Shown: piece after piece, positions 1-64,000 of the stretch
Layout of the letters: the number at the start of each line of letters is the position of its first letter
How positions within the stretch are numbered: the stretch's first letter is position 1
Virus record (IMG/VR): IMGVR_UViG_3300023083_000001
Span: 186,001-250,000 of that record
Length of the DNA: 64,000 nt
Reading direction: 5' to 3' (one strand)
Made by a program: the position numbers and the translations under genes
The notes under the pieces: model-generated
Told to the model about the DNA's origin: nothing
Databases searched by the model: none
The model's input: only the letters and a program-made list of their open reading frames with translations

Positions 1-179
1 AATCGATGGAAGCGGTACGACGTTATCTGTTCGAAGACGAACGTCACACCCCTGGTGGCCTGAACACCGTCGTGGCCGAAGAATTTGAAAGCCTGGGATA
101 CACAGTAGCATACAACCGTCTCGACGGCGTGCTGCTCTTTGCAATGAAATCAGGGTCTGTTCGCTGGACCGCAGTCTGA
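1..179 (+). CDS. 3' end of hypothetical protein (truncated by window start)
   Basis: Frame is open from position 3 to TGA 177-179, followed by a terminator-like hairpin. Confidence 0.6.
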   Translation, partial: SMEAVRRYLFEDERHTPGGLNTVVAEEFESLGYTVAYNRLDGVLLFAMKSGSVRWTAV

Positions 180-185
180 TCAATC

Positions 186-222
186 AGCCCGGTGGAAACA
201 CCGGGCTTTATGTTCCTTTTTT
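186..222 (+). terminator. Hairpin terminator
   Basis: AGCCCGGTG-GAAA-CACCGGGCT, then TTATG and a T-run. Confidence 0.75.
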
Positions 223-232
223 ATTGTAAAGG

Positions 233-259
233 GTTGTAGTCACACATTACCCAACTGAA
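233..259 (+). promoter_or_regulatory. Putative early (virion RNAP) promoter
   Basis: CACATTACCCAACTGAA matches the recurring motif TACATyAy-N5-TG, which resembles the phiKZ early consensus TATATTAC. Confidence 0.55.
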
Positions 260-290
260 CACAAACCCACATCCCTGAAAGGATATTGCA

Positions 291-593
291 ATGCCTCGTC
301 AAATTGTCTTCACTGATTCTATCGAACTGCTCGCACACGTGGACCGTATCGAGCATCGTTTCATCCCTCTGGATAATGATGAACTGGCGGTCAAGACTAC
401 CTTGGTCTTTGCCGAGCACGAGTTCCACGTCACCACCAAGTCCCACGCACCACACACCAAGAACCATACGGCCATGGCCAGCAACATCAACGAAGCTCTC
501 GACCAGGTCGAGATTGCTGTCCGTGAAGGGAAGATCGTCAACCTCGGTCGTACAGACATCTCCTTCGCTGAGAAAGAAGTCGAAGAAGACTAA
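291..593 (+). CDS. Hypothetical early protein
   Basis: AAGGA RBS, highly expressed-type codon usage, lies between promoter motif and terminator. Confidence 0.75.
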   Translation: MPRQIVFTDSIELLAHVDRIEHRFIPLDNDELAVKTTLVFAEHEFHVTTKSHAPHTKNHTAMASNINEALDQVEIAVREGKIVNLGRTDISFAEKEVEED

Positions 594-608
594 TCGCATC
601 TGACTACT

Positions 609-648
609 CAGCGCACAGTTTTCTGTGCGTTGGGCTCTCTTTCTTTTT
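609..648 (+). terminator. Intrinsic terminator
   Basis: CAGCGCACAG-TTTT-CTGTGCGTTG plus T-rich tail. Confidence 0.7.
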
Positions 649-668
649 GTTAACAGGAGTTCTTTATA

Positions 669-941
669 ATGCGCAAGTCCAAGGTTTACTTCGGTCGTAA
701 CAAACGTGTCACTCAGTTTGGTAAAGTAGCCAACACTCAGGTCTGGGGTGTTCCAGTGATGCTTCGGCATTACTTCACCGTTCAGATGAAGCGCTACTTC
801 GACATACAGCAAATGAAGCTGAACATCAACGGCAGTTACGGCTCGACGGTGCAACGTCCTGCGGTCGATCCGGGGAAGATGGAGCAGCTCCTGAATGAAC
901 GCCGTCAACTTAAACAGAAATTCATGTCAGGTAACTTCTAA
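669..941 (+). CDS. Hypothetical basic protein
   Basis: AGGAG RBS; TAATG coupling to next gene. Confidence 0.7.
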   Translation: MRKSKVYFGRNKRVTQFGKVANTQVWGVPVMLRHYFTVQMKRYFDIQQMKLNINGSYGSTVQRPAVDPGKMEQLLNERRQLKQKFMSGNF

Positions 942-1537
942 TGAGTTCTAACATTGCAGACTTCGGTAAGGCCCGGCGCACCAGGACCGCCAACAGCATT
1001 GACGAAACGCTGAAGAGATTCAGCCCGTTACTACCTGTGTTGGTAGAGAAGGGTGATGAAGTGGCTGAATATTTCAATTTGTTCGTCGTGAACGGAATGG
1101 AACTCGGCGGGGCGGAACTACGTCGCTGGTGTAATTTTGGCTGGGAACTTCCTGCCGGCGGTCCGGTGTTTGTGCAGTTCTCAGTCACCTGTAAAGTCCA
1201 AGGTAAGGAAGGTGCCTTCTTCAAAGTAGATCTGGTTCATAAACCAACTGACGTACCAGATCTCGATGCGCAGGGGAGTCATGCGGTAGCTTTTGGGAAG
1301 GCAGTCTTGGCACGGCTGAAAGATACCCACGACCGATGGAGTGCGCTCACATTTCACGTGTTGGGTGAGATTGTGAACAAGGTAATGTTGTCAGCCAGAC
1401 AAGGACGTATCGTCAAGTTTGAAGACAACGAAGGATACCACTTGCTGATACGTGACTTAACCAACAAAGATCTTTACCTGAAGATCTACCTGGGTGGTTG
1501 TTTCATCCACGGCGGCGTTGTTGAGGAGACTAAATAA
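941..1537 (+). CDS. Hypothetical protein
   Basis: 198 aa, translationally coupled on both sides. Confidence 0.75.
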   Translation: MSSNIADFGKARRTRTANSIDETLKRFSPLLPVLVEKGDEVAEYFNLFVVNGMELGGAELRRWCNFGWELPAGGPVFVQFSVTCKVQGKEGAFFKVDLVHKPTDVPDLDAQGSHAVAFGKAVLARLKDTHDRWSALTFHVLGEIVNKVMLSARQGRIVKFEDNEGYHLLIRDLTNKDLYLKIYLGGCFIHGGVVEETK

Positions 1538-2217
1538 TGAGCCGTGAAGTACGTCGCGTTAAAGCAGATTGGAAACATCCGTCCACGGGATTCTACCACA
1601 ACGGCGAAATCAACTACGTTCCTCTTTACGATGGATCCAAGTACCAACGTGAAGTTGATCGGTGGGATGAGGAAAACGCCAAATGGGAAAATAAGGAATA
1701 TCCCAGCTGGGCGGACGAAGACGACAAAAAACTGACCTTCACTGAGTGGGATGGTGAACGTCCTGACGCTAAGGACTACATGCCGGTTTGGACAGATGAA
1801 GAGAAAACTCACTTCATGCTCTACGAGACTACCACTGAAGGTTCTCCGAAAAGCCCGGCGTTCGAAACGATTGAAGAACTGGCGCGTTGGTTGACTGATA
1901 ACCAAGCAACTACGTTTGGGCGGATGACCACCACGTACGACAGGTGGTTGGAGTTCTGCAAAGCGGGATGTGAGTCGGGCGGTTTCACGATGAGTTCACG
2001 TGAGGTTGTTTCTGGCGTTGACGAAGTGGCGATAGCAAACGTAAATGCCAGGCGGGTCACCTCCATCAGTGCCGACTTCGATGGGGATACGCCGTACTAC
2101 CCAGCGCCGGTCAATACCACTGAATGGTCAATTTCTCGTCGTGACTTCAACAACCTTTCTCTGACTGCGAAGAATAAATTTCGTAAGGTGCGCAGACTTT
2201 TACGTAAGGGGAAGTAA
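1537..2217 (+). CDS. Hypothetical phage protein
   Basis: GAGGAG RBS, 226 aa; YETTTEGSPxSPxF motif recalled from widespread phage hypothetical proteins. Confidence 0.75.
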   Translation: MSREVRRVKADWKHPSTGFYHNGEINYVPLYDGSKYQREVDRWDEENAKWENKEYPSWADEDDKKLTFTEWDGERPDAKDYMPVWTDEEKTHFMLYETTTEGSPKSPAFETIEELARWLTDNQATTFGRMTTTYDRWLEFCKAGCESGGFTMSSREVVSGVDEVAIANVNARRVTSISADFDGDTPYYPAPVNTTEWSISRRDFNNLSLTAKNKFRKVRRLLRKGK

Positions 2218-2218
2218 C

Positions 2219-2356
2219 ATGCAATGGGAACTTGACTGGATAGATCGTAACGTACACCGTTACGATTCACCGATGCACGCAGAAGCGGTCAAGCGTAACA
2301 TTGAAAAACGCTACTACATTCTGGAACTTGAACGACTGTTGAAGGAGAAGAAATAA
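2219..2356 (+). CDS. Small 45-aa hypothetical protein (absent from ORF track)
   Basis: MQWELDWIDR...LLKEKK fills the gap exactly; its TAA overlaps the next ATG. Confidence 0.6.
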   Translation: MQWELDWIDRNVHRYDSPMHAEAVKRNIEKRYYILELERLLKEKK

Positions 2357-2775
2357 TGGCCGGTATGGCAGCTGTAGAGAACATCGTTCGTAGCCATCCT
2401 GAGGTGAGGATTTATATCCACATCGCTGACGGCGAAGTCTTGGCAATGTTGCTACCCAAAGACGTTGACGTTGAACGCATTGCCATGCTGCTCGACACCG
2501 CTCGAGAAGAAGACCAAGGTGCGTACTCCGATTACTTCTCGTCCAAGTGGTTCCCGCTAGCGCAATCCGATTCCATGGAACATGCGCTGGAACTGCTGAA
2601 CCACAAAGTTAACGCGGTCAGTCCAGATCGTTCCGACGATTACGTCATGACCGTCACTAGCCACTGGGGTAACATTGAAGACAACTTCAAAGCTCATCTG
2701 TTTGATGACTTCGATGAAGCTACCAGTTACGAGAAACAATTGAAGGCCGCTATCAAGGCCAGAGCCGAAGGATAA
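2356..2775 (+). CDS. Hypothetical protein
   Basis: AAGGAG RBS, 139 aa. Confidence 0.75.
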   Translation: MAGMAAVENIVRSHPEVRIYIHIADGEVLAMLLPKDVDVERIAMLLDTAREEDQGAYSDYFSSKWFPLAQSDSMEHALELLNHKVNAVSPDRSDDYVMTVTSHWGNIEDNFKAHLFDDFDEATSYEKQLKAAIKARAEG

Positions 2776-2779
2776 CCGC

Positions 2780-3559
2780 ATGAAAATTGTAAAACATACC
2801 CCTGGGTTTGCAGACGATCTACGGGTACCACGTGAGATCGTTGAATTCCAAACGCTGGCAGAATTGCTTGATATCGATTACGTGGTTAAGTCTACAACAC
2901 TGGAAGGCTTCGTAAAGCTTTCCCGTGCTGAACTACACCTGGTCAATGTTCAAGAAGCGCACCGGCCTTTGGAAGACGAGTATTATTTCCATTTGATGGC
3001 TGAAGTGGACGAAGGGTACAGTTGGTGGGTACTCGGGATGGTTTACGGCACGATGCCTGAACTGGCGACACTTACCCTACCGAACTGGCAAGGTAAGTAC
3101 AAGGTGTTTGGACTCAAGCCTGAACCAGTAACCCGTGTCGTTCCTGAAATCAGTCTGGATAAGCTGGTTGATAGCGGGGCAGTCTCCTTCGTAACGCGTG
3201 CTGCTGAACTTCCTCAGTACCAACAGCCGGCAGAAGGAGACTGGATTGAGCGGTCAGAAGAAGCGAAGTTTGATCGTATCGCACTGATGGGGATGGGTAA
3301 CGTACCTGCCCGTGATCTTCGCAGTAATAAAATTGCAGTTGATCACAAAGACGTACCGGTGGGCACGTTCACCGGTAAGAAAGCCGCTGATGCAGCGTAT
3401 CTCTTCATCAAGAGCCAGCAGTACACCCAGACTCAATTCGACGCGCTCTACATGGTCACACCGACCGATGAGTTCCAGCTTCGGATCGAAAATACCGATA
3501 ATGGGTATCGGTTGCAACTGACTGATACCAACATGGATATTCTTATCCAACCTGAGTAA
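2780..3559 (+). CDS. Hypothetical protein
   Basis: AAGGA RBS, 259 aa, operon context. Confidence 0.75.
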   Translation: MKIVKHTPGFADDLRVPREIVEFQTLAELLDIDYVVKSTTLEGFVKLSRAELHLVNVQEAHRPLEDEYYFHLMAEVDEGYSWWVLGMVYGTMPELATLTLPNWQGKYKVFGLKPEPVTRVVPEISLDKLVDSGAVSFVTRAAELPQYQQPAEGDWIERSEEAKFDRIALMGMGNVPARDLRSNKIAVDHKDVPVGTFTGKKAADAAYLFIKSQQYTQTQFDALYMVTPTDEFQLRIENTDNGYRLQLTDTNMDILIQPE

Positions 3560-3569
3560 GGAGTAAGTC

Positions 3570-4001
3570 ATGGGTCTGGGCAGCTGTGCTAGTCAAGAGC
3601 TAACGGTAGTTAAGTCCAAGAAATTCGAATACGCTGAAAAGTGTCACGAGCTGTCTCAGTACTTCAAGACTCAAGAAGGTCTGCCTCAAGCCGACGGTCT
3701 GGCTGACACTTTGGAGTTCACAGCCATTCATTGCGCTTTCGAGTTAGTTGAAAGTGTGGTCAAGCGCTACCCGACCGAGGTCCATGCAATTAAACTGCGG
3801 TACGACTCTGAAGAGGAAGTGGATATCTTGACTTTCCCTAACGGCCGGTTGGTTGCTCGAGGGGTAGACCTCGAAGCTTGCGTGGGTGCAATTGATAAGA
3901 CCTACTACCGCGCTAATCCTCCCGACACTCTGCCACTGGTCGATGTGATCATGTCGGGTTTGCGTGACCTACACAACCAGGGTAAGGTCGAGTTTGACTA
4001 A
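3570..4001 (+). CDS. Hypothetical protein
   Basis: TAAGGAG RBS; last gene before terminator. Confidence 0.75.
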   Translation: MGLGSCASQELTVVKSKKFEYAEKCHELSQYFKTQEGLPQADGLADTLEFTAIHCAFELVESVVKRYPTEVHAIKLRYDSEEEVDILTFPNGRLVARGVDLEACVGAIDKTYYRANPPDTLPLVDVIMSGLRDLHNQGKVEFD

Positions 4002-4012
4002 CGGTAACTTTG

Positions 4013-4048
4013 CGGACACCCTTCGGGGTGTCTGTACTTTCTTTTTTT
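4013..4048 (+). terminator. Intrinsic terminator with cUUCGg loop
   Basis: GGACACCC-TTCG-GGGTGTCT plus T-tract. Confidence 0.85.
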
Positions 4049-4408
4049 GTGATCAGATTAACTTTTGAATGGTTCGTGTATGTTATGTCCGACCAGTAAT
4101 TTTTCTTGAGAGAGGAAGAGGAGGGGTAGGATTTACGAAGTAAATCCGGGGTGGTGTTGGAGAGAGAAGGACTAGACCGAGGAGATGGAGCGTAGCGATC
4201 ATCGACGAAGGTATCTCTTAGGCGAGGCACGAGCCTATAGCGTAGTAATTTTTTACGTAACACTAAAATCCTATTCTACAAAATACCAAACAACAGAGAG
4301 GGGCTGTAAGACCCGCTCTGAGTAAACAATCTTTTTATGCTGTTTGCTCTTACTGAATTAGAATATGATGTATAAAACCCACTGCTATTGATTGAGGTGT
4401 TTTCCGTT

Positions 4409-4972
4409 ATGAATTCCTACGGTGTATTGATTGGATCCATGCTGTCTCAGGCCAGCATGGAGTCGTCTGACAAGTCTGAAGAAGAGCAAGAGAAAGAACC
4501 CAACGGTGCTGCCGACAATGTCGAACTGAAATCCAATCCTGACTACAAACCGCAAGGTGCGGTCATGATCGAATTCACACAGACTCTGGAAGATAGCGAA
4601 GCGCTGCAAGACCTCAAGATGTCACTGGAATCCAAAGGCTGGGTCGTACTCACCCGCTTACCGGTTTACTCCACAGAGGACACCTCAAACGGCGACAGTA
4701 CCGGACGGCCAGTACCTCAGGAACAAGAGACGATCGTCAACACGATCGTCAACGGTATTAACCAAGTCTACGATAGCGCAGGCGATATCTACAAAGTCGT
4801 GCAGCTCGTACGGCCTGAGGATACGGTCGTAGGTAGTCAGGCTGACATTATCTACCTGATGAATGACAATGGCGATGTTAAGGACTATCTGCGTAATGAA
4901 GGACATCTGGTGGAATCCGATACCGATGCCTTACACCTGATGTTGCTGACCGATAACGAGAAAGATCTCTGA
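4409..4972 (+). CDS. Putative virion head protein
   Basis: GAGGT RBS before ATG 4409; acidic N-terminus with ASME and MSLE, the S-x-E type prohead-protease sites of phiKZ-like head proteins. Confidence 0.55.
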   Translation: MNSYGVLIGSMLSQASMESSDKSEEEQEKEPNGAADNVELKSNPDYKPQGAVMIEFTQTLEDSEALQDLKMSLESKGWVVLTRLPVYSTEDTSNGDSTGRPVPQEQETIVNTIVNGINQVYDSAGDIYKVVQLVRPEDTVVGSQADIIYLMNDNGDVKDYLRNEGHLVESDTDALHLMLLTDNEKDL

Positions 4973-4976
4973 TGCA

Positions 4977-5013
4977 GCATAGAGGCCGACCACAGGAAAC
5001 CCCATGGTCGGCT
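4977..5013. terminator. Hairpin between convergent genes
   Basis: GCCGACCA...TGGTCGGC preceded by GCATA. Confidence 0.6.
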
Positions 5014-5020
5014 CAAAATG

Positions 5021-5047
5021 TTTACAACCATACATTACACACTTGTA
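5021..5047 (+). promoter_or_regulatory. Putative early promoter, antisense to 5051-5884 and pointing to phuZ
   Basis: TTTACAACCATACATTACACACTTG; first 15 nt identical to the copy at 27820. Confidence 0.55.
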
Positions 5048-5050
5048 CGA

Positions 5051-5884
5051 TCACCACTTAGGCTTACTGCCGAGTGATAACTTCAAGACCTTACGGTACT
5101 TTTCGGTATCGTTAAGTAATGCAATCTTGGTCCAGGTCGTAGAAAGGTAATCGTAGTACAGCTGGTTTGAATCAGCGTACTGGTCGGTGATCTCACGGAT
5201 ACGACCCAGACTCATACCTGCGCGGATTTGACCTTCATCCATGTCTACCACCAGGGTGTTGTGAATATGCGCTTTGGCTGCATAGACGACAAGCTGACTG
5301 AAGTTGTGGTAGTAGGCTGGTTTGATGTCGTTGAAGTTCGGTTCATGAGCCAACGTACAACGCAGGACCGCATCACCGATTATCTGGTTCATGTCGTTGA
5401 CCAGGATCGTGTTAATCCCAACCAATTGAACGTAGGAAGACCCCACCGACTGAACACCTGATGTACTGCGGATAATCTGTCGAGCAATCGACAGCATGTT
5501 GTTGGTATTGGAAGGAGTAATCCCACCACCAGCCCATGATCCCGTTGTGTAGCCGTAGTTGAGTTCGTGAGCGGAGATAATCCGACGACCACCTGTGGCT
5601 TCTCGCGGGAAACGATAGACCATGTTCCAACCATCGACCATCTCAAGCTCAGCCATCATGAGAGGCAGGTACATTTCTGTACCACCAACCAGGTTGACAT
5701 CGACTGCTACACGGCCTTCAATCACGTGTAGTCTGATCTGCTCATCGATTGAGGTGGTGGATACGTTGTCAAAGTAACGATCCCGCCGAGTCGGGTCGTA
5801 ACGTTTGGGCATGAAGGCTTGATCCAGAAGGTCCCTCGGAACTTCAGCTTTAACCCGCATGATTGCAACTTGTACTGGATCCAT
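5051..5884 (-). CDS. Conserved jumbo-phage protein, probably virion structural
   Basis: 277 aa, GGAGGA RBS, divergent from phuZ. Confidence 0.65.
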   Translation of the reverse strand: MDPVQVAIMRVKAEVPRDLLDQAFMPKRYDPTRRDRYFDNVSTTSIDEQIRLHVIEGRVAVDVNLVGGTEMYLPLMMAELEMVDGWNMVYRFPREATGGRRIISAHELNYGYTTGSWAGGGITPSNTNNMLSIARQIIRSTSGVQSVGSSYVQLVGINTILVNDMNQIIGDAVLRCTLAHEPNFNDIKPAYYHNFSQLVVYAAKAHIHNTLVVDMDEGQIRAGMSLGRIREITDQYADSNQLYYDYLSTTWTKIALLNDTEKYRKVLKLSLGSKPKW

Positions 5885-5967
5885 AAACGATTCCTCCCCG
5901 CAGGGTATACCTTAAGTCATACCACCTGCATTAAATTCGTAACACCCACATCTGTTAGGAGTAGTAA

Positions 5968-6960
5968 ATGTCTGATCTTATCGCTGCACGTACCCGTACT
6001 CTTCGTTTCATCGCTTGCGGCGGCACCGCGATTAACTTGCTGCGTAACTATCGTGACAATAAGCCGAAAGATTCTGATGCGTTGTCAGAAGAGCACTACA
6101 GCTATGTCGATACTTCGATCGCTAACCTCAAAGGTGTGTCGAACGACGAAGTGTATCTGCTGCAAGGCGTGGACGGTTCGGGTTCCGATCGTCCGAAGAA
6201 CGCCAAGGCCATCAAGACTGCGTTGCCTGAAATCATGGTCAAGCACGGCGCCGCTGATTTCAACATCGTGATCTTCTCGGCAGCAGGCGGCACTGGTTCG
6301 GTTGCAGGTCCAATGATCTTGGAACACCTGCTGGGTGACAAGAAGAACGCCATCGCAATCGTGATCGGCAGTCACGACAGCCTCAAGCGCACTACCAACA
6401 CCATCGGCACGCTACAAGGTCTGGAAGCCGCCGTGGCCCGTCTGGGTCGTCCCATCGTAATGCACTACAAAGAAAACGAACTGGACAAACCACATGCGGT
6501 CAACAACCGTGGTCCTCAGTTCGTGATGCAGACCGTGTCCATGCTGACCTCCGGCAAGAACGATCACCTGGACAGTGCAGACGTCAACAACCTGTTCAAC
6601 TTCCACACGGTTACACACCATGCGCCATCCCTGGCGATGTTGAACGTTTACGCAAACGCAGAACAACTGACCGAGAAAGTCAAAGCACCCATCGCGTTCG
6701 CCGCTTTGGTGCGTGACAGCGAAGAAGTAGTCCCTCAGCTCGGCCCGGATTACGACACTGTCGGTTATCTGCCATCGTCCAAGACCGCATACGACAACTC
6801 GTTCTACTTCGTGGTGACCACCGACGCATTGGCCGGCGTGTTCACTGAACTGAACAGTAAGCGTGAAAACGCAACCAAGCAGCAGAAAGTCCAGGCCAAG
6901 ACCACCAGTCTGTTGGGTGGCGACACCAAGCATGACGAAGACACCGGCCTGGTGTTCTAA
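5968..6960 (+). CDS. phuZ: PhuZ tubulin-like spindle protein
   Basis: FIACGGTAIN, GxDGSG and AAGGTGS tubulin/FtsZ signatures; acidic-hydrophobic C-tail DEDTGLVF. Confidence 0.95.
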   Translation: MSDLIAARTRTLRFIACGGTAINLLRNYRDNKPKDSDALSEEHYSYVDTSIANLKGVSNDEVYLLQGVDGSGSDRPKNAKAIKTALPEIMVKHGAADFNIVIFSAAGGTGSVAGPMILEHLLGDKKNAIAIVIGSHDSLKRTTNTIGTLQGLEAAVARLGRPIVMHYKENELDKPHAVNNRGPQFVMQTVSMLTSGKNDHLDSADVNNLFNFHTVTHHAPSLAMLNVYANAEQLTEKVKAPIAFAALVRDSEEVVPQLGPDYDTVGYLPSSKTAYDNSFYFVVTTDALAGVFTELNSKRENATKQQKVQAKTTSLLGGDTKHDEDTGLVF

Positions 6961-6983
6961 GCAGTAGAAGTAGCAACAGAATG

Positions 6984-7012
6984 TACATAGGGCGGAAACG
7001 CCCTATGTATGC
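6984..7012 (+). terminator. CATA/TATG hairpin after phuZ
   Basis: TACATAGGGCG-GAAA-CGCCCTATGTA, perfect 11-bp stem. Confidence 0.7.
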
Positions 7013-7039
7013 CCTTCCACCAAGAAAGAGTATTGAATC

Positions 7040-7252
7040 ATGACTAACATGATGTTTGTTTGCGACACCTGTAACAACGTAGATAGTTTACGTGTGAGTA
7101 GTAGTAACCACGAAGGCTTCAAATGTTATCGCTGCCAACACGGTCACTGGCACGGGCTATTCCCGGAAGAAACCTACGACCCGTATCAGCACTTTGTTGA
7201 GAACCGGGTAAACCGAAACTTTAACGAGCATGGAGAACCGTCATTTGGTTAA
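7040..7252 (+). CDS. Small zinc-ribbon protein
   Basis: CDTC...CYRC pairs in 70 aa. Confidence 0.65.
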   Translation: MTNMMFVCDTCNNVDSLRVSSSNHEGFKCYRCQHGHWHGLFPEETYDPYQHFVENRVNRNFNEHGEPSFG

Positions 7253-7424
7253 TACCTCGAAAGAAATTCGTAGGGAGTCTGTGACTCCCTGTAGTCGGAT
7301 TTTCTTTTGTAGCTTATAGATTCATCGTCGAAAGGACGAACGAGGCGTCTACATGCACTACAGGAGCTTACGACCGTATTTACTTACAAAATGGCCTAAT
7401 CATGTACAGAGGTTGAGGTCAACT

Positions 7425-7793
7425 ATGCAAGACACCCCATTCTACATCGTGGACATATCGGAGTTGATTAACCGAGTGTCCCGAGGTGACCGGTTCCCAC
7501 CGGCGATATACGAAACGTGGATAGCTAATAAGTACACTAAAAACTGGGGTGTTCCATGTGTCAGTACCACGTTACTGGACATGGACCCAACGAGCATAAG
7601 AACGTTCTCGGGTAACCGGGAGCAAATTGTAATGAACGCACAAGAGCAAGGCGTGAATCCGATAGACTTTCTACCGGCACCTGATCAATTGTGGCATGAT
7701 GAACGCGGCATATGGCTGCTTGTAAAAGATAGCTATCTGCTGATGGGAGACGGCCGTGCAATTAAGAAACTGTGGCGAAATCTGTATTCTTGA
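7425..7793 (+). CDS. Hypothetical protein, array member 1
   Basis: GAGGT RBS before ATG 7425; FYIVDISEL motif. Confidence 0.7.
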   Translation: MQDTPFYIVDISELINRVSRGDRFPPAIYETWIANKYTKNWGVPCVSTTLLDMDPTSIRTFSGNREQIVMNAQEQGVNPIDFLPAPDQLWHDERGIWLLVKDSYLLMGDGRAIKKLWRNLYS

Positions 7794-8208
7794 TACTAAT
7801 GAGATCGTTGCTTCAGCATTCAGGGATCTGAAGAAGCATAATGAACATCTGGACCGAGCGGACCGGGAACATCTGACAAACGTGATCGCCGATATCTTTG
7901 ACGACCACATCACCGTCAACATGTACTGGACCAAGACAGGGACTCATCCAGATGCGGACCGTTATCTTGATAAGCTTGAAAAACTCATCAAGAAGCATCC
8001 AAGGTCTTACGAACTGATTGAAGATATCCGCGACAAGATCGACGAGTTATTGATGAACGTGGTGAGGCTGCCGACTTGGCATGAAATACACGTCAGAATC
8101 CGGGGGTCCAATATCCAGTTGGAGTTGGGTCAAGATTACCGAATTACCGACTGGATGAAAACCCATGCTAAGGAATACCGCATCGCCGCTGAAATTCGAG
8201 ACTGGTAG
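7756..8208 (+). CDS. Hypothetical protein, array member 2
   Basis: GGAG RBS before GTG; ICILDTNEI motif. Confidence 0.7.
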   Translation: MQLRNCGEICILDTNEIVASAFRDLKKHNEHLDRADREHLTNVIADIFDDHITVNMYWTKTGTHPDADRYLDKLEKLIKKHPRSYELIEDIRDKIDELLMNVVRLPTWHEIHVRIRGSNIQLELGQDYRITDWMKTHAKEYRIAAEIRDW

Positions 8209-8704
8209 TACCTTGTTGTTGGACATCACCGAATTCCTGACGCGATTCCGAAAGCAGATGGAAGAAGATGAGTGGGATGAGTTCAAACTCATTTGGAGGT
8301 CCAGAGAGATACTGCTCGAGTTCGCCCGTAACCTGTACTCCAGAGAAGAATCGATCTACGGCACTGCCAAGAACATCGCGGGTAGTCGTAAGTGTTTTCT
8401 TAACTGGTTGTGTTTGGGGAGCGAGTTGGACTTTGCAGTGCGTGAACATCTGTTGGATAACGCACCGGAAGGTTCGGTCGTGACAGAGATTGATCTGGTC
8501 TTTGACAAACCCCACCTACTCATTAGACATCATGTCCCGAGAACTGAAGATGAACCAGGATTTGAAAGATATATTGAAAGATGCCGTCGGGAAGGGGAAA
8601 CTATCCATCCAGAAGTCGACAAGCAATTGCGCTTCTTCCGATCTCTTGGATCGCCCGGAGCATTCGTACTTGATCGTCGACGTTACCGGTCTCCAATTGA
8701 CTAA
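8165..8704 (+). CDS. Hypothetical protein, array member 3
   Basis: 179 aa; TLLLDITEF motif. Confidence 0.65.
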   Translation: MLRNTASPLKFETGSTLLLDITEFLTRFRKQMEEDEWDEFKLIWRSREILLEFARNLYSREESIYGTAKNIAGSRKCFLNWLCLGSELDFAVREHLLDNAPEGSVVTEIDLVFDKPHLLIRHHVPRTEDEPGFERYIERCRREGETIHPEVDKQLRFFRSLGSPGAFVLDRRRYRSPID

Positions 8705-8990
8705 GGTCAGCGATGAAGTGTTGGTTGATCAGGGGGTTATTCTCAGAGCAGCCTTGTTGTACGAGTTTTACGATGTTGATACAGAGTGGAAGGCGTTGTG
8801 CGCCAAGACGCCTCCAGATTGTGATGAGATGTTCGATGTGGAAGAAACACTGAACACCTGGTTCTCCAATCAGATAGAAGGTATCAGTCTGCGGTTTGAG
8901 TTCATTACCGCGATGAGGCCTTACTATCCATCGGATGTTGTGGTGATGGGTGACTTTGTATTAATCGAAATGACTGAAGGCGAAGACTGA
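8550..8990 (+). CDS. Hypothetical protein, array member 4 (start uncertain)
   Basis: YLIVDVTGL motif; overlaps upstream gene by ~155 nt. Confidence 0.6.
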   Translation: MNQDLKDILKDAVGKGKLSIQKSTSNCASSDLLDRPEHSYLIVDVTGLQLTKVSDEVLVDQGVILRAALLYEFYDVDTEWKALCAKTPPDCDEMFDVEETLNTWFSNQIEGISLRFEFITAMRPYYPSDVVVMGDFVLIEMTEGED

Positions 8991-8998
8991 GGTGTTTG

Positions 8999-9457
8999 AT
9001 GAGTCGTGATGACGATACTGTCGATTTATATACACCGGCTCATCCACGATTACCTTTACGGGTAGGCGGTCGAGAACCGGTGTTGATGAGGATCGATACT
9101 GAGATAGCCGTTGCAGTGCAGAGTCTGACCGACTACTTCGATATATCGAAACACAACAACGTAATAGAAGGAACATTCAGTATCCTCCTGATAGCTTTGT
9201 TGCTTGAGCAAAGTGACGATGCGGTGGATGCGTTTGAAAGGATTATTACGCAGAATAGAGTCAAACCCAGGATGGACGCTGACAAACTCTGGGGTGAATT
9301 CATGACCCTGATCTCGTTTTTCATCGATGTGTATGAAAACGATACGGTGTTGTTGGAAGAGCTGGAGATTTTATTACCCAGCGAAGTGCGTATTTTCCCT
9401 GAAGAAATATTTCAAGTCCGCTGGTCCAAAGGCGGCGACTACTTACTGATACAATAG
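8999..9457 (+). CDS. Hypothetical protein, array member 5
   Basis: GAGGT RBS; LMRIDTEI motif. Confidence 0.7.
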   Translation: MSRDDDTVDLYTPAHPRLPLRVGGREPVLMRIDTEIAVAVQSLTDYFDISKHNNVIEGTFSILLIALLLEQSDDAVDAFERIITQNRVKPRMDADKLWGEFMTLISFFIDVYENDTVLLEELEILLPSEVRIFPEEIFQVRWSKGGDYLLIQ

Positions 9458-9465
9458 GAGGCGGT

Positions 9466-9879
9466 GTGAACAACCCACAGCTATTCATCGTCCCCATCGA
9501 TAGACAGATGGTGGTGAGTCTTGGAACTGTCTGCAATCACCTACATTCTACTCACGACCTGTCGTTCGAATCTCTGGACAGTATCCAACATGCGTTCATC
9601 GTAGCGTTGGCTGAATACTGGATCATGAGTGATTGGACAGGTCTGGAGTTCTTCCTTGAGTGTCTCAAGGAGTTGGAAGACGGGATGCTTAAAAGTCTGT
9701 GCGAAGTAATGATCAGACAGATGGCCGATGGCGATGTCCGGTACTACCCAAGGATGCGCGATGGGATCTACTCTCTGAAAGATGAGACCAAGTACATCAC
9801 TCGTGGTTTTTACATCCAGGAAGGTAAAGTGGATGCTAGATCTCGCGCGCTGGCAGTTACGATTAGTTATGCAAAGTAA
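9466..9879 (+). CDS. Hypothetical protein, array member 6
   Basis: AGGAGG RBS before GTG. Confidence 0.7.
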   Translation: MNNPQLFIVPIDRQMVVSLGTVCNHLHSTHDLSFESLDSIQHAFIVALAEYWIMSDWTGLEFFLECLKELEDGMLKSLCEVMIRQMADGDVRYYPRMRDGIYSLKDETKYITRGFYIQEGKVDARSRALAVTISYAK

Positions 9880-9891
9880 TTCGAGGGCAAC

Positions 9892-10245
9892 ATGATTGAA
9901 CATGAGCGCTATGTATTGTCGATCCAACCCTGCCATGGCGTTACTGATGACGCCATGGCGTCTATGCTGTCAAGCTGGGTAACGGGTACAGTTCACTCGC
10001 AACAATGGCTGACCCAAGATGCTATCCATGCGTTAATTACTAACCATCCGCTCAAAGGTTGTGATATCGAGAAGATGGCAGTGAGCGTACTGGATGCATT
10101 GGACGGTTGCGGTCTTTACAGTCACCTGCTGATGAAAGTCGAGGATTTGGATCTGGTGACCTGTCAAGTCAAAGGTAACCTGGCGTACCTGGAACTGGAG
10201 TGGAAGAAGCGAAATGAATCTGCCTATAGTTACCCAACAGCGTAG
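9892..10245 (+). CDS. Hypothetical protein, array member 7
   Basis: GAGGG RBS, 117 aa. Confidence 0.7.
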   Translation: MIEHERYVLSIQPCHGVTDDAMASMLSSWVTGTVHSQQWLTQDAIHALITNHPLKGCDIEKMAVSVLDALDGCGLYSHLLMKVEDLDLVTCQVKGNLAYLELEWKKRNESAYSYPTA

Positions 10246-10588
10246 AAAGCCGATCATCTTTTCGTTAAGAGATGATAAGCTCAATCGGTTCATCTCAACG
10301 ATTGATCTGGATAACCATCTTCGAATCCTGGCGGGAATGTTAGAGGACTTCGTTCCACTGTTCCCGTTCTCCACCTTCATGCTGGATTGGCCGCCATCCA
10401 AGATGTACCTCAAAGGGGCGGCTAAGGATTCCCCACTCAAAACCCTGTACGATGTTTTACAGGGACACTTATCCGAGAGTGGCTACCCAGTCACTGTACT
10501 CAGCACCATGGTGGTCCTGCATCATGAACCGTTCGACACCACCCTCATCGAAGCCTCGAGTACAGCTCGAGTCTGTTCTCTGCACTAA
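10214..10588 (+). CDS. Hypothetical protein, array member 8
   Basis: 124 aa, overlaps both neighbours. Confidence 0.6.
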   Translation: MNLPIVTQQRRKPIIFSLRDDKLNRFISTIDLDNHLRILAGMLEDFVPLFPFSTFMLDWPPSKMYLKGAAKDSPLKTLYDVLQGHLSESGYPVTVLSTMVVLHHEPFDTTLIEASSTARVCSLH

Positions 10589-10955
10589 CTCCGAATACGT
10601 CGTTATTGAAATCACCCGTGAAGTCAGGCGTTTCATCGACGCGGTTGATGGTTACGTGGAAGACCTCAGCTACAACATCGAAGGGATCATCAAAGCCTAC
10701 AACCATTACCGCCACAGGAAGACCAACATCCGTGACCTAGATGACCTGGTTCCTGAGCTGCTGCATTCAAGCTTCGTCAAGAACGTAGAAGATGCAGAGA
10801 AGATTGCCAGCATAGCGCTTTACACATTCTACCCAGATATTGCAGCTGCGATTGTAGCCCATGGGTATTCCGCTGGACTTATCCATATGGTGAAAGTTCA
10901 CACAACCCGTGATACACGTATGTCAAGTTGCGTATTGCTGCTGAAAGTTATCTAA
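10524..10955 (+). CDS. Hypothetical protein, array member 9 (start uncertain)
   Basis: YVVIEITREV motif. Confidence 0.6.
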   Translation: MNRSTPPSSKPRVQLESVLCTNSEYVVIEITREVRRFIDAVDGYVEDLSYNIEGIIKAYNHYRHRKTNIRDLDDLVPELLHSSFVKNVEDAEKIASIALYTFYPDIAAAIVAHGYSAGLIHMVKVHTTRDTRMSSCVLLLKVI

Positions 10956-10964
10956 CCGGAGAAG

Positions 10965-11303
10965 ATGATGTCAAAACCATGTATCGTGGGTTACTGCCCC
11001 GAACTCTACGATGCTCTCCAGACGGTGGCGCATCAAGTACTCCCTTACGAACCAATTGACGAGTGGCCACCCCACGCTCGCCAATACAATGAAGAAGACC
11101 GGGACAAGCTGATCCGTCAGTTACTCCTAGGTCTTACAGATTCCGAAAAGTGTGACAGGGAACTGGAACACTACATCAACGTCCTCTTCGAGTCGATCAG
11201 CGATGATACCTTGAGGGGGTTGATCGAATTTGGCGCCATCGAGAAACTGATCATCAACGATCGCGGCTATTATTTGGCCGTTGAAGGGGTAAGCTTTTTA
11301 TGA
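10965..11303 (+). CDS. Hypothetical protein, array member 10
   Basis: GGAG RBS; ATGA coupling to next gene. Confidence 0.7.
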   Translation: MMSKPCIVGYCPELYDALQTVAHQVLPYEPIDEWPPHARQYNEEDRDKLIRQLLLGLTDSEKCDRELEHYINVLFESISDDTLRGLIEFGAIEKLIINDRGYYLAVEGVSFL

Positions 11304-11692
11304 AACTCATTTCCACCAACATCGGCAAGACGATGACGTTCCAAACGTTTTCAGGTATCAAGTACAGCAACCAGAAATTGGTCGCTCTGCTTGACGCCAC
11401 GACGGTTGAAGCGTTAGGTCAGGATCCTATCGCAGGTCATATCCAAAACCTGCCGTACATGAAGGATCCAAAGCCGGGTGCCTACACCGATTACCTGTAC
11501 GCCAAGTTCACTGACGCTGACGGTACTCCTCTGTACCTCGGCATCCCGTGGACGGATGAAGATTCCATTGTTCAGAACACTACGCCCAACTACGTCATCA
11601 CGTTGGTCGGTCCTGAACAAGCGCAGGTTGACTCGTTGAAGTCCATGATGATCGCCAATGGCATCGAGAACTTCACGATCAAAGCCGTATGA
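11300..11692 (+). CDS. Conserved phiKZ-like protein (gp49-like by position)
   Basis: Directly upstream of the polymerase subunit; Y..Y.Y...LGIPW motif. Confidence 0.6.
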   Translation: MKLISTNIGKTMTFQTFSGIKYSNQKLVALLDATTVEALGQDPIAGHIQNLPYMKDPKPGAYTDYLYAKFTDADGTPLYLGIPWTDEDSIVQNTTPNYVITLVGPEQAQVDSLKSMMIANGIENFTIKAV

Positions 11693-11758
11693 CATACAGC
11701 TCACATCCCGCCTATTACAGGTCAGGGATGTGGGTCGTTATGCCCTACTGTTTTTTTT
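11691..11758 (+). terminator. Hairpin terminator
   Basis: CACATCCC...GGGATGTG flanked by ACATA/TATGC, then T-run. Confidence 0.65.
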
Positions 11759-11810
11759 GTTAACGATACGCCTACTGGTACATGAGACACATCCCTCGAG
11801 GAATCTGTAA

Positions 11811-13973
11811 ATGGCCGCATTGACTAACCCATTCCTTCTTCCGGTTGAGCAGTATCAACGGGACATCGATATCAAGAAAGGTTATCTCCAACAAGTTGCT
11901 AAGTATCTGTCCTGCGCGCTGAAGAAGCCGTACAAGCAATGTCTGGAGTTTGTACTCAACGAAGTGAAGGACCGCAACAGCGAGTTCCGCTTCCGTGATC
12001 CAAAGATGTTGCAGTTGATCCGCAAAGGGGTTGGTGAGCGAGTTCAGGACGAAACTACCTTTCTGGATTACGTTGACGCTATTATCGACACCGGTCGTAT
12101 TGTTTCCCCCTCGCTTGTGGTCTACGAGCGTCCTGAGGTTGAGAAGTCTGTAACCGCTGAATGGCAAGATGAGAACATCAAAGCTCGTAAGCGTTCAAAG
12201 ACTGCAATGTTTGAATTGAAACAACTCGGCGAATTGATGAAGTCGGCTTTGGCTGACTATGACCAGAACGCCCGTAAGATCCGTATCAACTCCGTGTCGG
12301 GTATGCGCGGCTTTGAAGGTAACCCACTGTTTCTGGCATCGGGTCACTCCAGCCTGACATCGATGTGTCGTGCTGCTGCTGGGTACGGTAACGGTACGGT
12401 TGAGCGTTTCCTGGCAGGCAGTCGTCATTATCACACGCCAGAGATTGCCAAAGCTAACATCATGGCCATGATCACCATCGAAGACAAAGCTCGTTTCCTG
12501 GCTGTGATCTCCCGCTACAACCTGGTGTATCCAACAGTTGAAGATGTGGTTTCGATGATCCGTCGGTCTACCGACCTGTACTGGGAAACTCCAGACGAGA
12601 TGGATCTGATCGAAGAGATGGTCAAAGGCATGGATCAACTGGAACGGGCTATCGTCTGTTATTCAGGCGACATGTTCCACTTGGCTAAACTCAATCCAGA
12701 GATTGTGCGCGAGTTGTTTGGCGAGATGATTGCCATCAACATCGAAGACATGGATGACGTGGACACTGCGGCTATCCTCAAAGGTCTGGACAGTACAGAG
12801 AAAGCGTACATCAACGCCCTGTGTGCTAACGTGCTTAAAGGTACGACCCTCAAACAAGTCCAGGCAAACAATCCAGCGGGCTGGCAGACGATCGGCAAGA
12901 CAGCCCAACGCTTTATATGGGCCTGTCAGAAGTATCATCAGCTAATCAATACACTGTTCGCTCCGATGCACTTGCCGCCCACTGTGGCGTCTTTGAGAAG
13001 CATCCAGCGCCGTGTCTGTCTGGCAGCTGATACTGACTCCTCTATCTTCACTACTGAGTATTGGGTGGAGTGGTACACCGGACATCTGAAACGCGGAGAA
13101 GTCGAAGACCGCATTTGGTATCTGGCGACTTACATGGTTTGTCAGTGCATTGCTCACTCACTCGCCATGTTGTCTGCTAACGTTGGTGTTGAGCGTTCAC
13201 AGATCTTCCGTCTGGCCATGAAGAACGAGTATGCGTTCCCGCAGTTCGCACTCACCAACTTGGCTAAGCACTACTATTCTACCATGTCGATGCGTGAAGG
13301 TAACGTATACGACGAGTTGGAGTTGGAGATCAAAGGTGTGGAGCTACGTGGGTCAACGGTACCTAAGCACATCTTGAAAGCTGCCGAAGACCTGATGCGC
13401 AATACTTTGCACGCTATTGACCGGGGTGAGAAACTCAACGCCGGCAAGGTATTGGCATTGGTAGCAAGTTATGAATTGGACACGGTGAAGTCGATCAAGC
13501 GCGGGGAATACACTTACCTGCGCAGTGCTCAGATCAAACCTGACAGTCCGAAGATGCCGTACCACGAACTGTGGCAGGATGTGTTTGGTCCTAAATACGG
13601 CATGAGTATCAACCCACCGTACCCATGTGTGAAAGTCACTACTGAACTGGGCAACAAAACCCAACTCAAGGAATGGCTGGACAACATGGAAGATAAAGAG
13701 CTGGCTGGCCGTATGGCAGCATGGCTCATCAAGTACAACCGTAAGGACCTGCCAACTGTCTTCTTGCCAACCATGGCGATCAAAGGCAAAGGTCTTCCTC
13801 TGGAGATTCAAGATGCTGCGAATGTTCGTAAACTGGCCTACCAGATCAACTCCGGTTTCTATCGCATCCTCGAATCCATGGGTCTACACATCGTCGACCG
13901 CAACAACTATCGACTGGTGTATGACTTTCTAAGACTCGACGATTCGGTCGATGCACCGGAGGTGGTTGTATGA
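11811..13973 (+). CDS. Split family-B DNA polymerase, C-terminal catalytic subunit (phiKZ gp50-like)
   Basis: Motif B QxxxKIRINSVSG, motif C AADTDS, KHYY and EIKGVE. Confidence 0.9.
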   Translation: MAALTNPFLLPVEQYQRDIDIKKGYLQQVAKYLSCALKKPYKQCLEFVLNEVKDRNSEFRFRDPKMLQLIRKGVGERVQDETTFLDYVDAIIDTGRIVSPSLVVYERPEVEKSVTAEWQDENIKARKRSKTAMFELKQLGELMKSALADYDQNARKIRINSVSGMRGFEGNPLFLASGHSSLTSMCRAAAGYGNGTVERFLAGSRHYHTPEIAKANIMAMITIEDKARFLAVISRYNLVYPTVEDVVSMIRRSTDLYWETPDEMDLIEEMVKGMDQLERAIVCYSGDMFHLAKLNPEIVRELFGEMIAINIEDMDDVDTAAILKGLDSTEKAYINALCANVLKGTTLKQVQANNPAGWQTIGKTAQRFIWACQKYHQLINTLFAPMHLPPTVASLRSIQRRVCLAADTDSSIFTTEYWVEWYTGHLKRGEVEDRIWYLATYMVCQCIAHSLAMLSANVGVERSQIFRLAMKNEYAFPQFALTNLAKHYYSTMSMREGNVYDELELEIKGVELRGSTVPKHILKAAEDLMRNTLHAIDRGEKLNAGKVLALVASYELDTVKSIKRGEYTYLRSAQIKPDSPKMPYHELWQDVFGPKYGMSINPPYPCVKVTTELGNKTQLKEWLDNMEDKELAGRMAAWLIKYNRKDLPTVFLPTMAIKGKGLPLEIQDAANVRKLAYQINSGFYRILESMGLHIVDRNNYRLVYDFLRLDDSVDAPEVVV

Positions 13974-14099
13974 AAATGCCGACTCACCATGATAGAACGT
14001 TCTGGCAGTGGTTGTTGCGTAAACCGGCAGTTCGTATTGAACGCCGACCTTTACCAGCCACTGCCCCACTTGGCCCAGCCCCTGCACCGGAGTGCTCCA

Positions 14100-14642
14100 A
14101 TGTCAGAAGAACAAGTTGTACCTGCATCACAGTTTCGATTAATTGCCACGTTTGCACCGATCGACGGTGTAGTTCAGGCGATCTTCGAAGCTGACGATAA
14201 CGATCAGCGTAAGTTGCTGGACGCTGCGTATCGCTACATGACGTCCATGCCTGATCTGGTGTTGAACAAGATCTACATCACCAACCTTAACAACGATCGT
14301 ACGTTCAACGATCGACATGAAGCATTGCGCCAAACCCTGAGCTTCTGGGGTAAAGACACCCATGCAGGAATCGAATTGGATCCTGTTGACCCTGATCCGC
14401 TAGGAACCGCGCAGCGCATTATGGGGGTTATGAAAGAGGGTATCGTTGTATCAGATCCGCTTGGCGCGTTGGCTGAAGCGATATCTGAGGGAGAACGCAC
14501 TCCACTCGATTATCCGATACTTCTCATGCGGGGTAACAAAATGGGCGCTCAAGAGATTGCCGAGCAGCGCTCAACCCGTCTTCGCGGTGCAGACACAGGA
14601 ATCCCTCAGATCGACGAGGCTGGGTTCTTGCCAAAAGAGTAA
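14100..14642 (+). CDS. Hypothetical protein
   Basis: GGAG RBS before ATG 14100. Confidence 0.65.
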   Translation: MSEEQVVPASQFRLIATFAPIDGVVQAIFEADDNDQRKLLDAAYRYMTSMPDLVLNKIYITNLNNDRTFNDRHEALRQTLSFWGKDTHAGIELDPVDPDPLGTAQRIMGVMKEGIVVSDPLGALAEAISEGERTPLDYPILLMRGNKMGAQEIAEQRSTRLRGADTGIPQIDEAGFLPKE

Positions 14643-14643
14643 A

Positions 14644-14684
14644 CGGCATACAGGGCGGGTTTCCCCGCCCTGGCTTTATGCTGG
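14644..14684. terminator. Bidirectional hairpin between convergent genes
   Basis: GCATA-CAGGGCGGG-TTTC-CCCGCCCTG...TATGC. Confidence 0.7.
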
Positions 14685-15758
14685 AAGTTGACCAATTACC
14701 AGAATATCCAAACGTTCATTCAAGTACACCGCTTCGGCTGTTGTCAAGCCGTTACTCAGTGTCTTGTCTTCCTTAGACTGGATCAGGAAACGCTTGATAG
14801 CCGTGATCTCTTGCAATAGACGATCGTAGCCTGCGCGTTTACCAAACTCCAGTACCACAGACGCCACTTCCATCTTCTGAGCAATCAGCGCCCAGATCAC
14901 TTGGAAGGTCGGAGTCATCGAAGGAAACCCCACCGCTTGCAAGTAATTCTCACCGTAGACCGCTGGGATGCTGGAGAGGATCTGATTAGCCGTCATGGCT
15001 TTACCAGAGATCTTACTCACAGCGTCTGCAACAATCTCATCGGCGTGATGGTTGTTATTGTTTTGCATGAAGGTCAAGTTCGTTCCTACAGGAGATGCGT
15101 ACTTCAGACCCAACGCCACCTGCACCTTATTAAAGATCGCAACGTTCAAGTGACTCTTGAGTGCACCCACCAGAGGAACCGTAGTCAGGTATTCTTCCAT
15201 GAGTTTACCAGGGTTAGCTGACTGCCACATCTTCCACTGAGCTGCCAGCAGAGGGATGTCGATGTGAATGATCGCCAGACCTGGGTTCCTGATCACCATC
15301 TCGTTCTTCACACCCAGCTCAACGATGGTAGTATCACTCAGAGAGTGCTGGATGATTTCGATGGGGGTTACTGACTTCCAGTCACGCCACAGATCCATTG
15401 CAGTCCAGCGAGCACTCCTGGCGTAGACCACGATCTCTGGACACCCTGGATAGAAGTTACTGTCAGTAAAGATTCGACCTTTACTGAAGCTTGAGGTAAT
15501 ATCTAACGAGGAGCAGATATTCTTTGCGTTAACCTCAACCTTGGACATGTAGCTGACAAGGTCGCCGTTGAACTCAACCGTGAGGGAGATCAGCAGCTTC
15601 ATTAATAGGTGAGAACTGTCCAACCGTCCAGTCGATGTGGAACGCTGTTGGATCAGACGCTGGTAGTTCAGATCGACCTGTTCTCTTAGGTAACCCATGC
15701 GGGCATACTGGAACGGCGAACGATCAGTAAAGTTGGAGGGGTTGAATAACTGATACAT
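14676..15758 (-). CDS. Conserved jumbo-phage protein divergent from chmA, probably structural
   Basis: 360 aa; phiKZ gp52/53-like position. Confidence 0.6.
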   Translation of the reverse strand: MYQLFNPSNFTDRSPFQYARMGYLREQVDLNYQRLIQQRSTSTGRLDSSHLLMKLLISLTVEFNGDLVSYMSKVEVNAKNICSSLDITSSFSKGRIFTDSNFYPGCPEIVVYARSARWTAMDLWRDWKSVTPIEIIQHSLSDTTIVELGVKNEMVIRNPGLAIIHIDIPLLAAQWKMWQSANPGKLMEEYLTTVPLVGALKSHLNVAIFNKVQVALGLKYASPVGTNLTFMQNNNNHHADEIVADAVSKISGKAMTANQILSSIPAVYGENYLQAVGFPSMTPTFQVIWALIAQKMEVASVVLEFGKRAGYDRLLQEITAIKRFLIQSKEDKTLSNGLTTAEAVYLNERLDILVIGQLPA

Positions 15759-15916
15759 GTCCGTCCCTATTCGATGGTTATGTATAAAATTACGGAGGTA
15801 CTACTATCTTATGTAATTAAACTTACAGCCTGCCTTCCAGCAGGTTATGCCGTAGTCTATTACCCAATCTGGTTTATTCATGGTATTGGCAGCGTAAAGA
15901 AAGTGGATCTAAAAAA

Positions 15917-15943
15917 TCTACACTAATACATTACCTACTTGAA
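15917..15943 (+). promoter_or_regulatory. Putative early promoter of chmA
   Basis: TCTACACTAATACATTACCTACTTGAA, preceded by an A-tract. Confidence 0.6.
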
Positions 15944-16126
15944 TGAATACACTAGGTTGTTGAAGTTCGCCCGTTTAATACCCGGTGGTACGCCGGGGAG
16001 TCTAGGCCCGAGTGGCTCACGACGGTGGGTTATTCTTTACGGGAATCCCTGATGCGATAGGGGTAACTGTACATCGGACAAATCCGTCCAGCAATCGCGA
16101 ACATATGTTCCATTAAGGAGTGCTTC

Positions 16127-18106
16127 ATGAGCAATAACGACGATTTCCAAACACGTAGCGACAGCCAACCCGAGGGCCGTCAGCCACGCCAGGAATCCCA
16201 AAGCAACGACCGTGCACAAGCCCGCGACGAGCGCCCTCGTCAAAGCCAACGCAATGACGGTGAGCAAGTGACTCTGGCTGACCTCGGTCGTCTGAACGCA
16301 CGTCCTGGTGTCGGTGGTCTGTCTGACGCAGCTCTGGTAGCAATGATCGAAGCTTTCGACGGCGCCAAAGCGTTCGACAAGCCAAACGTTCCTGAAGCAG
16401 TAAGCCGCAAGCGTTTCCGCGTGCTGCCACTGGATCAGAGCACTGGCCGTACGTCACTGTCCAGCCTCCTGGTCGTTCTGCCGACCGAAATCGCTGGCAA
16501 ACTCTTCACCCTGGTTTACGTTCTGCTGATCGAACAGCCGGGCGGCCCAGGTCTGCGTACTCTGTCTGATCGTGGCGAGCAATTCGAAGCCCTGATCCTG
16601 CCAGAAGACGTGATGACCGATCGTTACATCACCGTCATCAAGAGCCAGGTTGCCAACCTGCAAGACAACTCGAACATTCTGATCGTCGGTAGCCAAGTGC
16701 TGTTGTACAGCACCGTAGCCACCATCACCGAGAAAGAAGGTCAAGCTGCAATCGCCGCCGTCTACGACAACGCGCTCGACGCCATCTCCGGCTTCCGCGA
16801 AAACATCGTCGACGCACTGAGCGACAAACGCAACGACGGCATGCGTATCAACCCTGGCATGATTGCCCGGACTGACCGCCTGGAAGTGTCTTTCGATTAC
16901 AGCGGCAAAACCATCTCCGACTCTTCGGGTCTGCCGGTGCGTTCTGACGTGACTTCTGCCCTGTACTACTCGGCAGCAGCCCCTGAAGAAGAAAACCTGT
17001 ACTCCCGTACTCTGCTCGGCGAAGTCCGCGCTGGCCTGGACCTGTTCCTGACCGACGACGGCGTCGATCGTACCATCCCAAGCTTCGGTTCGCGCCGTCG
17101 CCGCGCTGGTGGTCGTGATGAAGTGGATCAGCCATTCTGGCAGCCAGTGTTCAACATCACTTCGATCAACTGCCCTGCTGGCATTCCGTTCTCGCTGGAA
17201 CTGGCTCAGCTGTTGCTGGCCCAGGTAGCACTGCAATCCAACGACTATCGTTGGGCGAACGTGCTGCGTCCTCGTTCCACCATCGCCGGTGGTCTGAAGC
17301 CAGTCGCACAACTGTCGCACCTGCACCTGCTGAACCCGGACAAGGAAAAGGCCGCCGTCATCAACGACGTCAGCCAGAACATGTCCGATCCCGATCTGTA
17401 CGACTTCCTCGACGTCACTGTCAAACCGGAAATCGTATTCGGCATGGCGATCCCTTCCAGCGGCGAGAAATCTTGGGTGCTCAGCATCTACGAGCGTATC
17501 GCACTGGCAGATCCGCGTGACGCCGAGAAACTGATCGACACCTTGTTCGCATCGGCCGACGTTCTGACCGGTGGTCGTTTCACGAAACTGTACGACGAAC
17601 TCTCCAACGGCACCAACCCGTCGCCGGTTGCGGCATACGGCACTCGCGCCTTCACCGGCACCTGGACCGATACCGACGGCAACGTGCGTCCTCTGAGCGA
17701 ATGGAACGTTCCGGCGGTCCTGACTTCGGTTGGCGTGAAGAACCCAGAGCTGGCTCAAGACTACCAGTACACCTTCGAAGACCGTCGTCACTCGGTCGAC
17801 TACAGCTTGGCACAACGCAACGGCATCCTGTCGCGCATTGTTCCAGGTCTGCACATCGTCGGTACCTGTGAGCAACTGAGCTTCCACCCTTGGTACATCC
17901 AAGCGTTGTCTCTGGCCCTGGCTGATGCGAACATGGCATCGCTGCCAACCAGCGGTGATGGCCTGCAACAGTCGCGTCGTGTGGGTAGCACCGACTTCTC
18001 GGCGTTCGCTACTGCGGATATCGGCTCTTCGCGCCGTCGTCCAAACGACACTGCTGATCGTGGCCGTGGTCGCGATCGCTTCAATGGCGGTGGCAACTAC
18101 TACTGA
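16127..18106 (+). CDS. chmA: Chimallin, major phage nuclear shell protein
   Basis: 659 aa, TAAGGAG RBS, strong codon bias, disordered tails, GLPVRSD motif, directly upstream of the nvRNAP beta' gene as in phiKZ gp54-gp55. Confidence 0.88.
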   Translation: MSNNDDFQTRSDSQPEGRQPRQESQSNDRAQARDERPRQSQRNDGEQVTLADLGRLNARPGVGGLSDAALVAMIEAFDGAKAFDKPNVPEAVSRKRFRVLPLDQSTGRTSLSSLLVVLPTEIAGKLFTLVYVLLIEQPGGPGLRTLSDRGEQFEALILPEDVMTDRYITVIKSQVANLQDNSNILIVGSQVLLYSTVATITEKEGQAAIAAVYDNALDAISGFRENIVDALSDKRNDGMRINPGMIARTDRLEVSFDYSGKTISDSSGLPVRSDVTSALYYSAAAPEEENLYSRTLLGEVRAGLDLFLTDDGVDRTIPSFGSRRRRAGGRDEVDQPFWQPVFNITSINCPAGIPFSLELAQLLLAQVALQSNDYRWANVLRPRSTIAGGLKPVAQLSHLHLLNPDKEKAAVINDVSQNMSDPDLYDFLDVTVKPEIVFGMAIPSSGEKSWVLSIYERIALADPRDAEKLIDTLFASADVLTGGRFTKLYDELSNGTNPSPVAAYGTRAFTGTWTDTDGNVRPLSEWNVPAVLTSVGVKNPELAQDYQYTFEDRRHSVDYSLAQRNGILSRIVPGLHIVGTCEQLSFHPWYIQALSLALADANMASLPTSGDGLQQSRRVGSTDFSAFATADIGSSRRRPNDTADRGRGRDRFNGGGNYY

Positions 18107-18134
18107 GTCTGGTAGTAGTCGTTAGGGTATAGAT

Positions 18135-18172
18135 CAGGAGAGGGGTAATTCCCTCTCCTGCTTCTTTTTTTT
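18135..18172 (+). terminator. Intrinsic terminator after chmA
   Basis: CAGGAGAGGG...CCCTCTCCTG plus T-run. Confidence 0.85.
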
Positions 18173-18193
18173 CTTATCCCTAGGAGATCGTGT

Positions 18194-19684
18194 ATGGAAT
18201 TGATTACTCAGGATATCCATGAACCTCGGCAACGGTATCCTGGTCGAAAAGGTATTTACCCCATCATCGAGAACTTCGATGACATCTTTCGTCGTCTAGA
18301 TATCCAGCCCGTGTTGGCTAATGACCTGGATCTGACAACAGATGCCGGTAAAGAACGATTCAATGATCTGGTCTATACGAAGTACGATGGTGACGTGTTC
18401 TCTAACGTTCCCGCTTGTCCATGTCGTTACACCAAAGGTGGTAGCAAGATCCGTCACAAGTGTGTCCGTTGTGGGCACTTAGTTCTACCGATTACCGAAC
18501 AGTCCATCGAACCCATTGTCTGGGTGCGTGTGCCTGACGAACTCCCTGCTTTCATGAACCTGACTGTGTACCGACTACTGCGTGCTCGTTTCACCAAGAG
18601 CGGCTTCAGCGTAATCGACTACATGCTCGACCCGAAATACCGTCCTCCGAAACTGGAAAGTATCGAGGAAAATCTGACCAAAGCAATATGCCCTGTGCGT
18701 GGGATTGTTTATTTCCACAAACACTTCGACAAGATCATCACTGCTCTGTGTGACCTCCGGCACTTTCAGTCGGCGACTCGCGGTGCTGTGACGCTCAAGT
18801 TCGTAGAAGCTCACCGAAAGCTCATATTCTGTAAGTACATTCCGTTCCCTTCCAAGATCGGTTTCATTGTAGAAGATGTCGGCGATCGTAAGTACGTTGA
18901 CCCGAAGATGGCGCCTGCTCTTAATGCGCTGATCTCTCTGGCTAACGTCACCAACGGCGGCCGTTCAGCAGTACGTGACATGGAGAGCCGTGTAGCCCGT
19001 GCCATTGGCAGTCTGGCGAACTACTACTCCAGCAACGAACACAGCAAGATCTTCGATAAGAAAGGTATCTTGCGCAAACTGGTGTATGGGGTAAGTCCAC
19101 ACTTTACCTTCCGTACGGTTATCACCAGTAACCATAAACCTCACGACCATGAATCTCTCGAGACTCCATGGGGTGCAACAGTCCTGACGCTCAAGTTGCA
19201 TTTGGCGAACAAGCTGTTGGCAGAACGTTATACGCCGAATGAAATCCTGACGCTGATCTACGATAACACTCTGCGTACGCACTACAAGCTGGAAGAGCTG
19301 ATCGATATACTGATCGCGGAAAGTCCGGGTGGACGTGGTATTCCGTGTGGCTTTACCCGATTCCCATCGCTGAAACGCGGTTCTACCCAACGGTTCTTCA
19401 TCAACCGGGTGAAACGTGATCCTACAGCGCTGAGTACATCGATTTCGGTATTGACGCTTATTGCGCCGAACGCTGACTTTGATGGCGATTACATGACTGG
19501 ACAACTCTGCCTGGATAACCAGACAGCCAGAGCGTTTGACCGGATGGCGCCGTACACTGGGATCATGGATCTCAAACGCCCATTCCGTGTGGGTAATCAT
19601 GCGTCCATCCCAGCGCCTGTTCTATCGACAATCAATGCCCGTCTAGAAGAGGGTGATGACCTGTCAGTACCTGTGGAGGATTGA
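18194..19684 (+). CDS. rpoC: Non-virion RNA polymerase beta' N-terminal subunit (phiKZ gp55-like)
   Basis: Catalytic NADFDGD; zinc site CPC...CVRC; RFPSL motif. Confidence 0.93.
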   Translation: MELITQDIHEPRQRYPGRKGIYPIIENFDDIFRRLDIQPVLANDLDLTTDAGKERFNDLVYTKYDGDVFSNVPACPCRYTKGGSKIRHKCVRCGHLVLPITEQSIEPIVWVRVPDELPAFMNLTVYRLLRARFTKSGFSVIDYMLDPKYRPPKLESIEENLTKAICPVRGIVYFHKHFDKIITALCDLRHFQSATRGAVTLKFVEAHRKLIFCKYIPFPSKIGFIVEDVGDRKYVDPKMAPALNALISLANVTNGGRSAVRDMESRVARAIGSLANYYSSNEHSKIFDKKGILRKLVYGVSPHFTFRTVITSNHKPHDHESLETPWGATVLTLKLHLANKLLAERYTPNEILTLIYDNTLRTHYKLEELIDILIAESPGGRGIPCGFTRFPSLKRGSTQRFFINRVKRDPTALSTSISVLTLIAPNADFDGDYMTGQLCLDNQTARAFDRMAPYTGIMDLKRPFRVGNHASIPAPVLSTINARLEEGDDLSVPVED

Positions 19685-19685
19685 A

Positions 19686-20303
19686 ATGGCATACCTGCTG
19701 AGCCAGGCCGACAATGACGTCATCCATGCGACGACCCATGGCCTGATTAATAATGACGATCTCGGTTTCTTACGGGAACGTATGAGTTCTACCATGCGGA
19801 CGATGGGGAACTTTGCATCGAAGTATCTGAACGAAGCGCGTGAGAAGTTGGAGAAGTTCGATCTGGGTCGCCTCCGGGATCGAGTGGAAGTCATGCGTGA
19901 TCGTTTCGGTCGTCGATGGGACGAGGATCGTATCCTCGAAGTGGTGGACCTTGGTGGTTTCCAGAATGCCAAGCCTACCATGCGGAAATACATCATGGCT
20001 GAACCAAGAACCCGTCGTCTCTATCACCAGGGACGTTTGGACGGCTATGGTAGTTTGTATCAGGATGACGAACCTGATTGCGTTGGGCGTGAACACACAG
20101 CGTATCGTGAGGTCATGCAAGGCGCATCGGTAGGTGATGAAGAGGAAGACCGCTTCGTGACTTACCTGGGATTGGAGACCGAGGAAGGTCACCCACTATC
20201 CCACGTCGAACGTACGGCAGTCCGTCGTACATGGGCTGAGCAGAAAGCAATCCTGGATCGCGGTAAACAAGATCCAACGAGCCCGCTGCGCAAGACCCTG
20301 TAA
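19686..20303 (+). CDS. Conserved Chimalliviridae core protein (possibly gp59/Imp3-like)
   Basis: GGAGG RBS; MRKYIMAEP..R.LY..GRLDGY motif; the Imp3 link is positional inference. Confidence 0.55.
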   Translation: MAYLLSQADNDVIHATTHGLINNDDLGFLRERMSSTMRTMGNFASKYLNEAREKLEKFDLGRLRDRVEVMRDRFGRRWDEDRILEVVDLGGFQNAKPTMRKYIMAEPRTRRLYHQGRLDGYGSLYQDDEPDCVGREHTAYREVMQGASVGDEEEDRFVTYLGLETEEGHPLSHVERTAVRRTWAEQKAILDRGKQDPTSPLRKTL

Positions 20304-20310
20304 CTGAAAA

Positions 20311-20342
20311 CGTACAGCCCGGTGAAAGCCGGGCTGTATGCC
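20311..20342 (+). terminator. Hairpin of the ACAGCCCGG family
   Basis: TACAGCCCGG-TGAAAG-CCGGGCTGTATG. Confidence 0.7.
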
Positions 20343-20366
20343 CTATCGATCATTAGGAGATCAGGC

Positions 20367-20741
20367 ATGTCCGAGATTATTCCAGGTAGTACCCTCAACA
20401 AACTCAAGGCTTCTGCGGAATTACTGCGTGACATGCAGTTTCATCCATTCGACCAAGAACCGACCAATTTCACCAACCCACTCAAGATCCCAGTGACCTT
20501 GGTGGTGAAGCCCGCTGAGACCACAGCCATCTTCGAAAATCTGGTTGAGGGTAATGTTTTCGAATTCACCGCTACCGACAAACAGAACCCGTCGAGTCGT
20601 TGTGTTGTAACGATGGGGTTCGCTATGGGTGATGCTGATCTATTGCTCCGTTACACCTACAGCGAGTTCCCTGTGGACTCTTCGGTGGTTATAAACGCCA
20701 TTGAAGACGGCGTCAAAGCCTGGCATGGGTTGATGAACTAA
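20367..20741 (+). CDS. Hypothetical protein
   Basis: AGGAGA RBS before ATG 20367. Confidence 0.7.
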   Translation: MSEIIPGSTLNKLKASAELLRDMQFHPFDQEPTNFTNPLKIPVTLVVKPAETTAIFENLVEGNVFEFTATDKQNPSSRCVVTMGFAMGDADLLLRYTYSEFPVDSSVVINAIEDGVKAWHGLMN

Positions 20742-20816
20742 CCCAATAAGGAGTTGAACGTGAACAAAGAGTACCACTTAACTTACCGCCATTTCCCAGC
20801 AACCCAGGAGATTTCT

Positions 20817-21353
20817 ATGAAAACCGAAACAGAAGATCTTGACATCAATCATCCAGGTCCACTCACGGCTGCTGATATCCCAGCCTGGGTCCGTCGTCAA
20901 GTCCTCGGGCATTCGCAACGCGAAACTGCGCCAGATCAACTTGAAGATGGTTATTGGGATCAGCTTCAACGTGACATTGTAAATCGTTACAACGGCCGTA
21001 CTCCAGACGGAACGGAACAAGACTTCGTGATCAGCGAAGCGCAAACGCAGATCCAGATGTTACGTCAAGGCGTAAGCCACGAGTTCGGCTCAAGCCTGCG
21101 TGAAGACAACACTTTGGCCGACCTGCTTAATAGCAACGAAGTCGCTTCAGCTAAGGTTGAAGTCTACACCGGCGCCGAAGCGATCGAATCGTACCGCAAG
21201 AAGATGGAAGGCCTGACGCCAGAACAAGTCGAGTTCATGACCAACCTCGGTTGTGGACCTGATGACGTCGTGACAGTTACTCACGTTGCAGATTCCGGCC
21301 AGCGTATCCTTGACGTCCAGCACGGTAACACCACGACCAGCATCAAGCCGTAA
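20817..21353 (+). CDS. Hypothetical protein
   Basis: AGGAGA RBS before ATG 20817. Confidence 0.7.
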   Translation: MKTETEDLDINHPGPLTAADIPAWVRRQVLGHSQRETAPDQLEDGYWDQLQRDIVNRYNGRTPDGTEQDFVISEAQTQIQMLRQGVSHEFGSSLREDNTLADLLNSNEVASAKVEVYTGAEAIESYRKKMEGLTPEQVEFMTNLGCGPDDVVTVTHVADSGQRILDVQHGNTTTSIKP

Positions 21354-21392
21354 GGAATGGTTTGAACGTTACCGATATCAAGGAGTAATCCA

Positions 21393-21713
21393 ATGACTCT
21401 GCAACAACTATCTGCCATGTTTCTGTTGGCAGGGATCGAAGTCAAAAGTGTTGTCTCCATTCCTAACGAGTATGTCAGGGATGCAACAGACAGTCCTTGG
21501 TGGTTAGTGGGGACTTCAATGGGTCTGATCAAGATCGGTTGGAGACGCCGTGTCATCAACATCGATTGGTCACAAACCAATCGGCGCGGTATCTGCACGC
21601 AAGACGAAGTGACTAAGGGTGACGATCATGTCCACGCTTATAGTCATGGCAAAGCCGTGCAGTATTTGAGTGACCTATACCGTCACGTCCCAGTCTTCAA
21701 GGAACCCGTGTAA
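21393..21713 (+). CDS. Hypothetical phage protein
   Basis: AAGGAG RBS; PWWLV...IKIGWRRRVINIDW motif. Confidence 0.75.
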   Translation: MTLQQLSAMFLLAGIEVKSVVSIPNEYVRDATDSPWWLVGTSMGLIKIGWRRRVINIDWSQTNRRGICTQDEVTKGDDHVHAYSHGKAVQYLSDLYRHVPVFKEPV

Positions 21714-22045
21714 TGTCAAGCGACAAGAACGAACAAGTGGAAGAGCTGGAAATCTCTATCAAAGGGACTCCAGAACAGATCGATGCGATGTTGGAAAGTG
21801 GCGATCTACAAACGGCGATCTCTTCAGTCACCGCAGAGTTTGACGCTGAAACTGAGGAAACTCATGTCCACGCGCTGGTATCTCTGACTTACAACGGCCT
21901 CGTGACTAAAGAAGTCGCAGGCGAGCTGCTGGAGAGCGCACTGGAACACGTCCGTGAAGAAGGCATGTTGTCTGACCCGGAATGGCTGAACGACCCTGCC
22001 ACCGAAGAACTGGCTTGCGACGAAATCAAAGTTCGTATCCTTTAA
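21713..22045 (+). CDS. Acidic hypothetical protein
   Basis: TAATG coupling, 110 aa. Confidence 0.7.
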   Translation: MSSDKNEQVEELEISIKGTPEQIDAMLESGDLQTAISSVTAEFDAETEETHVHALVSLTYNGLVTKEVAGELLESALEHVREEGMLSDPEWLNDPATEELACDEIKVRIL

Positions 22046-22132
22046 GGAGGTGATCATGAATACGTTCTATTGGTTGATCTACACACGTTGCCCTCTTCCA
22101 TGTCGGGAGAGGGGCGTAAGTGGATCAACAAC

Positions 22133-22387
22133 ATGTCGAGTGATAAAACCAAAAGTCAACAGCGGCGTAAAGTAGATTCATTAGCTGTGGTTAAACAGCT
22201 GACCATTTGTAAGTATCACAACGCATCGGTAACTATTCCTCTGGGGCGGTTACGTAAGAGCCATGCGTTGAATTGCGGTAGGTCGCACTGCAAGCTGTGC
22301 AGTAATCCACGTAGGACTTGGGGTCGGTTGACCTTACCTGAAATTAAAGCGAATGAAGCCTTTCGATACGCGCTTATTCAATCGTAG
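22133..22387 (+). CDS. Small basic Cys/His protein (start uncertain)
   Basis: H...CGRSHCKLCSNPRR, putative zinc site. Confidence 0.55.
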   Translation: MSSDKTKSQQRRKVDSLAVVKQLTICKYHNASVTIPLGRLRKSHALNCGRSHCKLCSNPRRTWGRLTLPEIKANEAFRYALIQS

Positions 22388-22397
22388 GGGAATACGA

Positions 22398-22613
22398 ATG
22401 TCTGGGTGTGAAAGGTGTGTTGGGAAAATGAACATTCTCTTGAGGATTGGTGAGTTGTCCCACGAGAAAAGGCTGTCAGATGAACAGCACGAACCTTTTG
22501 TATTGTACGAAACGCGTATGAATGAGGAGAGTGTATTGGTTATCGAACCAATGTACGGAGACAGGCTTTCAGTAACGCTGATTGTAGGTAACACGCAAAT
22601 CCGTACCGTCTAG
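22398..22613 (+). CDS. Hypothetical protein (start uncertain)
   Basis: Fills the gap before a terminator. Confidence 0.45.
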   Translation: MSGCERCVGKMNILLRIGELSHEKRLSDEQHEPFVLYETRMNEESVLVIEPMYGDRLSVTLIVGNTQIRTV

Positions 22614-22615
22614 CA

Positions 22616-22662
22616 GCATACACCCCCAGGCGAAAGCCTGGGGGTGGTCTGTTCTTTTTTTT
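22616..22662 (+). terminator. Intrinsic terminator
   Basis: CACCCCCAGGC-GAAA-GCCTGGGGGTG plus T-run. Confidence 0.85.
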
Positions 22663-22704
22663 GTTTACGCAATCAGCATATCCTGTATAGAGCAGGAGTT
22701 TATA

Positions 22705-23106
22705 ATGAAAACGTCGAGTATAGGTCCAATCGCCAATCCATTGACTTCATTGGTGGTCACTGATGAAAGATTCGTCAAAGTTAGAGATGAGTCAGGCGTA
22801 CACTACGCACTGAACGTCAATACACCGTCCGAAGTTATCATGGCCGCCAATCAGATATTTGCCAAACACGTAGTCCTCCCCTACAACGAGATGGTTATTA
22901 AAGCGTTGTTGACCCATCCGGTTCACGGGAAGATTTTCATAGTGACTGCATTAGAAGAAGAATTATACAACCCACAGTCCGTAGCTGTTCGTTACAACTT
23001 ACCGCCTGAAAGATTATTCCCTTTGCGTGAATGGTGGGGTACCATCGTGAATATGCTGTTCGATTACCAAAATCTGTTCGCGGAAGACAACGCGCAACTC
23101 AAATAG
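22705..23106 (+). CDS. Hypothetical protein
   Basis: AGGAG RBS, 133 aa. Confidence 0.7.
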   Translation: MKTSSIGPIANPLTSLVVTDERFVKVRDESGVHYALNVNTPSEVIMAANQIFAKHVVLPYNEMVIKALLTHPVHGKIFIVTALEEELYNPQSVAVRYNLPPERLFPLREWWGTIVNMLFDYQNLFAEDNAQLK

Positions 23107-23138
23107 GATGTCCTGCTTAATCACCCGAGTACATCCTC

Positions 23139-23564
23139 ATGTCAGTCAACGTAATCACGCTAGGTAAAGAAGGTAAGCTTGATGATCCCGATCTGAAGAT
23201 CGACTACATCATGAACTGCTACTTCTTCTCCAAGTACAGCCAGTCCACCTTGTTTGCAGGTAAGATCACTTCACTGACTAAAGTCATCCAGATGTACGGT
23301 GATGACGCCATCAGTATCCGTAAGGAAGTAGAAGAGTCCCTGCAAGCATTCTTGAACAAGTTCTTCACCACAGCCAGTGTTGAAGTGACTGTGGAAGATA
23401 CCGGAGTAAACCCTGGTATTAAATTACAAATCAATGCAATAGTAAGCGACGGAGCAAGCATCTCACCTAATTCGTATAGCGTGGGTTATTCGCTCATGGT
23501 CAAGGATTCGACTCTTAAGTCCATCCTCAATATCCAGACCCGTCAAGAACTTCTCGATAGTTAA
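23139..23564 (+). CDS. Conserved phiKZ-like protein (gp62-like; possible baseplate gp25-type fold)
   Basis: K.DY...YFF.S.YSQS.LF.G.I.SL motif and position. Confidence 0.55.
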   Translation: MSVNVITLGKEGKLDDPDLKIDYIMNCYFFSKYSQSTLFAGKITSLTKVIQMYGDDAISIRKEVEESLQAFLNKFFTTASVEVTVEDTGVNPGIKLQINAIVSDGASISPNSYSVGYSLMVKDSTLKSILNIQTRQELLDS

Positions 23565-23590
23565 ACAACCCGCGTAAGGAAAGCCCTACA

Positions 23591-24115
23591 ATGTCGCAAA
23601 AACACATCGCTAAAGGCCGCAAGTTCCCGAAGACTTCGGATGAGCTGCACATGTTCATCGCCGAATCCTTCCGCGACTTGCTGGCTGTTCCAGAAAACGG
23701 CGCGATCTTCGCTAACACAGTGCTTCACGCCCAACTGAGCGCACTGACCGCCAATCGTGAACACGAACAACGTGCGCAGACCGCGATCGTCCTGGTCAAG
23801 ACCGAATACCCACAGTGCGTACGCGCTACAGTCACCGCGCCAGTCGTTGAAGGCGAGCTGCTGAGCGTTACCCTGGAAGTGCGTGACAACGGTCCTGAAA
23901 GCGACTGGGTCGACGCTGGCAAGCTCTACACCAAGGAAGCACTGGACAACGTCGGCAAGCTGGTTCTGTCCCAGACCGCCACACCAGGCGATCAGTGGTA
24001 CGTGACCACCAACCACGCTGTCGATAAGGCGCGTGAGCAGGTCAGCCAGATGATGCTGGAACAAGCCGATGCACTGGCAGCAATGACGGCTGAAGCTCCA
24101 GCGTCCGTCAACTGA
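23591..24115 (+). CDS. Hypothetical protein with highly expressed codon bias
   Basis: TAAGGA RBS, 174 aa. Confidence 0.75.
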   Translation: MSQKHIAKGRKFPKTSDELHMFIAESFRDLLAVPENGAIFANTVLHAQLSALTANREHEQRAQTAIVLVKTEYPQCVRATVTAPVVEGELLSVTLEVRDNGPESDWVDAGKLYTKEALDNVGKLVLSQTATPGDQWYVTTNHAVDKAREQVSQMMLEQADALAAMTAEAPASVN

Positions 24116-24176
24116 TCCGTCATTCCCGGCCAACTACCAGAGAGGATAAAACCTCTCTGGTCAGTCAGAGGTTTTT

Positions 24177-24845
24177 ATGTCCGAAGCTGAAGATAACAAA
24201 GTAAAAGAACCGATAGACCCAGCATCTGATCATTACCGTGAGATCATCAACACCGGCCTCGAGCATATGACCGAAGCCGCGAAAGAGATCAATGGTTTTG
24301 TTGCACAGCGCAAGCGTGTGGTGCCTGAGGGTTTCTTCATCAACATGTTGCTGCCGATCATTCGTGCACACATCCGCCAAGAACATCCCGTGGAATTGGG
24401 ATACTGGCTGAACGTGGCCGACGGCATGCACAACACCATCGACGTGCATGATGACAAAGATCCAGCGAAAATCCTCTTCACCGTACCACCTGCTTTCAAC
24501 AACTTACCTGACCGTGACAAGAAACCAGAAACGGGTAAGCGCTTCGGCACTATCGCGCAGCTGGTTAACGCTCAGGCGGGCATGCTGGACAATGGCGACA
24601 CTCGCGGTAGCATGGCTATTGATAACGAACTCAACGCTATCTGTGCTCCCCGTCCCGAAGATGACGAGAAGACCAAAAACCTGTTACTCCTGGTTGAGAT
24701 CTACGAGCGATACGAGCTTCCTCTAGAAGAACTCCTCGGATCAGCGGCCGACGAAATTCGTCAGCTACTCCGAAAGCGCGACGGCAAAGTTGTACAGGGA
24801 ACTACAAATGACGGCGATGACGAAGAGCCACCCCTCCTCTACTAA
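24177..24845 (+). CDS. Conserved phiKZ-like protein (gp64-like)
   Basis: PE..F....LP and LFTVPP motifs; directly upstream of sbcD. Confidence 0.6.
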   Translation: MSEAEDNKVKEPIDPASDHYREIINTGLEHMTEAAKEINGFVAQRKRVVPEGFFINMLLPIIRAHIRQEHPVELGYWLNVADGMHNTIDVHDDKDPAKILFTVPPAFNNLPDRDKKPETGKRFGTIAQLVNAQAGMLDNGDTRGSMAIDNELNAICAPRPEDDEKTKNLLLLVEIYERYELPLEELLGSAADEIRQLLRKRDGKVVQGTTNDGDDEEPPLLY

Positions 24846-25989
24846 CGCCATCACCAAAGTAATCCTGGGGGAGTTTCTATTTTCCCCCAGAGTTGCAGGT
24901 GAGATCAGGATCTCCAACATCAGTGACGTCCATCTTGGTCATGGACGTGTACCGACGGCAAAGATCCTTGATTGGTGGGAGCAGGTCTATACCCCAAAGA
25001 TGCTCGATTGCCTGGACGTCATTATTGTCTCAGGTGATTTGTTTGACCGCCGTCTACCCCATGACGGTGATGATGCAAAACTGATTGCCCGCTGGGCAGG
25101 TCGTTTCCTAAGACGTCTGGTCAAACACGGTGTAGCCCTCAGGATCCTGGAAGGCACACCAAGCCACGACAACCGTCAGTCCAGATGGTTAGTCGACTAC
25201 AACGAAATGATGCACCTGGCAGCCGATGTCAAGTTCTACGAGTGCATCACAATCGATGAACTGATCCCTGGTGGTCCGTCCGTCCTTTATATACCGGACG
25301 AAGTCAACCACGATGCCAACCAGACCTGGATCGAAGTCCAGGAGTACATGCGTGAGCATGACTACAAGACCGTCGACTTTGCCGTGATGCACGGTATGTT
25401 CACGTTTCAGGAACCGATCAAGAGTATCGCGAGCCACTTGGAAGATCGGTATGAATCGATTGTGAACCACCGCATCATGATTGGACATCACCACACGCAT
25501 GTCCAGTCTGGCAAGATTGTCGTCCCAGGATCTACCGAACGTCTAAGACACAATGAGGAAGAGGATAAAGGACATTACCAGTTCACCTTCTCCAAAGAGC
25601 GTGGTTTGTTCGATGAGTATTTTATCATCAACTCCCAAGCTACTGTGTTCACAACGTTTGATGTCGAAGGCTGGTCGTACAAGAAGGTCCACGATCTGCT
25701 CCAGAAACACGATCATCTGCCTAATGGTTCAAACCTGAGGCTTAAGCTTAGTCGTAAGGACGATGCCTACATCAGCTTTAATAAGTTGAAATCAGATTTC
25801 CCTCATTTCAAACTCGAGCACAAAATGGTCGAGCTGGAAGAGCAGGAGAAAGAAGTCGTAGAACTGATCGACCGCCCGGTCATGACGTCGATCCGTCCTG
25901 ACACCTTACGTGCATTGCTGGAACCTAAGCTCAGCGGTATATCGGCAGAGATCAGGGCAGCAGTCGATAAGGCGTTAGAAACCTGTTGA
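24808..25989 (+). CDS. sbcD: SbcD/Mre11-like metallophosphoesterase nuclease
   Basis: SDVHLG, GDLFD, GTPSHD, MHG, GHHH and PGS motifs. Confidence 0.88.
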   Translation: MTAMTKSHPSSTNAITKVILGEFLFSPRVAGEIRISNISDVHLGHGRVPTAKILDWWEQVYTPKMLDCLDVIIVSGDLFDRRLPHDGDDAKLIARWAGRFLRRLVKHGVALRILEGTPSHDNRQSRWLVDYNEMMHLAADVKFYECITIDELIPGGPSVLYIPDEVNHDANQTWIEVQEYMREHDYKTVDFAVMHGMFTFQEPIKSIASHLEDRYESIVNHRIMIGHHHTHVQSGKIVVPGSTERLRHNEEEDKGHYQFTFSKERGLFDEYFIINSQATVFTTFDVEGWSYKKVHDLLQKHDHLPNGSNLRLKLSRKDDAYISFNKLKSDFPHFKLEHKMVELEEQEKEVVELIDRPVMTSIRPDTLRALLEPKLSGISAEIRAAVDKALETC

Positions 25990-26007
25990 TCCAAGGAGTG
26001 TCTGCTC

Positions 26008-26862
26008 GTGTCTGTTGATTCCATCTCTCGGGATACTCTGGCGGCAAGAGCCGTCGGACAATTCCCTATTTCGATTGCTACCAGTCTGGCTATTGAGTCA
26101 GCAGTAGGTATTTTACCTGAGGCGCCAACAGACTCTCCTGAAATCAAGAAGCGTCAGTTGTTGATGGTAAACGTCAGAACGCTGATCCGTAATCTGTACG
26201 GGTCGGTAGATAAAGAACAAAAGTCTAAGTTGGAAGAGTACACGATCGCTGAATGTATTGCCGGAGAGATGCGGGCTATTGAAGCCATTGTCGCAGAACA
26301 CTCCGATGGTCGTTGCAGTTGTGTGTTCTACTTCTGCTCCCACTTGGACGCGCCTCGTCGTTTCATGAAAGCGATCCTCAAGTCTCCCAGCACTGTCGGC
26401 CAGCAGATGTATCAAGCATCGGAAGCTGCAATCGTCAAGTACCTGGACACGGAGTTTGCGTCTACTGCTCCGATCACTCATTACGTGAGTGACTTCCCGG
26501 ACATCAACCTCAACACGTTGATTATGACGCATTATCCGATCGACCTGCTGCAACGGTATAAGTTTGCCTCTCTAATGCTCTTAGAATCACACACAGGCGC
26601 TCTCAAGCCGCCTATGATGTGGAATACCAAACTACAGAACGGTAGAGAGCTGGAAATTATTCCGTTTGACCGCATGACACTTCAGATGTTTGGTGATGGT
26701 GTCTTGTTTACGCCAATGCCAACAAAGATCCGAAAGGTCATGTTGGAGATTGCTGCGCAGAACATGTGGACACCAGGTACTACTAAGGATCTGGCGATCT
26801 ACTCGGTTGAGAAACACCACGATCCGGCACTCACGGTCTTGGTGAAAGAGATGTACAGGTAA
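26008..26862 (+). CDS. Conserved core protein (phiKZ gp66-like)
   Basis: AAGGAG RBS; G.FPISIATS.A.E and LLESHTG motifs; sits between sbcD and chmC. Confidence 0.65.
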   Translation: MSVDSISRDTLAARAVGQFPISIATSLAIESAVGILPEAPTDSPEIKKRQLLMVNVRTLIRNLYGSVDKEQKSKLEEYTIAECIAGEMRAIEAIVAEHSDGRCSCVFYFCSHLDAPRRFMKAILKSPSTVGQQMYQASEAAIVKYLDTEFASTAPITHYVSDFPDINLNTLIMTHYPIDLLQRYKFASLMLLESHTGALKPPMMWNTKLQNGRELEIIPFDRMTLQMFGDGVLFTPMPTKIRKVMLEIAAQNMWTPGTTKDLAIYSVEKHHDPALTVLVKEMYR

Positions 26863-26921
26863 TAAGTTAAATAACCGGACAATGGAATGTCCACGTAATC
26901 CACCCTCAGGTATTAAAGAAA

Positions 26922-27716
26922 ATGGCTGACGACAGAAAACCCCGCAAAGACCCCACAGCGATTGACGACGGCAAACTCAAGCTGTTCGCCAAGCCGTTGA
27001 AAGATGATGGCTCAGCGCGCGCTCCATCCCTGCGGGTGAAGATGATCGAGAACAATCCATGCATCCACGTGGACCTCGGCATCAAGACTGAAGGGCGCAA
27101 CGGTAAAGAAGGCTACCCGATCTCGATCGAAACGCCGATGGAACCTCGTTCTTTCAACATGTTGATGTGCATCATCATGGACGTAGCGGCCGCCAAAGGC
27201 GCCTGCTCGTTGGAAATGGAAAACTGGGGTCACCCATTCCTCTGGAACAAAGATCAGGGTAAGAACGTCCGTTCTCCTGAGCGCATGATCATTTCCCGCT
27301 TCTGCATCTCCAAACGTGACGACGGCATGGTCACCTTCGGCGTTGCTGCTAAAGGCAAGCAGGACGTAACGTTCGAGTTCACTCCGAACGAATTCCACGC
27401 GTTGACTCAGAACGGTCAAGCGGTCGGTGTTTCCATCTCCTCCAAGCTCGCAGCACAAGCCTGGGCCGGTGTCTGGAAAGATCTGTACGTAACACACTTC
27501 GAACGGAACTGGGTAGAACCTGAGTTCATGAAGAAGCGTCGTCTGGAAAACATGCAACGCGCTAATGGCGGTGGCAGCGGCTACAACAGCGCACCTGCTG
27601 GCGGTGGTCAGCAACAGCGTCCACAGCAACAGAACAATTACCAGCAACAACCTACAGCGCCTGCTGGCGGCGGTGGCGTACCTGACTTCGACGTAGGGGA
27701 AGATATCCCTTTCTGA
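26922..27716 (+). CDS. chmC: ChmC-like nucleus-associated RNA-binding protein (phiKZ gp67/Imp6 position)
   Basis: Directly upstream of the sigma-like subunit; beta-rich domain followed by a G/Q/N-rich disordered tail. Confidence 0.65.
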   Translation: MADDRKPRKDPTAIDDGKLKLFAKPLKDDGSARAPSLRVKMIENNPCIHVDLGIKTEGRNGKEGYPISIETPMEPRSFNMLMCIIMDVAAAKGACSLEMENWGHPFLWNKDQGKNVRSPERMIISRFCISKRDDGMVTFGVAAKGKQDVTFEFTPNEFHALTQNGQAVGVSISSKLAAQAWAGVWKDLYVTHFERNWVEPEFMKKRRLENMQRANGGGSGYNSAPAGGGQQQRPQQQNNYQQQPTAPAGGGGVPDFDVGEDIPF

Positions 27717-27760
27717 TCTGAAGACCATCAAATTAAACTACTGACGGCCTAGAAGCCTTG

Positions 27761-27804
27761 CCACACAGACACCGAACAGGGTCTGTGTGGTGGGGGTTTA
27801 TGCC
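27761..27804 (+). terminator. Hairpin after chmC
   Basis: CCACACAGAC...GTCTGTGTGG, then TTTATGC. Confidence 0.65.
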
Positions 27805-27819
27805 GCCTTAGTGTAAATC

Positions 27820-27846
27820 TTTACAACCATACATCATAACTATGAA
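27820..27846 (+). promoter_or_regulatory. Putative early promoter of the gp68-picA-gp70 operon
   Basis: TTTACAACCATACATCATAACTATGAA. Confidence 0.6.
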
Positions 27847-27872
27847 CAGCACCATATATAAGGATCAGTTGG

Positions 27873-29468
27873 ATGAAATTCAGCATCTCCAGTTTCACCA
27901 AACGCAGTTTCTCAATGGTTCAGGTCGACCATCCTGGCGAGAATGAACTTATCTTTAACGCAGCAGGCTACGCTAACACCAAGCCTGGCGCGGTGGTGGC
28001 TGATGCTGATTCAGAATTCGGTCAACGGGTAGAACTGTTTATCGAAGTCAACGAATTCATTTCACGTATGCCCGAAGCGACACAGTTGGCATTGTACGAC
28101 TGCTACGCGCGGTTGGAATCTGTCTACTCGAACTACGGCGGCATGGGTTTGACAGTCAAGCATTCCAGCGACAGTCTGGACAATATGCTGGCTGACATCA
28201 TTGGCGACATTTCCAAGATCGTAAAGCTTGCAGATCTGCGGGCTTACATCGTAGGTAACAAGAATATCAAATTGCCATCTGAGCTTTCAGATGAGTACAT
28301 CACAAACGACAAGATCACTCCATTGTACATGGAGCGTACCTATCGCAAAAGTGAGTACATCGATTTGACGGCCGTGGCAATGATGACACGGTTCCTGATT
28401 CCTGTCTGGGGTACTTACTTGCCGATCAGTGGTAAAGAGAACTCGCCAGACATGAAAGAATACAACGGTTATAAACTGTTGGATAAATCTGAGCTGTACA
28501 CGTGTCCTGCGCTTCAGCGTCTGGAAACGTACGTGCGGGCTAACCTGGTCGAAGGCGAGTACGAATTGACAATCGTGTTCAAGTTCTTGTCCAGCGAAGA
28601 AGTGCCGATCTACTTGATGGCATTGGCTCTGATCCGTAAACTCTCCATCGCGCCTCTGTCGGCTGAGTTCGACAAAGACCACTTGATGAAGATCGTGTAC
28701 AACTACGTCTGCGGTAACAACAACCGCATGCCGGCAGCCTTTGGCTCCAACATCAAACCAAAGACCGATAACGAAGGTCTGTCTGACGACAACGGTTCGG
28801 TGTGGTGCGTGTACAAGATGAAAGAACAGATCAGCACGGGCGATCTCATGATCGTGCAGGTCTACATCACCAACTATGTCTTCGCCGGGTTGGACATCGA
28901 GCCGACTCTGAAAGAAGAACGAATCAAGCAATGTGTTGAACGCGCCATGAACCTTCAAGACTTCGACCCTACCCCAGCACAGATTTCCTTGTGTCTGTGG
29001 GTGATGTCGACTGTTATTGCAGGTTGTGTGGTGGAGATGTTCGACAGGAAGACCCTGATGATATCCATGGGACTGGCTCAAGCCGTACTGTGGGAATGGG
29101 GTTATCCACAACTGGCTATCCTGATGACCGCCAATCTGATCCCACTCGAAGAAGGTGAGTTGTTGCCGCCTATCCCTCGTACCAAGATTAGCCAATCTAA
29201 TCGGGAACTGTTGGAAGTGATCTACCCGTACAAGTTGCCTGAAAGCAAACGCAGTGAAGCAGTCGTATCGACCAACCCAGGTATCCGGGGTGTGGAAGAA
29301 GTCGCGACTGAACTGTTCCGCAATGAATGGGAACCGCGTTGCCCTAAACCCCTGGCCGCCAGCTACTATCGTTCCGATGTTAGCCGACGTGTCGAAATCT
29401 CTACAGATATTCGTGATCAGATCGCCTCCTTGCTTATCAAGCTTGACGGTCATATTCGAATCATCTGA
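27873..29468 (+). CDS. Non-virion RNAP sigma-like specificity subunit (phiKZ gp68-like)
   Basis: 531 aa; TY..SEY.DL...R...PVWG motif; position in the gp67-gp71 block. Confidence 0.75.
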   Translation: MKFSISSFTKRSFSMVQVDHPGENELIFNAAGYANTKPGAVVADADSEFGQRVELFIEVNEFISRMPEATQLALYDCYARLESVYSNYGGMGLTVKHSSDSLDNMLADIIGDISKIVKLADLRAYIVGNKNIKLPSELSDEYITNDKITPLYMERTYRKSEYIDLTAVAMMTRFLIPVWGTYLPISGKENSPDMKEYNGYKLLDKSELYTCPALQRLETYVRANLVEGEYELTIVFKFLSSEEVPIYLMALALIRKLSIAPLSAEFDKDHLMKIVYNYVCGNNNRMPAAFGSNIKPKTDNEGLSDDNGSVWCVYKMKEQISTGDLMIVQVYITNYVFAGLDIEPTLKEERIKQCVERAMNLQDFDPTPAQISLCLWVMSTVIAGCVVEMFDRKTLMISMGLAQAVLWEWGYPQLAILMTANLIPLEEGELLPPIPRTKISQSNRELLEVIYPYKLPESKRSEAVVSTNPGIRGVEEVATELFRNEWEPRCPKPLAASYYRSDVSRRVEISTDIRDQIASLLIKLDGHIRII

Positions 29469-29494
29469 TTTAACGCTACCAACAGGAGTTATCA

Positions 29495-31078
29495 ATGGAA
29501 CTTATCAAACTGTCCTTCGTAGAAGCGGACGGGATGCTCAACCAGGTTATTCGCCCCTATGACCTGGATCAGCGTGGTTCGGCTATCGACCTCTTCTCCA
29601 AAGCCACTGAGAAAGGTTTCAATATCAGCGCTAAACGTTTGGCAGCAGTAGCCGCTCCACTCATGGGTCCGTCTACTCGTCGCAAGATCGACGCGCATAT
29701 CTCCAACGGTTGGGATGCACCCCGCATCATGTTCGCAATGGTGATCGCTACCGGCAACCGTGCCAACAGCAAAGAGTATCACTACATCGTCGGCCACACT
29801 GACGAATCCATGCACACTGTGCGTGGTACCAACGTGCGCTTCGAGAAGCGGATGAAGTTGTATTTCAACAACATCACCCGTATCCACATGACCGAAGCGA
29901 CCTACATGACGCGAGATCGTGGTCATCGTTCGTTGTGGCAACCAAAGATCATCACGCACGATCAGGTGTTGAACCGTAGCGCGATTGAAGGTTTCAACGG
30001 CGGTCGCCGCGAACACCGTAACCGCGCCATGTCTCTTCGTCCAACCGATCTGTTTACACGCCAGGGTGGTGAAACGGCATTCGGTGCGTACTTGACTGAT
30101 AAAGATGTACCTGTCAAGAACCTGTGTGGCGTCTTCAGCGGTCAGTTGCGTTCTTCCACTCGGGAGAATAACAGCTCGACCAACTTCATGCGTCGTAGTC
30201 TCAATGCGTTCGTCAGCTCAGCTGCCGATCCGCAGTCGGCATTCATTGACGACAACCACGACCATGAAACCATGCAGCGTACGATCGACAGCGTGATCGA
30301 GAACAGCATCGATGCCGATCCGTACATCGAACAGATCCGCCGCGATTCCAACATCCTGGAACAAGGGTACATCACGTTCGGCGAACTGATGGACATGAAC
30401 CCAGACTTTGACGAAGACTCGCAGCTTCCGTTCATCCCGCTGGACCGTAACAACCGTAACCGTATCGTGGACAACATCGTTGGCTTCAAATCCGACGAGA
30501 ACGAATCCATTGCTGCGGCCATGATTGCTCACTCTCTGCCAGGCATCCTGATCAACTCGATGTATTCATCGGTTGATAACCTGACCATCACTACACGCGC
30601 GCGCGTCGGTGAGAACAAGTTGCAGTCAGCGTTTCCACATCCGTTTGTTGAAGGCATGTCGATCGCAGCAAGCTGGCCGTACTTCGAAGATCAGATCGAA
30701 AACATCTTGATCCAGGAAGTCAGCAAGGGCGGTCAGTTTGAATTCGATGCCCGCATCGATGCCAACATTGACCAGATGATCAAGATCTGGATCCGCATGG
30801 ACGGCGCGCCTGAGGCGTACTTCGAGTTCCCTGCGTTCTGCGATTCCCTGCTGTCTCCGATGTTGGAAGACAACATGAAGTCGTTCGAAGATCTGTCCAA
30901 GGGTATCGTGGATCTGGCTGGCGATTTGTCCAGGCAGCGTCTGCGTAGTAGTCCATCCGCCGTAGTGGAACCGGTCATCTTGACGGCCACTGAATCCATG
31001 CGCAATACACGTACCGACGGTATTGACCGTGGTGCAAGTCAACCTCGCGCATCCAGTCGTACTGACCGGTCCTGGTAA
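29495..31078 (+). CDS. picA: PicA/Imp1 nuclear import protein (phiKZ gp69-like)
   Basis: 527 aa after the gp68-like gene; RPY, I.NGW...R..F, LRP.D.F and P.F.DSL.SP motifs. Confidence 0.75.
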   Translation: MELIKLSFVEADGMLNQVIRPYDLDQRGSAIDLFSKATEKGFNISAKRLAAVAAPLMGPSTRRKIDAHISNGWDAPRIMFAMVIATGNRANSKEYHYIVGHTDESMHTVRGTNVRFEKRMKLYFNNITRIHMTEATYMTRDRGHRSLWQPKIITHDQVLNRSAIEGFNGGRREHRNRAMSLRPTDLFTRQGGETAFGAYLTDKDVPVKNLCGVFSGQLRSSTRENNSSTNFMRRSLNAFVSSAADPQSAFIDDNHDHETMQRTIDSVIENSIDADPYIEQIRRDSNILEQGYITFGELMDMNPDFDEDSQLPFIPLDRNNRNRIVDNIVGFKSDENESIAAAMIAHSLPGILINSMYSSVDNLTITTRARVGENKLQSAFPHPFVEGMSIAASWPYFEDQIENILIQEVSKGGQFEFDARIDANIDQMIKIWIRMDGAPEAYFEFPAFCDSLLSPMLEDNMKSFEDLSKGIVDLAGDLSRQRLRSSPSAVVEPVILTATESMRNTRTDGIDRGASQPRASSRTDRSW

Positions 31079-31116
31079 GGGACCGGCGTTACCTTCTTCA
31101 ATAACAGGAAATAAGC

Positions 31117-32343
31117 ATGTCAACTAAACTTGAAACACTACTGGACTTCGACACGAAAGTGTTGGGCGATGTCGGCGTGTTCGATAATGATGGCGGCGGC
31201 ATGTTGTCTTATACTGGCCGGGATGGCAAGCCTAAGGCAGTGACCATCAGTGGTAAACGTCTGGTTCTGCCTACTCAGCAGTTCCTGCGTGACGGCGACT
31301 GGGAGAAACGCATTGCGTGGCACCCACTGTCCGAACAGATCAACGAAGGTCCAAGCCCGGTCCTGAACGCCACCAAGAACTACATCACCGAACGGTTGAA
31401 ACTGACCTTCCGTGAACTGGCTCTGGCGTTGATGGAACTGGCTGCTGAAGAAAAGCGCCACAAGGCATTGACCGCCAAAGCTGGTAAGTACCTGGTGACT
31501 TTGCCAGGCGCTGATCAGAAAGTAGTCGACACCCTGCGTAAGGTTCTGGACTCGGTCGGTGATGCGCCTGAGAAACGTTCGATTACCATGTTCCTCAAGA
31601 ACGGCGGCAAGAACGGTGCTCTGCGTAGCTGCATGGTCAGCTTCCCAATCCTGGATGAATCTGAAACCGAAGTAGAAGATGGTGCAACCTTCTTCGGCGT
31701 GAAGATGCCTCGTAAGACTAAGGACAAGCAATTGATCCTGAGTCTGTTCGAATACATCCTGGGCGACAAAGACTATCGCGAGACTTACACGCAGTCGTCT
31801 AGCAACAGCGATGCGCCGTACTTGCATTGCCTGCTGCTGTCGTTCCAAGTGTTGGCTGAGCGTTTCAACAAGCTGATCGAAGTTCACGTTGCGGCTTGTC
31901 CACAACTGTCGGGTTTCAAGTTCGGTTTGGGCTGGCTTGAAAACATGAACGACTTCGACAACTTCGCAAAAGTCTACGGCGTGGCGGTTCCATCTCTTCC
32001 GGGTAACAGCGGCGTTACTGCCTCTGAACCTGAAGACTCCAGCAAAGACGTGTTCGAAGCCGATGCTGAAGATCTGGGCAAGGTTGCTATTGACCTGCCG
32101 TGGGATGAGCGTCCAGGTGACACTGGTCGTCGTGATTCACCGTCTCGCGATCGTCGATCGGTAGAGCGTGAACCGGTGCGTCAGGAAGGTGTTCCAACTC
32201 GTAGCCTCAAGGACGTGTTGGGCGGCAGCCGTCGTAATGACGAACCAGACCGTGAGACTCGCGGTAGCAGCTGGCGCAGCAGCGGTCGTGATGACCGTGG
32301 TGGCGGTGGACGTCCAAGCGGCCGTGGTGGTCGTAGCTGGTAA
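31117..32343 (+). CDS. Nucleus-associated core protein (phiKZ gp70-like)
   Basis: GKRLVLPT...HPLSE....G.SPV motif; R/G-rich disordered tail. Confidence 0.7.
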   Translation: MSTKLETLLDFDTKVLGDVGVFDNDGGGMLSYTGRDGKPKAVTISGKRLVLPTQQFLRDGDWEKRIAWHPLSEQINEGPSPVLNATKNYITERLKLTFRELALALMELAAEEKRHKALTAKAGKYLVTLPGADQKVVDTLRKVLDSVGDAPEKRSITMFLKNGGKNGALRSCMVSFPILDESETEVEDGATFFGVKMPRKTKDKQLILSLFEYILGDKDYRETYTQSSSNSDAPYLHCLLLSFQVLAERFNKLIEVHVAACPQLSGFKFGLGWLENMNDFDNFAKVYGVAVPSLPGNSGVTASEPEDSSKDVFEADAEDLGKVAIDLPWDERPGDTGRRDSPSRDRRSVEREPVRQEGVPTRSLKDVLGGSRRNDEPDRETRGSSWRSSGRDDRGGGGRPSGRGGRSW

Positions 32344-32345
32344 CG

Positions 32346-32388
32346 GCATACATGGGCAGGGGTAAAACCCTGCCCATACTTGCTTTTT
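32346..32388. terminator. Hairpin between convergent genes
   Basis: ATGGGCAGGG-GTAAAA-CCCTGCCCAT. Confidence 0.75.
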
Positions 32389-32398
32389 AATTTGTGGC

Positions 32399-32743
32399 TC
32401 AACTAACCGTAAGGCTGGTCCGATAGACTTGTTTCAACCGTGCAACTGTAGATTCATCAGGGACGAGAAGACTGTTCAAGTTCTCATCCATGGCGTGTGT
32501 ATCATTCAACCCGTTAAGTCGCATAACAAGCCGATGGTCTTCGAGCGCAACATTCGAAGCTAGAAGAAACCCCGTCAGATCAAATCGGTAGAGATAACCC
32601 GTCTCTGGCGAGATATAAACGCTTCGTGTGCTGGGGTCATTCTTCAGCAGTATGACCAACGACTCGATAAAAACATTATATTCATCGGTCATGGTGATGA
32701 GGTCCGGCGATTGGATCATGTAGCTATCTAGCTTCGTGGGCAT
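32399..32743 (-). CDS. Small conserved protein, possibly LysM/T4 gp53-like baseplate component
   Basis: AGGAG RBS; Y.FDL.GFL...VMRLNG pattern. Confidence 0.55.
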   Translation of the reverse strand: MPTKLDSYMIQSPDLITMTDEYNVFIESLVILLKNDPSTRSVYISPETGYLYRFDLTGFLLASNVALEDHRLVMRLNGLNDTHAMDENLNSLLVPDESTVARLKQVYRTSLTVS

Positions 32744-32758
32744 TTCAGTCTCCTAAAA

Positions 32759-32785
32759 CCTACAGTCATACATCATTTACCTGAC
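32759..32785 (+). promoter_or_regulatory. Putative early promoter of the nvRNAP beta/beta' genes
   Basis: CCTACAGTCATACATCATTTACCTGAC. Confidence 0.55.
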
Positions 32786-32810
32786 CAGCAATAACAACCA
32801 GGAGTAGTGA

Positions 32811-34967
32811 ATGAGTTCGCATAACCCTAAAGAGTTTTTGATCCCTCCTGAGATGGTTCCTATCAGTGGATTGAATCCATACTTTCACTATGTAGCGTCA
32901 GCCCGGCAAGTAATGTTCACCGGTAACCTGCCGCAAGCGCTGTTGGTGGATGGGCGTACTCGTAAACGGCAGCAGTCTGGCTTTGAGCGAGAAGTTGCTC
33001 GTGCCACGTTTAGCCACTCCTTCCCTCGGGATGCGGTGGTGCTTAAAATCATTCCCCGCTTCAGTTCCCAGATGTGGGGTGAGAACTTCGCAATCAACCC
33101 CATGGACCTTGTGATCTACGAGGACTATGAAACCCGACAGCTTGATTGTATCGAATTGTCCAAGTTTCACGTAATGCACCAGCATTACGGGTTCCAGTTC
33201 GATTACGACATGGACGTGTACAACAAGCTGACCAAAGGTGCCCGTTTTGAGAAGGGTACTGTCATTGCACGTAGCCCAGCAGTGACACCGGACGGCGACT
33301 ACATGTACGGTCTGGAAACCAACGTCTGTATGATTTCCCACCCGTCAGTGACTGAGGACGGTGTGATGTACAGCAAGAGCTATGCAAATCGCATTCGCTC
33401 TGATGGTTTCGAAAGCCGGATCATTCGGTGTGGGCGTACACATTACCCCATCAACTGGAACGGCAATGCCAGTGAATACAAACCAATCCCGGATGTCGGC
33501 GACTTCATTCGTCCGAACGGTTTGATCGCAGCGCTTCGTCCATACGACAGCAAGTTCGACCCGGTCTACATGTCCAGGAAGAAGTTGTTCGCTCCGGTGT
33601 ACGGCTTGGACACACCTACCTACGGCATTCCCGATGCTCAGGTAGTTGACATCAAGGTGTTGCACAACGACCGTCTGCCAAATCCTCGGATGCCTGAGGA
33701 GATGGGTAAGCAGTTCCGCAAGTATCACGAAGCGGATAAGCGGTTCTACACCGACATCGTCAAGACGTGCCTGTGTCGCAATGGACAGAAGATGCAAAAG
33801 GACGTAGACATGTCTCCACGTCTGCGTGCTCTGGTGTTTGAAGCCATCGCCCGTGCTGGTGAAGCATTGATCGAAGAAGGCATCTGGCCTAAGGCTGAGT
33901 CTGACGAACTGCGTGCTCGCAAGAACTATCGCGGTGAACTGCTGGACGAATTCCAAGTCGAGATCATCTATAAGTACAAGACCACAGTGGGCGAAGGTCC
34001 TAAGGTTACGGACTTGGACGGTGGTAAAGGCGTAGGTTCGTTGGTAGCTGAAGACGAAGACATGCCGGTGGATGCATTCGGTAACCGTGCCGAAGTGGTA
34101 ATCTTTGCCAACTCAACTGTTAACCGTCTGAACAACGGCAGGCAGCATGAGCAGGTAGTAGGCGCCGCAGGGCGTGATGTAATCAAACGCATCCGCCGTA
34201 CGTACGGTCTGCCAGACGTTGGGGCTATTCCAGACCAAGTCATCCGTGATGCAGTAACAAAGAACGAAGCCCTGTCCAACAAGAACTTCGGTTACTTGAT
34301 GGGCTTCTACAAGATGGTCAGTCCTAAACAGTGGAAGCTCCTTAACCGTAAGGAAACTATCCCGATGGGTCGCCATCTGAAACACTTGATCGAAGTCATC
34401 AAAGACGGCGACGATCCGTACGGTCTATACATTCAGATCGTGTCGGACTCTGGCGTTCGGATGGACAAGGTCATTAACGAAATCAAGAACGGTCCGTATC
34501 GTCCCGAGATGTCTCCGGTCACGTACAAGGACTTTGACGGGAAGTTTGTAACGACCAAGACAGATGTCCTGATTGGTCCGAACTACTACCTGGCGCTTGA
34601 GAAGACAGCGACAGACTGGTCTGGTGTATCTTCCTCGAAGGTGAACCATTTCGGTGTGAACGCTCGTCTGACCAATGCGGACAAGTACACCTCGCCTGGA
34701 CGTCAAACCGTTACTCGTTCCATGGGTGAATCGGAAGGTCGTAACCTGGCGCACGCAATGGGTGGTGAACATGTTGCCAACATCATGGACATGAACAACA
34801 ACCCAGTAGTCCACAAAGAAGTCTGCCTCACAGTCTTGACGCACCCAACTCCGACGAACATCGAAGCCGTGGTGGATCGGGAGTTGTTCAAGATGGGTGG
34901 TCACAGGCCTTTGGCTTATGCCATTCACCAGTTGGTGTGTTCGGGTAAAAACATCTCTCGCAAGTAA
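32811..34967 (+). CDS. rpoB: Non-virion RNA polymerase beta C-terminal subunit (phiKZ gp71-73-like, uninterrupted)
   Basis: SARQVM, TEDG, GPKVTDLDGGKGV, NRLNNG and RSMGESE RpoB motifs. Confidence 0.9.
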   Translation: MSSHNPKEFLIPPEMVPISGLNPYFHYVASARQVMFTGNLPQALLVDGRTRKRQQSGFEREVARATFSHSFPRDAVVLKIIPRFSSQMWGENFAINPMDLVIYEDYETRQLDCIELSKFHVMHQHYGFQFDYDMDVYNKLTKGARFEKGTVIARSPAVTPDGDYMYGLETNVCMISHPSVTEDGVMYSKSYANRIRSDGFESRIIRCGRTHYPINWNGNASEYKPIPDVGDFIRPNGLIAALRPYDSKFDPVYMSRKKLFAPVYGLDTPTYGIPDAQVVDIKVLHNDRLPNPRMPEEMGKQFRKYHEADKRFYTDIVKTCLCRNGQKMQKDVDMSPRLRALVFEAIARAGEALIEEGIWPKAESDELRARKNYRGELLDEFQVEIIYKYKTTVGEGPKVTDLDGGKGVGSLVAEDEDMPVDAFGNRAEVVIFANSTVNRLNNGRQHEQVVGAAGRDVIKRIRRTYGLPDVGAIPDQVIRDAVTKNEALSNKNFGYLMGFYKMVSPKQWKLLNRKETIPMGRHLKHLIEVIKDGDDPYGLYIQIVSDSGVRMDKVINEIKNGPYRPEMSPVTYKDFDGKFVTTKTDVLIGPNYYLALEKTATDWSGVSSSKVNHFGVNARLTNADKYTSPGRQTVTRSMGESEGRNLAHAMGGEHVANIMDMNNNPVVHKEVCLTVLTHPTPTNIEAVVDRELFKMGGHRPLAYAIHQLVCSGKNISRK

Positions 34968-35001
34968 TTGCGAGAGGTACTCTTGAGGAGTCGTAATAAA
35001 G

Positions 35002-36975
35002 ATGAGACGATTCAAAGCCAGTGAATTGTTTACTACACACGTCTACATGTGGCCTTGCAAACAGCTGGAGAAGTTCATCCTGGAGTTTGATGACGGGGAC
35101 TGGATTGAGACTAATACCTATCGCACCGAAGTCTCTCGCAAGATGTGGATGGCTCACGAACATTACGATCGACTGCCCATCTACAAACGGCACCACATCG
35201 GCAATGGTCCTCTGAGTAATGCCAGGTTGCAGGACGTGGCGTCTGCCATTGTCGAGGATGTGCAGAACATCTACGGGGACGCAGGTTATAATCGGGAAGA
35301 GTTGTGGTTCCTGACGTACAAGGCGTTCGAGCGTTTGTATAACGAATCGATCGTCGAGTATTCTGAATACGTGCGAAGTTCCAACTCGTTCGACTTCAGT
35401 GACCTGTACGAGTTTCCTCCGATCAAAGCTGCACGGGAAAAGATCCTGGAGAACCCGAACAACCTTTCCATTAAGAAAGGCTACGATGAAGCTGCGTTGG
35501 TATTGATGAAAGATCCACTCATCGCGCGTAACTCCATCGTGTCTGACTTGCGAGCCGGTTTGCTCAAGATGGAACAGTTGCTCCAGATCCTGGTGATCCG
35601 TGGCGATAACACTGACATCGATTCGCACATCTACAACCGACCTATCACCGGCAACTATTTCGCAGGGATCCACGATCCGGCGGAAGCGATGATGGAATCG
35701 ACCTTGGCGGCTAAAGCGATCATCTTTACCGGTGCTCCGCTTGAGCAGACTGAGTATGCGAACCGTAAGATGCAGTTCACCTCCCAGAAGGTAGATCTGT
35801 TGGTCATGAACGATTGTGGTGCACGACCTGAAGCTGAGATCGAAGTCACCTTGTCCCGCTTCAAGGACATGGAAGGTCTGTATTACCTGGATGAGAAGAC
35901 GGGTAACCAGAAATCTCTGCGTATCTGGGATACGGACATGATCGACAAGAAGCTGAAGTTCCGTCTACCGTTCAACTGTCGGTATCGCGACCAGAACAAC
36001 ATCTGTCAGAAGTGTTACGGCGACTTGGCGTACAACATCCCGTTCGGTACCAACATTGGGCACGTGGCTTCCACCATGACCCAGTCTGAAGTATCGCAGC
36101 AGGTATTGAAGGTTAAGCACTCCGAAGCTTCAGCGGTGTCTGATCTGATCAGCATCAACGAAGACGAGCGTCCGTACATTCTACCAGGCGGCGAAGCCAA
36201 TGAGATCCGTCTCAATCCAAGACTGGCACGTAAAGGCATTAAGTTGCTGCTGCGTAGCGTTTCCAGTCAAGGTACGGCCAACGCCTCGAAGTTGCCTATC
36301 CTGAAGAAGGCTGATGTGCAAGAAGGGTTGTCGACTTCCCGCTTCAGTCAGTTCAAGGACGTCACGTTCGAAATCCCAGCTGAGGGTAAACAACCCATGC
36401 GTTATCACGTAGCGGTATCGCGTGGTGCTCGGATGAGTTATCTCACAGCTCCATTCCTGCGGTTCTTCCTTAAAGAAGGCTTCAAGATTAAGGATGATGG
36501 TTACTATCACATCAACCTGGATAACTGGGACTTCGACCAGCCTGTGTTTGAAATGCCCAACCGTCACGGTAACATGAAGGACTTTGCGGCAGAAGTTGAA
36601 GTGTTCATTCGTTCGACACGTGATTCGTCCCAGCGTCACTTGGGTCGATTGAAACAACTGAAAGGTTACGACGATCCAGTAGAAGCATTGCTGGACCTGC
36701 ACGAACTGATTAGCAGTAAGGTGTCCGTACACTTTACTCATGTGGCGATCGTCATGCTGTCGATGATGGTGGCGAAGAACAACGGTAACGACTGGAGTAT
36801 CCCTCCTATCGAAGTACCAGTGAAGTTCGCCAAGTATGACCAGATCATCAACGGTGGATCCCTGGGTCCTTTGTTCGCCTATCAAGGTGGCAGAAAGATC
36901 CTGGAAGACATTGATCAGTACATGAACACCAACCGAATGCCTCACTTGATGGACCCGATGCTCTTACCCGTGTAG
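35002..36975 (+). CDS. rpoC: Non-virion RNA polymerase beta' C-terminal subunit (phiKZ gp74-like)
   Basis: TEYANRKM bridge helix, DCG, ICQKCYG and SQQVLKVKH trigger loop. Confidence 0.9.
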   Translation: MRRFKASELFTTHVYMWPCKQLEKFILEFDDGDWIETNTYRTEVSRKMWMAHEHYDRLPIYKRHHIGNGPLSNARLQDVASAIVEDVQNIYGDAGYNREELWFLTYKAFERLYNESIVEYSEYVRSSNSFDFSDLYEFPPIKAAREKILENPNNLSIKKGYDEAALVLMKDPLIARNSIVSDLRAGLLKMEQLLQILVIRGDNTDIDSHIYNRPITGNYFAGIHDPAEAMMESTLAAKAIIFTGAPLEQTEYANRKMQFTSQKVDLLVMNDCGARPEAEIEVTLSRFKDMEGLYYLDEKTGNQKSLRIWDTDMIDKKLKFRLPFNCRYRDQNNICQKCYGDLAYNIPFGTNIGHVASTMTQSEVSQQVLKVKHSEASAVSDLISINEDERPYILPGGEANEIRLNPRLARKGIKLLLRSVSSQGTANASKLPILKKADVQEGLSTSRFSQFKDVTFEIPAEGKQPMRYHVAVSRGARMSYLTAPFLRFFLKEGFKIKDDGYYHINLDNWDFDQPVFEMPNRHGNMKDFAAEVEVFIRSTRDSSQRHLGRLKQLKGYDDPVEALLDLHELISSKVSVHFTHVAIVMLSMMVAKNNGNDWSIPPIEVPVKFAKYDQIINGGSLGPLFAYQGGRKILEDIDQYMNTNRMPHLMDPMLLPV

Positions 36976-36981
36976 TACGCA

Positions 36982-37018
36982 GCATAGAGAGAGCCACCTT
37001 CACCGGTGGCTTTTTTTT
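36982..37018 (+). terminator. Intrinsic terminator
   Basis: AGCCACC-TTCACC-GGTGGCT plus T-run. Confidence 0.75.
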
Positions 37019-37059
37019 CTACATATAGAGGGAATACTTTAACCAATTCACTAGGAGTA

Positions 37060-38583
37060 ATGGTTGTGCGTATAGATGTCTTTAGCCATTCCTTCATGGT
37101 GACTGAATTATCAGACCGCCAGAATCATGCAACGAAGCAGTTTATCCGAACATTGATTCAATACGAACCTGTGGTTACTGAGGGTCGTAAGGAAATGGTA
37201 CCAGCTCGCGTCTTTGCCTCAACCAACGAGGACCGCGAGTACTTCAGGTTCCACATCAACATGTTCTCAGAATTCCTGGAGCGTCTGCGTTTCGAGCAGA
37301 TCCCCGATCGTGATGTCCAACAACATCACCACAAGTTTGAGGTGCGGGAAGATTCGAAGATAGAACACATCGTCAAGTTCCTGCACAACCCACGTGACAC
37401 TCAGCCGGACATCATCGACTACATCAAGGCTGATGGGGATAACAAAGTCGTTACCCTCCAACCGGGCGGTGGTAAGACACTGATCGCTAAGCACTGCATC
37501 GCTGACTTCGGTGTCAGGACTGCGTGCATCATGCGTGGTAGCTTCATCGATCGATGGGTTCCTGACCTTGAGGATACCTTCGAGCTGAAACGTGGAGAGT
37601 TATTGGTCATCCGTGGATCGCAGTCTCTGAATGCGTTAATGGAGATGGCGTTGGAAGGGGATGAGTTGGGTAAGATCATCATGATCTCCATCAACACCTT
37701 CACCAACTACATCAAGGACTTCGAGAAACAAGGCGCGTCCGAGCAGTATCCGATTCCACCAGGCTACTTCTTTGAGAAGTTAGGGATTCCTTTCGGTATC
37801 TTTGACGAAGCCCACCAGTTCCCCCACCAAGTCATGAAGATGTTCTCTTACATGCACATTGGTAAGTTCCTGTCCCTGTCCGCCACATTGAACACCCAAG
37901 ACAAGTTCATGAATTCAATGTACGAAGTGATGTACCCACGAGGTACACGTTTCGATGGCGGTAAGTTCAACGCCTTTGTTGTAGCTGCATCGATCAAGTA
38001 TTCGTTAAAGGTACCCAACTCTATCCGGTGTAAGGGCTTCCAAGGCGCGTACAGTCATACAACGTTTGAAGCCTCACTGATGGTCAGGAAGAACAAACGT
38101 CTGCTTGACAACTACCTGGCGCTCATCAGCTGGGCGGTTAAAGAGAACTTCACCGATGTAATGATCAAGGGTCAGAAAGCGATCGTGTTCTGTGGGACCA
38201 TCAACTTCTGTACCCTGGTTCAGAAACACTTGCAAGCGCTTCACCCGCATCTTAAGGTGGTGCGTTACGTATCGAAAGACAAGATGTCGGTTATGGACAG
38301 TGCAGACATTATCGTCAGTACAGTCTTGTCAGCAGGTACAGCTGTGGACATCGTGGGTCTCAGGTACAACCTGCTGACCACCGCGATCGATTCGCAGCAG
38401 TCAAATGAACAAACGATGGGTCGGACACGAGTCTTGAAAGACTGGCCTGGTACCGATGTCGTGTTCCATTACTTTGTTTGTGATGGGATCGAGAAGCACA
38501 TGAAGTATGACATGAATAAACGGGAGTACTTCCGGGGCCGTGTTAAGTCGCACGGTACGGTAATGGCTCCTATCAGCGTATAA
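37060..38583 (+). CDS. SF2 (DExH) helicase, phiKZ gp75-like
   Basis: PGGGKT, DEAH, LSAT and QTMGRTR motifs. Confidence 0.9.
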   Translation: MVVRIDVFSHSFMVTELSDRQNHATKQFIRTLIQYEPVVTEGRKEMVPARVFASTNEDREYFRFHINMFSEFLERLRFEQIPDRDVQQHHHKFEVREDSKIEHIVKFLHNPRDTQPDIIDYIKADGDNKVVTLQPGGGKTLIAKHCIADFGVRTACIMRGSFIDRWVPDLEDTFELKRGELLVIRGSQSLNALMEMALEGDELGKIIMISINTFTNYIKDFEKQGASEQYPIPPGYFFEKLGIPFGIFDEAHQFPHQVMKMFSYMHIGKFLSLSATLNTQDKFMNSMYEVMYPRGTRFDGGKFNAFVVAASIKYSLKVPNSIRCKGFQGAYSHTTFEASLMVRKNKRLLDNYLALISWAVKENFTDVMIKGQKAIVFCGTINFCTLVQKHLQALHPHLKVVRYVSKDKMSVMDSADIIVSTVLSAGTAVDIVGLRYNLLTTAIDSQQSNEQTMGRTRVLKDWPGTDVVFHYFVCDGIEKHMKYDMNKREYFRGRVKSHGTVMAPISV

Positions 38584-38630
38584 CTTAGCCGGGGAGAAAT
38601 CCCCGGCCTTTATTTCCCTTAGGAGGGTAG

Positions 38631-38969
38631 ATGGATCTCAGCAAGCTCTCTTACAAAGAGTTAGACACGCTCCTGGAACAGGTCGTCGTTGCCCGTAACG
38701 CAGCTTGGCAAGCCTTAGGTAGCGTACCTATCGAACATCCAGTAAATGGCTGGAACTGTTTCCATTGCGGTATGAAGTTTTACCACGTTCATCAAGCCAG
38801 ACTCCATTTTGGTACCGCAGTGGACGCAACACCTTACTGCCAGTTCTCCCCCGAAGCTCACAACCTGATTCACCGTATTAGGGAATTGGAACTCGAACTT
38901 GAAACCACACGCGAAGTTTTCGCTGAGCATTTAGAAGGATGTAGTGATGTCTCTCAAAGTAAAGTCTGA
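38631..38969 (+). CDS. Zinc-finger-like hypothetical protein
   Basis: AGGAGG RBS; CFHCGMKF...ARLHFG...C. Confidence 0.7.
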   Translation: MDLSKLSYKELDTLLEQVVVARNAAWQALGSVPIEHPVNGWNCFHCGMKFYHVHQARLHFGTAVDATPYCQFSPEAHNLIHRIRELELELETTREVFAEHLEGCSDVSQSKV

Positions 38970-39252
38970 GCCTTTGGAAATAACCTCTTCGACATTCATC
39001 GGGAACTTCCGAACTTCTGATCTCCTCAAATGGAAATCGTCAGCCATTCCAGTGCCACAGGAAATCCTCGCTAAATCAAATCTCTCAATGAACTTGCTGT
39101 TAAATCAGTACAGCCAAGGGAAACTGACGCGTGAACAGTTCCTGGATGCCCTCGAGAAACAAATGGGTCCTCAGCTAGACACTGAAGCAACGATCTCGGA
39201 TGAAACCATCCAGAAGTTCTTGGCGCAAGTCCAACCTCAAGATAAGGAGTGA
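38947..39252 (+). CDS. Hypothetical protein
   Basis: AAGGA RBS; GTGA coupling to next gene. Confidence 0.6.
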   Translation: MSLKVKSEPLEITSSTFIGNFRTSDLLKWKSSAIPVPQEILAKSNLSMNLLLNQYSQGKLTREQFLDALEKQMGPQLDTEATISDETIQKFLAQVQPQDKE

Positions 39253-40304
39253 TCATGTTCGATAAGTATACGTCAGAAGTTCTCGCGCTGATTGAAAGGG
39301 CCATCAACGAAGTTACCGGTCAGGTGGTGACTGATGCTGAAGTCCTGGACATCCTTAAAGAGCTGGATAATCGCGGCCTTGAGGTTAAGGTCAAGCCGCG
39401 TGTACTGGATGAGCTGCAAGCCGAGTTTGCGAGAACAACTCACGACATGCCTTTCATCATCCGTCCTCAAAGCTTGCCGTTAGTGGAGGATAGAGTGTCG
39501 GTTCGTCGTGAGGAAGTCCACGGTGGGGTGGATTACTTCGCTTACTACAGACAGCCCAATAAAGCCACAGCTGAAAGGGTGAAAGCTGAGTTCGATAAGG
39601 AACTGGGCTGTACCGACAAAACGAAGATCGTTACCGTACCATCAGAACAATCGGTCGTATCGGGTACGGCCGCAGCAGTTGTCTCGACACTGAGCCCACT
39701 AGGTGTATCACCAGCCTTTATGGTGGACGGTAAGTACAACGCCGAAATGCACCGTATGATGATCGATGAGGAGATCAACAATCCGACTTACCCGCATGTG
39801 ATGAAACTTCTGAAGCCTAACCTCGTAGTGGACTTGGAAGACCTCAAACGGAAAACCGAAGGACTCGATCCCAACGACGCGTTTCTGACGCAAGAGCAAC
39901 AAGGGTGGATCGTGCAACGTTGTAATGTTGACAAAGAGTATTTCGAAGCAAAGGTGGCCATGATCGATCGCAAGCTTATCGCCGACATTGATATCTCTGA
40001 TACCTATCCGAAAACAATGACGTTAGCGGTAGATCTCCCACCCTCCCCTTTCACGGTGGTTATTCATCATGACTGGGAGGTGGATTTGATTCGTTCCGAC
40101 AGAACCTCGTTCTTCAAACGGGACGAGTATTCTGTTCTTCTTGCCGATTTAATGAAAGTCGTTACGGATGTCCGGGCCGCAATACAACGAACTGAACATT
40201 CCAGCAGAAACGATATTAATGTATCTATCACAATGAGCATTGCTGCAATGTTTGATAGTAACCCGAACTTCAAAGGTGTGACTTACCTCAGTCCCAAGAC
40301 GTAG
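39249..40304 (+). CDS. Hypothetical protein
   Basis: 351 aa, TAAGGAG RBS. Confidence 0.75.
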   Translation: MIMFDKYTSEVLALIERAINEVTGQVVTDAEVLDILKELDNRGLEVKVKPRVLDELQAEFARTTHDMPFIIRPQSLPLVEDRVSVRREEVHGGVDYFAYYRQPNKATAERVKAEFDKELGCTDKTKIVTVPSEQSVVSGTAAAVVSTLSPLGVSPAFMVDGKYNAEMHRMMIDEEINNPTYPHVMKLLKPNLVVDLEDLKRKTEGLDPNDAFLTQEQQGWIVQRCNVDKEYFEAKVAMIDRKLIADIDISDTYPKTMTLAVDLPPSPFTVVIHHDWEVDLIRSDRTSFFKRDEYSVLLADLMKVVTDVRAAIQRTEHSSRNDINVSITMSIAAMFDSNPNFKGVTYLSPKT

Positions 40305-40307
40305 ACA

Positions 40308-40352
40308 GCATACAGCCCGGCTCACGCCGGGCTGTATGTCACTTCTTTTTTT
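40308..40352. terminator. Bidirectional hairpin of the ACAGCCCGG family
   Basis: GCATACAGCCCGG-CTCACG-CCGGGCTGTATGT plus T-run. Confidence 0.8.
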
Positions 40353-40364
40353 TGTATCAAACCA

Positions 40365-41987
40365 CTACTGAGCTGGAGAGTAGTAGATCACGACGTTATT
40401 GCGCTCTTCTTCTGAAGTCACGTAACGCAGGATGTGGTTCAGATCGTAGAGCTTGGCTTCCTGTACACGGCCCGCAGGACGGCGCGTGTGGATCAGCAGG
40501 GTCAGCAGATCTTCGAACGTCGAGGACGCCGACTTGCTCACTTTCATCTGAGCCCAACCACGGCGAGCCTTATCGGAGATGAACAACGTGTTGTAGTTCT
40601 CGTTGATGAAGTCCAGCAGGATGTTCCAGCCTTCGTAGAAGGACTGGGTGTCGCGCTGCATGACCAGACGGATTGCCTTGTACAGAATGACCTGAGCAGT
40701 TGCTGCCGTGGCTTCGGTCAGGTTCGACCCATTCTTGGACATGATGTTCTTGTACTCTTCCAGCTTGGACTTCAGTAGCATGTTATCCACGTTTGCCTCC
40801 GACGGCATTTCAGGTAGTGAATCAAGCAGACGTGCGGCGCTGAAGGACTGAGTCAGCCCCAAACGTTGACGCAGTTGCTCCAGCAACTCTTCTTCAGTGA
40901 AATCAGTATCGATCTCCTTGAGCAGAGCGCTTCGTAGTTCTTTGTACTGCCAGTGGTGGATCGACTTCGCTTTACGAGTCGCATCGTCTTTCAGCACACC
41001 TTGAGAAGTGTACTCAGGACGTTCACCGGTGAGGGCGTAATGCTTGGCTGCTTCGACAGTCCAGTTGCCTGGCATGCGGAAACGTTTGTACAGCTCTTCT
41101 TCCAGAGCCTGCTCATCGACACCCTTAGGTGTCTTGATGCTGCCGTCTACCCAATCGAGCAGTTCGTCAGACGACCAGTCGGTGAGCGTACGTTGACGGC
41201 GGATATCTACCGGCCAGTTACCGCGGCGGGTCTTGGCTGGTTGGACACGCGATTCGTGGTAAAGGAACAACGTTGCGAAGTCCCAACCTTTCAACGCATC
41301 TTCAGGAAGGATACGGCTGTACAACGCTCGCAGATCTTCCTCAGTGAGTTTCTTGGCTTCAGCTTCACCAACGGTTACCTTTTCCCCGCTTTCAGGCTCA
41401 GCAGCCTCAGGCGCTACGGCAGCCGGTTCAGCCTTATCTTCCGGCGCAGCGCCCTGCTCTCCGCTCGACTCTTGAGCTTGGGTGCCTTCGGATGACTGAA
41501 GTCCATCATCCTGGACAGCTCCAGCATCTCCAGTAAGACTGGCTTCGGGTAGCGGGGCATCCACAGCTTCACTCGGACCAGACGTTTCGAGAGTTTCGCT
41601 GCTGTCATCTTTCGACTCAGCAGGGGCTTCTGAGGCTTTGCCGCCATCCGATTCGTCTGCCGCGCTGTCATCCGAGGACTTGCCGCTTTCGCTACCTGAA
41701 TCCTGATCAGACGCCTGGTTGGGTTCGCCGACAACGTCAGGGAATTCCTTCGGTTCAGCTGTAACAGTGCTACGCTGGTCTTTATTGACATTGGAGTTAC
41801 CTTCCACCGGATCGCTGGCAGGTCCTGGTTCCAGGATGGTATCGGATCCTGGAATGTGTTCAACGTCGCCAGTTGCACCACCTTTGTTGTCGGTGTTATC
41901 CAACACTTGACCCGAAGTAGGATCTTGCATTGGGGCGTTGTTCTGATTACCCGCTACAGGGTTCTTTCTGTTGTTCTTGGAAGACAT
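40365..41987 (-). CDS. Conserved protein downstream of the vRNAP gene, with acidic disordered N-terminus and internal repeats
   Basis: 540 aa; phiKZ gp79-like position. Confidence 0.65.
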   Translation of the reverse strand: MSSKNNRKNPVAGNQNNAPMQDPTSGQVLDNTDNKGGATGDVEHIPGSDTILEPGPASDPVEGNSNVNKDQRSTVTAEPKEFPDVVGEPNQASDQDSGSESGKSSDDSAADESDGGKASEAPAESKDDSSETLETSGPSEAVDAPLPEASLTGDAGAVQDDGLQSSEGTQAQESSGEQGAAPEDKAEPAAVAPEAAEPESGEKVTVGEAEAKKLTEEDLRALYSRILPEDALKGWDFATLFLYHESRVQPAKTRRGNWPVDIRRQRTLTDWSSDELLDWVDGSIKTPKGVDEQALEEELYKRFRMPGNWTVEAAKHYALTGERPEYTSQGVLKDDATRKAKSIHHWQYKELRSALLKEIDTDFTEEELLEQLRQRLGLTQSFSAARLLDSLPEMPSEANVDNMLLKSKLEEYKNIMSKNGSNLTEATAATAQVILYKAIRLVMQRDTQSFYEGWNILLDFINENYNTLFISDKARRGWAQMKVSKSASSTFEDLLTLLIHTRRPAGRVQEAKLYDLNHILRYVTSEEERNNVVIYYSPAQ

Positions 41988-41993
41988 GGACAG

Positions 41994-43286
41994 TTACCTC
42001 AAAAAGCCCTCTACATCCAGAGGGGTGGTTTTCAGTTCCTTAGCGTGGGCAGATCCCATCATCACGGCCATCATGGTCGAGGGGATCTCGCTAATCATGG
42101 AACCGACAGAGTCGGGGTACTGGCTTACCTTGTCGCCCATGCACACGGTACAGACATCGCCACGTGGGGTAATGCAGTAGGTGGGGGCAAAGATACCGTA
42201 GAGTTTGCCTTCGTATGTTCCCAGGTTCTCAGCGGTGATCTTGACGGGTTTACCATCGTCTAACAGCGTGCGGCCAATCCGACGTTTATCGATAATCACA
42301 TCCAGTGTGTTCTTGGTACCACAGAACTCTTTGACGATCCGGGCGTTCTGGAAGATACGTCCCATCAAGTCCACGTCTTCACCCGCCAGTGCAGTCAGAG
42401 CACCACGGTAGTAGGAACCTGCCCGCAGTGAGTTGACCATGTCTGGATACTTGGTGACATCCAGACCTTCATCCAGAGAGTTCTTGATCAGTGTGGCGCG
42501 TCCGCCTTCAGAGAAGCCGGCCTCTGGGCCGTGAATCAGGAACATGCGTTTGAGCGCAGTGTTCAGAGACTTCTTCTTATAAAGGAATCCTTCAGCAGGA
42601 TCCCCCTTTAAGTTGTTCTCTATGTAGTTTTTCACCAACGCGTCTTGAATCTTGGACTGAGCCACTGGGTCGTCAATCTGATCCTTGTACTGCTCAAACA
42701 GTTCATCGCGCAGCTTGGTGTTGTTGGCAGGCGCTTGAAGCGACTTCTCCGTTACAGAAGGTACAAACAACTCATACCCCGCCAGGTCGCCAATAGCTTT
42801 GCCAAAGCGCAGCCAATGTTTGACGTACAACTGACCAGCGACATCCCTCCCCTCCGAAGGGTCATCCTGCATACGGTCAACGAAGATCTGTTCGATACTG
42901 CCCAAGTCAACAGGGCCGACTTGATATTCGATACGATCCTGCGCTGCGTAAACCAACACGCGGCTGTTGAAGATGAGATCGCCCCATGTACCATTCTCCA
43001 GATCGACCTTCAGGTTCTCAACATCACCTGCTTTGATCGGTCCGGTTTCTTCGTGGTAGATGAATGGAATCTCGTAAGGGTTAACGCCCTCAAGTGGTTG
43101 CCATTCAAAAGTCCCCGTTTCATTAGGGACATACACCTCAACGCCTTCGGGGTTGTGTTTCAACGCCCAAGGTTCTGGTTCACCACCGATGTCAATTACA
43201 ACACTCATGGCACGCAACATCCATTTACGGTCGTAATGCGCTTTGGCCTTGAGAGACCCGATAAAGTAATCGTACTTACGCATCAC
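41994..43286 (-). CDS. rpoC: Virion RNA polymerase beta' subunit (phiKZ gp80-like)
   Basis: NSL.EG, N.LRAGSY.RG..TA..G, FCGT, APTYC...CTVCMG and MMGSAH motifs. Confidence 0.85.
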   Translation of the reverse strand: MMRKYDYFIGSLKAKAHYDRKWMLRAMSVVIDIGGEPEPWALKHNPEGVEVYVPNETGTFEWQPLEGVNPYEIPFIYHEETGPIKAGDVENLKVDLENGTWGDLIFNSRVLVYAAQDRIEYQVGPVDLGSIEQIFVDRMQDDPSEGRDVAGQLYVKHWLRFGKAIGDLAGYELFVPSVTEKSLQAPANNTKLRDELFEQYKDQIDDPVAQSKIQDALVKNYIENNLKGDPAEGFLYKKKSLNTALKRMFLIHGPEAGFSEGGRATLIKNSLDEGLDVTKYPDMVNSLRAGSYYRGALTALAGEDVDLMGRIFQNARIVKEFCGTKNTLDVIIDKRRIGRTLLDDGKPVKITAENLGTYEGKLYGIFAPTYCITPRGDVCTVCMGDKVSQYPDSVGSMISEIPSTMMAVMMGSAHAKELKTTPLDVEGFLR

Positions 43287-44166
43287 CTTCTCCGAAAATG
43301 GATTTGTATTTCTCAGCGTAACGAGGACGTAGTTGTTCAGCCTGACGACGAACGTCTATTTCGAAACACAAGTCGTCCAGACATTCGCCGATAGCTACTT
43401 GAGCTGATTCAAAGCTTTCGCTGGAAATAGCGGCCAGGGAGAACAGTTGATCCACTTGTGTCTCAACCGGCTTATCCAACAACCGACCCACATGAACGCC
43501 GTACAGACTTTCAAGCGACGAACCCAGTCCCAAGTTCTGAGAACCTAACGTAGCGCCGAGAGAATCACCGTTAGCTTTTACCAAACGTGATAATCTTTTG
43601 AGCAAATCAGGCGACCCATCTTCACTGGTAACATCGTCGGTAGTCACTGCGTCCGCGCAGACCTTCCGTACGGTCTTAGTGAAGCCGTCGCTGATCTGCA
43701 CCAACTGTGGGATCCATTCTTCGTAATCGAACGTACCGAGTTGATCCACGATCTTGCAGAAAGCGTCATCAACGTCTTCTGCCGAATCCAGCAGATCAAC
43801 CAACACACCTGGTGTATCGGTAGGATCGAAGTTCAGGATGATATCCGCCGCTTCGGCGAGCATTTCCAGTGGGATGTCGGGGTTGAGTTCTACGCCGCAA
43901 TTGTTGAGCGCACGTTCGGTCGACAGGCGCAGGATCTCGTCAACACTGACGGTAACTTGCTCTGGTCCGATATTGTGCGAACCCAACTCTCCAAGCAGAG
44001 CATCCAGTTCATCCAAGTGAGCCTTCCAGTGGCAGGCGCTTAACGTTTGATTCAGTCGGACATAGAGTTCCTCCAACTCTGGAGAGCAACGGTCACGTAC
44101 TAAGGTACGGATAGTCCACTGAATGATGTCGTCATCTTCAAAATCGGCATCGGGTAAAACGTTCAT
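43276..44166 (-). CDS. Acidic hypothetical protein
   Basis: 296 aa, GGGAG RBS, coupled to the vRNAP gene. Confidence 0.75.
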   Translation of the reverse strand: MNVLPDADFEDDDIIQWTIRTLVRDRCSPELEELYVRLNQTLSACHWKAHLDELDALLGELGSHNIGPEQVTVSVDEILRLSTERALNNCGVELNPDIPLEMLAEAADIILNFDPTDTPGVLVDLLDSAEDVDDAFCKIVDQLGTFDYEEWIPQLVQISDGFTKTVRKVCADAVTTDDVTSEDGSPDLLKRLSRLVKANGDSLGATLGSQNLGLGSSLESLYGVHVGRLLDKPVETQVDQLFSLAAISSESFESAQVAIGECLDDLCFEIDVRRQAEQLRPRYAEKYKSIFGEGDA

Positions 44167-44251
44167 CGGACAAGCTCCCCGTCAGAACTGTAATTAAACA
44201 TAAATACGACCTTATATATGGGTCATCTAAAGCTTCATACTAGAGGTTATC

Positions 44252-44716
44252 ATGTCAGCATCTCATCAAACTACGCGATTCGGTTCGCGAGACGTAGATC
44301 TCAGCGCTCAGTGCGATGAGATTGAAAAGGACACGGTCAAGCTTTGCCGCTCGGTCGGGCTCGCTATCCGCGCAGCTATCCAACCCATTGAAGAACTACC
44401 GCTGTCGTTGTCGCTTCTCGAACAGGCGGGTCGTAAGGCCGACATTCCTAAACTGGGTCAGCTGGTCCAGTCGATTGCTCGCGATCAAGACAAGTTCATC
44501 GCTGAGAAAACGGCCCTCGATGCAAAGTTCGAGTCGCTGAAGAACGACCGCCCTACCAAGAAAGGTAGTCTGTCTCGTTATTCCAACAGCGTATCCTTTC
44601 TGGGTCATGAATACATCGACCTGAACCAACGGATCGCTCAAACCATGGGGATGACGATCGGCGATTACTTCGATCTCATCCAACCACTAACCGAACCCGC
44701 TGAGGCTGTATCGTGA
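44252..44716 (+). CDS. Hypothetical coiled-coil protein
   Basis: GAGG RBS; GTGA coupling. Confidence 0.75.
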   Translation: MSASHQTTRFGSRDVDLSAQCDEIEKDTVKLCRSVGLAIRAAIQPIEELPLSLSLLEQAGRKADIPKLGQLVQSIARDQDKFIAEKTALDAKFESLKNDRPTKKGSLSRYSNSVSFLGHEYIDLNQRIAQTMGMTIGDYFDLIQPLTEPAEAVS

Positions 44717-46527
44717 CCGATAGCAAAACTCCTGACGACGAAGTATCGAAAGACGAACCCGGTGTCCACACCGGTAGCCATCAAGACGATAGCTCTGCAC
44801 CTGCCGAGACGGTTGTTGATTCGGCAAGCGGTGACGAACCTCTCCTGGCACCGCCGGTTGATGAGGATGAAGATACGGTCAGTCAGCATCTGGTTGACGA
44901 TCCTATTCCAGCTCCTGAGCCACAAACAGAACCTGCCGGTCAAGCAGGTGCTGACGAAGAACCTGAAGCAGCGCCTGACGTTTACGCCGGTATCTACACA
45001 CCGAACGAGAACGTCACTGAAACGCTGAAAGTGCTCGACGAACTCACCGACGATGAACTGCGGGCTTTGGCCAAAAACGGTTCGGTACTTCTTTCCAACA
45101 TGGAAGAAGAAGAGTTGATCAAGATCGATGCCATGGTCCGTCAGCAAATCGGACGTAACCAGAAGCATCGTCGTAAGCTGGTTGACGATGGCGTTCCAGG
45201 TGATTGGCAAGCTGTTGAATTCATGCGGGGCGATAAGCCCATCATCGTCTTCATGACAGAAGCTGAACGTGAAGCAATGCAGGTGCTCGAGTTTTACAGC
45301 CGCTCGATCCGTCACGGTACTGGTCAGGATGTTTTCACCGACGGTAACAAGTGGACCAACCTGCCGGCGATTGGTGATTCGAAGATTGCCATGGGTCTGG
45401 TTGACCACAGCAAGAACAAAGATCCGATCGTTGTGCTGCGTCATAAGCTGGGTCTGTCGAGTGAACACTCCGTCCCGATGTGGGGCACGGGTCTTCATTT
45501 GTCTCTTGAAGGACCAGGGGCTCTTGAGAACCTGATGCTTGACACCAAGCTGCTCCTCGAGAAGATCGATCAGGGCCGTGGCAGCAGCGGTTATGTCTAC
45601 AGCGCCTCATCGGTTTACCTGAACCGTGAAGTGGCCTCGTTCGTGCTGAACAAGGTACGTTACTCTACGGCTGGTACTGTGGACGTGGAAACGCTCAAGG
45701 ACCTGTTGCTGCTGACTGACCTGGAACCACTGGCTCTGGGTGCTGCATCGACCATCTTCCCAGACGGTTACATGTTGCAACGTCCGTGTCTCACCTCCCA
45801 GGGTGGTTGTGGTCATGTGATTGAACGCCGTGTGAATCTACGTCGGATGCTCTTTGTCAGTGATTCCAAGCTGACCAAAGATCAGTTGCAGTTCATGTCC
45901 AAGCGTTCGGGTCGTGTTGACATCTCCACCATCAAGACTTATCAGGAGCAGATGCGTCCTCATATTTCCCGCCTGGTGGCGTTGAAGAACGGTCAAGCAA
46001 TCCGTCTGCGCGTTCCGACCATTGCAGCCTACGAGCGTATCGCCGGCGCCTGGATGGACAAGATGCAGAACAAGGCCAAGGAGCTGGTGCAGTCCAACGC
46101 CAATGAACAAGAACGTAACAACTACATGGCTCGGGCTACCAACGTTGCATTGTTGATGGCGTACGGTCATTGGGTTGAAGCGTTTGTGGACTTGGGTAAC
46201 GGTCTTGACGATGATGCAGTTGACATCGTTAGCCGTGCTGGTTCCAAAGATGCAGAAGTTCAGTACAAGGCGGACATGGCGATTGACAAGTTGCTGGAAG
46301 ATCTTTCCGGCGACGTTGACTTGGCTACGAAAGTAGTCACTGCGATTGAGCAGTTCATCGTCGACATGACCATCGCAACGGTAGCTGTACCTAAGGCAAT
46401 CTGCCCTAAGTGCGGTAATCCGGTATCGGGTGACGAATCTTCCAAGCATCCACACTTGGTTAATATTAACCCGATCGAACTTTTTTTTACCCTACTCCGC
46501 CACAAAATAATGACTGCCGGCGGATAA
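44713..46527 (+). CDS. Putative tail/baseplate assembly chaperone (T4 gp26-like architecture)
   Basis: 604 aa; C-terminal CPKCG then INPIELFF; slippery T8 at its 3' end. Confidence 0.6.
   Translation: MTDSKTPDDEVSKDEPGVHTGSHQDDSSAPAETVVDSASGDEPLLAPPVDEDEDTVSQHLVDDPIPAPEPQTEPAGQAGADEEPEAAPDVYAGIYTPNENVTETLKVLDELTDDELRALAKNGSVLLSNMEEEELIKIDAMVRQQIGRNQKHRRKLVDDGVPGDWQAVEFMRGDKPIIVFMTEAEREAMQVLEFYSRSIRHGTGQDVFTDGNKWTNLPAIGDSKIAMGLVDHSKNKDPIVVLRHKLGLSSEHSVPMWGTGLHLSLEGPGALENLMLDTKLLLEKIDQGRGSSGYVYSASSVYLNREVASFVLNKVRYSTAGTVDVETLKDLLLLTDLEPLALGAASTIFPDGYMLQRPCLTSQGGCGHVIERRVNLRRMLFVSDSKLTKDQLQFMSKRSGRVDISTIKTYQEQMRPHISRLVALKNGQAIRLRVPTIAAYERIAGAWMDKMQNKAKELVQSNANEQERNNYMARATNVALLMAYGHWVEAFVDLGNGLDDDAVDIVSRAGSKDAEVQYKADMAIDKLLEDLSGDVDLATKVVTAIEQFIVDMTIATVAVPKAICPKCGNPVSGDESSKHPHLVNINPIELFFTLLRHKIMTAGG
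46482..46524 (+). promoter_or_regulatory. Putative -1 programmed frameshift signal
   Basis: T TTT TTT heptamer, 7-nt spacer, TCCGCC/GGCGGA stem. Confidence 0.7.
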
Positions 46528-46976
46528 GGACCAACGCCAAAGGGGTATTCGAAGATTTCATTCACCACGTCGGTAACCTGAACTTTGGGGAGGGTAAATC
46601 GCCCTTCACAACAGGGACTGAGTTAAACGACTTGGTGATGAATGAAACGATTCCCGATGACTGGACCCGTCAACTGGCAATGATGGAAACGTACGATCAG
46701 TCCATGGGGATCTTTGACCATGACTCAGCTGAAATGACTGATCCACTTTCTGTCATTGGGTTCCACCCCGCCGAGGATCCTGTAACAGGAAACAGACTGG
46801 AGATCTTGATGCGTGAGTTGATCGCGTGTCGAATTCCAGAGCTGACCAACACGCCTCTTGCTGAACTCCTCAACTATCCACGTCACTTACTGGATATGTT
46901 GCTCAAGGACGGACGTAAGGCGCGTAAGAAGGAAGAGGCGGATATAACCCAGTTGAACCTGGACTTGTCCGGGTAG
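46488..46976 (+). CDS. -1 frame extension of 44713-46527 (track ORF 46632-46976)
   Basis: Frame is open from 46470 to TAG 46976; no convincing RBS for its internal starts. Confidence 0.65.
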   Translation, partial: YPTPPQNNDCRRIRTNAKGVFEDFIHHVGNLNFGEGKSPFTTGTELNDLVMNETIPDDWTRQLAMMETYDQSMGIFDHDSAEMTDPLSVIGFHPAEDPVTGNRLEILMRELIACRIPELTNTPLAELLNYPRHLLDMLLKDGRKARKKEEADITQLNLDLSG

Positions 46977-46997
46977 CAGTGCGTGACGGAGCGAACA

Positions 46998-47031
46998 GCA
47001 TACAGCCCCGGCTCAGGCCGGGGCTGTATGT
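46998..47031. terminator. Bidirectional hairpin of the ACAGCCCGG family
   Basis: GCATACAGCCCCGG-CTCAGG-CCGGGGCTGTATGT. Confidence 0.75.
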
Positions 47032-47034
47032 CGC

Positions 47035-48366
47035 TTACTGAAATTTACCGTTCAAAGCCTTACGGTACTTCCAGAGTACTGCCTGTTCCGACAAGGTGAA
47101 GTCTTCTTTCTTATCAGTCACGTAACGGTCCATCGTCTTCGCTACGTTGAGCGCAGCTTTGGATACAGCGATCGTTACGTTGTTACGGTTGGCTACCAAC
47201 ATCCCGAGAGAATTCTCAAGCGCTGTGAAGCCTTGCAGGATCGAAGTCAACGACATGAAGAATGGAGCCAGCTTGTTGACGTAAACATCTTGCAGCGAGG
47301 CAGGAAGCTTCGTCTCGTCGAAGGACTTGATACGATCCAACGTCGGAGTGATGCGCGCAGTACTGCTGTTGATCAGACCGTTCAGATCCGAAGACCAGTC
47401 ATCCACACGCCCTGTCACGATCGTCTTGGTGAAAGCAGCTTCATCAATAGGAGGACGGGAGTTCTCAGCACTGCGATAGCTGTTGAGCAGGAAACCCGAC
47501 ATGCTTTGGAAGTTGGTCATCTTACTGTTGACCTGAACACTCTTGGTGGAGTATCCAGCTTCAGTCACCAGGCGCGTCAACGCCCCGCTGGTCATGTCTA
47601 CCAACTCGATCTTGGCAATCGCCAGGTCGATGTCGGCAGCCGTCTGCGCAACGATCAACTCTTTCAGGAACGCATCCACACCTTCAACGAATGGCGAGAC
47701 TTTGAGAGTCAACACACCGATGATGGTTTTGAACGCTTCATGATGTTGTTCCGGCGCTTGTAGAAAACTCTGCTTCAGGCCGTTCCATTTGTAGGCGTTG
47801 TGGGCTTCGCTCTTGAAAGCACCATCTTTGACTTTCTTGAAGTCACCAGCCATGCGAGTGCCGGAGACGACTTTGTCGGTTTCGATGATGTAGTTCTGAA
47901 TTGCAATGAGTTTCCCGCCCACGTCGTCCACCGCTTGTGTACGCTGAGTATCGCTTTGAATGAATTGCCACAGACGTTTGAACGACTTGACAACGAAATC
48001 CAGGATCTGACGAAGTGCCTTGACTACAGCTTCAAACGCTGTACGTGTAAAGCCTTCCATCGACACGTCGTAGTTCACCCTGGAAGGTTCCAAGGTAAAG
48101 CTGTTGATCGGGTATTGATCGACCAGATCGTTGAGTGCTGGGTACAGAGGTGTTAAAGCCTTGACGCGTTCCATGTCACCACGGCAGATGTACTTACGGT
48201 CTACGATGGTGCTGTAGGCGTCGAACACCGTTACCATGTTACCGTACTCTTGATCATGCACTGGGTTCAGCAGGTCTGTATCTACAGCACTTTTAGCTCC
48301 GATCTCATCGGAGAAAGCTTCACCGGATTCGAATGACAGATTGTCCAAAGCGATACTTACGTTCAT
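47035..48366 (-). CDS. Virion head protein
   Basis: LSFE and VSME sites followed by the amphipathic helix LRQILDFVVKSFKRLWQF. Confidence 0.7.
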   Translation of the reverse strand: MNVSIALDNLSFESGEAFSDEIGAKSAVDTDLLNPVHDQEYGNMVTVFDAYSTIVDRKYICRGDMERVKALTPLYPALNDLVDQYPINSFTLEPSRVNYDVSMEGFTRTAFEAVVKALRQILDFVVKSFKRLWQFIQSDTQRTQAVDDVGGKLIAIQNYIIETDKVVSGTRMAGDFKKVKDGAFKSEAHNAYKWNGLKQSFLQAPEQHHEAFKTIIGVLTLKVSPFVEGVDAFLKELIVAQTAADIDLAIAKIELVDMTSGALTRLVTEAGYSTKSVQVNSKMTNFQSMSGFLLNSYRSAENSRPPIDEAAFTKTIVTGRVDDWSSDLNGLINSSTARITPTLDRIKSFDETKLPASLQDVYVNKLAPFFMSLTSILQGFTALENSLGMLVANRNNVTIAVSKAALNVAKTMDRYVTDKKEDFTLSEQAVLWKYRKALNGKFQ

Positions 48367-48418
48367 TTCACGTCCTTCAGTTTTGATTCGATACTACAGG
48401 CTGCTTAAGCAACCCGTC

Positions 48419-48841
48419 CTACACGCGCAGCAGGTTTACAGCTTCAAACACTTCAGCGTTCTGGATCTTCAGTGTTTCGATCTCAGGCATCAGTTCCAGC
48501 AGCGTCTGCGAGAACGGTGCGATTTGCAGCAGGTCTGAAGCCTTGGTGTTGAACGCGATGTTGTAACGACGCTCGTACAGACGGAAAGCGTATTCACAAG
48601 CCCGGTCCACATCGAATGGCAGCGCTTCGTTGATTTCAAACAACGCCGCACGGCAGCTGTCAGCGTTCTCTTTGAAGTAGCCACGCAGATCGCCTTGGGA
48701 GATTGGCGACGACGGCATCGGGACAACCAGCGCGCAAGCCAGTGCGAGTACCACGGTGACACGTTGACGACGGTTCTCGACCGTAATACCTTCCGGCATA
48801 GCGGAGAGGGTCGACACGATATTGATAGCGTTCATTGCCAT
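48419..48841 (-). CDS. Hypothetical protein, probably virion-associated
   Basis: TAATG coupling, 140 aa. Confidence 0.65.
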   Translation of the reverse strand: MAMNAINIVSTLSAMPEGITVENRRQRVTVVLALACALVVPMPSSPISQGDLRGYFKENADSCRAALFEINEALPFDVDRACEYAFRLYERRYNIAFNTKASDLLQIAPFSQTLLELMPEIETLKIQNAEVFEAVNLLRV

Positions 48842-50142
48842 TATCCTTTCAGAGCAGCGGAGAGTTGATACAAACGATTGTTAGCAAGTTCTTCAGTCAA
48901 CTCTTGCTGACCGATTTCTTTACCACGTCCAATGACAGCGTCCAGTGAATAACGAGTGATCTTACCAAACACATCAGACCATTCGTGCTTCTCTTCCAGT
49001 AGCTTATCCAGCTCATCGATCTCGGCCAGGATCTGTTTGCGAAACGCATCGTCGAGTGAGCGATCTTTTAGAACAGTCACCAACTCACGACGTAACGCTG
49101 CAATACGCTGAGGAAGTGTGGTGTATCCACTAGACAGTGCAAAGAACGTAAACGAGTTGGTTGCCATGCCGATAGCGAAGGTAGTAGCGATCCGTTTGAT
49201 CGTGGCAAGAAGGACTTTAGCTGCACCTTCGGCCACAGTAGCGAATGGCAAGGCGACGATGTTGGAAAAGTTCATCATCAGACCAAACCACTTAGGCTCA
49301 TACCCGGCTTCAGCAAAGATCCCAGCACTGCGTTCTAATTTAGTCAGACCACGTGCTAAGTCCACACCCATACCCCATCGAGCCGCGAACTGATCAGCTA
49401 CAGCTTCAGCCATGCGTTGATCGTACCACCGGGTATTGAGAGCACGCTGCATCCGAGTAACTTGACCTTCAAGCACCATCGCCACTACTTCAGCGCTGGT
49501 TACATCCTCACGCAGTGACTTGTCAACTTCAGCCAAACGCAGAGCAGCCTTACCGACCCACATGCGTTTCTCAAGGGTTTCCTGATTGTCCATCCGACCC
49601 ACTACTTCAGCCAGGATGTAGTTGGTGATCAACGTTTGCCCGAGGTATTCGTAGTAGGTGTAACAGTGACCCAACTCGTGGAAGTAAAAACCTGCCACTT
49701 CACCCGCTGTGAAATACCCGTCAAAGAATGACGGCGTGATCAAGAACTCGTTGGTCAACTTGCTGAAGAACCCACCCACTTTAGCCATCTTCAAATCAAC
49801 GTAACCGTCGATGATCTGATTGCCATTCATGTTATCCAAATCAAACTTGGCTAACAGCTTCTCTGCACGTGGGTTCAGTGGGGACAGTGCATTGAGATTA
49901 GGAACCATCGCCGCAACGTGATAAGGGCCACGCAGGAATGCCTTCTTAGTGAAGTAAGGCTTAAAACGAATACCTGTGGCGTCTAACGTCAGCTGGGCGA
50001 TCTCGTTCAGATACCTCTCAATGAGGTGCAGTTCACCGTTAGCCGTCATTGCCTGTTGAAACAGTTTGGTCACGCGTTTCGGGTACTCGGCGTTCGTCTG
50101 AAAGGCAATCGCTTCCATCGACTCCTGTAGCGTAAGTGTCAT
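48841..50142 (-). CDS. Virion protein with HExxH zinc-metallopeptidase motif
   Basis: GGAG RBS at ATG 50142; ESME site; FHELGH and EAVADQFA. Confidence 0.7.
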   Translation of the reverse strand: MTLTLQESMEAIAFQTNAEYPKRVTKLFQQAMTANGELHLIERYLNEIAQLTLDATGIRFKPYFTKKAFLRGPYHVAAMVPNLNALSPLNPRAEKLLAKFDLDNMNGNQIIDGYVDLKMAKVGGFFSKLTNEFLITPSFFDGYFTAGEVAGFYFHELGHCYTYYEYLGQTLITNYILAEVVGRMDNQETLEKRMWVGKAALRLAEVDKSLREDVTSAEVVAMVLEGQVTRMQRALNTRWYDQRMAEAVADQFAARWGMGVDLARGLTKLERSAGIFAEAGYEPKWFGLMMNFSNIVALPFATVAEGAAKVLLATIKRIATTFAIGMATNSFTFFALSSGYTTLPQRIAALRRELVTVLKDRSLDDAFRKQILAEIDELDKLLEEKHEWSDVFGKITRYSLDAVIGRGKEIGQQELTEELANNRLYQLSAALKG

Positions 50143-50244
50143 GATAGTAGCTCCATAAGCCACGGTGGGAATCATCCCATTTGCAGTACAAATCTAATTG
50201 GTAGACATATGCTTTACGGGGAACTCAAATGAAAGAGGCAACTG

Positions 50245-52056
50245 ATGTCCATTCCTACTACTGCGGCTGAGATTGACAAGTATATTTTGTCACTCCCCAA
50301 AGAAAGAATTGTTGCACGTGAATGTAAGCATGCCACGTATACCACTCACCGTAATGGTGAACGGGCAGACATGCTGGTTATCAAGGAATATCTGATCCTG
50401 GATGACGGTACGCGTATTCCACGCATCCGTAATGTCGAGAATTACCAACGACCTTATTGGGTCACCAAGCCACACTTTCGTACCCACCCAGACAAGATCC
50501 AGTTTGAAGATCTGTCACGTCTTGACATGTTCAAGTCACCGCAATGTAAGTTGCGTCAAGACATCTGCATGCGCTTAGGTCACGGTAACCCGTCGAACCC
50601 GATCAAGATGCTGGCACGTTCACCATTCTTGTACGGGCTGGATCCAGGTCCTGAAGTCTTCCTGAAACAAAGTTACATGACCAAGTGGCCTGATTCGTTT
50701 GCACCTAACCGTGTCACCGTGATCGATGCCGAGACCGATGTGAACGGCGCACTGCACAAGAAGTTACAATTGCCGATCTGCTGGTCACTCGTCAGCGATG
50801 ATGAGATTGTTCTGTATGGTAATCAGGAATGGACGTACGACATTCCCAACTACGCCGAGCAGGTGTTGGCTGAGTACAAAGAAGTCATCGGTCAATGGGT
50901 CGAGATGATCCGTGAAACGTTGAAAGAAAAGAAAGGCGAGAACAAAGGTAAGTATCCAGAGTGGGTAGACCTGATCGAGAAGATTCCGGTGCGTGTTGAA
51001 ATGTTGAAGAACGACTTCGCCATTACTAAAGGCATGGTCGATCGGCTACATGAAACCCAACCCGACATCGTCACAGGCTGGAACGTATTCTTTGATGCGA
51101 AAGTCATCGAGACGTCCATCGTCAATGCCGGACAAGATCCAGCTGACGTGTTGAGTGATCCTCGTGTTCCGTTTGAGTACCGTGGCGCATTGTTGCGAGA
51201 AGGTCAGCGTGACAAACTGACGGCGTCTGGTCGTAAGATGCAGCTCGATCCACAGGAACGTTGGAACGTTGTGCTCAACACAGCCTCCTGGCGTATGCTC
51301 GACGCGATGCAGGTGTATTGGCAGTTGCGTAAGGCAAAGGGTAAGGAATCTGGCGGTTACGGCTTAGACGCGATTCTAGGACGTCAACTCAAAACCGGTA
51401 AGTTGAAGTACGCTACAGAAGACACCATGGTTCCACCGGGTACGCTTCACTGGCACATGGACATGCAGAAGAACTACAAGGTCCGATACGGTGTGTACAA
51501 CATCATCGACTCCTTGGGTGTATGGGTGTTGGATAAGAAGAACAACGACTTGTCTTCACAAGTCAGTTCGTTGGCAGGCCCTGCCGACTACTCTAACTTC
51601 AACTCACAACCGCGTGTCAACGCCACCGACATGCTCTTCAGCGTCTTGAAGATGCGTAAGAAAGTGATCTGTTCGACGTCCGACCAGATGGCTGATGAGA
51701 ACGACAAGCTGGTAACCGGTAAGGACGGGTGGATTATCACCTTCCCCTCACACAACGTCGTGGACTCAGGTCTGTTCTTGTTTGAGGACATGCCGAACGT
51801 TCAATCAATGATCCACATGTTCAACGCGGATGCTGACGTTGAAACGACATACCCCACTGCTGAGATCATTCAGAACCTTTCCAAGGAGACGACAATCGCA
51901 GAACCATGCAGGGTGATGGGAGTGGGTCGAGAAGCATTGCGTCTCGCCAGTGTCAACATGACAGGTGGTCGAGGCAATGCCGTTGAGATCATCGAAACCA
52001 TTTGCAAGATGCCCACGTTTGATCAGTGGGTAGAGTTAGCCAAAGAAAAGATGTGA
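50245..52056 (+). CDS. Split family-B DNA polymerase, N-terminal exonuclease/motif A subunit (phiKZ gp82-like)
   Basis: ExoI IDAETD, ExoII GWNVFFD, ExoIII YNIID and motif A DADVETTYP. Confidence 0.9.
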   Translation: MSIPTTAAEIDKYILSLPKERIVARECKHATYTTHRNGERADMLVIKEYLILDDGTRIPRIRNVENYQRPYWVTKPHFRTHPDKIQFEDLSRLDMFKSPQCKLRQDICMRLGHGNPSNPIKMLARSPFLYGLDPGPEVFLKQSYMTKWPDSFAPNRVTVIDAETDVNGALHKKLQLPICWSLVSDDEIVLYGNQEWTYDIPNYAEQVLAEYKEVIGQWVEMIRETLKEKKGENKGKYPEWVDLIEKIPVRVEMLKNDFAITKGMVDRLHETQPDIVTGWNVFFDAKVIETSIVNAGQDPADVLSDPRVPFEYRGALLREGQRDKLTASGRKMQLDPQERWNVVLNTASWRMLDAMQVYWQLRKAKGKESGGYGLDAILGRQLKTGKLKYATEDTMVPPGTLHWHMDMQKNYKVRYGVYNIIDSLGVWVLDKKNNDLSSQVSSLAGPADYSNFNSQPRVNATDMLFSVLKMRKKVICSTSDQMADENDKLVTGKDGWIITFPSHNVVDSGLFLFEDMPNVQSMIHMFNADADVETTYPTAEIIQNLSKETTIAEPCRVMGVGREALRLASVNMTGGRGNAVEIIETICKMPTFDQWVELAKEKM

Positions 52057-52110
52057 CATAAAGCCCCTACCCATGACCGGCACTCGCTAGTCATGGGTAG
52101 GGGTCTATTA
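52055..52110. terminator. Hairpin between convergent genes
   Basis: CCCCTACCCATGAC...GTCATGGGTAGGGG, 14-bp stem. Confidence 0.75.
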
Positions 52111-52113
52111 CGT

Positions 52114-55047
52114 TTACGTACTGGCGTGACGCTTGAAGTTCACTTCGATCGAGTCGATCACCGCGAAGGTTCCGTCTGGTTGATTCAACAACGATTTTGC
52201 AATGCAGAACCGTGAGGATTCATCCAGGATGGTAACCACGTTGTAATCGTTCTCAGGACCACCCAGGCCGGACAGATGGATGCTGACGATGTCAGTACCC
52301 GCCTTGGCACGGATAGCGCTCTCGAGCGTGTTACGGGAGATCACGGTAGCATCCAGACCAGCCACTGCTTCTGCAATAGCCGTAGCCTCGAGAGACTTAC
52401 GGATGTCGTTATCACCGTACACTTCTTTGCTGACGTAGAAATCAATCGTCAACGATTGCGCCGTATGCAGCGTCTTCAGTTCGCTGTCCTCAACCAGACA
52501 GTCAACAAACTTCAACGTGTTACGCGGTTGGAAGTACAGATCGGTACGTTCGATGAGATTCTCACGCACAGCGCCTAAGGTCTCGTTGATCCAGGTCACC
52601 AGGATCTTCGGTGCTTCAGCAGTGTAGGTCGAATCATTGATGTCCGTCGCGTAACGATAGACCGCATCGAAGAGCACCACGTCCCACCAACGAATGATGT
52701 TACGCTCTGATTCCATGATCGGATTGCCGTTCTCATCGAGGACAGCTTCACCGGCCCTATGCCGCATTTCCTGCACACCGTCCGCATTGAGGACAGGATC
52801 GCCCTTAGCGAATTTGACCTTGAGGTGTTTGTCGGCACCCGTACCTTCGATGATCACCTGGTTGTTAGCGTCAGTGGCGTAAACGTTCTGCAAGTAGAAC
52901 TTGGGAACATCCACTTGATAGGTCAGATACTTTCTCAGACCGATCATGCTGCGAGCACGAGCCCACAGACCTGACATCTCATCACCCAGCACCACCGAGA
53001 TGGTTTCGTGGTACACGCCAATCGATCCATCAGGCAACAGGAACTTACCCACTGCATCATCCACCGGCATTTTAGTAGCACCGACGACAGTGTAGTCACT
53101 CACCGACCAGATCAAATGGAAATCTTGATGCAGGACGGTAGGGTAAGCTCGTTCGATAGGTTCGTACATGCTGAAGTTGGTCAGGGTCAACAAGTGATCC
53201 TTGGTGATGTCCCATCTCGTGCTCAGCTTGAACTCAAACCAACGTTCGCCATCGGAGCCTTTGGTGATCTGCACACCGTTGATGTACGCAAGGTCGCTTT
53301 CGCCATCGGGGTAGTACGCCAACTGCACATGCACCTGATCGTCACGCAGCGCTTGCCAAGCGGCATTGGAGCTACTCTTGATCTGGATCACGTAACCATC
53401 TTCATTACGAGTAATTGTTTCACTCGTACTGGAACTGATGGTCAGCCCCAAGGTGTCGTTACTGGCCATGTAGGACGTAACGTCTAACGTTGGTGCGTTG
53501 AGGAAGTAAGGACGTGCATGGAACTCGTTCTCACCAATGTCCAACACGTAATGCAGCGGCGTGTACAGGTAAGTGCCATCGCTGATGGTGTTCACCTTGG
53601 CATCACCTGTCAACAACTCGAGCGCACGACGATCAGCGTCTGAAACAATCTTCAAGACCCCGTCAGTGTTGCGATACAAAGTCTGAGGTGTCACGGTAAA
53701 CCGTGTGCCGTTGTCAATGACCGTGTCCATGTTCACGATGTCACTGATTGCAGTCTTCATCGTGATAACAGCCGAGTCGATCCCGGTGCTAGCCTGACCC
53801 GCTGGGTTGGACGGCATTGCACGTGTCGCCAGGTACGTACGGTTGGTCACGTCATCGATGTTCATGATCACATCGAAACCCAGTTCGGCTAACTGAGTCC
53901 CCATCTGAGCATCACTGATCGGCAAGACCGAATCGCCAACCGAGTTGGTGAGTACACGTTGACGACGTTCTTCAAACGACGGCGCAGCTGCACCACCTGT
54001 CACGATATCCGTGGAGAAGATGCTAACAGTAGCCATCACGGTCAGAGGTGCGTAGTAGATCGCGTTGTCGTCTTCATCCAGGTCGCGCCATGTGGCGACG
54101 TAGTTGGTCGGCTCCAGACCCGAGAGCGACAGGTTCATCGGTCCCTTGGTAGTGTAGACATCCACCCGGATATCACGCGTAGTCAGATCGGTTGCGTAAT
54201 ACACATAGGGCAGTTCAATCGTTAACTCACCATCTATGACCTTATACAGCAAGGTTGGATCGGTAGGGTCGAATACTTGTTGGCTGCGAGTGGTCTTGAT
54301 CTCAGACCACAGCCCTGACGACAAACGGCTGAACGCACGAACGTAATAGAAGTCATCGGTCAACGTCAACACTTTCTTCAGCGACTTCGAGGCGCTCAAG
54401 CTGTACTGGTAAGACGTCAGGAGCATCTGTTTAAGGAACACCCTCAAACGCACCATAACGACGTGTCCGCCGTTATTATCGGTGATGCCAGTCGTTACCA
54501 GACTCCAATCGACTTTGTTCCCACGCAGCGTTTGCAGAGGCGACAACTGACTGCCGTCATACACGACATCAATAGCACCGTGCGTCTTGACCAGGAAGTT
54601 AATCGGATACTGAAAGGTAAAGGCTGCATTGTTGACCACGATCTGCGTGTGTTTAGGGATGGTCAGTTTCTTGGTCCCAGTCGTCCCCACACGCACAGCG
54701 TTCTGCAAGATCTCGTCACGAGAGATGTAGATGTCAAACCACGTCCCGGCAGGCGTTGCAAACATCCCCTCGTAATCTTTGTCGGACAAGTGATAGTAAA
54801 GATCATCATCTTCCACCGCCATGACTGAATACTGACGGGTGTTCAGAATCTCATCGCGCTGTACAGCGCCTGCGGTCATCAACACAGAGGCTTCGATCAA
54901 GTGAGGGAAAGGCATCGATGGATCGACCATCAACACTTCACCATCAAACGCAGCTTCCAGGTTTTCCATCATCAAGCTGTTGAGCCGAGTAGGCTCGTAA
55001 CGGATCTCAGCCATGGCAGCCAAAAGCTGAGTAGAAGTAATTGTCAT
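52114..55047 (-). CDS. Large virion structural protein, probable baseplate component (phiKZ gp87-like)
   Basis: 977 aa, beta-rich; TGGA...SFEERR pattern reminiscent of baseplate J/gp6. Confidence 0.7.
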   Translation of the reverse strand: MTITSTQLLAAMAEIRYEPTRLNSLMMENLEAAFDGEVLMVDPSMPFPHLIEASVLMTAGAVQRDEILNTRQYSVMAVEDDDLYYHLSDKDYEGMFATPAGTWFDIYISRDEILQNAVRVGTTGTKKLTIPKHTQIVVNNAAFTFQYPINFLVKTHGAIDVVYDGSQLSPLQTLRGNKVDWSLVTTGITDNNGGHVVMVRLRVFLKQMLLTSYQYSLSASKSLKKVLTLTDDFYYVRAFSRLSSGLWSEIKTTRSQQVFDPTDPTLLYKVIDGELTIELPYVYYATDLTTRDIRVDVYTTKGPMNLSLSGLEPTNYVATWRDLDEDDNAIYYAPLTVMATVSIFSTDIVTGGAAAPSFEERRQRVLTNSVGDSVLPISDAQMGTQLAELGFDVIMNIDDVTNRTYLATRAMPSNPAGQASTGIDSAVITMKTAISDIVNMDTVIDNGTRFTVTPQTLYRNTDGVLKIVSDADRRALELLTGDAKVNTISDGTYLYTPLHYVLDIGENEFHARPYFLNAPTLDVTSYMASNDTLGLTISSSTSETITRNEDGYVIQIKSSSNAAWQALRDDQVHVQLAYYPDGESDLAYINGVQITKGSDGERWFEFKLSTRWDITKDHLLTLTNFSMYEPIERAYPTVLHQDFHLIWSVSDYTVVGATKMPVDDAVGKFLLPDGSIGVYHETISVVLGDEMSGLWARARSMIGLRKYLTYQVDVPKFYLQNVYATDANNQVIIEGTGADKHLKVKFAKGDPVLNADGVQEMRHRAGEAVLDENGNPIMESERNIIRWWDVVLFDAVYRYATDINDSTYTAEAPKILVTWINETLGAVRENLIERTDLYFQPRNTLKFVDCLVEDSELKTLHTAQSLTIDFYVSKEVYGDNDIRKSLEATAIAEAVAGLDATVISRNTLESAIRAKAGTDIVSIHLSGLGGPENDYNVVTILDESSRFCIAKSLLNQPDGTFAVIDSIEVNFKRHAST

Positions 55048-55059
55048 TTCAAATCCCCA

Positions 55060-56136
55060 TCAAAGACCTTTGATCAAACGCGCGTAGTCATCATTAGCAA
55101 CCCACCACTCCAACTCCATCGTCCCAAGGTTGATCCAAGGGTAACCGTTGTAGTTAGTGGCAGCGAGGAAACGACGTTCTACTTTCGTGAAGCTGCTTTG
55201 CCGTTTAGTGTCAGACATGTTCGCGTTGTAAGACTGGATCCGCATGTTGAATTCAAGCAATTGGATCGGGTCGTTATACACGGCACCGACCGAGGCGAAC
55301 TGCACGGAGATCTGTTTGTTCTCAAACTCGAATGCATCTTCACGGTTAAAGCCAAATCCTGCACCGATGGACAGGTTCTGCGGAACACTGGCGCCTGTGT
55401 GGAACCACTGCTCGATGTACCGGCCACTGATATCAAACTTGTAACGTTCAATGCGCGTGTTGAAATCCATCTCATCACGAGCACGTTGAAGTGGATGTGG
55501 GATACACGGACCTACACGCAATGCACCCATGTAAATGATCCAGGTGTGCAGCAATGCAAGAACCACGTTACCTTTAATGTTGTTGAACACGCACGTTACA
55601 TCGTACCGGCCGTTGTACTCGGCAATCGAGTCCGGCATGATCCACACTTCTTTGGCAGCACCTTCTGGACTGCTGTAGATGTTCAATCCAATGTCAGGCG
55701 GGTTGCTCATGCTAACAATGGTGTTAGAGAGCAGCGCTATATAAGGGAAGTTGCGATCCACCAGCGGAGTCGGTTTTGCGATCTTGTAGGTGGTCGGATC
55801 AAGCATCATCCTGACAGCGTATTGATAGGTGAATGGATCCTGCGTCATCAATGCGGCCAACTGCCGCACCGTGGCAATGTTATCGTATGACAAATTGAGA
55901 TTTGGCCTTGTGAACAACACAAGTCCTTGCATCTCTCTGTGCAAAGGCAAAGGAGCCATATTTGGCAGACGATTAAGCCCGTAAAGCACATCGGCGTATC
56001 GGCTGTATTCGGCGCCACTGCCCATCGTACGGGCGACGTTGTCCATCAACTCGTAGGCATCATCAAGACCACCAGATTGCGCCACGTGGTTCAAGATACT
56101 GGCGTAGGCATCGCCAAAGTCGGTTGCAGCTCCCAT
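55060..56136 (-). CDS. Virion structural protein (phiKZ gp88-like)
   Basis: GAGGA RBS; G.VLFTRP.LNLS..N motif. Confidence 0.7.
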   Translation of the reverse strand: MGAATDFGDAYASILNHVAQSGGLDDAYELMDNVARTMGSGAEYSRYADVLYGLNRLPNMAPLPLHREMQGLVLFTRPNLNLSYDNIATVRQLAALMTQDPFTYQYAVRMMLDPTTYKIAKPTPLVDRNFPYIALLSNTIVSMSNPPDIGLNIYSSPEGAAKEVWIMPDSIAEYNGRYDVTCVFNNIKGNVVLALLHTWIIYMGALRVGPCIPHPLQRARDEMDFNTRIERYKFDISGRYIEQWFHTGASVPQNLSIGAGFGFNREDAFEFENKQISVQFASVGAVYNDPIQLLEFNMRIQSYNANMSDTKRQSSFTKVERRFLAATNYNGYPWINLGTMELEWWVANDDYARLIKGL

Positions 56137-56262
56137 AACCAATCCTCAATCGTTGTAGATAAAGTTTCTATGAATCGTGATCGTTGGTCACGGTTTAACC
56201 ATTAACGTTTCAATCGAGTAACTGGTCTTTCAATTAATTATAGAAGACCTTAGGAGAACCCA

Positions 56263-57528
56263 ATGAGTATTGCAGGTGTGTTTCAAGCGGTTGGGGCGGG
56301 TGTAAGATCGGCTGCGGCGATGAAGGGTACTGAATACGTTGCCGGGGCTGTCGCTGGCGCCCTTACCGCTACCGCAGTCGGTACCACGCTTAACAAAGCT
56401 ATTTCAGCCGTCGTTCGCGCTATGCAAGCAGGCGCTGGTCAAAACTTGGTTTCCAAAAGTGCAGGTGTTCGGGTTGAACCTTTTGTACTGGTCGACTCCC
56501 GTGCCGTGCGCCTTCCGTACATCAAAGACGTACTGAACGTCAACCAACGTCTGTTCACCGCTTACTACATGCTGGGCGTGAGTTCCGAGAACAAGATCGG
56601 TTCGATCAAAGTTGCCAAACGTCTGGACAACTTTGCACCTGACCGCAATCTGCTCGACGCAACCGCTTCGTTTCTGACTGCTGGGGCGGACATGCAATCG
56701 TCGACGGCATCGTTCCTTTCTACCGAGTCATATCACTTCGGCCTCCCATTCGTTGGCGAAGCGGCTGGCTTGCACCGTTATGCTGGTTACACAACTGAAG
56801 CTAACAACCCGGTTGTTGCCATCAGAACCCCACAAGCCTCTGGCGCTAGCGTCAATGGTGGTGGTGCTGCGAAGATCATCCAGGACGTCGGCAACTTGGC
56901 GATTGGTCAGATCGTTGACGTACAGATCCAAGACGGCGGTGCCACTGGCACTGTGCAAGTGATGATCCGTCTGCGTGTGATGGGTATTGATCCAGTAGCG
57001 ATCGCTGGTATCTTGGCGTTGGGTGGTAACGACAACGGTATCTCGGCGCGCCTGCGTAAGTTCCGCGTCGGTGAACTCACCATGTGGAATGACCTGGTCA
57101 TGCAACAGGACCGTATCGACGAATACCGTCGTACCGTCTTCGCTGACAAGTCGGGTTACTTCCGCAAAGCTCACGCTCGCAAGAACAAATCTCTGTTGGC
57201 TACCTTGCTGACTGGTACTCCGTCGGTGGCTGAAGCGACCTCGATCGCGATCATCACCAAAGAAACCCAGCTGGAAACCGAAGACCGGATGAATGGTCGT
57301 TTCAGCGACTTCGCCACGCGTCAACGCATGTTCGAAGACTCGTTGCTTATGCTGTTGACCGTGATCGATGCTGACATGGAAACGGTGACGATCTACACCC
57401 GCGACATCGAGGATTACGCTACCCACACCATTAAAGATCTGAAAGGTCCTGGTGCGGCTAATAGCAATGGTGATCTTGCTGACATCATGAAGTCCTACCT
57501 CGAAGGCCGCGTACCGGGCCGTCTGTAA
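56263..57528 (+). CDS. Virion head/inner-body protein (phiKZ gp89-like)
   Basis: AGGAGA RBS; RVEP motif; LSTE site. Confidence 0.7.
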   Translation: MSIAGVFQAVGAGVRSAAAMKGTEYVAGAVAGALTATAVGTTLNKAISAVVRAMQAGAGQNLVSKSAGVRVEPFVLVDSRAVRLPYIKDVLNVNQRLFTAYYMLGVSSENKIGSIKVAKRLDNFAPDRNLLDATASFLTAGADMQSSTASFLSTESYHFGLPFVGEAAGLHRYAGYTTEANNPVVAIRTPQASGASVNGGGAAKIIQDVGNLAIGQIVDVQIQDGGATGTVQVMIRLRVMGIDPVAIAGILALGGNDNGISARLRKFRVGELTMWNDLVMQQDRIDEYRRTVFADKSGYFRKAHARKNKSLLATLLTGTPSVAEATSIAIITKETQLETEDRMNGRFSDFATRQRMFEDSLLMLLTVIDADMETVTIYTRDIEDYATHTIKDLKGPGAANSNGDLADIMKSYLEGRVPGRL

Positions 57529-57559
57529 TTCCAACATCTGTTTAGTGAGAAATAGTCCA

Positions 57560-58462
57560 ATGGATATCGCCGCATTCATCCGCAACCTCCTCCCGACGTT
57601 TGGGAAGAAAGATGTACGGGAAAAGCTTCGCATCATTTCCCGGAAGATCTCTGACATCGTCCAGCCTTGCCTGGAGTTGTTCCTGACCTCGATCGATGAG
57701 AAGTCATTGGTATCGGCGTACGGGATCAAGTTCAAGCGTGACTTGCTCGCGATCCTTCCTCCTCGCCTGCGTAACGTGGACAAGCCTTACGGCATGGTCC
57801 TGACCGCAGCGATGTCGAACGCCAGTAAGCTGGTCGACTTGCTCGAGACCTACATCACCAAGAACTTGAGTGAGACCATCAACATCGAAGGCATGACCTA
57901 TCAAAAGGCATCCGTCATTCGGTTGATTGAATTGCTCGACTTCACGGTCGATTACGCCGGACGGCAACTGGCGTACCTGGTCGCTTCGGAAACCAACGTG
58001 GTCGCTTTCGAACGTCCTGATGGTAAGCCGTACACCCAGGCTGAAATGAACTACATTCTGAACAACCAAGCAACCTACTTCAGGATGCTGGATCTGCTCA
58101 ACGGCGATCCAAAGAAAACGTTCTCGACGATTGAAAGTATTCCTGAGATCGTGATGGGCGACATGGCCATCGGCGAAGTTCCAGCGTTGGCAGGTGCTTC
58201 GGCTGACCCTTTGCTGCTGGGTGCCATTCCTGGCATCTCCAACATCTTCCATTGGGTCGGCATCCGCGTCGTTGACTACGAAGTCGAACGCTACGAATGT
58301 GCCTTGAAACAAAAGCGTGATATCGAGCTGCGTCTGGAGTCGCTGAAACAGCGCCGTCTGGGTAACCTCGACGCACAGACCGAGTCGATCATCGAAGGCT
58401 ACGAACGTGAGCTGACTCTGTCACGTGCCAAGATCGCTCGCTTTGAGGAGAAAGCCCGATGA
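57560..58462 (+). CDS. Virion head protein (phiKZ gp90-like)
   Basis: LLPTFGK N-terminus; C-terminal coiled coil. Confidence 0.7.
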   Translation: MDIAAFIRNLLPTFGKKDVREKLRIISRKISDIVQPCLELFLTSIDEKSLVSAYGIKFKRDLLAILPPRLRNVDKPYGMVLTAAMSNASKLVDLLETYITKNLSETINIEGMTYQKASVIRLIELLDFTVDYAGRQLAYLVASETNVVAFERPDGKPYTQAEMNYILNNQATYFRMLDLLNGDPKKTFSTIESIPEIVMGDMAIGEVPALAGASADPLLLGAIPGISNIFHWVGIRVVDYEVERYECALKQKRDIELRLESLKQRRLGNLDAQTESIIEGYERELTLSRAKIARFEEKAR

Positions 58463-58971
58463 GACTCGTCTATACGCACCGTGGGTTTCCCACTGCGATG
58501 GACGTGACGTCGGGTGTGGAGAGCATTTACGAGTCTCCCGCCATCAGCGACATCTACCGCCGTCGTATGGAGCAGAACCGGCCTGACGTAGCCCTGGAGC
58601 TTGTTCAGATAGCTACTATGACCAAAGAGTGGCAAGCGACGCGAGGGTTCTTTGTACCCTCGCTGAGTCCAAGTGTTCGCATCAGTGGTGCGGTGGCTTC
58701 CTTCATTGGCGAGACCGCTCTCTATCTGACGAAACAGATCACCCGCCGTCGTGTCTCGTTTCAAGACCGTGGGTTGATGATCAAAGCCGATGCATTGGTT
58801 GATGCGCGTCTTCCTAACTTCAGTAAAGAAGAACGTGCGGCAATCGAAGAGCTTTCGTTTCTGAGCACTGAAGAAATCATCCAAATGTGGGTGGTGAACC
58901 TGGGTGTTGATGATCTCTCGCAAACCCTCCAGTTGTATGTAGGTGATCGCAGCAACGCTGCCGCCTCGTAA
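58459..58971 (+). CDS. Virion protein (phiKZ gp91-like position)
   Basis: ATGA coupling, 170 aa. Confidence 0.6.
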   Translation: MRLVYTHRGFPTAMDVTSGVESIYESPAISDIYRRRMEQNRPDVALELVQIATMTKEWQATRGFFVPSLSPSVRISGAVASFIGETALYLTKQITRRRVSFQDRGLMIKADALVDARLPNFSKEERAAIEELSFLSTEEIIQMWVVNLGVDDLSQTLQLYVGDRSNAAAS

Positions 58972-59033
58972 TACTGTGCGTATACGCCGTCGGCTTGCAT
59001 ACCGACGTAATTTTCCTAGGAGTTTTAAACGTT

Positions 59034-60359
59034 ATGAGCAATTCCACTCTCGCAGCATCCCTTCGCCAATACGCTATCGAAGCTGGCGAAATCGGTGAAG
59101 ATCCGATCAAAGATGATCCGTCCCTGATCGGCGCTGAAGAAATCACCATCGTCACCGACAACACCCAAACCGAACTCGAAGAAGCTCTGGAAGAAACTTC
59201 CGAGAAAGTTGAGCGTCTGGAAGACAACGGCGCCGGCGCTGAAAAGATCATGGACGCTGTTGAGTCCCTGGAATCGTACGTTTCTGCGATCCTGGCCAAC
59301 CGCGAAGCTGGCGTTCCTCTGAACGGCCCAGCCATGCAATACCTGAACATGGGCCTGACCGCCTCCCTCGAAGCCCGCGACATTCCTCGCGAAATCTTCG
59401 AAGCTGACGTGCTGGCTCTGCACACTTCCTTCGAGTCCAACTCGAGCGAAGACTACAGCACTGAAGCTGAAGAAAAGGCCAAAGGTCTGCTGGCTCGCCT
59501 GTGGTCCATGCTCAAGGCCGCCGTCTCCGCCATGGCGACCGCGTTCAAAGAGTTCTTCACCACCATGGGCAAAAACGCCAGCGCTATCAAAGCCGCCGGT
59601 GCCAAGCTCAAGCGTGTTGGCGGTTCGATCAAAGGCGAAGTCAAAGAAGGCAAAGTCTCTGTCGGCAAGAACTCCCGTCTGGGTGAAGGCGCTTCGATCA
59701 ATCCAGGTAAAGCACTGGACGATCTGAAAGCTCATTACACCACCGACGTGCTCGGCATCACCAAGCAGATCCGCGCTACCCTGGGCGACCTGTCCACCGT
59801 GCTGGCTGATCCAACTCCTGCCAAGATCGAAGCGTGGGAAGCGTCTGCCGCTGGTAAAGCTCCTTCGAGCAAAACCGTCGTGCTGCCAGGCGCTTACTCG
59901 CTGAAGTACGTGGCCGGCGTTGGTTCGGGCTTCGAAGCTCTGTCCAAAGCAACCTTCTCGGTTGTCGGCTCGGCTAACGCCAATGCCGCTGGTCAGATGG
60001 ATCCGCTGACTCCTGCTGAAATCACCGCACTGGGCGGCAAGATCGAAGCGATCGGCACTCTGATGGAAACTGCTGCCAAAGAAGTTGACACCATCGTCAA
60101 GGCTAACGACGCTCTGCTGGCTAACGCCGACAAAGCTGTTACCAAGGCTGCTGGTGGCACTCCTGAGCAGGTGGCTGCTGCGCGTAAAGCTCTGACCTCG
60201 GCTCGTTTCGCGATCGTTGCGAACAAAGGCGTGATCCCTGCTTACCTGCGTCACGTTGGCGCTGCTGCCAAAGAAGCTTACGGCGTTGGCATGGCCTCCG
60301 CTCGCAAGTACGGCGCTGTAGCCGCTGCCGCTGCTCCTGCTGCCGCTGCTACTGCCTAA
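59034..60359 (+). CDS. Abundant internal head protein (gp93-type paralog family)
   Basis: Acidic propeptide with SLE/SFE/STE sites; amphipathic helix; very strong codon bias. Confidence 0.75.
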   Translation: MSNSTLAASLRQYAIEAGEIGEDPIKDDPSLIGAEEITIVTDNTQTELEEALEETSEKVERLEDNGAGAEKIMDAVESLESYVSAILANREAGVPLNGPAMQYLNMGLTASLEARDIPREIFEADVLALHTSFESNSSEDYSTEAEEKAKGLLARLWSMLKAAVSAMATAFKEFFTTMGKNASAIKAAGAKLKRVGGSIKGEVKEGKVSVGKNSRLGEGASINPGKALDDLKAHYTTDVLGITKQIRATLGDLSTVLADPTPAKIEAWEASAAGKAPSSKTVVLPGAYSLKYVAGVGSGFEALSKATFSVVGSANANAAGQMDPLTPAEITALGGKIEAIGTLMETAAKEVDTIVKANDALLANADKAVTKAAGGTPEQVAAARKALTSARFAIVANKGVIPAYLRHVGAAAKEAYGVGMASARKYGAVAAAAAPAAAATA

Positions 60360-60379
60360 CGGTAGTTGCAACTGATTGA

Positions 60380-60414
60380 ACATATAGGCCGGGCTTGTCC
60401 CGGCTTATATGCTG
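60380..60414 (+). terminator. CATA/TATG hairpin
   Basis: CATATAGGCCGGG-CTTGT-CCCGGCTTATATG. Confidence 0.7.
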
Positions 60415-60466
60415 CTAGCGACTTTATCCTATGACCTAATAACCCTACAGCACAAAGGCGGCTTGT

Positions 60467-61633
60467 ATGGACAATGAATTACTGGATCAGGATCCGTTCC
60501 ACGATCTAATACAAGCTGACAGTACCTTGAGTGCAAGCTTCGAGAATCTTCAGCGTGTGATGGACTCCTACACCGCGCTGGAAAGCTTCATGCAAGCAGG
60601 TGAATCTCTGCCCTCATTCGAGTCTGTATCGCGCCCAATGATCGCAGCTATCCTGGGTGGTACCGATTACGATGTAGACGATCTCGACGTCAGCGTCGAG
60701 TCAGTACGCGGGATGGTAGGTTCAGCTGTTAAAGCAATCCTTGCAGCCTTGCAGAACTTCTTCAAGTCCCTGTTCTCTTTTCTGAGCAGTATGGACTTGG
60801 CGGCTTCCTGGCTGATGCGCAAAGTTGTTCTCCTGGAACGGCAGGTGGCGTCGAGCCGTGGTAAAGTGGCTCAGCAAGAACGCGTAACTCTGGGGCGTCA
60901 GTACAAGTACTTGCGTGTGGGTAAAGTCTTTGCTGAAGATTCCCTGCGTCTTGAAACTGAACTGAAGAACCTGCTCGGTGTGATCAATGTGATTAACACT
61001 GAATATTTGAACTCCGTTCTTAAGGTTGCTGAACGTCTGCCTGCTGCTGTACGTGGCAAGACTTCAGATGCCTTAGTCACCGAGTTGGTAGGTTTGATCC
61101 GTGGTGTCCCTTTCGATGGACTGGCTTCGAAGATGGGGATGTCCGATGTTCCCTACGAACGCTTCAGTCGTAAGAACGTGCAAGCCACCAGTCCATTGCT
61201 GGGCGGGAAAAGCTTGTTCTACCTTAAGTCTGATTTGGATGCTAAAGGTGTGCGAGGTTTCAGGTTCCATGGTTTCAGTTATGACACCACGGGACGGGAC
61301 GTAGGTCGTGTAGAAGCAACGCATGACTTCAACACCCTGTCACCTGCACAGATCGGCAACATCCCAACGGTGGTGCGTGAGATCCTACAACAGATCTCCA
61401 AAGGTGCTAACGCCAGTACCCGCAGCCAGATCACGCGTACACAACGCACGTTGGATAACTTCGTCAAGGCTCAAGAGTCTTCGGCAGGTGGTGATGTGGA
61501 CGCTATCCGTAAAACTGTATCAACTCTCACTTATTGGATGTCTTCTCCATCCAGAGCCCTTTTCATTGACTCGATGTCGGTCTGTCGAGCAGTGGTTCTT
61601 TATTGCAACGCGTCCATTCGAACCTACAGGTGA
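60467..61633 (+). CDS. Internal head protein paralog
   Basis: SFE and SVE sites, then ILAALQNFFKSLF helix. Confidence 0.7.
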   Translation: MDNELLDQDPFHDLIQADSTLSASFENLQRVMDSYTALESFMQAGESLPSFESVSRPMIAAILGGTDYDVDDLDVSVESVRGMVGSAVKAILAALQNFFKSLFSFLSSMDLAASWLMRKVVLLERQVASSRGKVAQQERVTLGRQYKYLRVGKVFAEDSLRLETELKNLLGVINVINTEYLNSVLKVAERLPAAVRGKTSDALVTELVGLIRGVPFDGLASKMGMSDVPYERFSRKNVQATSPLLGGKSLFYLKSDLDAKGVRGFRFHGFSYDTTGRDVGRVEATHDFNTLSPAQIGNIPTVVREILQQISKGANASTRSQITRTQRTLDNFVKAQESSAGGDVDAIRKTVSTLTYWMSSPSRALFIDSMSVCRAVVLYCNASIRTYR

Positions 61634-61636
61634 ATC

Positions 61637-62932
61637 ATGTCTCAATTTAAACAACAGTACCAAGAAGCACTCAAAGGCGGAGCAAGCCTGGAGTCCGCTG
61701 AGATTGCCGGTATGGCTGCAATGCCTGTCGACAGTAGCGAGTGGACTCAGGACGACGTTGAAGACATGCTGGAAGATCGTGACAGCGTTATTGTATCTGA
61801 TGATGCCGTCACCGACCTGGCTGCCGATGGTAAGTTCCTGGCCGCATCGTCTGCCGTCACCAACGTGGTAGGTCAGGCTGCAACGGCTGCTGAAACCATG
61901 CCACCTGCTGTAGCCGAAGCGTTTGTCGATCAAGCCAACTGTGTGATCAACGATGCGTCGAAAGTGATTGGTTCGCCGATCCCTAACCTCAAGTGTGACG
62001 AAGATGGTTTCGTCAACAACGCGTCGATGGAAGGTCTGTCCGATTGGTTCGGTACTGCTGCCCGTGCATTCAAAGCTTCCACCGGTCAGTTCTTTGGCCG
62101 CATCGCTTTGACGTTCACTCGTCTGAACGAAAGCTCCAAGGGTTTGCTCAACCGCTGCTCACGCATCCGTAGCAAAATCAAGTCCCGTAAGGGTGCAGGC
62201 GGTAAGGCGCTGAAGATCAGCTCCAGCGATCTGCGTTACCTGATCCTGGGTGATGGCTACGTCAACAACCCGATCGCAGCGTTGAATGAGTTCAGTGCGC
62301 TGAGTCTTTCGGTCAGTCAAGTCGTCGAGCAGTATTTTGACCGTGTGGACAAGATCCTCAAGGCCAAGATCTTCGATGCGTTGGCTAATGCCTCGGGTAA
62401 CCGTTCGGTGTTCACCAATATCGAGACGTCTGACCTGCTCAAGCAACTGACTGACATTATCAGCAAACAACCAGCACTGAGCCTGGGTAATGTGAAGTAT
62501 GCAGTCAGTAAGATCGACTCGTCCAAAATCATCGGCGTGACCTTGCAAGACCAAACCCCACTGGCCGAACAGCTGGTCAAGCATCTGGACCCTATCCAGT
62601 CGCTGACCAATGAAGAAGTCATGGAATGGGTCAAAGGTCTGGAAGACTTGATCAACGCTCAAATGACGCGTCTGGAGAAGATCACCGACCGCACCAGCCG
62701 TTCGTTCGACAATGTACGCTCCACGCTCGAGAAGCTGAACTACACCGGCGGTGACAAAGATGAGCCGCTGCTGGCTGACGATGTCGACGTCATCGAACTG
62801 TTGCGTTTGGAAAATCAGATGGTCAGCGAAGTCGGCGCTATCTGCGAACGTCTTGCCAGCTACCAGCAAGACCTGGTCAACCGTCTCGACTCGGCGTTGG
62901 TCGTTGTAGAAGAATCCCTCTTCCAGGACTGA
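61637..62932 (+). CDS. Internal head protein paralog
   Basis: ASLE and ASMEGL sites after an acidic propeptide. Confidence 0.7.
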   Translation: MSQFKQQYQEALKGGASLESAEIAGMAAMPVDSSEWTQDDVEDMLEDRDSVIVSDDAVTDLAADGKFLAASSAVTNVVGQAATAAETMPPAVAEAFVDQANCVINDASKVIGSPIPNLKCDEDGFVNNASMEGLSDWFGTAARAFKASTGQFFGRIALTFTRLNESSKGLLNRCSRIRSKIKSRKGAGGKALKISSSDLRYLILGDGYVNNPIAALNEFSALSLSVSQVVEQYFDRVDKILKAKIFDALANASGNRSVFTNIETSDLLKQLTDIISKQPALSLGNVKYAVSKIDSSKIIGVTLQDQTPLAEQLVKHLDPIQSLTNEEVMEWVKGLEDLINAQMTRLEKITDRTSRSFDNVRSTLEKLNYTGGDKDEPLLADDVDVIELLRLENQMVSEVGAICERLASYQQDLVNRLDSALVVVEESLFQD

Positions 62933-62935
62933 TCA

Positions 62936-62983
62936 GACATAAGGCCTGCACGCAGAGGGTACTGCCCTCTGCGTGTTATGCCG
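62936..62983 (+). terminator. CATA/TATG hairpin
   Basis: CACGCAGAGGG-TACTG-CCCTCTGCGTG, then TTATGC. Confidence 0.7.
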
Positions 62984-63009
62984 CCACCTGACAATAGGTA
63001 GATCATCCA

Positions 63010-64000
63010 ATGCCGCGAATTACAGTCAAACTCGCGTCCAGTTACGAGAACATCTCAAGACCTGTGTGTATGGGTCTGGCTCGGGATGTAATGGTGCTGT
63101 GCGACATCGACGAGAAGACACCTGTGTTCATGCCAGGTGAGTTTGAACAAGTCAATCAACCCAACACTGAAATGGGTGGATCGGGCGAAGCTATCTTTGA
63201 AAGCTTTGAACGCATCATCGTGGTAGCCGAAGACAACATGCGTCAAGAGTCTGTTCTGAATCAGGTTGTACGTCAGAACGAACTCCCACCCATGTTGGAA
63301 GATAACCGACTGGGGATCAGTGTACGTCCCGTCTACATGCAGTCGGACATCACGTTGTCGTTCCGCTACATCTGTAGTACACGTCAGCAGGCTATCAAGT
63401 GGCGCGATGAGTTCGCTGCAAGGCGGGCTGAGAACCGTACCAGCGTCTCCCATGAGATCAGCTACAAGATCCCAGTGCAGGATGGCGTCATTGGTCTATT
63501 GGCACATTTGCATCATCTGCGTGAAAAGACGGCAGGGTATGGTGAAACGTTCAACGAGTATTTTAGAAGTATCCAGAAGCGTGAGTTCATTGGACTGGGT
63601 ACTCAGGATGGGGACATTGATAAACTCCTCATCGCTGTTCCTGAGAAACAAGTGGAAGTCACAGGGTGGTTTGATTTCAACGAGATCCCCAAGGAAACCA
63701 AGATCAGTGGTAACTCAACGTGGGAGATTCAATTCACCTACCGTCTGATGTACCACCGTGCCACTCACTTGTACATTTCCTATCCGTTGATGGTTCACCA
63801 GAGTCATATCTCGAAAACCTACTTCTCATCTCGTCCTCGGTATTGCATTGAGGAGTTGAACAAGAACGGGGCCATTGGGATCAAGGCACTGGATGCAATC
63901 GATGGTCAGTACAACCACTTCCCGGCACCAGCGGACGGGATGCGGATTCCAGCTTACGATGAGTGGATTCCACAACCTCGTTCACAACCGCCCATGAGCG
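63010..64000 (+). CDS. Virion structural protein (phiKZ gp98-like), truncated by window end
   Basis: ATG 63010 (MPRITVKLASSYENISRPV); absent from the ORF track, consistent with no stop before the window end. Confidence 0.65.
   Translation, partial: MPRITVKLASSYENISRPVCMGLARDVMVLCDIDEKTPVFMPGEFEQVNQPNTEMGGSGEAIFESFERIIVVAEDNMRQESVLNQVVRQNELPPMLEDNRLGISVRPVYMQSDITLSFRYICSTRQQAIKWRDEFAARRAENRTSVSHEISYKIPVQDGVIGLLAHLHHLREKTAGYGETFNEYFRSIQKREFIGLGTQDGDIDKLLIAVPEKQVEVTGWFDFNEIPKETKISGNSTWEIQFTYRLMYHRATHLYISYPLMVHQSHISKTYFSSRPRYCIEELNKNGAIGIKALDAIDGQYNHFPAPADGMRIPAYDEWIPQPRSQPPMS

What the first reader, a model, noticed from the sequence alone, without database searches (positions are those of the whole stretch)
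4095..4325. Purine-skewed non-coding element with DNA GNA-triloop hairpins: candidate origin or priming site
Seen: in a ~400-nt gap, a strongly G/A-rich tract (4108-4190) is bracketed by the direct repeat AGTAATTTTT (4095, 4244). It contains a perfect GGATTTAC-GAA-GTAAATCC hairpin (4129-4147), GA-GC-GTA-GC-GA (4188-4198) inside a GAGAT/ATCTC stem, and a TAGGC/GCCTA stem. Known: c-GNA-g triloops are unusually stable in single-stranded DNA and occur in ssDNA signals such as N4 virion-RNAP promoters; TAGCG(T/A), present twice, is the plasmid ssoA CS-6 motif. Inference: this is a DNA-level signal for replication, priming or packaging; an ncRNA is the alternative.
Basis: partly seen in the sequence, partly recalled or inferred. 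Interest (0 to 1): 0.6.

Follow-up and report, generated by a model that had tools for sequence, protein, structure and literature searches.

The report
Conserved structured RNA gene in jumbo phages
The purine-rich gap holds a previously undescribed, strongly conserved folded non-coding RNA gene shared by a group of nucleus-forming jumbo phages, rather than a demonstrable DNA replication origin; what the RNA does is still unknown.

Summary
The window comes from a 258-kb nucleus-forming jumbo phage; it encodes PhuZ, chimallin and a divergent family-B DNA polymerase.

- **What holds up:** the purine tract is one of the two strongest in the genome and the only one that is non-coding. The 4129-4147 hairpin is real.
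- **What does not:** the AGTAATTTTT repeat and the TAGCG(T/A) "CS-6" hexamers are at chance level and are not conserved.
- **Conservation:** a 142-nt core (4102-4243) is nearly invariant in relatives whose neighbouring protein is only 54-71% identical. Covariance models find it in 24 further phage loci (E 1e-3 to 1e-36), always on the same side and strand of the DUF7484/PhuZ block. One of these is the cultured Pseudomonas phage pPa_SNUABM_DT01.
- **Structure:** 95% of paired positions form base pairs, against 39-52% in slid controls. Twenty of 35 pairs show compensatory changes. G·U pairs outnumber A·C pairs 26 to 5, which points to the + strand.
- **Transcription unit:** a conserved TGTATG promoter-like motif precedes the core. 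A covarying GC hairpin plus the next gene's TTTTATGC follows it. No reading frame is conserved, and there is no Rfam match.

Best reading: a stand-alone RNA of about 240 nt belonging to a new family. Its function is unknown. An R-loop primer role is not excluded.

The parts
4011..4049 (+). Intrinsic terminator (hairpin 4011-4036 plus T-run) of the upstream gene 3570-4001. It marks the left boundary of the element.
   Evidence: Terminator scan. An equivalent hairpin plus T-run precedes the element in L005, L062, L064, L065, L066, L067 and L069.
4062..4071 (+). CTTTTGAATG box upstream of the promoter-like motif. Role unknown; it could be an extended promoter or a regulator site.
   Evidence: The 9-mer TTTTGAATG occurs twice in the genome; the copy here is the only intergenic one. 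It is shared by L004, L022 and pPa_SNUABM_DT01.
4077..4082 (+). TGTATG promoter-like motif, the putative start region of the RNA about 20 nt before the core.
   Evidence: TAT(G/A) is conserved 14-20 nt upstream of the core in all groups. TGTATG is 4.6-fold enriched in intergenic DNA of this genome. Transcription itself is not shown.
4102..4243 (+). Conserved structured core of the RNA (models R1 and R2).
   Evidence: Nearly invariant in L004, L005, L006 and L022. CM hits E 1e-26 to 1e-36 in the four short-form groups and 1e-3 to 1e-5 in the DT01 clade. 95% of cells paired and 20 of 35 pairs compensatory.
4102..4117 (+). Helix H1: UUUCUU / GAGGAA with a GAGA (GNRA) tetraloop. It includes two U·G pairs.
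   Evidence: Pairs 1-6 with 12-17 in A9 are 93.5% paired; U·G becomes C-G or U-A in relatives; loops are GAGA, GGGA or GGAAA. It forms with RNA but not DNA parameters.
4118..4128 (+). Invariant purine linker ending in a G-tract (GGGG 4122-4125) just 5' of H2.
   Evidence: A G-tract flanks H2 on both sides in every member, including the DT01 clade.
4129..4147 (+).
   Evidence: 100% paired, with 4 of 8 pairs changed on both sides. Loops are GAA, GCA or GUA. L005 carries a matched 1-bp insertion in both arms. z = -5.5 as RNA.
4148..4174 (+). G-tract 4148-4151 and helix H3 (UGGU 4152-4155 with ACUA 4171-4174) enclosing a purine-rich loop.
   Evidence: 100% paired; 2 of 4 pairs compensatory; G·U in 5 of 11 sequences.
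4175..4215 (+). Long-range helix P4 (GACC 4175-4178 with GG..UC 4210-4215). It encloses H4 (GAUGG 4184-4188 with UCAUC 4199-4203, and the mini-hairpin GC-GUA-GC at 4190-4196).
   Evidence: P4 reads GGUUCC/GGAACU, ACUCC/GGAGU and GAUUCU/AGAAUC in the other groups and is 88.6% paired. In H4, 4 of 7 pairs are compensatory and one G·U is conserved in 9 of 11 sequences.
4219..4237 (+).
   Evidence: All 6 pairs change on both sides and 97% are paired. Other groups have 6-7-bp stems with C-GAA-G, G-GAA-C or C-GUA-G loops.
4241..4257 (+). AU-rich hairpin H6 (CGUA/UACG or GUAA/UUAC). It contains the second AGTAATTTTT copy.
   Evidence: Equivalent hairpins are CGUAA-AAAA-UUACG, UUAA-AAA-UUAA and GUAA-AAAG-UUAC in relatives. 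Assessed by eye only; no pair counts.
4294..4320 (+). Conserved GC-rich terminal hairpin, the presumed 3' end or terminator of the RNA.
   Evidence: Compensatory changes in L005 and L006; different but equally placed hairpins in groups A, B, C and the DT01 clade. The U-run begins only 10-13 nt later in most groups, so termination is inferred.
4331..4342 (+). T-run plus TATGCTG: the genome-wide promoter/terminator motif, here the proximal promoter of the downstream gene.
   Evidence: 79 intergenic TATGC sites, mostly directly after GC hairpins. TTTTATGC is conserved in relatives. The phiKZ terminator motif is a hairpin plus TTAT (PMC10914365).
4409..4972 (+). Downstream 187-aa gene of unknown function (RBS GAGGTG at 4394-4399). 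It neighbours the RNA in the four short-form groups only.
   Evidence: Homologues at 42-71% identity lie immediately downstream of the RNA. The family is absent from DT01-clade loci. No Pfam or PHROG match. The AF2 model is unusable.

Best explanation
Window 4077-4335 (+ strand) is the gene for a stand-alone, highly structured non-coding RNA of about 240 nt that belongs to no described family.

**Transcription unit.** It sits between the terminator of the upstream gene and the promoter of the downstream gene. It is probably transcribed by the phage's own non-virion RNA polymerase from a TGTATG-type promoter (4077-4082). It probably ends at the conserved GC hairpin (4294-4320) in front of the next TTTTATGC signal.

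**Fold.** The 142-nt core (4102-4243) folds into:
- a GNRA-capped hairpin
- three hairpins capped by GNA triloops
- a purine-looped hairpin
- a long-range helix

Invariant purine and G-tract segments remain between these helices.

**Shown.** Nucleotide-level conservation far above that of the flanking genes. Covariation in every helix. Single copy per genome. Fixed position and strand next to the DUF7484/PhuZ block. Absence of a conserved reading frame.

**Inferred.** That it is transcribed, its ends, and its action. My most likely mechanism is that the rigid helices present the invariant purine and G-tract segments as a specific binding surface for a phage or host protein, making a small RNP, scaffold or decoy. 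I rate this step as weakly supported.
For: **Conservation and distribution**
- The core is almost invariant in L004, L005, L006 and L022. Their downstream protein is only 54-71% identical.
- R1 and R2 find one copy in the window's own genome.
- They find 9 further strong hits (E 1e-26 to 1e-29) and 10 weaker ones (E 2e-5 to 6e-3). All lie on the same side and strand of DUF7484.
- One hit is in an unannotated gap of phage pPa_SNUABM_DT01.

**Structure**
- 95.0% of cells are paired, against 77% in shuffles and 39-52% in slid controls.
- 20 of 35 pairs change on both sides.
- Compensatory changes were already visible in a plain MAFFT alignment.

**Strand and molecule**
- 26 G·U cells against 5 A·C cells.
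- H1, H4 and H5 fold in the covariation-supported way with RNA parameters but not with DNA parameters.

**Unit boundaries**
- A terminator lies upstream.
- TAT(G/A) is conserved 14-20 nt before the core, and a hairpin plus T(T)TATGC is conserved after it.
- TGTATG and TATGC are 3-4.6-fold enriched in intergenic DNA.

**Not coding**
- There are 1-nt indels between relatives.
- Most members have stops in all three sense frames, and nine also in all three antisense frames.
- The ATG of the 46-aa ORF is AAG in L004.

**Not a known family**
- No Rfam match in the window or in 8 homologous loci.
Against: - There are no expression data.
- The terminal hairpin is separated from the U-run by 10-13 nt in most groups. 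Read-through into the downstream gene is therefore possible.
- The CM-based alignments lean towards the model's structure.
- No protein partner is identified. The neighbouring 187-aa gene is not universally linked to the RNA and its model is uninformative.
- The family is not detected in phiKZ, Erwinia phage AH06, Xanthomonas phage RTH11 or several other DUF7484-bearing loci.
- The purine and G-cluster composition is also what an R-loop-forming primer would have.
Confidence: 0.7

Rival explanations
1. Origin or primer RNA. The purine- and G-rich transcript stays hybridised to its C/T-rich template as an R-loop. After RNase H processing it primes DNA synthesis, in the manner of ColE1 RNA II, T4 oriF/oriG, mitochondrial CSB II or a retroviral polypurine tract. 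This is the RNA-mediated version of the reader's origin or priming idea.
For: - 4108-4190 is the strongest non-coding purine tract of the genome (78% purine, 46% G, 7% C).
- G-tracts flank H2 in every member.
- There is a single copy per genome.
- It has its own promoter-like motif.
- An AT-rich stretch follows the core.
- It lies 7.6 kb upstream of the DNA polymerase gene.
- Chimalliviruses lack a recognisable primase and carry an RNase H in the replisome. The authors of PMC13648698 speculate that RNA-DNA hybrids start replication.
Against: - An R-loop needs composition, not near-invariant sequence or covarying helices.
- The conserved hairpins would compete with hybrid formation.
- There is no informative GC-skew inflection. 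The cumulative maximum, not the minimum, lies near the locus and follows gene orientation.
- The family is not detected in many chimalliviruses, which would also need an origin.
- No iterons were found.
Confidence: 0.13
2. SD/GGA-mimic decoy. The 7-12 GGA or Shine-Dalgarno-like motifs titrate a CsrA/RsmA-type translational repressor, or 30S subunits, as RsmY/RsmZ/CsrB do. This would favour translation of phage mRNAs.
For: - Every member carries 5-12 GGA motifs in 142-185 nt.
- RsmA/RsmN recognise GGA motifs and are sponged by multi-GGA sRNAs in Pseudomonas, the host genus of pPa_SNUABM_DT01 (PMC8545117).
Against: - The GGA count does not exceed dinucleotide-matched shuffles in any member (p 0.06-0.97).
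- Most hairpin loops are GNA or GNRA, not GGA. Several GGA motifs lie inside stems.
- No Rfam Csr/Rsm match, even at E up to 10.
Confidence: 0.08
3. Cis-acting leader. The fold is a sensor such as a riboswitch or protein-binding attenuator. It controls read-through of the 4294-4320 hairpin into the downstream gene.
For: - The order promoter, structured domain, GC hairpin with U-run, then gene matches attenuators.
- The hairpin is not a canonical terminator, so read-through is plausible.
Against: - A second promoter motif lies between the hairpin and the gene in all groups.
- The downstream gene differs between the clades.
- The terminator's 3' arm pairs no better with its own core than with the cores of other groups, so there is no co-evolving antiterminator.
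Confidence: 0.06
4. Single-stranded-DNA signal. The GNA-triloop hairpins extrude from DNA as a single-strand origin (ssoA-like), an N4-type hairpin promoter or a packaging site.
For: - Three hairpins keep C-GNA-G-type triloops across the family. From my own knowledge, this loop type is very stable in DNA; that stability is not tested here.
Against: - The CS-6 hexamers are at chance frequency and are not conserved.
- G·U pairs are conserved, 26 cells against 5 A·C.
- H1, H4 and H5 do not fold in the conserved registers with DNA parameters.
- The phage is a dsDNA chimallivirus; from established knowledge it uses multisubunit RNA polymerases, not an N4-type enzyme.
- The element is flanked by transcription signals.
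Confidence: 0.02
5. Protein-coding: the minus-strand ORF 3949-4263 (104 aa) or the plus-strand ORF 4185-4325 (46 aa).
For: - Both frames are open in the window.
Against: - The minus-strand ORF overlaps the upstream gene's end and its terminator.
- Pyrimidine-rich strands lack stop codons by composition alone.
- Nine relatives have stops in all antisense frames of the core, and most have stops in all sense frames.
- There are 1-nt indels between close relatives.
- The ATG at 4185 is AAG in L004 and L022.
Confidence: 0.01

Closest known systems
Small RNAs of phiKZ-like phages: 201phi2-1 sRNA005 and the phiKZ sRNA upstream of gp182 (PMC11512511); phiKZ Grad-seq ncRNAs (PMC8545117)
   Same: Short non-coding transcripts of nucleus-forming jumbo phages. 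They are conserved by position next to a conserved gene and are delimited by phage promoters and hairpin terminators.
   Different: - Those are 5'- or 3'-UTR-derived pieces beside a tail gene or PHIKZ298.
- This one has its own promoter-like motif, lies in the PhuZ/DUF7484 block, is much more structured and purine-rich, and is not detected in phiKZ by model R2.
- No sequence comparison with sRNA005 was possible because the figures are not held.
R-loop primer RNAs: ColE1 RNA II, T4 oriF/oriG transcripts, mitochondrial CSB II, retroviral polypurine tract
   Same: A G/A-rich transcript with a dedicated promoter. As with RNA II, it has a conserved fold. The host system is a replisome with an integrated RNase H and no primase (PMC13648698).
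   Different: - No evidence here of a hybrid, of RNase H processing or of DNA starts.
- There is no skew signal.
- Sequence invariance exceeds what hybrid formation needs.
- The resemblance of the linker to a retroviral PPT is a recollection, not a test.
Csr/Rsm sponge RNAs (RsmY, RsmZ, CsrB)
   Same: An RNA of about 120-250 nt with many GGA motifs separated by stable hairpins and ending in a terminator hairpin.
   Different: - The GGA motifs are explained by composition.
- They are mostly outside hairpin loops.
- There is no Rfam similarity.
ssDNA hairpin signals: plasmid ssoA with CS-6, phage N4 virion-RNAP promoters, d(GCGAAGC)-type mini-hairpins
   Same: Short stems closed by C-G around GNA triloops. 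L004 even reads GCGAAGC where the window reads GCGTAGC.
   Different: - The CS-6 hexamer is not conserved and sits at chance frequency.
- The helices contain conserved G·U pairs and a GNRA tetraloop.
- The context is a transcription unit in a dsDNA phage.

Membership tests
Any Rfam 15 family | Covariance-model score at or above the family's gathering threshold | tested here: not met
   No hit in the whole window. No hit in 8 homologous loci. Only chance snoRNA and MS2 matches at E 2.6-7.9 in 4000-4420.
Independent sRNA gene (promoter + structured body + terminator) | Conserved promoter motif upstream of the body | tested here: met
   TAT(G/A) lies 14-20 nt before the core in all groups. TGTATG is enriched 4.6-fold in intergenic DNA. 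Activity as a promoter is not shown.
Independent sRNA gene (promoter + structured body + terminator) | Intrinsic terminator (GC hairpin directly followed by a U-run) at the 3' end | tested here: inconclusive
   A GC hairpin is conserved with covariation. In the window and groups A and B the U-run starts 10-13 nt later; it is adjacent in L069 and most of the DT01 clade. The scan did not call it.
Independent sRNA gene (promoter + structured body + terminator) | Detectable discrete transcript | not testable with these tools
No transcriptome of a carrier phage is known to me.
Structured RNA (covariation criterion) | Base pairs maintained by compensatory changes above controls | tested here: met
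   95.0% paired against 77.3% in shuffles (0 of 500 reach it) and 39-52% in slid controls. 20 of 35 pairs change on both sides.
Plasmid single-strand origin ssoA | Conserved CS-6 hexamer TAGCG(T/A) in the loop of a long hairpin | tested here: not met
   The hexamers are at genome-wide chance frequency. The first becomes TAACGA or AAGCGA and the second TACGAC in relatives. Neither lies in a terminal loop of a long hairpin.
Plasmid single-strand origin ssoA | Rolling-circle replicon context (Rep gene, double-strand origin) | not tested
   No Rep family search was run. The genome is a 258-kb chimallivirus with a family-B polymerase.
N4-type hairpin promoter | N4-like single-subunit virion RNA polymerase in the genome | not tested
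   Not searched. From established knowledge, the phage belongs to the nucleus-forming group (chimallin and PhuZ), which uses multisubunit RNAPs.
Csr/Rsm sponge RNA | GGA motifs enriched and displayed in hairpin loops | tested here: not met
   GGA counts equal dinucleotide-shuffle expectation. The loops are GNA or GNRA.
Replication origin / R-loop primer | Persistent RNA-DNA hybrid and DNA synthesis starts at the site; copy-number peak early in infection | not testable with these tools
   No read data were available. Composition is compatible.
Replication origin / R-loop primer | Strand-compositional (GC-skew) switch at the site | tested here: inconclusive
   Cumulative skew rises weakly across the genome with gene orientation. 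Its maximum lies near 194-200 kb and the element is at 190 kb. There is no sharp inflection.
Transcription-attenuating leader / riboswitch | Alternative (antiterminator) pairing that co-evolves with the terminator | tested here: not met
   Duplex energies of each terminator 3' arm with its own core are no better than with the cores of other groups.
Protein-coding gene | Reading frame kept open in relatives | tested here: not met
   There are stops in all sense frames in most members and in all antisense frames in nine. Frame-breaking 1-nt indels occur between relatives.

The most novel reading that the evidence does not exclude
The RNA is the replication primer, and so marks the origin, of these primase-less, nucleus-forming phages. 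A dedicated promoter makes a folded, polypurine and G-tract transcript that forms an RNase H-resistant R-loop. The replisome's built-in RNase H (Rhc) trims it into a primer. This would be a ColE1-RNA II or retroviral-PPT logic in a giant dsDNA phage.
Probability: 0.13. Interest if true: 0.85.

Novelty: new member of a known kind. Interest (0 to 1): 0.6.

Why it matters
- **Few such RNAs are known.** Very few phage non-coding RNAs are described, and almost none are defined by covariation. PMC8545117 counted 21 in 2021.
- **Strength of selection.** This RNA is more conserved than the neighbouring proteins compared here. It spans several lineages of nucleus-forming jumbo phages and always sits in the PhuZ/DNA-polymerase/chimallin part of the genome. 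Selection on it is therefore strong and its role is probably central to infection.
- **It can be tested.** It occurs in a cultured Pseudomonas aeruginosa phage (pPa_SNUABM_DT01), so it is directly testable.
- **Link to an open question.** These phages separate transcription from translation. They lack a primase and carry an RNase H in the replisome. A dedicated purine-rich RNA is therefore a concrete candidate for how replication starts (PMC13648698).
- **Practical use.** Models R1 and R2 give annotators a way to label an otherwise empty gap.

Tried and rejected
- **Similarity searches that found nothing.** blastn of the gap and of the DT01 element against 50,697 phage records found only DT01 itself. 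Single-protein locus searches with the two flanking genes and with PhuZ in IMG/VR gave no relatives.
- **Pattern scans.** The exact 19-nt hairpin pattern in IMG/VR gave two unrelated AT-rich phages, which are chance matches. The two-block DNA pattern gave 4 IMG/VR and 41 metagenome hits. Only the window's own contig (L033) and L022 were real by nhmmer.
- **tRNA/tmRNA.** None found.
- **Whole-region fold energy.** Not significant on either strand.
- **Direct repeat as a bracket.** At chance level and not conserved.
- **GGA or CsrA-site enrichment.** Not above composition.
- **Antiterminator co-evolution.** Absent.
- **Long-range pairing of the purine linker with the pyrimidine stretch before H5.** Possible in every member, but no own-versus-other advantage, so unsupported.
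- **Linkage to the 187-aa gene.** Limited to the short-form groups. Its AlphaFold model had pLDDT 41.6 and was not searched further.
- **Wider reach of the family.** R2 gave nothing in phiKZ, AH06, RTH11 and two further complete IMG/VR genomes. With filters off it gave nothing significant in L071, L081 and L089.
- The large representative protein search was not used.
- **Human sequence.** No contig looked human.
Full report
**Where the window lies.** The window is bases 186,001-250,000 of a 258,357-bp IMG/VR virus record. The record's ends overlap by exactly 127 bp. Identified genes are:

| Gene | Window coordinates | Source |
|---|---|---|
| PhuZ tubulin | 5968-6960 | |
| DUF7484 protein | 5051-5884, minus strand | |
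| Divergent family-B DNA polymerase | 11811-13973 | |
| Chimallin | 16127-18106 | |

This makes it a nucleus-forming (Chimalliviridae-type) jumbo phage. Its PhuZ is at most 35% identical to that of any phage in GenBank.

**Checking the observation.**
- The gap runs from the stop at 4001 to the ATG at 4409.
- Positions 4108-4190 are 78% purine, with 46% G and 7% C.
- In 80-nt windows the tract ties for the most purine-skewed in the genome, at 0.78 against a mean of 0.51 and an sd of 0.05.
- It is the only top-ranked purine tract outside a called gene. The others examined encode Lys/Glu-rich proteins.
- The perfect 8-bp, 3-nt-loop hairpin at 4129-4147 occurs in 0.4% of dinucleotide shuffles of the gap.

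Other items do not hold up.
- A direct repeat of 10 nt or more occurs in 9% of shuffles. AGTAATTTTT occurs nowhere else in the genome, but its first copy is not conserved in relatives.
- TAGCGT and TAGCGA occur 118 and 91 times in the genome, about the random expectation.
- The folding energy of the whole region is unremarkable on both strands.

**Relatives.** DNA searches of phage records found nothing. The downstream 187-aa protein has three homologues at 71, 61 and 54% identity on Logan contigs.

Aligning the intergenic regions gave the key result. From about 4102 to 4243 the sequence is almost invariant in all four genomes, far more conserved than the flanking protein. The upstream context differs: two relatives have a minus-strand gene there. 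The few differences are compensatory:
- A-U becomes G-C in the 4129-4147 hairpin (L004).
- A matched 1-bp insertion appears in both arms (L005).
- GC-GUA-GC becomes GU-GUA-AC (L006).
- UAGGC/GCCUA is replaced by a UAGCGAC/GUCGCUA stem (L005).

A covariance model of the core (R1) finds one copy in the window's own genome. I fetched 52 IMG/VR loci through the neighbouring DUF7484 gene. R1 and the second-generation model R2 find:
- nine strong matches (E 1e-26 to 1e-29)
- ten weaker ones (E 2e-5 to 6e-3)

All lie on the same side and strand of DUF7484. One of the weaker matches lies in an unannotated 400-nt gap of the cultured Pseudomonas aeruginosa phage pPa_SNUABM_DT01 (MW735835 119,654-119,838). 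This "DT01 clade" has a longer form of about 180 nt with an enlarged H2 loop and middle domain.

The family was not detected in phiKZ, Erwinia phage AH06, Xanthomonas phage RTH11 or several other DUF7484-bearing loci.

**Structure.** Counts were made on 11 distinct sequences of the four short-form groups (one search is similar).

| Measure | Observed | Control |
|---|---|---|
| Paired cells forming standard pairs | 95.0% | 77.3% in column shuffles (0 of 500 reach it); 39-52% with the partner slid 1-3 columns |
| Pairs changed on both sides | 20 of 35 | 12.5 (shuffle mean) |

These alignments are fitted to the model, which inflates pairing. The slid controls, and the compensatory changes already seen in a plain MAFFT alignment, argue that the signal is real.

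The helices are:
- **H1**, 4102-4117, with a GNRA tetraloop
- **H2**, 4129-4147, with a C-GNA-G triloop reading GAA, GCA or GUA
- **H3**, 4152-4155 with 4171-4174, around a purine loop
- **P4**, a long-range helix, 4175-4178 with 4210-4215; it reads GGUUCC/GGAACU, ACUCC/GGAGU and GAUUCU/AGAAUC in the other groups
- **H4**, 4184-4188 with 4199-4203, plus the GC-GNA-GC mini-hairpin
- **H5**, 4219-4237

Between the helices lie invariant purine segments. G-tracts flank H2 on both sides in every member.

**Strand and molecule.** In the paired cells there are 26 G·U pairs and 5 A·C pairs. One G·U is kept in 9 of 11 sequences. The + strand is therefore the one that folds.

With RNA parameters, H1, H4 and H5 fold in the covariation-supported registers. 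With DNA parameters, H1 does not form and H4 and H5 fold differently. The DNA parameter set may undervalue GNA triloops. Even so, conserved wobble pairs and a GNRA tetraloop are marks of RNA.

**Transcription unit.** This genome has a pervasive intergenic signal: a GC hairpin followed by (C)TGTATGC(T/C)G. TGTATG is found 57 times in intergenic DNA against 12.5 expected. This parallels the phiKZ terminator motif, a hairpin plus TTAT (PMC10914365).

The order of features across the gap is:
1. the upstream gene's terminator (4011-4049)
2. a CTTTTGAATG box (4062-4071), shared even with DT01
3. TGTATG (4077-4082)
4. the core
5. an AU hairpin that contains the second AGTAATTTTT copy (4241-4257)
6. 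an AT-rich spacer
7. a GC hairpin (4294-4320) that covaries or is replaced by other hairpins in every group
8. TTTTATGC (4332-4340)
9. the RBS and the ATG at 4409

The same order holds in all groups. I infer a separate transcript of about 240 nt. The gap of 10-13 nt between hairpin and U-run leaves read-through possible.

**Not coding.** Close relatives differ by 1-nt indels. Most members have stops in all three sense frames, and nine have stops in all three antisense frames. The ATG of the 46-aa ORF is AAG in L004 and L022.

**Function: what I tested.**
- *GGA-rich sponge for CsrA/RsmA or ribosomes.* There are 5-12 GGA motifs per member, but never more than composition-matched shuffles give. 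Loops are GNA or GNRA. There is no Rfam Csr/Rsm similarity.
- *Attenuator.* No co-evolving antiterminator, a second promoter lies before the gene, and the downstream genes differ between clades.
- *Partner protein next door.* The 187-aa family accompanies only the short-form RNA and could not be modelled.
- *Origin.* GC skew is uninformative and no iterons were found.

However, chimalliviruses lack a primase and have an RNase H in the replisome. RNA-DNA hybrids have been proposed as their replication starts (PMC13648698). A dedicated G/A-rich transcript is the kind of RNA that forms stable R-loops, so this reading stays open. Against it, hybrid formation does not need near-invariant sequence or covarying helices.

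My best mechanism is a compact RNA whose helices present invariant purine and G-tract segments to a specific protein, as an RNP, scaffold or decoy. That last step is inference.

**Comparison with known things.** There is no Rfam family.
- The nearest kin in kind are the UTR-derived sRNAs of phiKZ and 201phi2-1 (PMC11512511, PMC8545117). This RNA differs in location, independence and structure, and R2 does not match phiKZ.
- It is not an ssoA: CS-6 is not conserved and sits at chance frequency.
- It is not shown to be an N4-type promoter.
- It resembles R-loop primers only in composition and in having its own promoter.

**Verdict.** This is a real and strongly selected element. It is a new family of structured phage RNA with unknown function. 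Its preferred DNA-level reading is unsupported, and its alternative, an ncRNA, is the better fit.

**Limits.** E-values from the shortened CM calibration are rough. The distribution was sampled only through 52 DUF7484-anchored loci.

Noticed in passing
whole genome G000; e.g. window 4294-4342: About 80 intergenic sites carry a GC-rich hairpin directly followed by (C)TGTATGC(T/C)G. Many are palindromic (CATACAG-hairpin-CTGTATG), so the motif reads the same on both strands. This is probably a combined terminator and late-type promoter signal like the phiKZ hairpin+TTAT motif.
   Followed up: partly
G000 ends (outside the window): The 258,357-bp record has an exact 127-bp terminal overlap. This looks like an assembly k-mer overlap of a circular or permuted map rather than a biological terminal repeat.
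   Followed up: no
window 4062-4071: A CTTTTGAATG box lies just upstream of the RNA's promoter-like motif. It is the only intergenic copy in this genome, yet it is shared with L004, L022 and the distant phage pPa_SNUABM_DT01. It may be a regulator site or an extended promoter.
   Followed up: partly
L090:3441-3694 (- strand): An AT-rich chimallivirus contig has a purine-rich non-coding stretch of about 250 nt (up to 77% purine) after a terminator and a TGTATG motif, on the same side of DUF7484. R2 cannot align it. It may be a very divergent counterpart.
   Followed up: partly
L004:7240-7593 and L006:7240-7593 (- strand): Two relatives carry a 117-aa minus-strand gene between the upstream block and the RNA, where the window has the 143-aa plus-strand gene 3570-4001. 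That gene has no homologue in the 5.8-billion-protein word search. So the RNA keeps its right-hand neighbour but not its left-hand one.
   Followed up: no
window 4122-4125 and 4148-4151; all family members: Runs of 3-5 G sit immediately on both sides of hairpin H2 in every member of both clades. The DT01 clade has six or more G3+ runs around H2, enough for a G-quadruplex. This was not tested.
   Followed up: no
window 4365-4380: The leader of the downstream gene contains ATGATGTATAAAAC. This gave the weak chance C/D-box snoRNA matches in Rfam. TATGATGTA is conserved in L004 and L005, and a similar ATGTATAAAACC follows another TATGC promoter at genome position 51720.
   Followed up: no
window 11811-13973 and 16127-18106: A divergent family-B DNA polymerase and chimallin lie 7.6 and 12 kb downstream of the element. 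The RNA therefore sits in the early or replication-nucleus gene block.
   Followed up: yes

What the first reader, a model, noticed from the sequence alone, without database searches (positions are those of the whole stretch)
7425..11303. Tandem array of about ten divergent ORFs with a shared architecture: candidate nuclear-import adaptor family
Seen: ten consecutive 110-180 aa ORFs each have a hydrophobic strand leading into a helix near the N-terminus: FYIVDISEL, ICILDTNEI, TLLLDITEF, YLIVDVTGL, LMRIDTEI, LFIVPIDRQ, YVLSIQP, IIFSLRDD, YVVIEITRE, CIVGYCPEL. The first four match well and the later ones weakly. A helical core follows, then a C-terminal beta-hairpin (LLVKDSYLLM, VRIRGSNIQLEL, LVFDKPHLLI, VVMGDFVLIEM, WSKGGDYLLI, QVKGNLAYLEL, IINDRGYYLAV). 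Known from recall: the equivalent phiKZ interval between phuZ and gp50 contains import factors Imp2 (gp47) and Imp5 (gp48). Inference: an expanded paralog family, either cargo adaptors for PicA-mediated import or subunits of one heteromeric complex.
Basis: partly seen in the sequence, partly recalled or inferred. Interest (0 to 1): 0.75.

Follow-up and report, generated by a model that had tools for sequence, protein, structure and literature searches.

The report
Conserved small-protein gene array, jumbo phage
Ten tightly packed small genes between the tubulin and DNA polymerase genes of an uncultivated nucleus-forming jumbo phage are real and conserved, appear to share one phage-specific protein fold, and occupy the position where phage phiKZ encodes two cargo-specific nuclear-import adaptors; their function remains untested.

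Summary
The ten ORFs (7425-11303, + strand) are real genes. Each has about 20 collinear orthologs in related uncultivated chimallivirus contigs, and dN/dS is 0.05-0.4. The window is a 258-kb metagenomic chimallivirus with no close cultured relative.

The proposed architecture (N-terminal strand, helix, helical core, C-terminal hairpin) is confirmed by AlphaFold2 for o1 and o10. Both models have strand 6-10 and a helix starting at residue 12. A left-out motif test supports it for o1, o2, o3 and o9. For the rest there is only crude evidence.

No pair of members is significantly similar on its own; every HHalign probability is under 20%. Pooled, array-versus-array profile scores far exceed controls, mostly in the expected register.

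The fold matches nothing in PDB, AFDB or ESM Atlas. It matches only small chimallivirus proteins in BFVD, including likely positional counterparts.

The array is syntenic with phiKZ gp43-gp48. o2 is homologous to gp43.

The import-adaptor reading rests on synteny and weak fold hints. A PicA complex prediction gave no answer. Verdict: a diverged tandem family is likely; an adaptor function is plausible but unproven.

The parts
5968..6960 (+). phuZ (phage tubulin); upstream boundary of the conserved block
   Evidence: phrog_4733, E 2e-83. tblastn to PhuZ of 209 phages at 35% identity or less.
7040..7252 (+). up70: 70-aa Cys-rich (CxxC...CxxC) protein. Conserved flank, not a family member.
   Evidence: Orthologs in all related contigs and in DT01 gp133. 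No similarity to array members.
7425..7793 (+). o1, 122 aa. Strand FYIVD (6-10), hairpin IWLLVK/YLLMG, C-terminal helix.
   Evidence: AF2 pLDDT 88. 18 or more orthologs. Best BFVD hit is a 113-aa protein, E 2e-5, TM 0.62/0.66, matching by length DT01 gp134, the gene just after the up70 homolog.
7756..8208 (+). o2, 150 aa, GTG start, overlaps o1 by 38 nt. Homolog of the N-terminal domain of phiKZ gp43.
   Evidence: hmmsearch to phiKZ gp43 6e-14 and RTH11 gp220 3e-29. HHalign to the gp43 family 97%, E 8e-11. phrog_14023 3e-5.
8165..8704 (+). o3, 179 aa, overlaps o2 by 44 nt. After the hairpin (LVFDKPHLLI) it has a strongly conserved C-terminal tail, about 8558-8644.
   Evidence: Orthologs and alignment. 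HHalign o2-o3 over 72 columns in register, P 0.0013.
8550..8990 (+). o4, 146 aa from ATG 8550. The strand YLIVD starts near residue 40. The first ~155 nt overlap o3 out of frame.
   Evidence: Several orthologs have no start codon within 25 codons upstream of the strand, so the upstream conserved ATG is the likely start. Orthologs.
8996..9457 (+). o5, 153 aa (TTG start). Variable N-terminal tail, strand VLMRID, C-terminal WSKGGDYLLIQ.
   Evidence: Orthologs. dN/dS 0.06-0.14. Only crude secondary-structure support.
9466..9879 (+). o6, 137 aa (GTG start). The least conserved member; absent from one subclade.
   Evidence: 12-16 orthologs; missing in L014, L015, L021, L034, L037 and L038.
9892..10245 (+). 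o7, 117 aa. Strand YVLSI, hairpin QVKGNLAYLEL.
   Evidence: Orthologs. HHalign o4-o7 hairpin to hairpin, P 0.002.
10214..10588 (+). o8, 124 aa, overlaps o7 by 32 nt.
   Evidence: Orthologs. dN/dS 0.11-0.40.
10524..10955 (+). o9, 143 aa, overlaps o8 by 65 nt. Carries the strongest N-terminal motif (YVVIEITRE). Sits two genes upstream of SH3DP, the same position as phiKZ Imp2.
   Evidence: No later start codon precedes the conserved strand. 39 relatives among 1.84 billion representative proteins. HHalign to DT01 gp139 74%, E 3e-5.
10965..11303 (+). o10, 112 aa. Strand CIVGY (6-10), hairpin IEKLII/GYYLAV. Its stop overlaps the SH3DP start (ATGA). Same position as phiKZ Imp4.
   Evidence: AF2 pLDDT 84. 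Best BFVD hit is an Ea35-70 100-aa protein, TM 0.53/0.58, with PhiEaH1 104 aa at TM 0.51/0.54. Sequence.
11300..11692 (+). SH3DP (PF20287; phiKZ gp49 family); downstream boundary of the array
   Evidence: phrog_3235 4e-15. Pfam label on orthologs. Homologs in all eight cultured phages examined.
11811..13973 (+). Divergent family-B DNA polymerase (phiKZ gp50)
   Evidence: phrog_2927 1e-206.
29495..31078 (+). Imp1/PicA homolog, the proposed but untested docking partner
   Evidence: phmmer with phiKZ gp69, 8e-23. 33 homologs.
19653..20303 (+). Imp3 homolog
   Evidence: phmmer with phiKZ gp59, 4e-20.
26922..27716 (+). Imp6/ChmC homolog
   Evidence: phmmer with phiKZ gp67, 6e-7.

Best explanation
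SHOWN. Bases 7425-11303 encode ten real small proteins (112-179 aa) under purifying selection. They form one co-directional, gap-free and often overlapping gene string between phuZ plus a zinc-ribbon-like gene and the SH3DP and DNA polymerase genes of an uncultivated chimallivirus. The string is conserved gene for gene in more than 20 related contigs. It is collinear with the arrays of cultured chimalliviruses: DT01 gp134-140 and phiKZ gp43-48.

LIKELY (about 0.7). The members are very old tandem duplicates of one chimallivirus-specific alpha/beta domain. In that domain an N-terminal strand, usually ending in Asp/Ser and capping the first helix, and a C-terminal hairpin flank a helical core. 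They have diverged past pairwise sequence recognition, and each copy has since been kept as a 1:1 ortholog.

INFERRED (about 0.3-0.35). Like phiKZ Imp2 and Imp4, which are encoded at the equivalent positions, individual members would act as cargo-specific adaptors. Each would bind one or a few phage or host proteins in the cytoplasm through its own variable helical surface and present them to the Imp1/PicA importer on the chimallin shell. This would widen the set of proteins licensed to enter the phage nucleus. The conserved beta elements would be the common scaffold and the variable helices the specificity surface.
For: Real genes:
- Orthologs and collinearity.
- dN/dS 0.05-0.4.

Common fold:
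- The AF2 models of o1 and o10 have the same plan, with the strand at residues 6-10 and the first helix from residue 12.
- 12 of their top-50 BFVD targets are shared, nearly all small chimallivirus proteins. PhiEaH1 W8CZW2 matches both at TM 0.45-0.54.
- The N-terminal motif is recovered in left-out tests for o9, o1, o2 and o3.
- Pooled HHalign excess over controls, in the expected register.
- An extra member in one subclade has the same motif and hairpin, and o6 is lost in another subclade, consistent with gain and loss of members in a tandem family.

Ancient positional conservation:
- o2 matches phiKZ gp43 at 97%.
- o9 matches DT01 gp139 at 74%.
- The best o1 and o10 hits in DT01 are their positional counterparts.

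Adaptor idea:
- Imp2 is orf47 and Imp4 is orf48, in the same interval of phiKZ. Papers 10.1101/2024.03.27.586873 and 10.64898/2026.09.21.753271 call them cargo-specific adaptors.
- Neither gene has disruptive transposon insertions in phiKZ (PMC12676376).
- Imp1, Imp3 and Imp6 homologs are present in the window.
- Imp2 homologs appear among weak Foldseek hits of o10.
- By eye, Imp2 (SFVVINISDIW ... IQSIAVDQHNQGYILEG) and Imp4 (RVFIVF ... HVLITVPMDTKGLFGVVVLL) show the same terminal strand and hairpin pattern.
- Strict retention of all members inside the most conserved chimallivirus gene block argues for a core role in the nucleus-based cycle.
Against: - No pairwise homology between members reaches significance.
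- o5 and o6 have almost no links to the others.
- Eight of ten structures were not modelled.
- The two models could not be superposed directly. Their TM-scores to shared targets are only about 0.45-0.55.
- No sequence or profile link exists between any member and Imp2 or Imp4.
- The N-motif PSSM does not score Imp2 or Imp4 significantly.
- Foldseek TM to Imp2 homologs is only 0.30-0.39.
- The predicted complex of o1, o9 and o10 with PicA gave 'no answer'.
- Overlapping, translationally coupled genes fit subunits of one complex at least as well as independent adaptors.

Confidence: 0.35

Rival explanations
1. The ten proteins are subunits or accessory factors of one multi-protein assembly, made in fixed ratios from a translationally coupled operon. 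The assembly could be a replication- or shell-associated complex working with SH3DP and the DNA polymerase encoded immediately downstream. They would not be independent cargo adaptors.
For: - Gene overlaps of 32-155 nt or gaps of at most 12 nt run throughout the array. The o10 stop overlaps the SH3DP start.
- Similar overlaps occur in the arrays of phiKZ, PhiEaH1 and AH06.
- Nearly all members are co-retained in more than 20 contigs.
- The array sits next to SH3DP, which has been proposed as a polymerase subunit (PMC7824862).
Against: - No interaction evidence of any kind. Inter-member contacts were not scored.
- The Goslar polymerase complex is described as three subunits (DNAP-N, DNAP-C, Rhc). 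The passages read of PMC13648698 name no small array protein among the pull-down partners.
- The two phiKZ genes at equivalent positions have import phenotypes specific to different cargos.
Confidence: 0.2
2. The ORFs are unrelated orphan proteins. The 'strand, helices, hairpin' pattern would be a generic way for about 120 residues to fold, recurring by convergence. The array would be a hot spot where small fast-evolving genes accumulate.
For: - All pairwise HHalign probabilities are under 20%.
- Five of ten members fail the motif test.
- No DNA-level repeats.
- Foldseek similarities to other phage proteins are mostly TM 0.35-0.5.
- The excess of HHalign scores could partly reflect shared secondary-structure class and composition.
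Against: - The pooled excess over deep control families from the same contigs is strong, and 14 of 18 of the alignments are in the expected register.
- Secondary-structure elements of o1 and o10 start at identical residues.
- 12 BFVD targets are shared, against roughly 0.01 expected by my estimate.
- Neither model matches anything in PDB, AFDB or Atlas, so the fold is not a common generic one.
- Genes are stably retained 1:1 rather than turning over.
Confidence: 0.15
3. The array encodes early host-takeover or anti-defence proteins. Each small protein would inhibit a different host factor, and diversification would be driven by an arms race with the host.
For: - The proteins are small, lineage-restricted and fast-evolving. 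Orthologs are often 20-50% identical where PicA is 40-70%.
- Codon-usage scores are weaker than those of neighbouring genes.
- No known domains.
Against: - Anti-defence loci usually vary in gene content between relatives. Here content and order are almost fixed.
- dN/dS is well below 1.
- The locus lies inside the core phuZ - DNA polymerase - chimallin - nvRNAP block.
- The PADLOC library was not searched.
Confidence: 0.15

Closest known systems
phiKZ Imp2 (gp47) and Imp4 (gp48), cargo-specific nuclear-import adaptors
   Same: - Same genomic interval: between phuZ and SH3DP/DNA polymerase. Imp4 is directly upstream of SH3DP like o10; Imp2 is two genes upstream like o9.
- Similar size (127-178 aa).
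- Very fast sequence evolution. Imp4 is found by tblastn only in phages at least 95% identical to phiKZ.
- By eye, the same N-terminal strand and C-terminal hairpin.
- Imp2 homologs appear as weak Foldseek hits of o10.
   Different: - No detectable sequence or profile homology.
- Structural similarity is weak (TM 0.30-0.39).
- An import role for the window's proteins is untested.
phiKZ gp43 family (PhiPA3 gp039, 201phi2-1 gp75, Psa21 gp39, RTH11 gp220; phrog_14023)
   Same: o2 is a true homolog (HHalign 97%, E 8e-11; hmmsearch 6e-14). It has the same N-terminal strand motif (KLIVLDTRHQ vs ICILDTNEI), the same hairpin plus G-x-DYRI motif, and the same place early in the array.
   Different: gp43-type proteins are 305-357 aa, with an extra C-terminal half of about 200 aa that o2 lacks. 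Their function is unknown.
Pseudomonas phage pPa_SNUABM_DT01 gp133-gp141 (a cultured chimallivirus)
   Same: Collinear: gp133 = up70 (1e-27), gp134 ~ o1 (Foldseek E 2e-5, TM 0.62/0.66, identified by length; best HHalign partner), gp139 ~ o9 (HHalign 74%), gp140 ~ o10, gp141 = SH3DP.
   Different: Seven genes rather than ten between the flanks. The middle members cannot be matched one to one. All are annotated hypothetical.
Eukaryotic importin-alpha-type import adaptors (functional analogy only)
   Same: If the hypothesis holds: soluble adaptors that link particular cargos to a common translocation factor.
   Different: No structural or sequence relation. Phage-nucleus cargo is recognised through folded surfaces, not terminal signals (PMC12908238). 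No Ran-like system is known.

Membership tests
   Collinear orthologs for all ten. dN/dS 0.05-0.40. Expression itself was not tested.
   Met for o1 and o10 by AF2. For the other eight there is only a Chou-Fasman profile with Q3 about 0.6.
   No single pair is significant. The motif test is positive for o1, o2, o3 and o9 only. The pooled HHalign excess over controls has p 1e-6 to 4e-9.
   Only two models were allowed and there is no model-versus-model aligner. Indirect evidence: 12 shared BFVD targets, and both models match W8CZW2 at TM 0.45-0.54.
Imp2 (phiKZ gp47) family | Sequence or profile homology to gp47, PhiPA3 gp044, 201phi2-1 gp79 or Psa21 gp42 | tested here: not met
   phmmer finds nothing. 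HHalign of the Imp2 family against every group gives at most 2.2%.
Imp2 (phiKZ gp47) family | Required for import of a specific cargo, and itself imported through Imp1 | not testable with these tools
   Needs genetics and microscopy. The PicA complex prediction gave no answer.
Imp4 (phiKZ gp48) family | Sequence or profile homology to gp48, PhiPA3 gp045, Psa21 gp44 or 201phi2-1 gp80 | tested here: not met
   HHalign of the positional Imp4 family against o10 gives 1.5%, and gp48 against o1 gives 1.5%. Those four proteins do link to each other (83%).
Imp4 (phiKZ gp48) family | Gene immediately upstream of the SH3DP gene (gp49 family) | tested here: met
   o10 ends at 11303 and SH3DP starts at 11300. 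phiKZ gp48 lies directly upstream of gp49.
phiKZ gp43 family / phrog_14023 (applies to o2 only) | Significant profile match over the conserved helix-hairpin-GxDYRI region | tested here: met
   hmmsearch 6e-14. HHalign 97% over 109 columns. PHROG hit 3e-5.
phiKZ gp43 family / phrog_14023 (applies to o2 only) | Full two-part architecture of about 305-357 aa | tested here: not met
   o2 and its orthologs are 147-178 aa and match only gp43 residues about 30-155.

The most novel reading that the evidence does not exclude
The whole phuZ-to-SH3DP gene array of Chimalliviridae, including phiKZ Imp2 and Imp4 and the ten proteins here, is one ancient tandem family built on a virus-specific alpha/beta fold. 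Its members would be a repertoire of cargo-specific adaptors for the PicA/Imp1 importer, so the array would encode the 'address book' that decides which proteins enter the phage nucleus.
Probability: 0.2. Interest if true: 0.8.

Novelty: new variant of a known kind. Interest (0 to 1): 0.55.

Why it matters
How the phage nucleus chooses its cargo is an open question. Only a handful of factors are known: Imp1-7 in phiKZ. The adaptors Imp2 and Imp4 were reported as restricted to Pseudomonas phiKZ-like phages.

This work shows that the interval holding them is a conserved, collinear array of small proteins across distant chimalliviruses. At least some of those proteins share a fold seen nowhere else. 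That turns lineage-restricted orphan genes into a testable family.

It predicts about ten further candidate adaptors per phage. It also points to a cultured phage, DT01 (gp134, gp139, gp140), and to the phiKZ gp43 family as entry points for experiments.

If the array instead forms one complex, it would be an unrecognised core machine of nucleus-forming phages.

Tried and rejected
- Megablast of the region against 50,697 phage records: no match.
- IMG/VR scan with PhuZ alone: nothing.
- Pfam and PHROGs on all ten proteins: only o2 hit phrog_14023.
- All-vs-all BLASTP: nothing significant.
- phmmer against the arrays of eight cultured phages: only o2 and the two flanking genes hit.
- jackhmmer per group: never crossed into another group.
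- Group HMMs against all ORFs of the 258-kb genome: no paralogs elsewhere and no cross-hits.
- Deepening the o1 profile (5.8 billion proteins) and the o9 profile (1.84 billion representatives): did not raise any cross-group HHalign score.
- Imp4 tblastn: only near-identical phiKZ-type phages, so no diverse profile could be built from sequence search. Positional orthologs were used instead.
- Profiles of Imp2, positional Imp4, gp45, gp46 and PhiPA3 gp038 families against o1-o10: no links except gp43 to o2.
- AFDB clusters, ESM Atlas shape search and PDB-wide VIA-align for both models: nothing above noise.
- Protein-language-model look-up for o9: uninformative; the Atlas model has pLDDT 0.40.
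- Complex prediction of o1, o9, o10 and PicA: no answer, so not used as evidence.
- Replisome link: the passages read of the Rhc paper list no array protein among partners.
- Literature search for gp43: nothing.
- Rfam, tRNA, DNA repeats and sigma-70 or terminator scans of the region: nothing relevant.
- A later start for o4 (TTG 8647) was considered and rejected, because several orthologs have no start codon near the strand.

Full report
CONTEXT

The window is bases 186001-250000 of a single 258,357-bp contig. The same contig is JGI metagenome record Ga0247734_1000011. It is a nucleus-forming jumbo phage (chimallivirus). Around the finding lie:
- a DUF7484/phrog_3179 gene (5051-5884, minus strand);
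- phuZ (5968-6960);
- a 70-aa Cys-rich gene (7040-7252);
- the ten ORFs;
- an SH3DP/phrog_3235 gene (11300-11692);
- the divergent DNA polymerase (11811-13973);
- a 217-aa gene;
- a minus-strand gp52-like gene;
- chimallin (16127-18106);
- the nvRNAP beta subunit (18194-19684).

No cultured phage is close. Megablast finds nothing and the best PhuZ identity is 35%.

The gene order is phuZ, then 7-14 small plus-strand ORFs, SH3DP, DNA polymerase, a minus-strand structural gene, chimallin and nvRNAP. The same order is seen in phiKZ, DT01, AH06, RTH11, PhiEaH1, FLC4-4C (as far as the end of its linear record), Proteus phage 10 and Totoro. The finding therefore sits in the most conserved block of chimallivirus genomes and corresponds to phiKZ gp40-gp48.

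ARE THE ORFS REAL?

A search of 5.8 billion proteins with PhuZ gave a graded series of metagenomic relatives, 68% identity downward. Fetching their contigs, plus loci found with an SH3DP alignment, gave more than 20 related arrays.

- Each of the ten ORFs has 12-26 orthologs, always in the same order.
- In several independent close pairs, dN/dS is 0.05-0.40 for every group.

All ten are protein-coding genes under purifying selection.

Gene starts:
- o1 ATG 7425.
- o2 GTG 7756.
- o3 ATG 8165.
- o4 ATG 8550. Several orthologs have no start codon within 25 codons of the conserved strand.
- o5 TTG 8996.
- o6 GTG 9466.
- o7 ATG 9892.
- o8 ATG 10214.
- o9 ATG 10524. No later start precedes its conserved strand.
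- o10 ATG 10965.

Genes overlap by 32-155 nt or are separated by at most 12 nt. The o10 stop overlaps the SH3DP start.

No tRNA, Rfam family, DNA repeat or convincing internal terminator lies in the region.

IS THE SHARED ARCHITECTURE REAL?

Structure models. AlphaFold2 with the ortholog alignments gave confident models for the two proteins I could afford.
- o1 (pLDDT 88, pTM 0.83): E6-10, H12-19, H26-41, E45-47, H48-51, H57-75, H79-82, E96-101, E104-108, H110-121.
- o10 (pLDDT 84, pTM 0.73): E6-10, H12-25, H43-58, H65-77, H81-88, E92-97, E102-107.

The elements begin at the same residues in both.

N-terminal motif test. I built a 16-residue PSSM from nine ortholog groups and scanned the left-out protein against 297 other proteins of the genome.
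- o9, o1, o2 and o3 rank 1, 2, 3 and 8, each at the correct site.
- o4 is found at the right site but scores poorly.
- o5, o6, o7, o8 and o10 are indistinguishable from background.

Four of ten at p of 0.027 or less has a binomial probability of about 1e-4 (my calculation).

Profile-profile comparison. No pair is convincing alone. The best pairs are o1-o9 at 19%, o2-o3 at 18% and o4-o7 at 14%. The distribution is shifted, however.
- 18 of 45 array-array pairs have P<0.05, against 2 of 30 pairs with three deep control families from the same contigs.
- Mann-Whitney gives p 1.3e-6 with those controls, and 4e-9 with nine controls.
- 14 of the 18 alignments pair N-motif with N-motif (offset 0 or -1) or hairpin with hairpin.
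- o5 and o6 contribute almost nothing.

Shared secondary-structure class could inflate this statistic, so I treat it as support, not proof.

A crude Chou-Fasman profile (Q3 about 0.6 against the two models) puts a strand at each proposed N-terminal site.

WHAT DOES THE FOLD RESEMBLE?

In BFVD, the named hits of both models are mostly small uncharacterised proteins of nucleus-forming jumbo phages. These include Noxifer, Psa21, PhiEaH1, Eowyn, Goslar, Moabite, Desertfox, 201phi2-1, RP12, RSL2, EL and Ea35-70. Classifying these as chimalliviruses rests on my own knowledge.

Twelve targets are common to the two top-50 lists. By my estimate, chance would give about 0.01.

The best hits fit positional counterparts by length.
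- o1: a 113-aa protein (E 2e-5, TM 0.62/0.66), the size of DT01 gp134. That gene follows the up70 homolog gp133.
- o10: a 100-aa Ea35-70 protein (TM 0.53/0.58), the size of the gene just upstream of SH3DP in the related AH06. Also a 98-aa protein the size of DT01 gp140.

HHalign agrees independently. The best partner of DT01 gp139 is o9 (58%, rising to 74% with a deeper profile). The best partner of gp134 is o1, and of gp140 is o10.

The array is therefore old, and its positions are conserved well beyond the range of sequence recognition.

The family also shows gain and loss. o6 is absent from one subclade. Another subclade has an eleventh gene between o4 and o5, with the same FLIDLVEA-type N-terminus and a C-terminal hairpin.

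LINK TO KNOWN PROTEINS

o2 is a clear homolog of the N-terminal half of phiKZ gp43 and its relatives: hmmsearch 6e-14, HHalign 97%. The function of that family is unknown.

In phiKZ the interval also encodes Imp2 (orf47) and Imp4 (orf48).
- These are described as cargo-specific import adaptors.
- They lack disruptive transposon insertions.
- By position, o9 corresponds to Imp2 and o10 to Imp4.

I found no sequence link.
- phmmer finds nothing.
- HHalign of an Imp2 family (four phages) and of a positional Imp4 family against every group gives at most 2.2%.
- The N-motif PSSM does not pick out Imp2 or Imp4.

The positive hints are weak.
- Two Imp2 homologs (SL2, 178 aa; PhiPA3 gp044) appear in the o10 Foldseek list at TM 0.30-0.39.
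- Imp2 and Imp4 sequences show by eye the same terminal strand and hairpin.

The window encodes homologs of Imp1/PicA (29495-31078), Imp3 (19653-20303) and Imp6 (26922-27716), so the core importer that adaptors would need is present.

One complex prediction (o1, o9 and o10 with PicA, using alignments) returned 'no answer'. The three runs scored 0.59, 0.01 and 0.21.

INTERPRETATION

I consider three things established:
- the ten genes are real;
- the array is a conserved feature of chimalliviruses;
- at least o1 and o10 share a lineage-specific alpha/beta plan.

I consider it likely (about 0.7) that most members descend from one domain by ancient tandem duplication.

The function is inferred. 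The best-supported idea (about 0.3-0.35) is that members are cargo-specific accessory factors of the PicA/Imp1 import pathway, as Imp2 and Imp4 are. The conserved beta elements would be the scaffold and the divergent helices the specificity surface.

Rival readings:
- A single heteromeric assembly fits the pervasive gene overlaps and the coupling to SH3DP and the polymerase. No interaction data exist, and the passages I read on the polymerase complex name no such subunits.
- Convergent unrelated orphans.
- Host-takeover or anti-defence proteins. This fits poorly with the near-invariant gene content and the core location.

NOVELTY

Nothing in the searchable literature describes this interval as a structurally related family. 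Imp2 and Imp4 were reported as restricted to Pseudomonas phiKZ-like phages. I rate the finding a new variant of a known kind: the phuZ-to-polymerase small-gene interval that holds import adaptors. Interest is moderate, because the key functional claim is untested.

Noticed in passing
window 8550-8704 (motif at about 8558-8644): o3 and o4 overlap out of frame for about 155 nt. The o3 frame here encodes the best-conserved peptide of the whole array (GFERYIERCRREGETIHPEVDKQLRFFRS). The o4 frame encodes a low-complexity N-terminal tail whose apparent conservation may simply follow from o3. Gene callers on related contigs dropped one gene or the other.
   Followed up: partly
window 7040-7252: A 70-aa protein with two CxxC pairs (zinc-ribbon-like), conserved in all related contigs and in DT01 gp133 and RTH11. 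It always lies between phuZ and the first array gene. It shows no similarity to array members.
   Followed up: partly
L012:13054-13395, with equivalents in L017, L018, L019 and L033; also L014, L015, L021, L034, L037 and L038: Array size varies from 9 to 11. One subclade has an extra 113-aa gene between o4 and o5 with the same N-terminal motif (TFLIDLVEA) and a C-terminal hairpin. Another subclade lacks o6 entirely.
   Followed up: partly
L001:15900-16328 (phiKZ NC_004629, record bases about 35899-36327): An ORF of 142 aa, unannotated in this record, lies between gp42 and gp43. It is homologous to PhiPA3 gp038, 201phi2-1 gp74 and Psa21 gp38, occupies the o1 position, and has an N-terminal LYVVDVTRV and a C-terminal hairpin.
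   Followed up: partly
L013 compared with L009: L013 has a more distant PhuZ than L009 (52% vs 67% identity to the window). Yet its array proteins are closer to the window's (for example o1 57% vs 46%, o10 68% vs 61%). This suggests mosaicism or uneven rates around phuZ.
   Followed up: no
window 6984-7009 and 7272-7308: A perfect 11-bp-stem hairpin lies just after phuZ. A GC-rich hairpin (7272-7290) followed by a T-rich tract (7300-7308) lies after the 70-aa gene. These may be transcript boundaries, which would make o1 through SH3DP one transcription unit.
   Followed up: no
window 7425-11303 compared with neighbours: The array genes have markedly lower codon-usage log-odds per length than neighbouring genes (about 15-27 vs 36-54 for similar sizes). 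A simple codon-based gene caller missed o1, o3 and o8.
   Followed up: no
window 19653-20303, 26922-27716 and 29495-31078: Homologs of the phiKZ import factors Imp3, Imp6/ChmC and Imp1/PicA lie within 20 kb downstream of the array.
   Followed up: partly

What the first reader, a model, noticed from the sequence alone, without database searches (positions are those of the whole stretch)
15944..16126. Long structured 5' leader of chimallin mRNA
Seen: ~185 nt separate the promoter motif from the chmA ATG, compared with ~25-30 nt for the motifs at 233, 27820 and 32759. The leader is GC-rich and can form a multibranch fold: closing GTTCGC(15965)/GCGAAC(16097), CCGT/ACGG (15971/16039), and hairpins CCCGG-N7-CCGGG (15981), CCCT-N8-AGGG (16047) and GGAC-N6-GTCC (16076). 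The RBS lies just outside the fold. Inference: a cis-regulatory RNA for stability, export, autoregulation or ChmC binding on the shell-protein mRNA.
Basis: partly seen in the sequence, partly recalled or inferred. Interest (0 to 1): 0.6.

Follow-up and report, generated by a model that had tools for sequence, protein, structure and literature searches.

The report
Pseudoknotted RNA leader of chimallin gene
The gene for the shell protein of the "phage nucleus" in this uncultivated soil jumbo phage is preceded by a roughly 185-base leader holding a conserved, knotted RNA fold of about 120 bases that matches no catalogued RNA family and probably tunes how much shell protein is made.

Summary
A PhiKZ-type early-promoter motif (15909-15944) lies 193 nt before the chmA ATG (16127); most other copies of the motif lie 35-56 nt from their genes.

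The fold needs correcting. A second pseudoknot, PK2 (GCGAU with AUCGC), is probable.

Over the structure, 92% of cells pair, against 33-44% in slid controls, and 19 of 31 pairs show double-sided changes.

The domain is non-coding, occurs once per genome, always sits before chmA, and has no Rfam match. PhiKZ, pPa_SNUABM_DT01 and one 39%-identical relative lack it.

It is a new structured-RNA family in the chmA 5' leader. Function is inferred only. Most likely it is a cis-acting operator beside the ribosome-binding site, bound by a protein. Riboswitch, stabiliser and trans-acting RNA readings remain open. No terminator or Shine-Dalgarno-masking platform was found, and no transcript data could be obtained.

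The parts
15909..15944 (+). Early (virion-RNAP type) promoter-like motif: A-run, TACA, TACATTAC (15927-34), N4, TTGAAT (15939-44). Inferred TSS about 15941-15946.
   Evidence: About 12 copies in the genome, all on the + strand before ORFs. The core is invariant in relatives. PhiKZ has TATATTAC-N4-TTGAAT before its own chimallin gene. Jumbo-phage early motifs are centred near -10 (PMC7598289).
15969..15974 (+). Conserved (A/G)CCC(G/A) box 5-11 nt upstream of P1; no pairing partner found.
   Evidence: Conserved in most leaders. It does not covary with the P2 3' strand (my reading).
15981..15997 (+). P1 hairpin: CCCGG / CCGGG, loop UGGUACG carrying the PK1 5' strand GUAC (15988-91).
   Evidence: 4 of 5 pairs show double-sided changes; 93% of cells pair.
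16007..16043 (+). P2 (CCCG 16007-10 / CGGG 16040-43) enclosing P3 (GCUCAC 16015-20 / GUGGGU 16025-30) with its loop GACG 16021-24. CGACGGU is invariant in 24 of the 26 leaders.
   Evidence: P2: 3 of 4 pairs covary (CG, UA, GC, AU types). P3: 3 of 6 covary, with many G-U pairs. RNAalifold predicts both independently on the MAFFT alignment.
16047..16063 (+). P4 hairpin: CCCU / GGGG, loop GAUGCGAUA carrying the PK2 5' strand GCGAU (16054-58).
   Evidence: All 5 pairs of the helix show double-sided changes.
16069..16072 (+). PK1 3' strand GUAC, pairing with the P1 loop 15988-91.
   Evidence: U-A changes to C-G in L002, L003 and L037. The helix extends to 5-7 bp in L004, L005 and L018. RNAalifold chose it unprompted.
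16076..16089 (+). P5, an optional hairpin GGAC / GUCC.
   Evidence: Present in about 19 of 26 leaders, with different stems (UGGGA/UCCCA, GCC/GGC, UGCC/GGCA); absent in 7.
16094..16099 (+). PK2 3' strand AUCGC(G), pairing with the P4 loop 16053-58 (probable).
   Evidence: The GCG/CGC core is invariant in 26 of 26. A-U changes to U-A in L004 (GCGU/ACGC). The flanking pair varies (U-G, U-A, A-U).
16099..16110 (+). P6, the perfect palindrome GAACATATGTTC between the RNA domain and the SD.
   Evidence: A palindrome of at least 10 nt is present in 25 of 26 leaders, against 2.3% of shuffles, in at least 7 different sequences. A palindrome also sits here in PhiKZ and L097.
16115..16129 (+). SD AAGGAG (16115-20) and the chmA start codon (16127-29), outside the conserved fold.
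   Evidence: No conserved anti-SD was found (my reading).
16127..18106 (+). chmA, the chimallin / nuclear shell protein, 659 aa.
   Evidence: Pfam PF25677, E 3e-13. phrog_4795 'nuclear shell protein', E 2e-41.
18135..18177 (+). Conserved intrinsic terminator after chmA: an 11-bp GC-rich stem followed by a U-run.

Best explanation
The early chmA transcript of this jumbo phage starts at a PhiKZ-type virion-RNAP promoter and carries a leader of about 185 nt. Nucleotides 15978-16100 of that leader fold into a compact domain: hairpin P1, a P2/P3 arm, hairpin P4 and an optional P5. The domain is locked by a pseudoknot between the P1 loop and the segment just after P4 (PK1), and probably by a second one between the P4 loop and a segment about 35 nt further on (PK2). 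It ends at a palindromic hairpin 5 nt before a strong, unmasked SD.

Shown: the RNA structure is real, is read on the + strand, is under selection, and is tied specifically to chmA.

Inferred: it acts in cis on the shell-protein mRNA. My preferred mechanism is a recognition platform (operator) for a trans-acting protein. That protein would be a phage early protein, possibly ChmA itself or a partner. Docked next to the ribosome-binding site, it would set translation initiation or mRNA lifetime and so keep ChmA output in step with shell assembly. This parallels the gene 32 leader pseudoknot of T4 and the rpsO leader of E. coli.

My probabilities are about 0.9 that it is a functional structured RNA, about 0.6 that it acts in cis on chmA expression, and about 0.3 that the effector is a protein acting as a feedback operator.
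For: The gene order (family-B DNA polymerase, a 360-aa gene on the minus strand, a 340-480 nt intergenic region, chmA, the non-virion RNA polymerase (nvRNAP) beta gene) is kept in all relatives fetched with enough upstream sequence to judge, except L097.

CM R1 hits every motif-bearing leader at 44-108 bits.

Covariation is strong. On the MAFFT alignment A5, 91.9% of cells pair against 33-43% in slid controls, and 15 pairs show double-sided changes. On the CM alignment A7, 19 of 31 pairs and 108 cells show double-sided changes, against 4-32 cells in slid controls and 0 of 500 shuffles. RNAalifold recovers P2, P3, P4 and PK1 on its own.

Many G-U pairs fix the + strand as the RNA strand.

All six frames of the window's core carry stops, and no frame stays open across relatives.

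The domain is single-copy in the window's own genome and in 5 other near-complete genomes, always before chmA. A pattern scan of IMG/VR followed by the CM found it only at chmA loci.

The core is more conserved than the CDS: 91% against 74% nucleotide identity for L001, and 76% against 61% for L012.

The promoter motif is homologous to the one before PhiKZ gp054.

The domain abuts the RBS, and the leader contains no terminator.
Against: The TSS and the presence of the leader on mature mRNA are therefore inferred.

PhiKZ gp054 has both an early and a middle TSS (PMC8244752). A second promoter close to the ATG could make most chmA mRNA leader-less late in infection.

The SD is not sequestered by any conserved pairing, so the regulatory output is not visible in the sequence.

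No binding partner is identified. The ChmA N-terminal tail is of mixed charge (R/D/E) rather than an arginine-rich RNA-binding motif, and it is similar in phages that lack the RNA.

PhiKZ, pPa_SNUABM_DT01 and L097 lack the domain, and L016 has lost the P2/P3 arm. It is therefore a clade-specific refinement, not a general requirement of chimallin expression.
Confidence: 0.5

Rival explanations
1. Riboswitch: the pseudoknotted domain is an aptamer for a small molecule or ion and gates chmA translation or mRNA fate according to host physiology.
For: The size (about 120 nt), the multi-helix pseudoknotted architecture, the invariant unpaired nucleotides (CGACGGU, GGAA, GCGAUA) and the 5'-UTR position are typical of aptamers.
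Against: There is no Rfam hit even at E<=10. No terminator or SD-sequestering expression platform was found (my reading). The motif is tied to a single structural gene in one phage clade and was found nowhere else, unlike riboswitches, which recur before genes related to their ligand. The invariant P3 loop changes in L025/L023, and the whole P2/P3 arm is dispensable in L016.
Confidence: 0.15
2. Passive stabiliser or processing element: the compact knot shields the abundant early mRNA from host RNases, or defines a processed 5' end (possibly by self-cleavage), with no regulatory ligand.
For: ChmA must be made early and in large amounts. Double-pseudoknot folds are mechanically robust. The SD is left free, as expected for an enhancer or protector.
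Against: The fold begins about 35 nt downstream of the inferred TSS, whereas 5' stabilisers normally sit at the very end. No ribozyme family matched, and the topology differs from HDV, pistol and hatchet ribozymes. Such strict conservation of loop sequences is more than protection needs.
Confidence: 0.15
3. Trans-acting or decoy RNA: the leader is released or accumulates as a small RNA (as proposed for 17 5'UTR-derived RNAs of PhiKZ) and acts on a host or phage factor.
For: PhiKZ produces abundant short 5'-UTR RNAs (PMC10914365). PhiPA3 eCLIP shows small-RNA-like peaks near chmA (PMC11077065).
Against: There is no terminator or obvious processing site between the domain and chmA. The position next to the RBS is strictly conserved.
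Confidence: 0.1
4. Polymerase-modifying leader (put-like): the nascent RNA binds the phage RNAP and promotes read-through of the conserved terminator after chmA into the nvRNAP beta gene.
For: A strong conserved terminator at 18135-18177 is followed by the nvRNAP beta gene, which has no promoter motif of its own.
Against: PhiKZ has the same gene order without this RNA. Partial read-through needs no special RNA. There is no precedent for such an element with jumbo-phage RNAPs.
Confidence: 0.07
5. The first reader's multibranch fold is the functional structure: closing stem GUUCGC/GCGAAC, CCGU/ACGG and three hairpins.
For: The complementary segments exist in the window. The MFE fold uses part of them.
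Against: The closing stem is at chance level and is not conserved. It also competes with PK2 and P6. CCGU/ACGG does not covary, whereas 16007-10/16040-43 does.
Confidence: 0.03

Closest known systems
T4 gene 32 mRNA leader pseudoknot (autogenous translational operator)
   Same: It is a phage 5'-leader pseudoknot placed upstream of the RBS of a highly expressed, self-assembling protein. The RBS itself is not masked by the fold.
   Different: The T4 element is one small H-type pseudoknot followed by an unstructured A/U-rich tract that gp32 coats. Here there are four or five helices, one or two pseudoknots and then a palindromic hairpin. ChmA is not known to bind RNA. This comparison rests on my own knowledge and was not tested here.
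Bacterial ribosomal-protein leaders (e.g. the E. coli rpsO/S15 pseudoknot)
   Same: Each is a structured RNA family tied to one operon, next to the RBS, and lineage-restricted. The regulator is a protein.
   Different: Those leaders mimic rRNA sites and regulate ribosomal genes. No mimicry or partner is known here.
Riboswitch aptamers with loop-to-3' pseudoknots (preQ1-III, c-di-GMP-II and ZTP types)
   Same: Size, pseudoknotted compaction, invariant junction and loop nucleotides, and 5'-UTR location are shared.
   Different: No Rfam family matches. No expression platform was found. The gene association is with a structural protein.
5'UTR-derived ncRNA candidates of PhiKZ (ONT-cappable-seq, PMC10914365)
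   Same: These are structured RNAs in 5' leaders of genes of nucleus-forming jumbo phages.
   Different: They are defined by premature termination. None is reported for gp054. The PhiKZ chmA leader is about 60-70 nt and lacks this domain.
HK022 put RNA
   Same: It is a cis-acting, two-hairpin leader RNA of a phage early transcript.
   Different: It acts on host RNAP to suppress termination. There is no sequence or topological similarity here. This comparison rests on my own knowledge and was not tested here.

Membership tests
Any Rfam 15 family (riboswitches, ribozymes, leaders, sRNAs) | Covariance-model match | tested here: not met
   There were no hits at E<=10 in 15500-16500 and none at gathering score in the whole window.
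Riboswitch | Conserved, covarying aptamer-like fold in a 5' UTR | tested here: met
Riboswitch | Expression platform (intrinsic terminator or SD/start sequestration alternative to the aptamer) | tested here: not met
   There is no terminator-like site in 15944-16126. No conserved anti-SD was found in the 26 leaders.
Riboswitch | Direct binding of a small ligand | not testable with these tools
   This needs in-line probing or ITC.
Autogenous translational operator (T4 gene 32 or r-protein leader type) | Structured element adjacent to the RBS of the regulated gene, specific to that gene | tested here: met
   The domain ends 16 nt before the SD. It is single-copy and always before chmA.
Autogenous translational operator (T4 gene 32 or r-protein leader type) | The encoded (or an operon) protein binds the leader and represses translation | not testable with these tools
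   The only indirect look found the ChmA N-tail not arginine-rich in net charge and similar in phages that lack the RNA.
Transcription attenuator | Terminator hairpin plus U-run inside the leader | tested here: not met
Self-cleaving ribozymes (HDV-like, hammerhead, twister, pistol, hatchet) | Family-specific core and topology | tested here: not met
   There was no CM hit. The helix order P1-(P2(P3))-P4 with two loop-to-downstream pseudoknots differs from the nested HDV topology (my comparison, from knowledge).
PhiKZ-type early (virion RNAP) promoter | Conserved AT-rich motif near -10, recurring before early operons on one strand | tested here: met
   TACATTAC-N4-TTGAAT here compares with TATATTAC-N4-TTGAAT before PhiKZ gp054. 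About 12 copies occur, all on the + strand. The consensus description is in PMC7598289.
PhiKZ-type early (virion RNAP) promoter | Mapped transcription start | not testable with these tools

The most novel reading that the evidence does not exclude
The domain is a true sensor RNA: a new riboswitch class, or a receptor for a phage or host signalling molecule such as a nucleotide second messenger. It would gate synthesis of the nuclear-shell protein and so let the phage couple construction of its nucleus to the state of the host cell. Nothing found here excludes this. The invariant loops and junctions and the knotted core are aptamer-like.
Probability: 0.12. Interest if true: 0.9.

Novelty: new variant of a known kind. 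Interest (0 to 1): 0.62.

Why it matters
Chimallin is the defining protein of nucleus-forming jumbo phages, and it must be made first, fast and in the right amount. How its expression is controlled after transcription is essentially unstudied. I found no paper describing a chmA leader element.

A conserved, pseudoknotted, gene-specific RNA directly before its ribosome-binding site points to a dedicated post-transcriptional control step in one large clade of soil jumbo phages.

It also gives a compact RNA of about 120 nt that can be tested in vitro even though the phages are uncultivated. And it adds a well-supported new family to the catalogue of phage structured RNAs.

Tried and rejected
- Known RNA family: Rfam gave nothing at E<=10 locally or at gathering score window-wide. 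There are no tRNAs in the window.
- Close relatives in the phage database: DNA search found none. tblastn gave at best 23.6% identity. A single-protein scan of IMG/VR found none. Relatives came from the word search and the alignment-based scans.
- Thermodynamics alone: z-scores of -1.86 and -1.42 are not significant, and the MFE fold differs from the conserved one.
- Closing stem and any 5'-3' enclosing helix: chance level, not conserved.
- Alternative pairing of the upstream CCCG box with the P2 3' strand: it does not covary. L004 and L014 change P2 to CCUG/CAGG while the box stays.
- SD sequestration: no conserved anti-SD was found.
- Small ORF or minus-strand gene: the window's core has stops in all six frames, and no frame stays open across relatives.
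- Extra copies or other gene contexts: none in 6 genomes. The IMG/VR pattern scan gave 11 true hits, all at known chmA loci, and 33 chance hits. A strict pattern in 185,579 prokaryote genomes gave 3 chance hits.
- Presence in other chimalliviruses: PhiKZ, pPa_SNUABM_DT01 and L097 lack it.
- Arginine-rich ChmA N-tail as RNA binder: no support.
- PhiKZ TSS table: no supplement is held. The Ceyssens 2014 paper is not held.

Full report
CONTEXT. The window is bases 186001-250000 of a 258,357-bp contig with direct terminal repeats, rated complete. It is the JGI metagenome contig Ga0247734_1000011, so the phage is uncultivated.

The ORF at 16127-18106 (+, 659 aa) is a chimallin: Pfam PF25677 at E 3e-13 and phrog_4795 'nuclear shell protein' at E 2e-41. 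Its upstream neighbour, 14676-15758 on the minus strand, is a virion structural protein (phrog_3938/14481). Its downstream neighbour, 18194-19684, is the non-virion RNA polymerase (nvRNAP) beta subunit (phrog_2987, E 7e-128). This is the gene order seen around PhiKZ gp052-gp055. The divergent intergenic region 15759-16126 is 368 nt long.

THE OBSERVATION.

The 'promoter motif' is real and recurrent. About a dozen sites share an A-run, then TACA, N5, TACAT(T/C)A(C), N4-5 and TG(A). All are on the + strand before ORFs. The copy before chmA reads TACATTAC-N4-TTGAAT. PhiKZ has TATATTAC-N4-TTGAAT before its own chimallin gene. Jumbo-phage early promoters are described as conserved AT-rich motifs of about 10 nt centred near -10 (PMC7598289). 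I therefore place the TSS at about 15941-15946.

A few other copies (89-200 nt) are also long. The leader as a whole is not GC-rich (51%, as is the genome), but its core is 57% against 37% for the upstream half of the spacer. Single-sequence folding is not significantly better than shuffles (z -1.86 and -1.42), so the window's sequence alone could not settle the matter.

RELATIVES. The phage collection holds nothing close. The word search found 34 chimallins at 39-71% identity, all metagenomic. I fetched their loci, plus loci from JGI metagenomes and IMG/VR. All loci fetched with enough upstream sequence to judge, except L097, keep the order family-B DNA polymerase, minus-strand 360-aa gene, a 340-480 nt spacer, chmA, nvRNAP beta gene. 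They gave 26 distinct leader sequences.

THE STRUCTURE. Reading the leaders side by side gives the following consensus, in window coordinates.

- P1 is 15981-85 with 15993-97. Its loop contains GUAC.
- P2 is 16007-10 with 16040-43.
- P3 lies inside P2, 16015-20 with 16025-30. Its loop is GACG, and CGACGGU is invariant in 24 of the 26 leaders.
- A GGAA junction follows.
- P4 is 16047-50 with 16060-63. Its loop is GAUGCGAUA.
- PK1 pairs the P1-loop GUAC (15988-91) with GUAC at 16069-72.
- P5 is an optional hairpin, 16076-79 with 16086-89.
- PK2 pairs the P4-loop GCGAU (16054-58) with AUCGC at 16094-98.

On the plain MAFFT alignment A5, 91.9% of cells pair, against 33-43% when the 3' partners are slid by 1-3 columns. 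Fifteen pairs carry double-sided changes, against 3-8 in the slid controls.

On the CM-fitted alignment A7 (which leans toward the model), 19 of 31 pairs and 108 cells carry double-sided changes, against 4-32 cells slid, and no shuffle in 500 reaches the observed values. P1, P2, P3 and P4 have 4, 3, 3 and 5 such pairs respectively.

PK1 changes from U-A to C-G in L002 and L003 and, separately, in L037. It lengthens to 5-7 bp in L004, L005 and L018. In the distant L023/L025 it appears to be replaced by a different complementary pair, UGAUG/CAUUA. RNAalifold, run on the unfitted alignment, predicted P2, P3, P4 and the long-range PK1 by itself.

PK2 is mostly invariant. Its support is the invariance of both strands, one A-U to U-A swap in L004, and variable flanking pairs. 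I call it probable.

The many G-U pairs would be A-C mismatches on the other strand, so the RNA is read on the + strand.

It would also compete with PK2 and P6.

SPECIFICITY. Model R1 scores every motif-bearing leader at 44-108 bits. It finds one copy in the window's own genome and one in each of five other near-complete genomes, always before chmA.

A pattern scan of IMG/VR followed by the model gave 11 true hits, all at contigs already known as chmA loci, and 33 chance matches. A strict pattern over one genome per prokaryote species gave three chance matches only.

The core has stops in all six frames in the window, and no frame stays open across relatives. It is more conserved than the coding sequence among the closer relatives, for example 91% against 74% nucleotide identity for L001. 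Rfam has no match.

The family has limits. PhiKZ, pPa_SNUABM_DT01 and L097 (a 39%-identical chimallin) lack it. The PhiKZ and pPa_SNUABM_DT01 leaders run about 60-75 nt from the early-promoter motif to the ATG. L016 keeps P1, P4 and a 9-bp PK1 analogue but has lost the P2/P3 arm. It also carries a degenerate full-length copy upstream of the promoter motif.

WHAT SURROUNDS THE DOMAIN. Between PK2 and the SD, 25 of 26 leaders have a perfect palindrome of 10-14 nt, against 2.3% of shuffled controls. It occurs in at least seven different sequences, and all contain TGT/ACA half-sites. PhiKZ and L097 have a palindrome in the same place.

The centre of the palindrome is always self-complementary, which is more than an RNA hairpin needs. 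A DNA operator, an element of a second (middle) promoter, or an RNA duplex are all possible. This matters because PhiKZ gp054 has an early primary TSS and a middle secondary TSS (PMC8244752). A second start near the palindrome would make the structured leader specific to early transcripts.

The SD (AAGGAG) is strong, and no conserved pairing masks it. There is no terminator-like site in the leader. A conserved 11-bp terminator follows chmA at 18135-18177.

MECHANISM. Shown: the leader holds a selected, + strand, pseudoknotted RNA domain bound to chmA. Everything beyond that is inference.

Three features resemble protein-recognised leaders, such as T4 gene 32 and r-protein operons, more than riboswitches: the domain sits next to an exposed RBS, it is restricted to one gene, and it has no expression platform. 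My preferred model is therefore a cis-acting operator for a trans-acting protein that sets ChmA translation or mRNA life (about 0.3 for this specific model, about 0.6 for cis control in general).

The other readings remain open: riboswitch (0.15), a passive stabiliser or processing element (0.15), a released small RNA (0.10), and a put-like read-through element for the terminator after chmA (0.07).

ChmC binding is not specifically supported. ChmC eCLIP shows binding near start codons without a motif (PMC11077065). ChmA's N-tail is of mixed charge and is similar in phages that lack the RNA.

NOVELTY. I found no report of a chmA leader element. PhiKZ 5'-UTR RNAs are known, but not at gp054 (PMC10914365). 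This is a new structured-RNA family of a familiar general kind, a cis-regulatory 5' leader.

LIMITS. The phages are uncultivated. E-values from the short-calibrated model are rough. The sequences are related, so cell counts overstate the number of independent events, although the slid controls, which keep relatedness, are far lower.

Noticed in passing
window 16099-16110; L048 about 5609-5622 (PhiKZ); L097 about 1451-1470: A perfect palindrome of 10-20 nt sits just upstream of the chmA SD in 25 of 26 motif-bearing leaders. It also occurs in PhiKZ (TTCTTGATCAAGAA) and L097 (TGGTTAGCGGCCGCTAACCA), which lack the RNA domain. The sequences differ, but the centre is always self-complementary. It may be a DNA operator, a middle-promoter element or an RNA hairpin/duplex.
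   Followed up: partly
window 18135-18177 (and 18096-18125): A conserved, covarying intrinsic terminator (11-bp stem plus U-run) lies directly after chmA. It is preceded by a hairpin ACUACUAC/GUAGUAGU that spans the stop codon. The nvRNAP beta gene follows about 17 nt later with no promoter motif, so it probably depends on read-through.
   Followed up: partly
window 15780-15905: The upstream, AT-rich half of the intergenic region is also conserved across relatives. It holds a GTAAAAAGTTAC-like box near 15783-15795 and a hairpin CCTGC...GCAGG at about 15831-15847. These are probably signals for the divergent virion-protein gene 14676-15758 (-).
   Followed up: no
window about 5001-5037 (+), facing the ORF at 5051-5884 (-): A full-scoring early-promoter motif points into an oppositely oriented 277-aa ORF, with no + strand ORF for about 580 nt. 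It may drive an antisense or non-coding early transcript.
   Followed up: no
L016 1018-1140 and 1240-1348: One relative (Ga0180219_1000731) has a reduced leader without the P2/P3 arm but with a 9-bp PK1 analogue. It also has a degenerate full-length copy of the domain upstream of the promoter motif. This looks like a duplication followed by reduction.
   Followed up: partly
genome C1 about 6308 and about 146351 (outside the window): Two further early-promoter motifs lie 180-200 nt from the next plausible ORF start. They may mark other long leaders or unannotated small genes.
   Followed up: no
L012 6457-7479: In one relative an HNH/NUMOD1 homing-endonuclease-like gene follows a shortened (443 aa) nvRNAP beta gene.
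   Followed up: no
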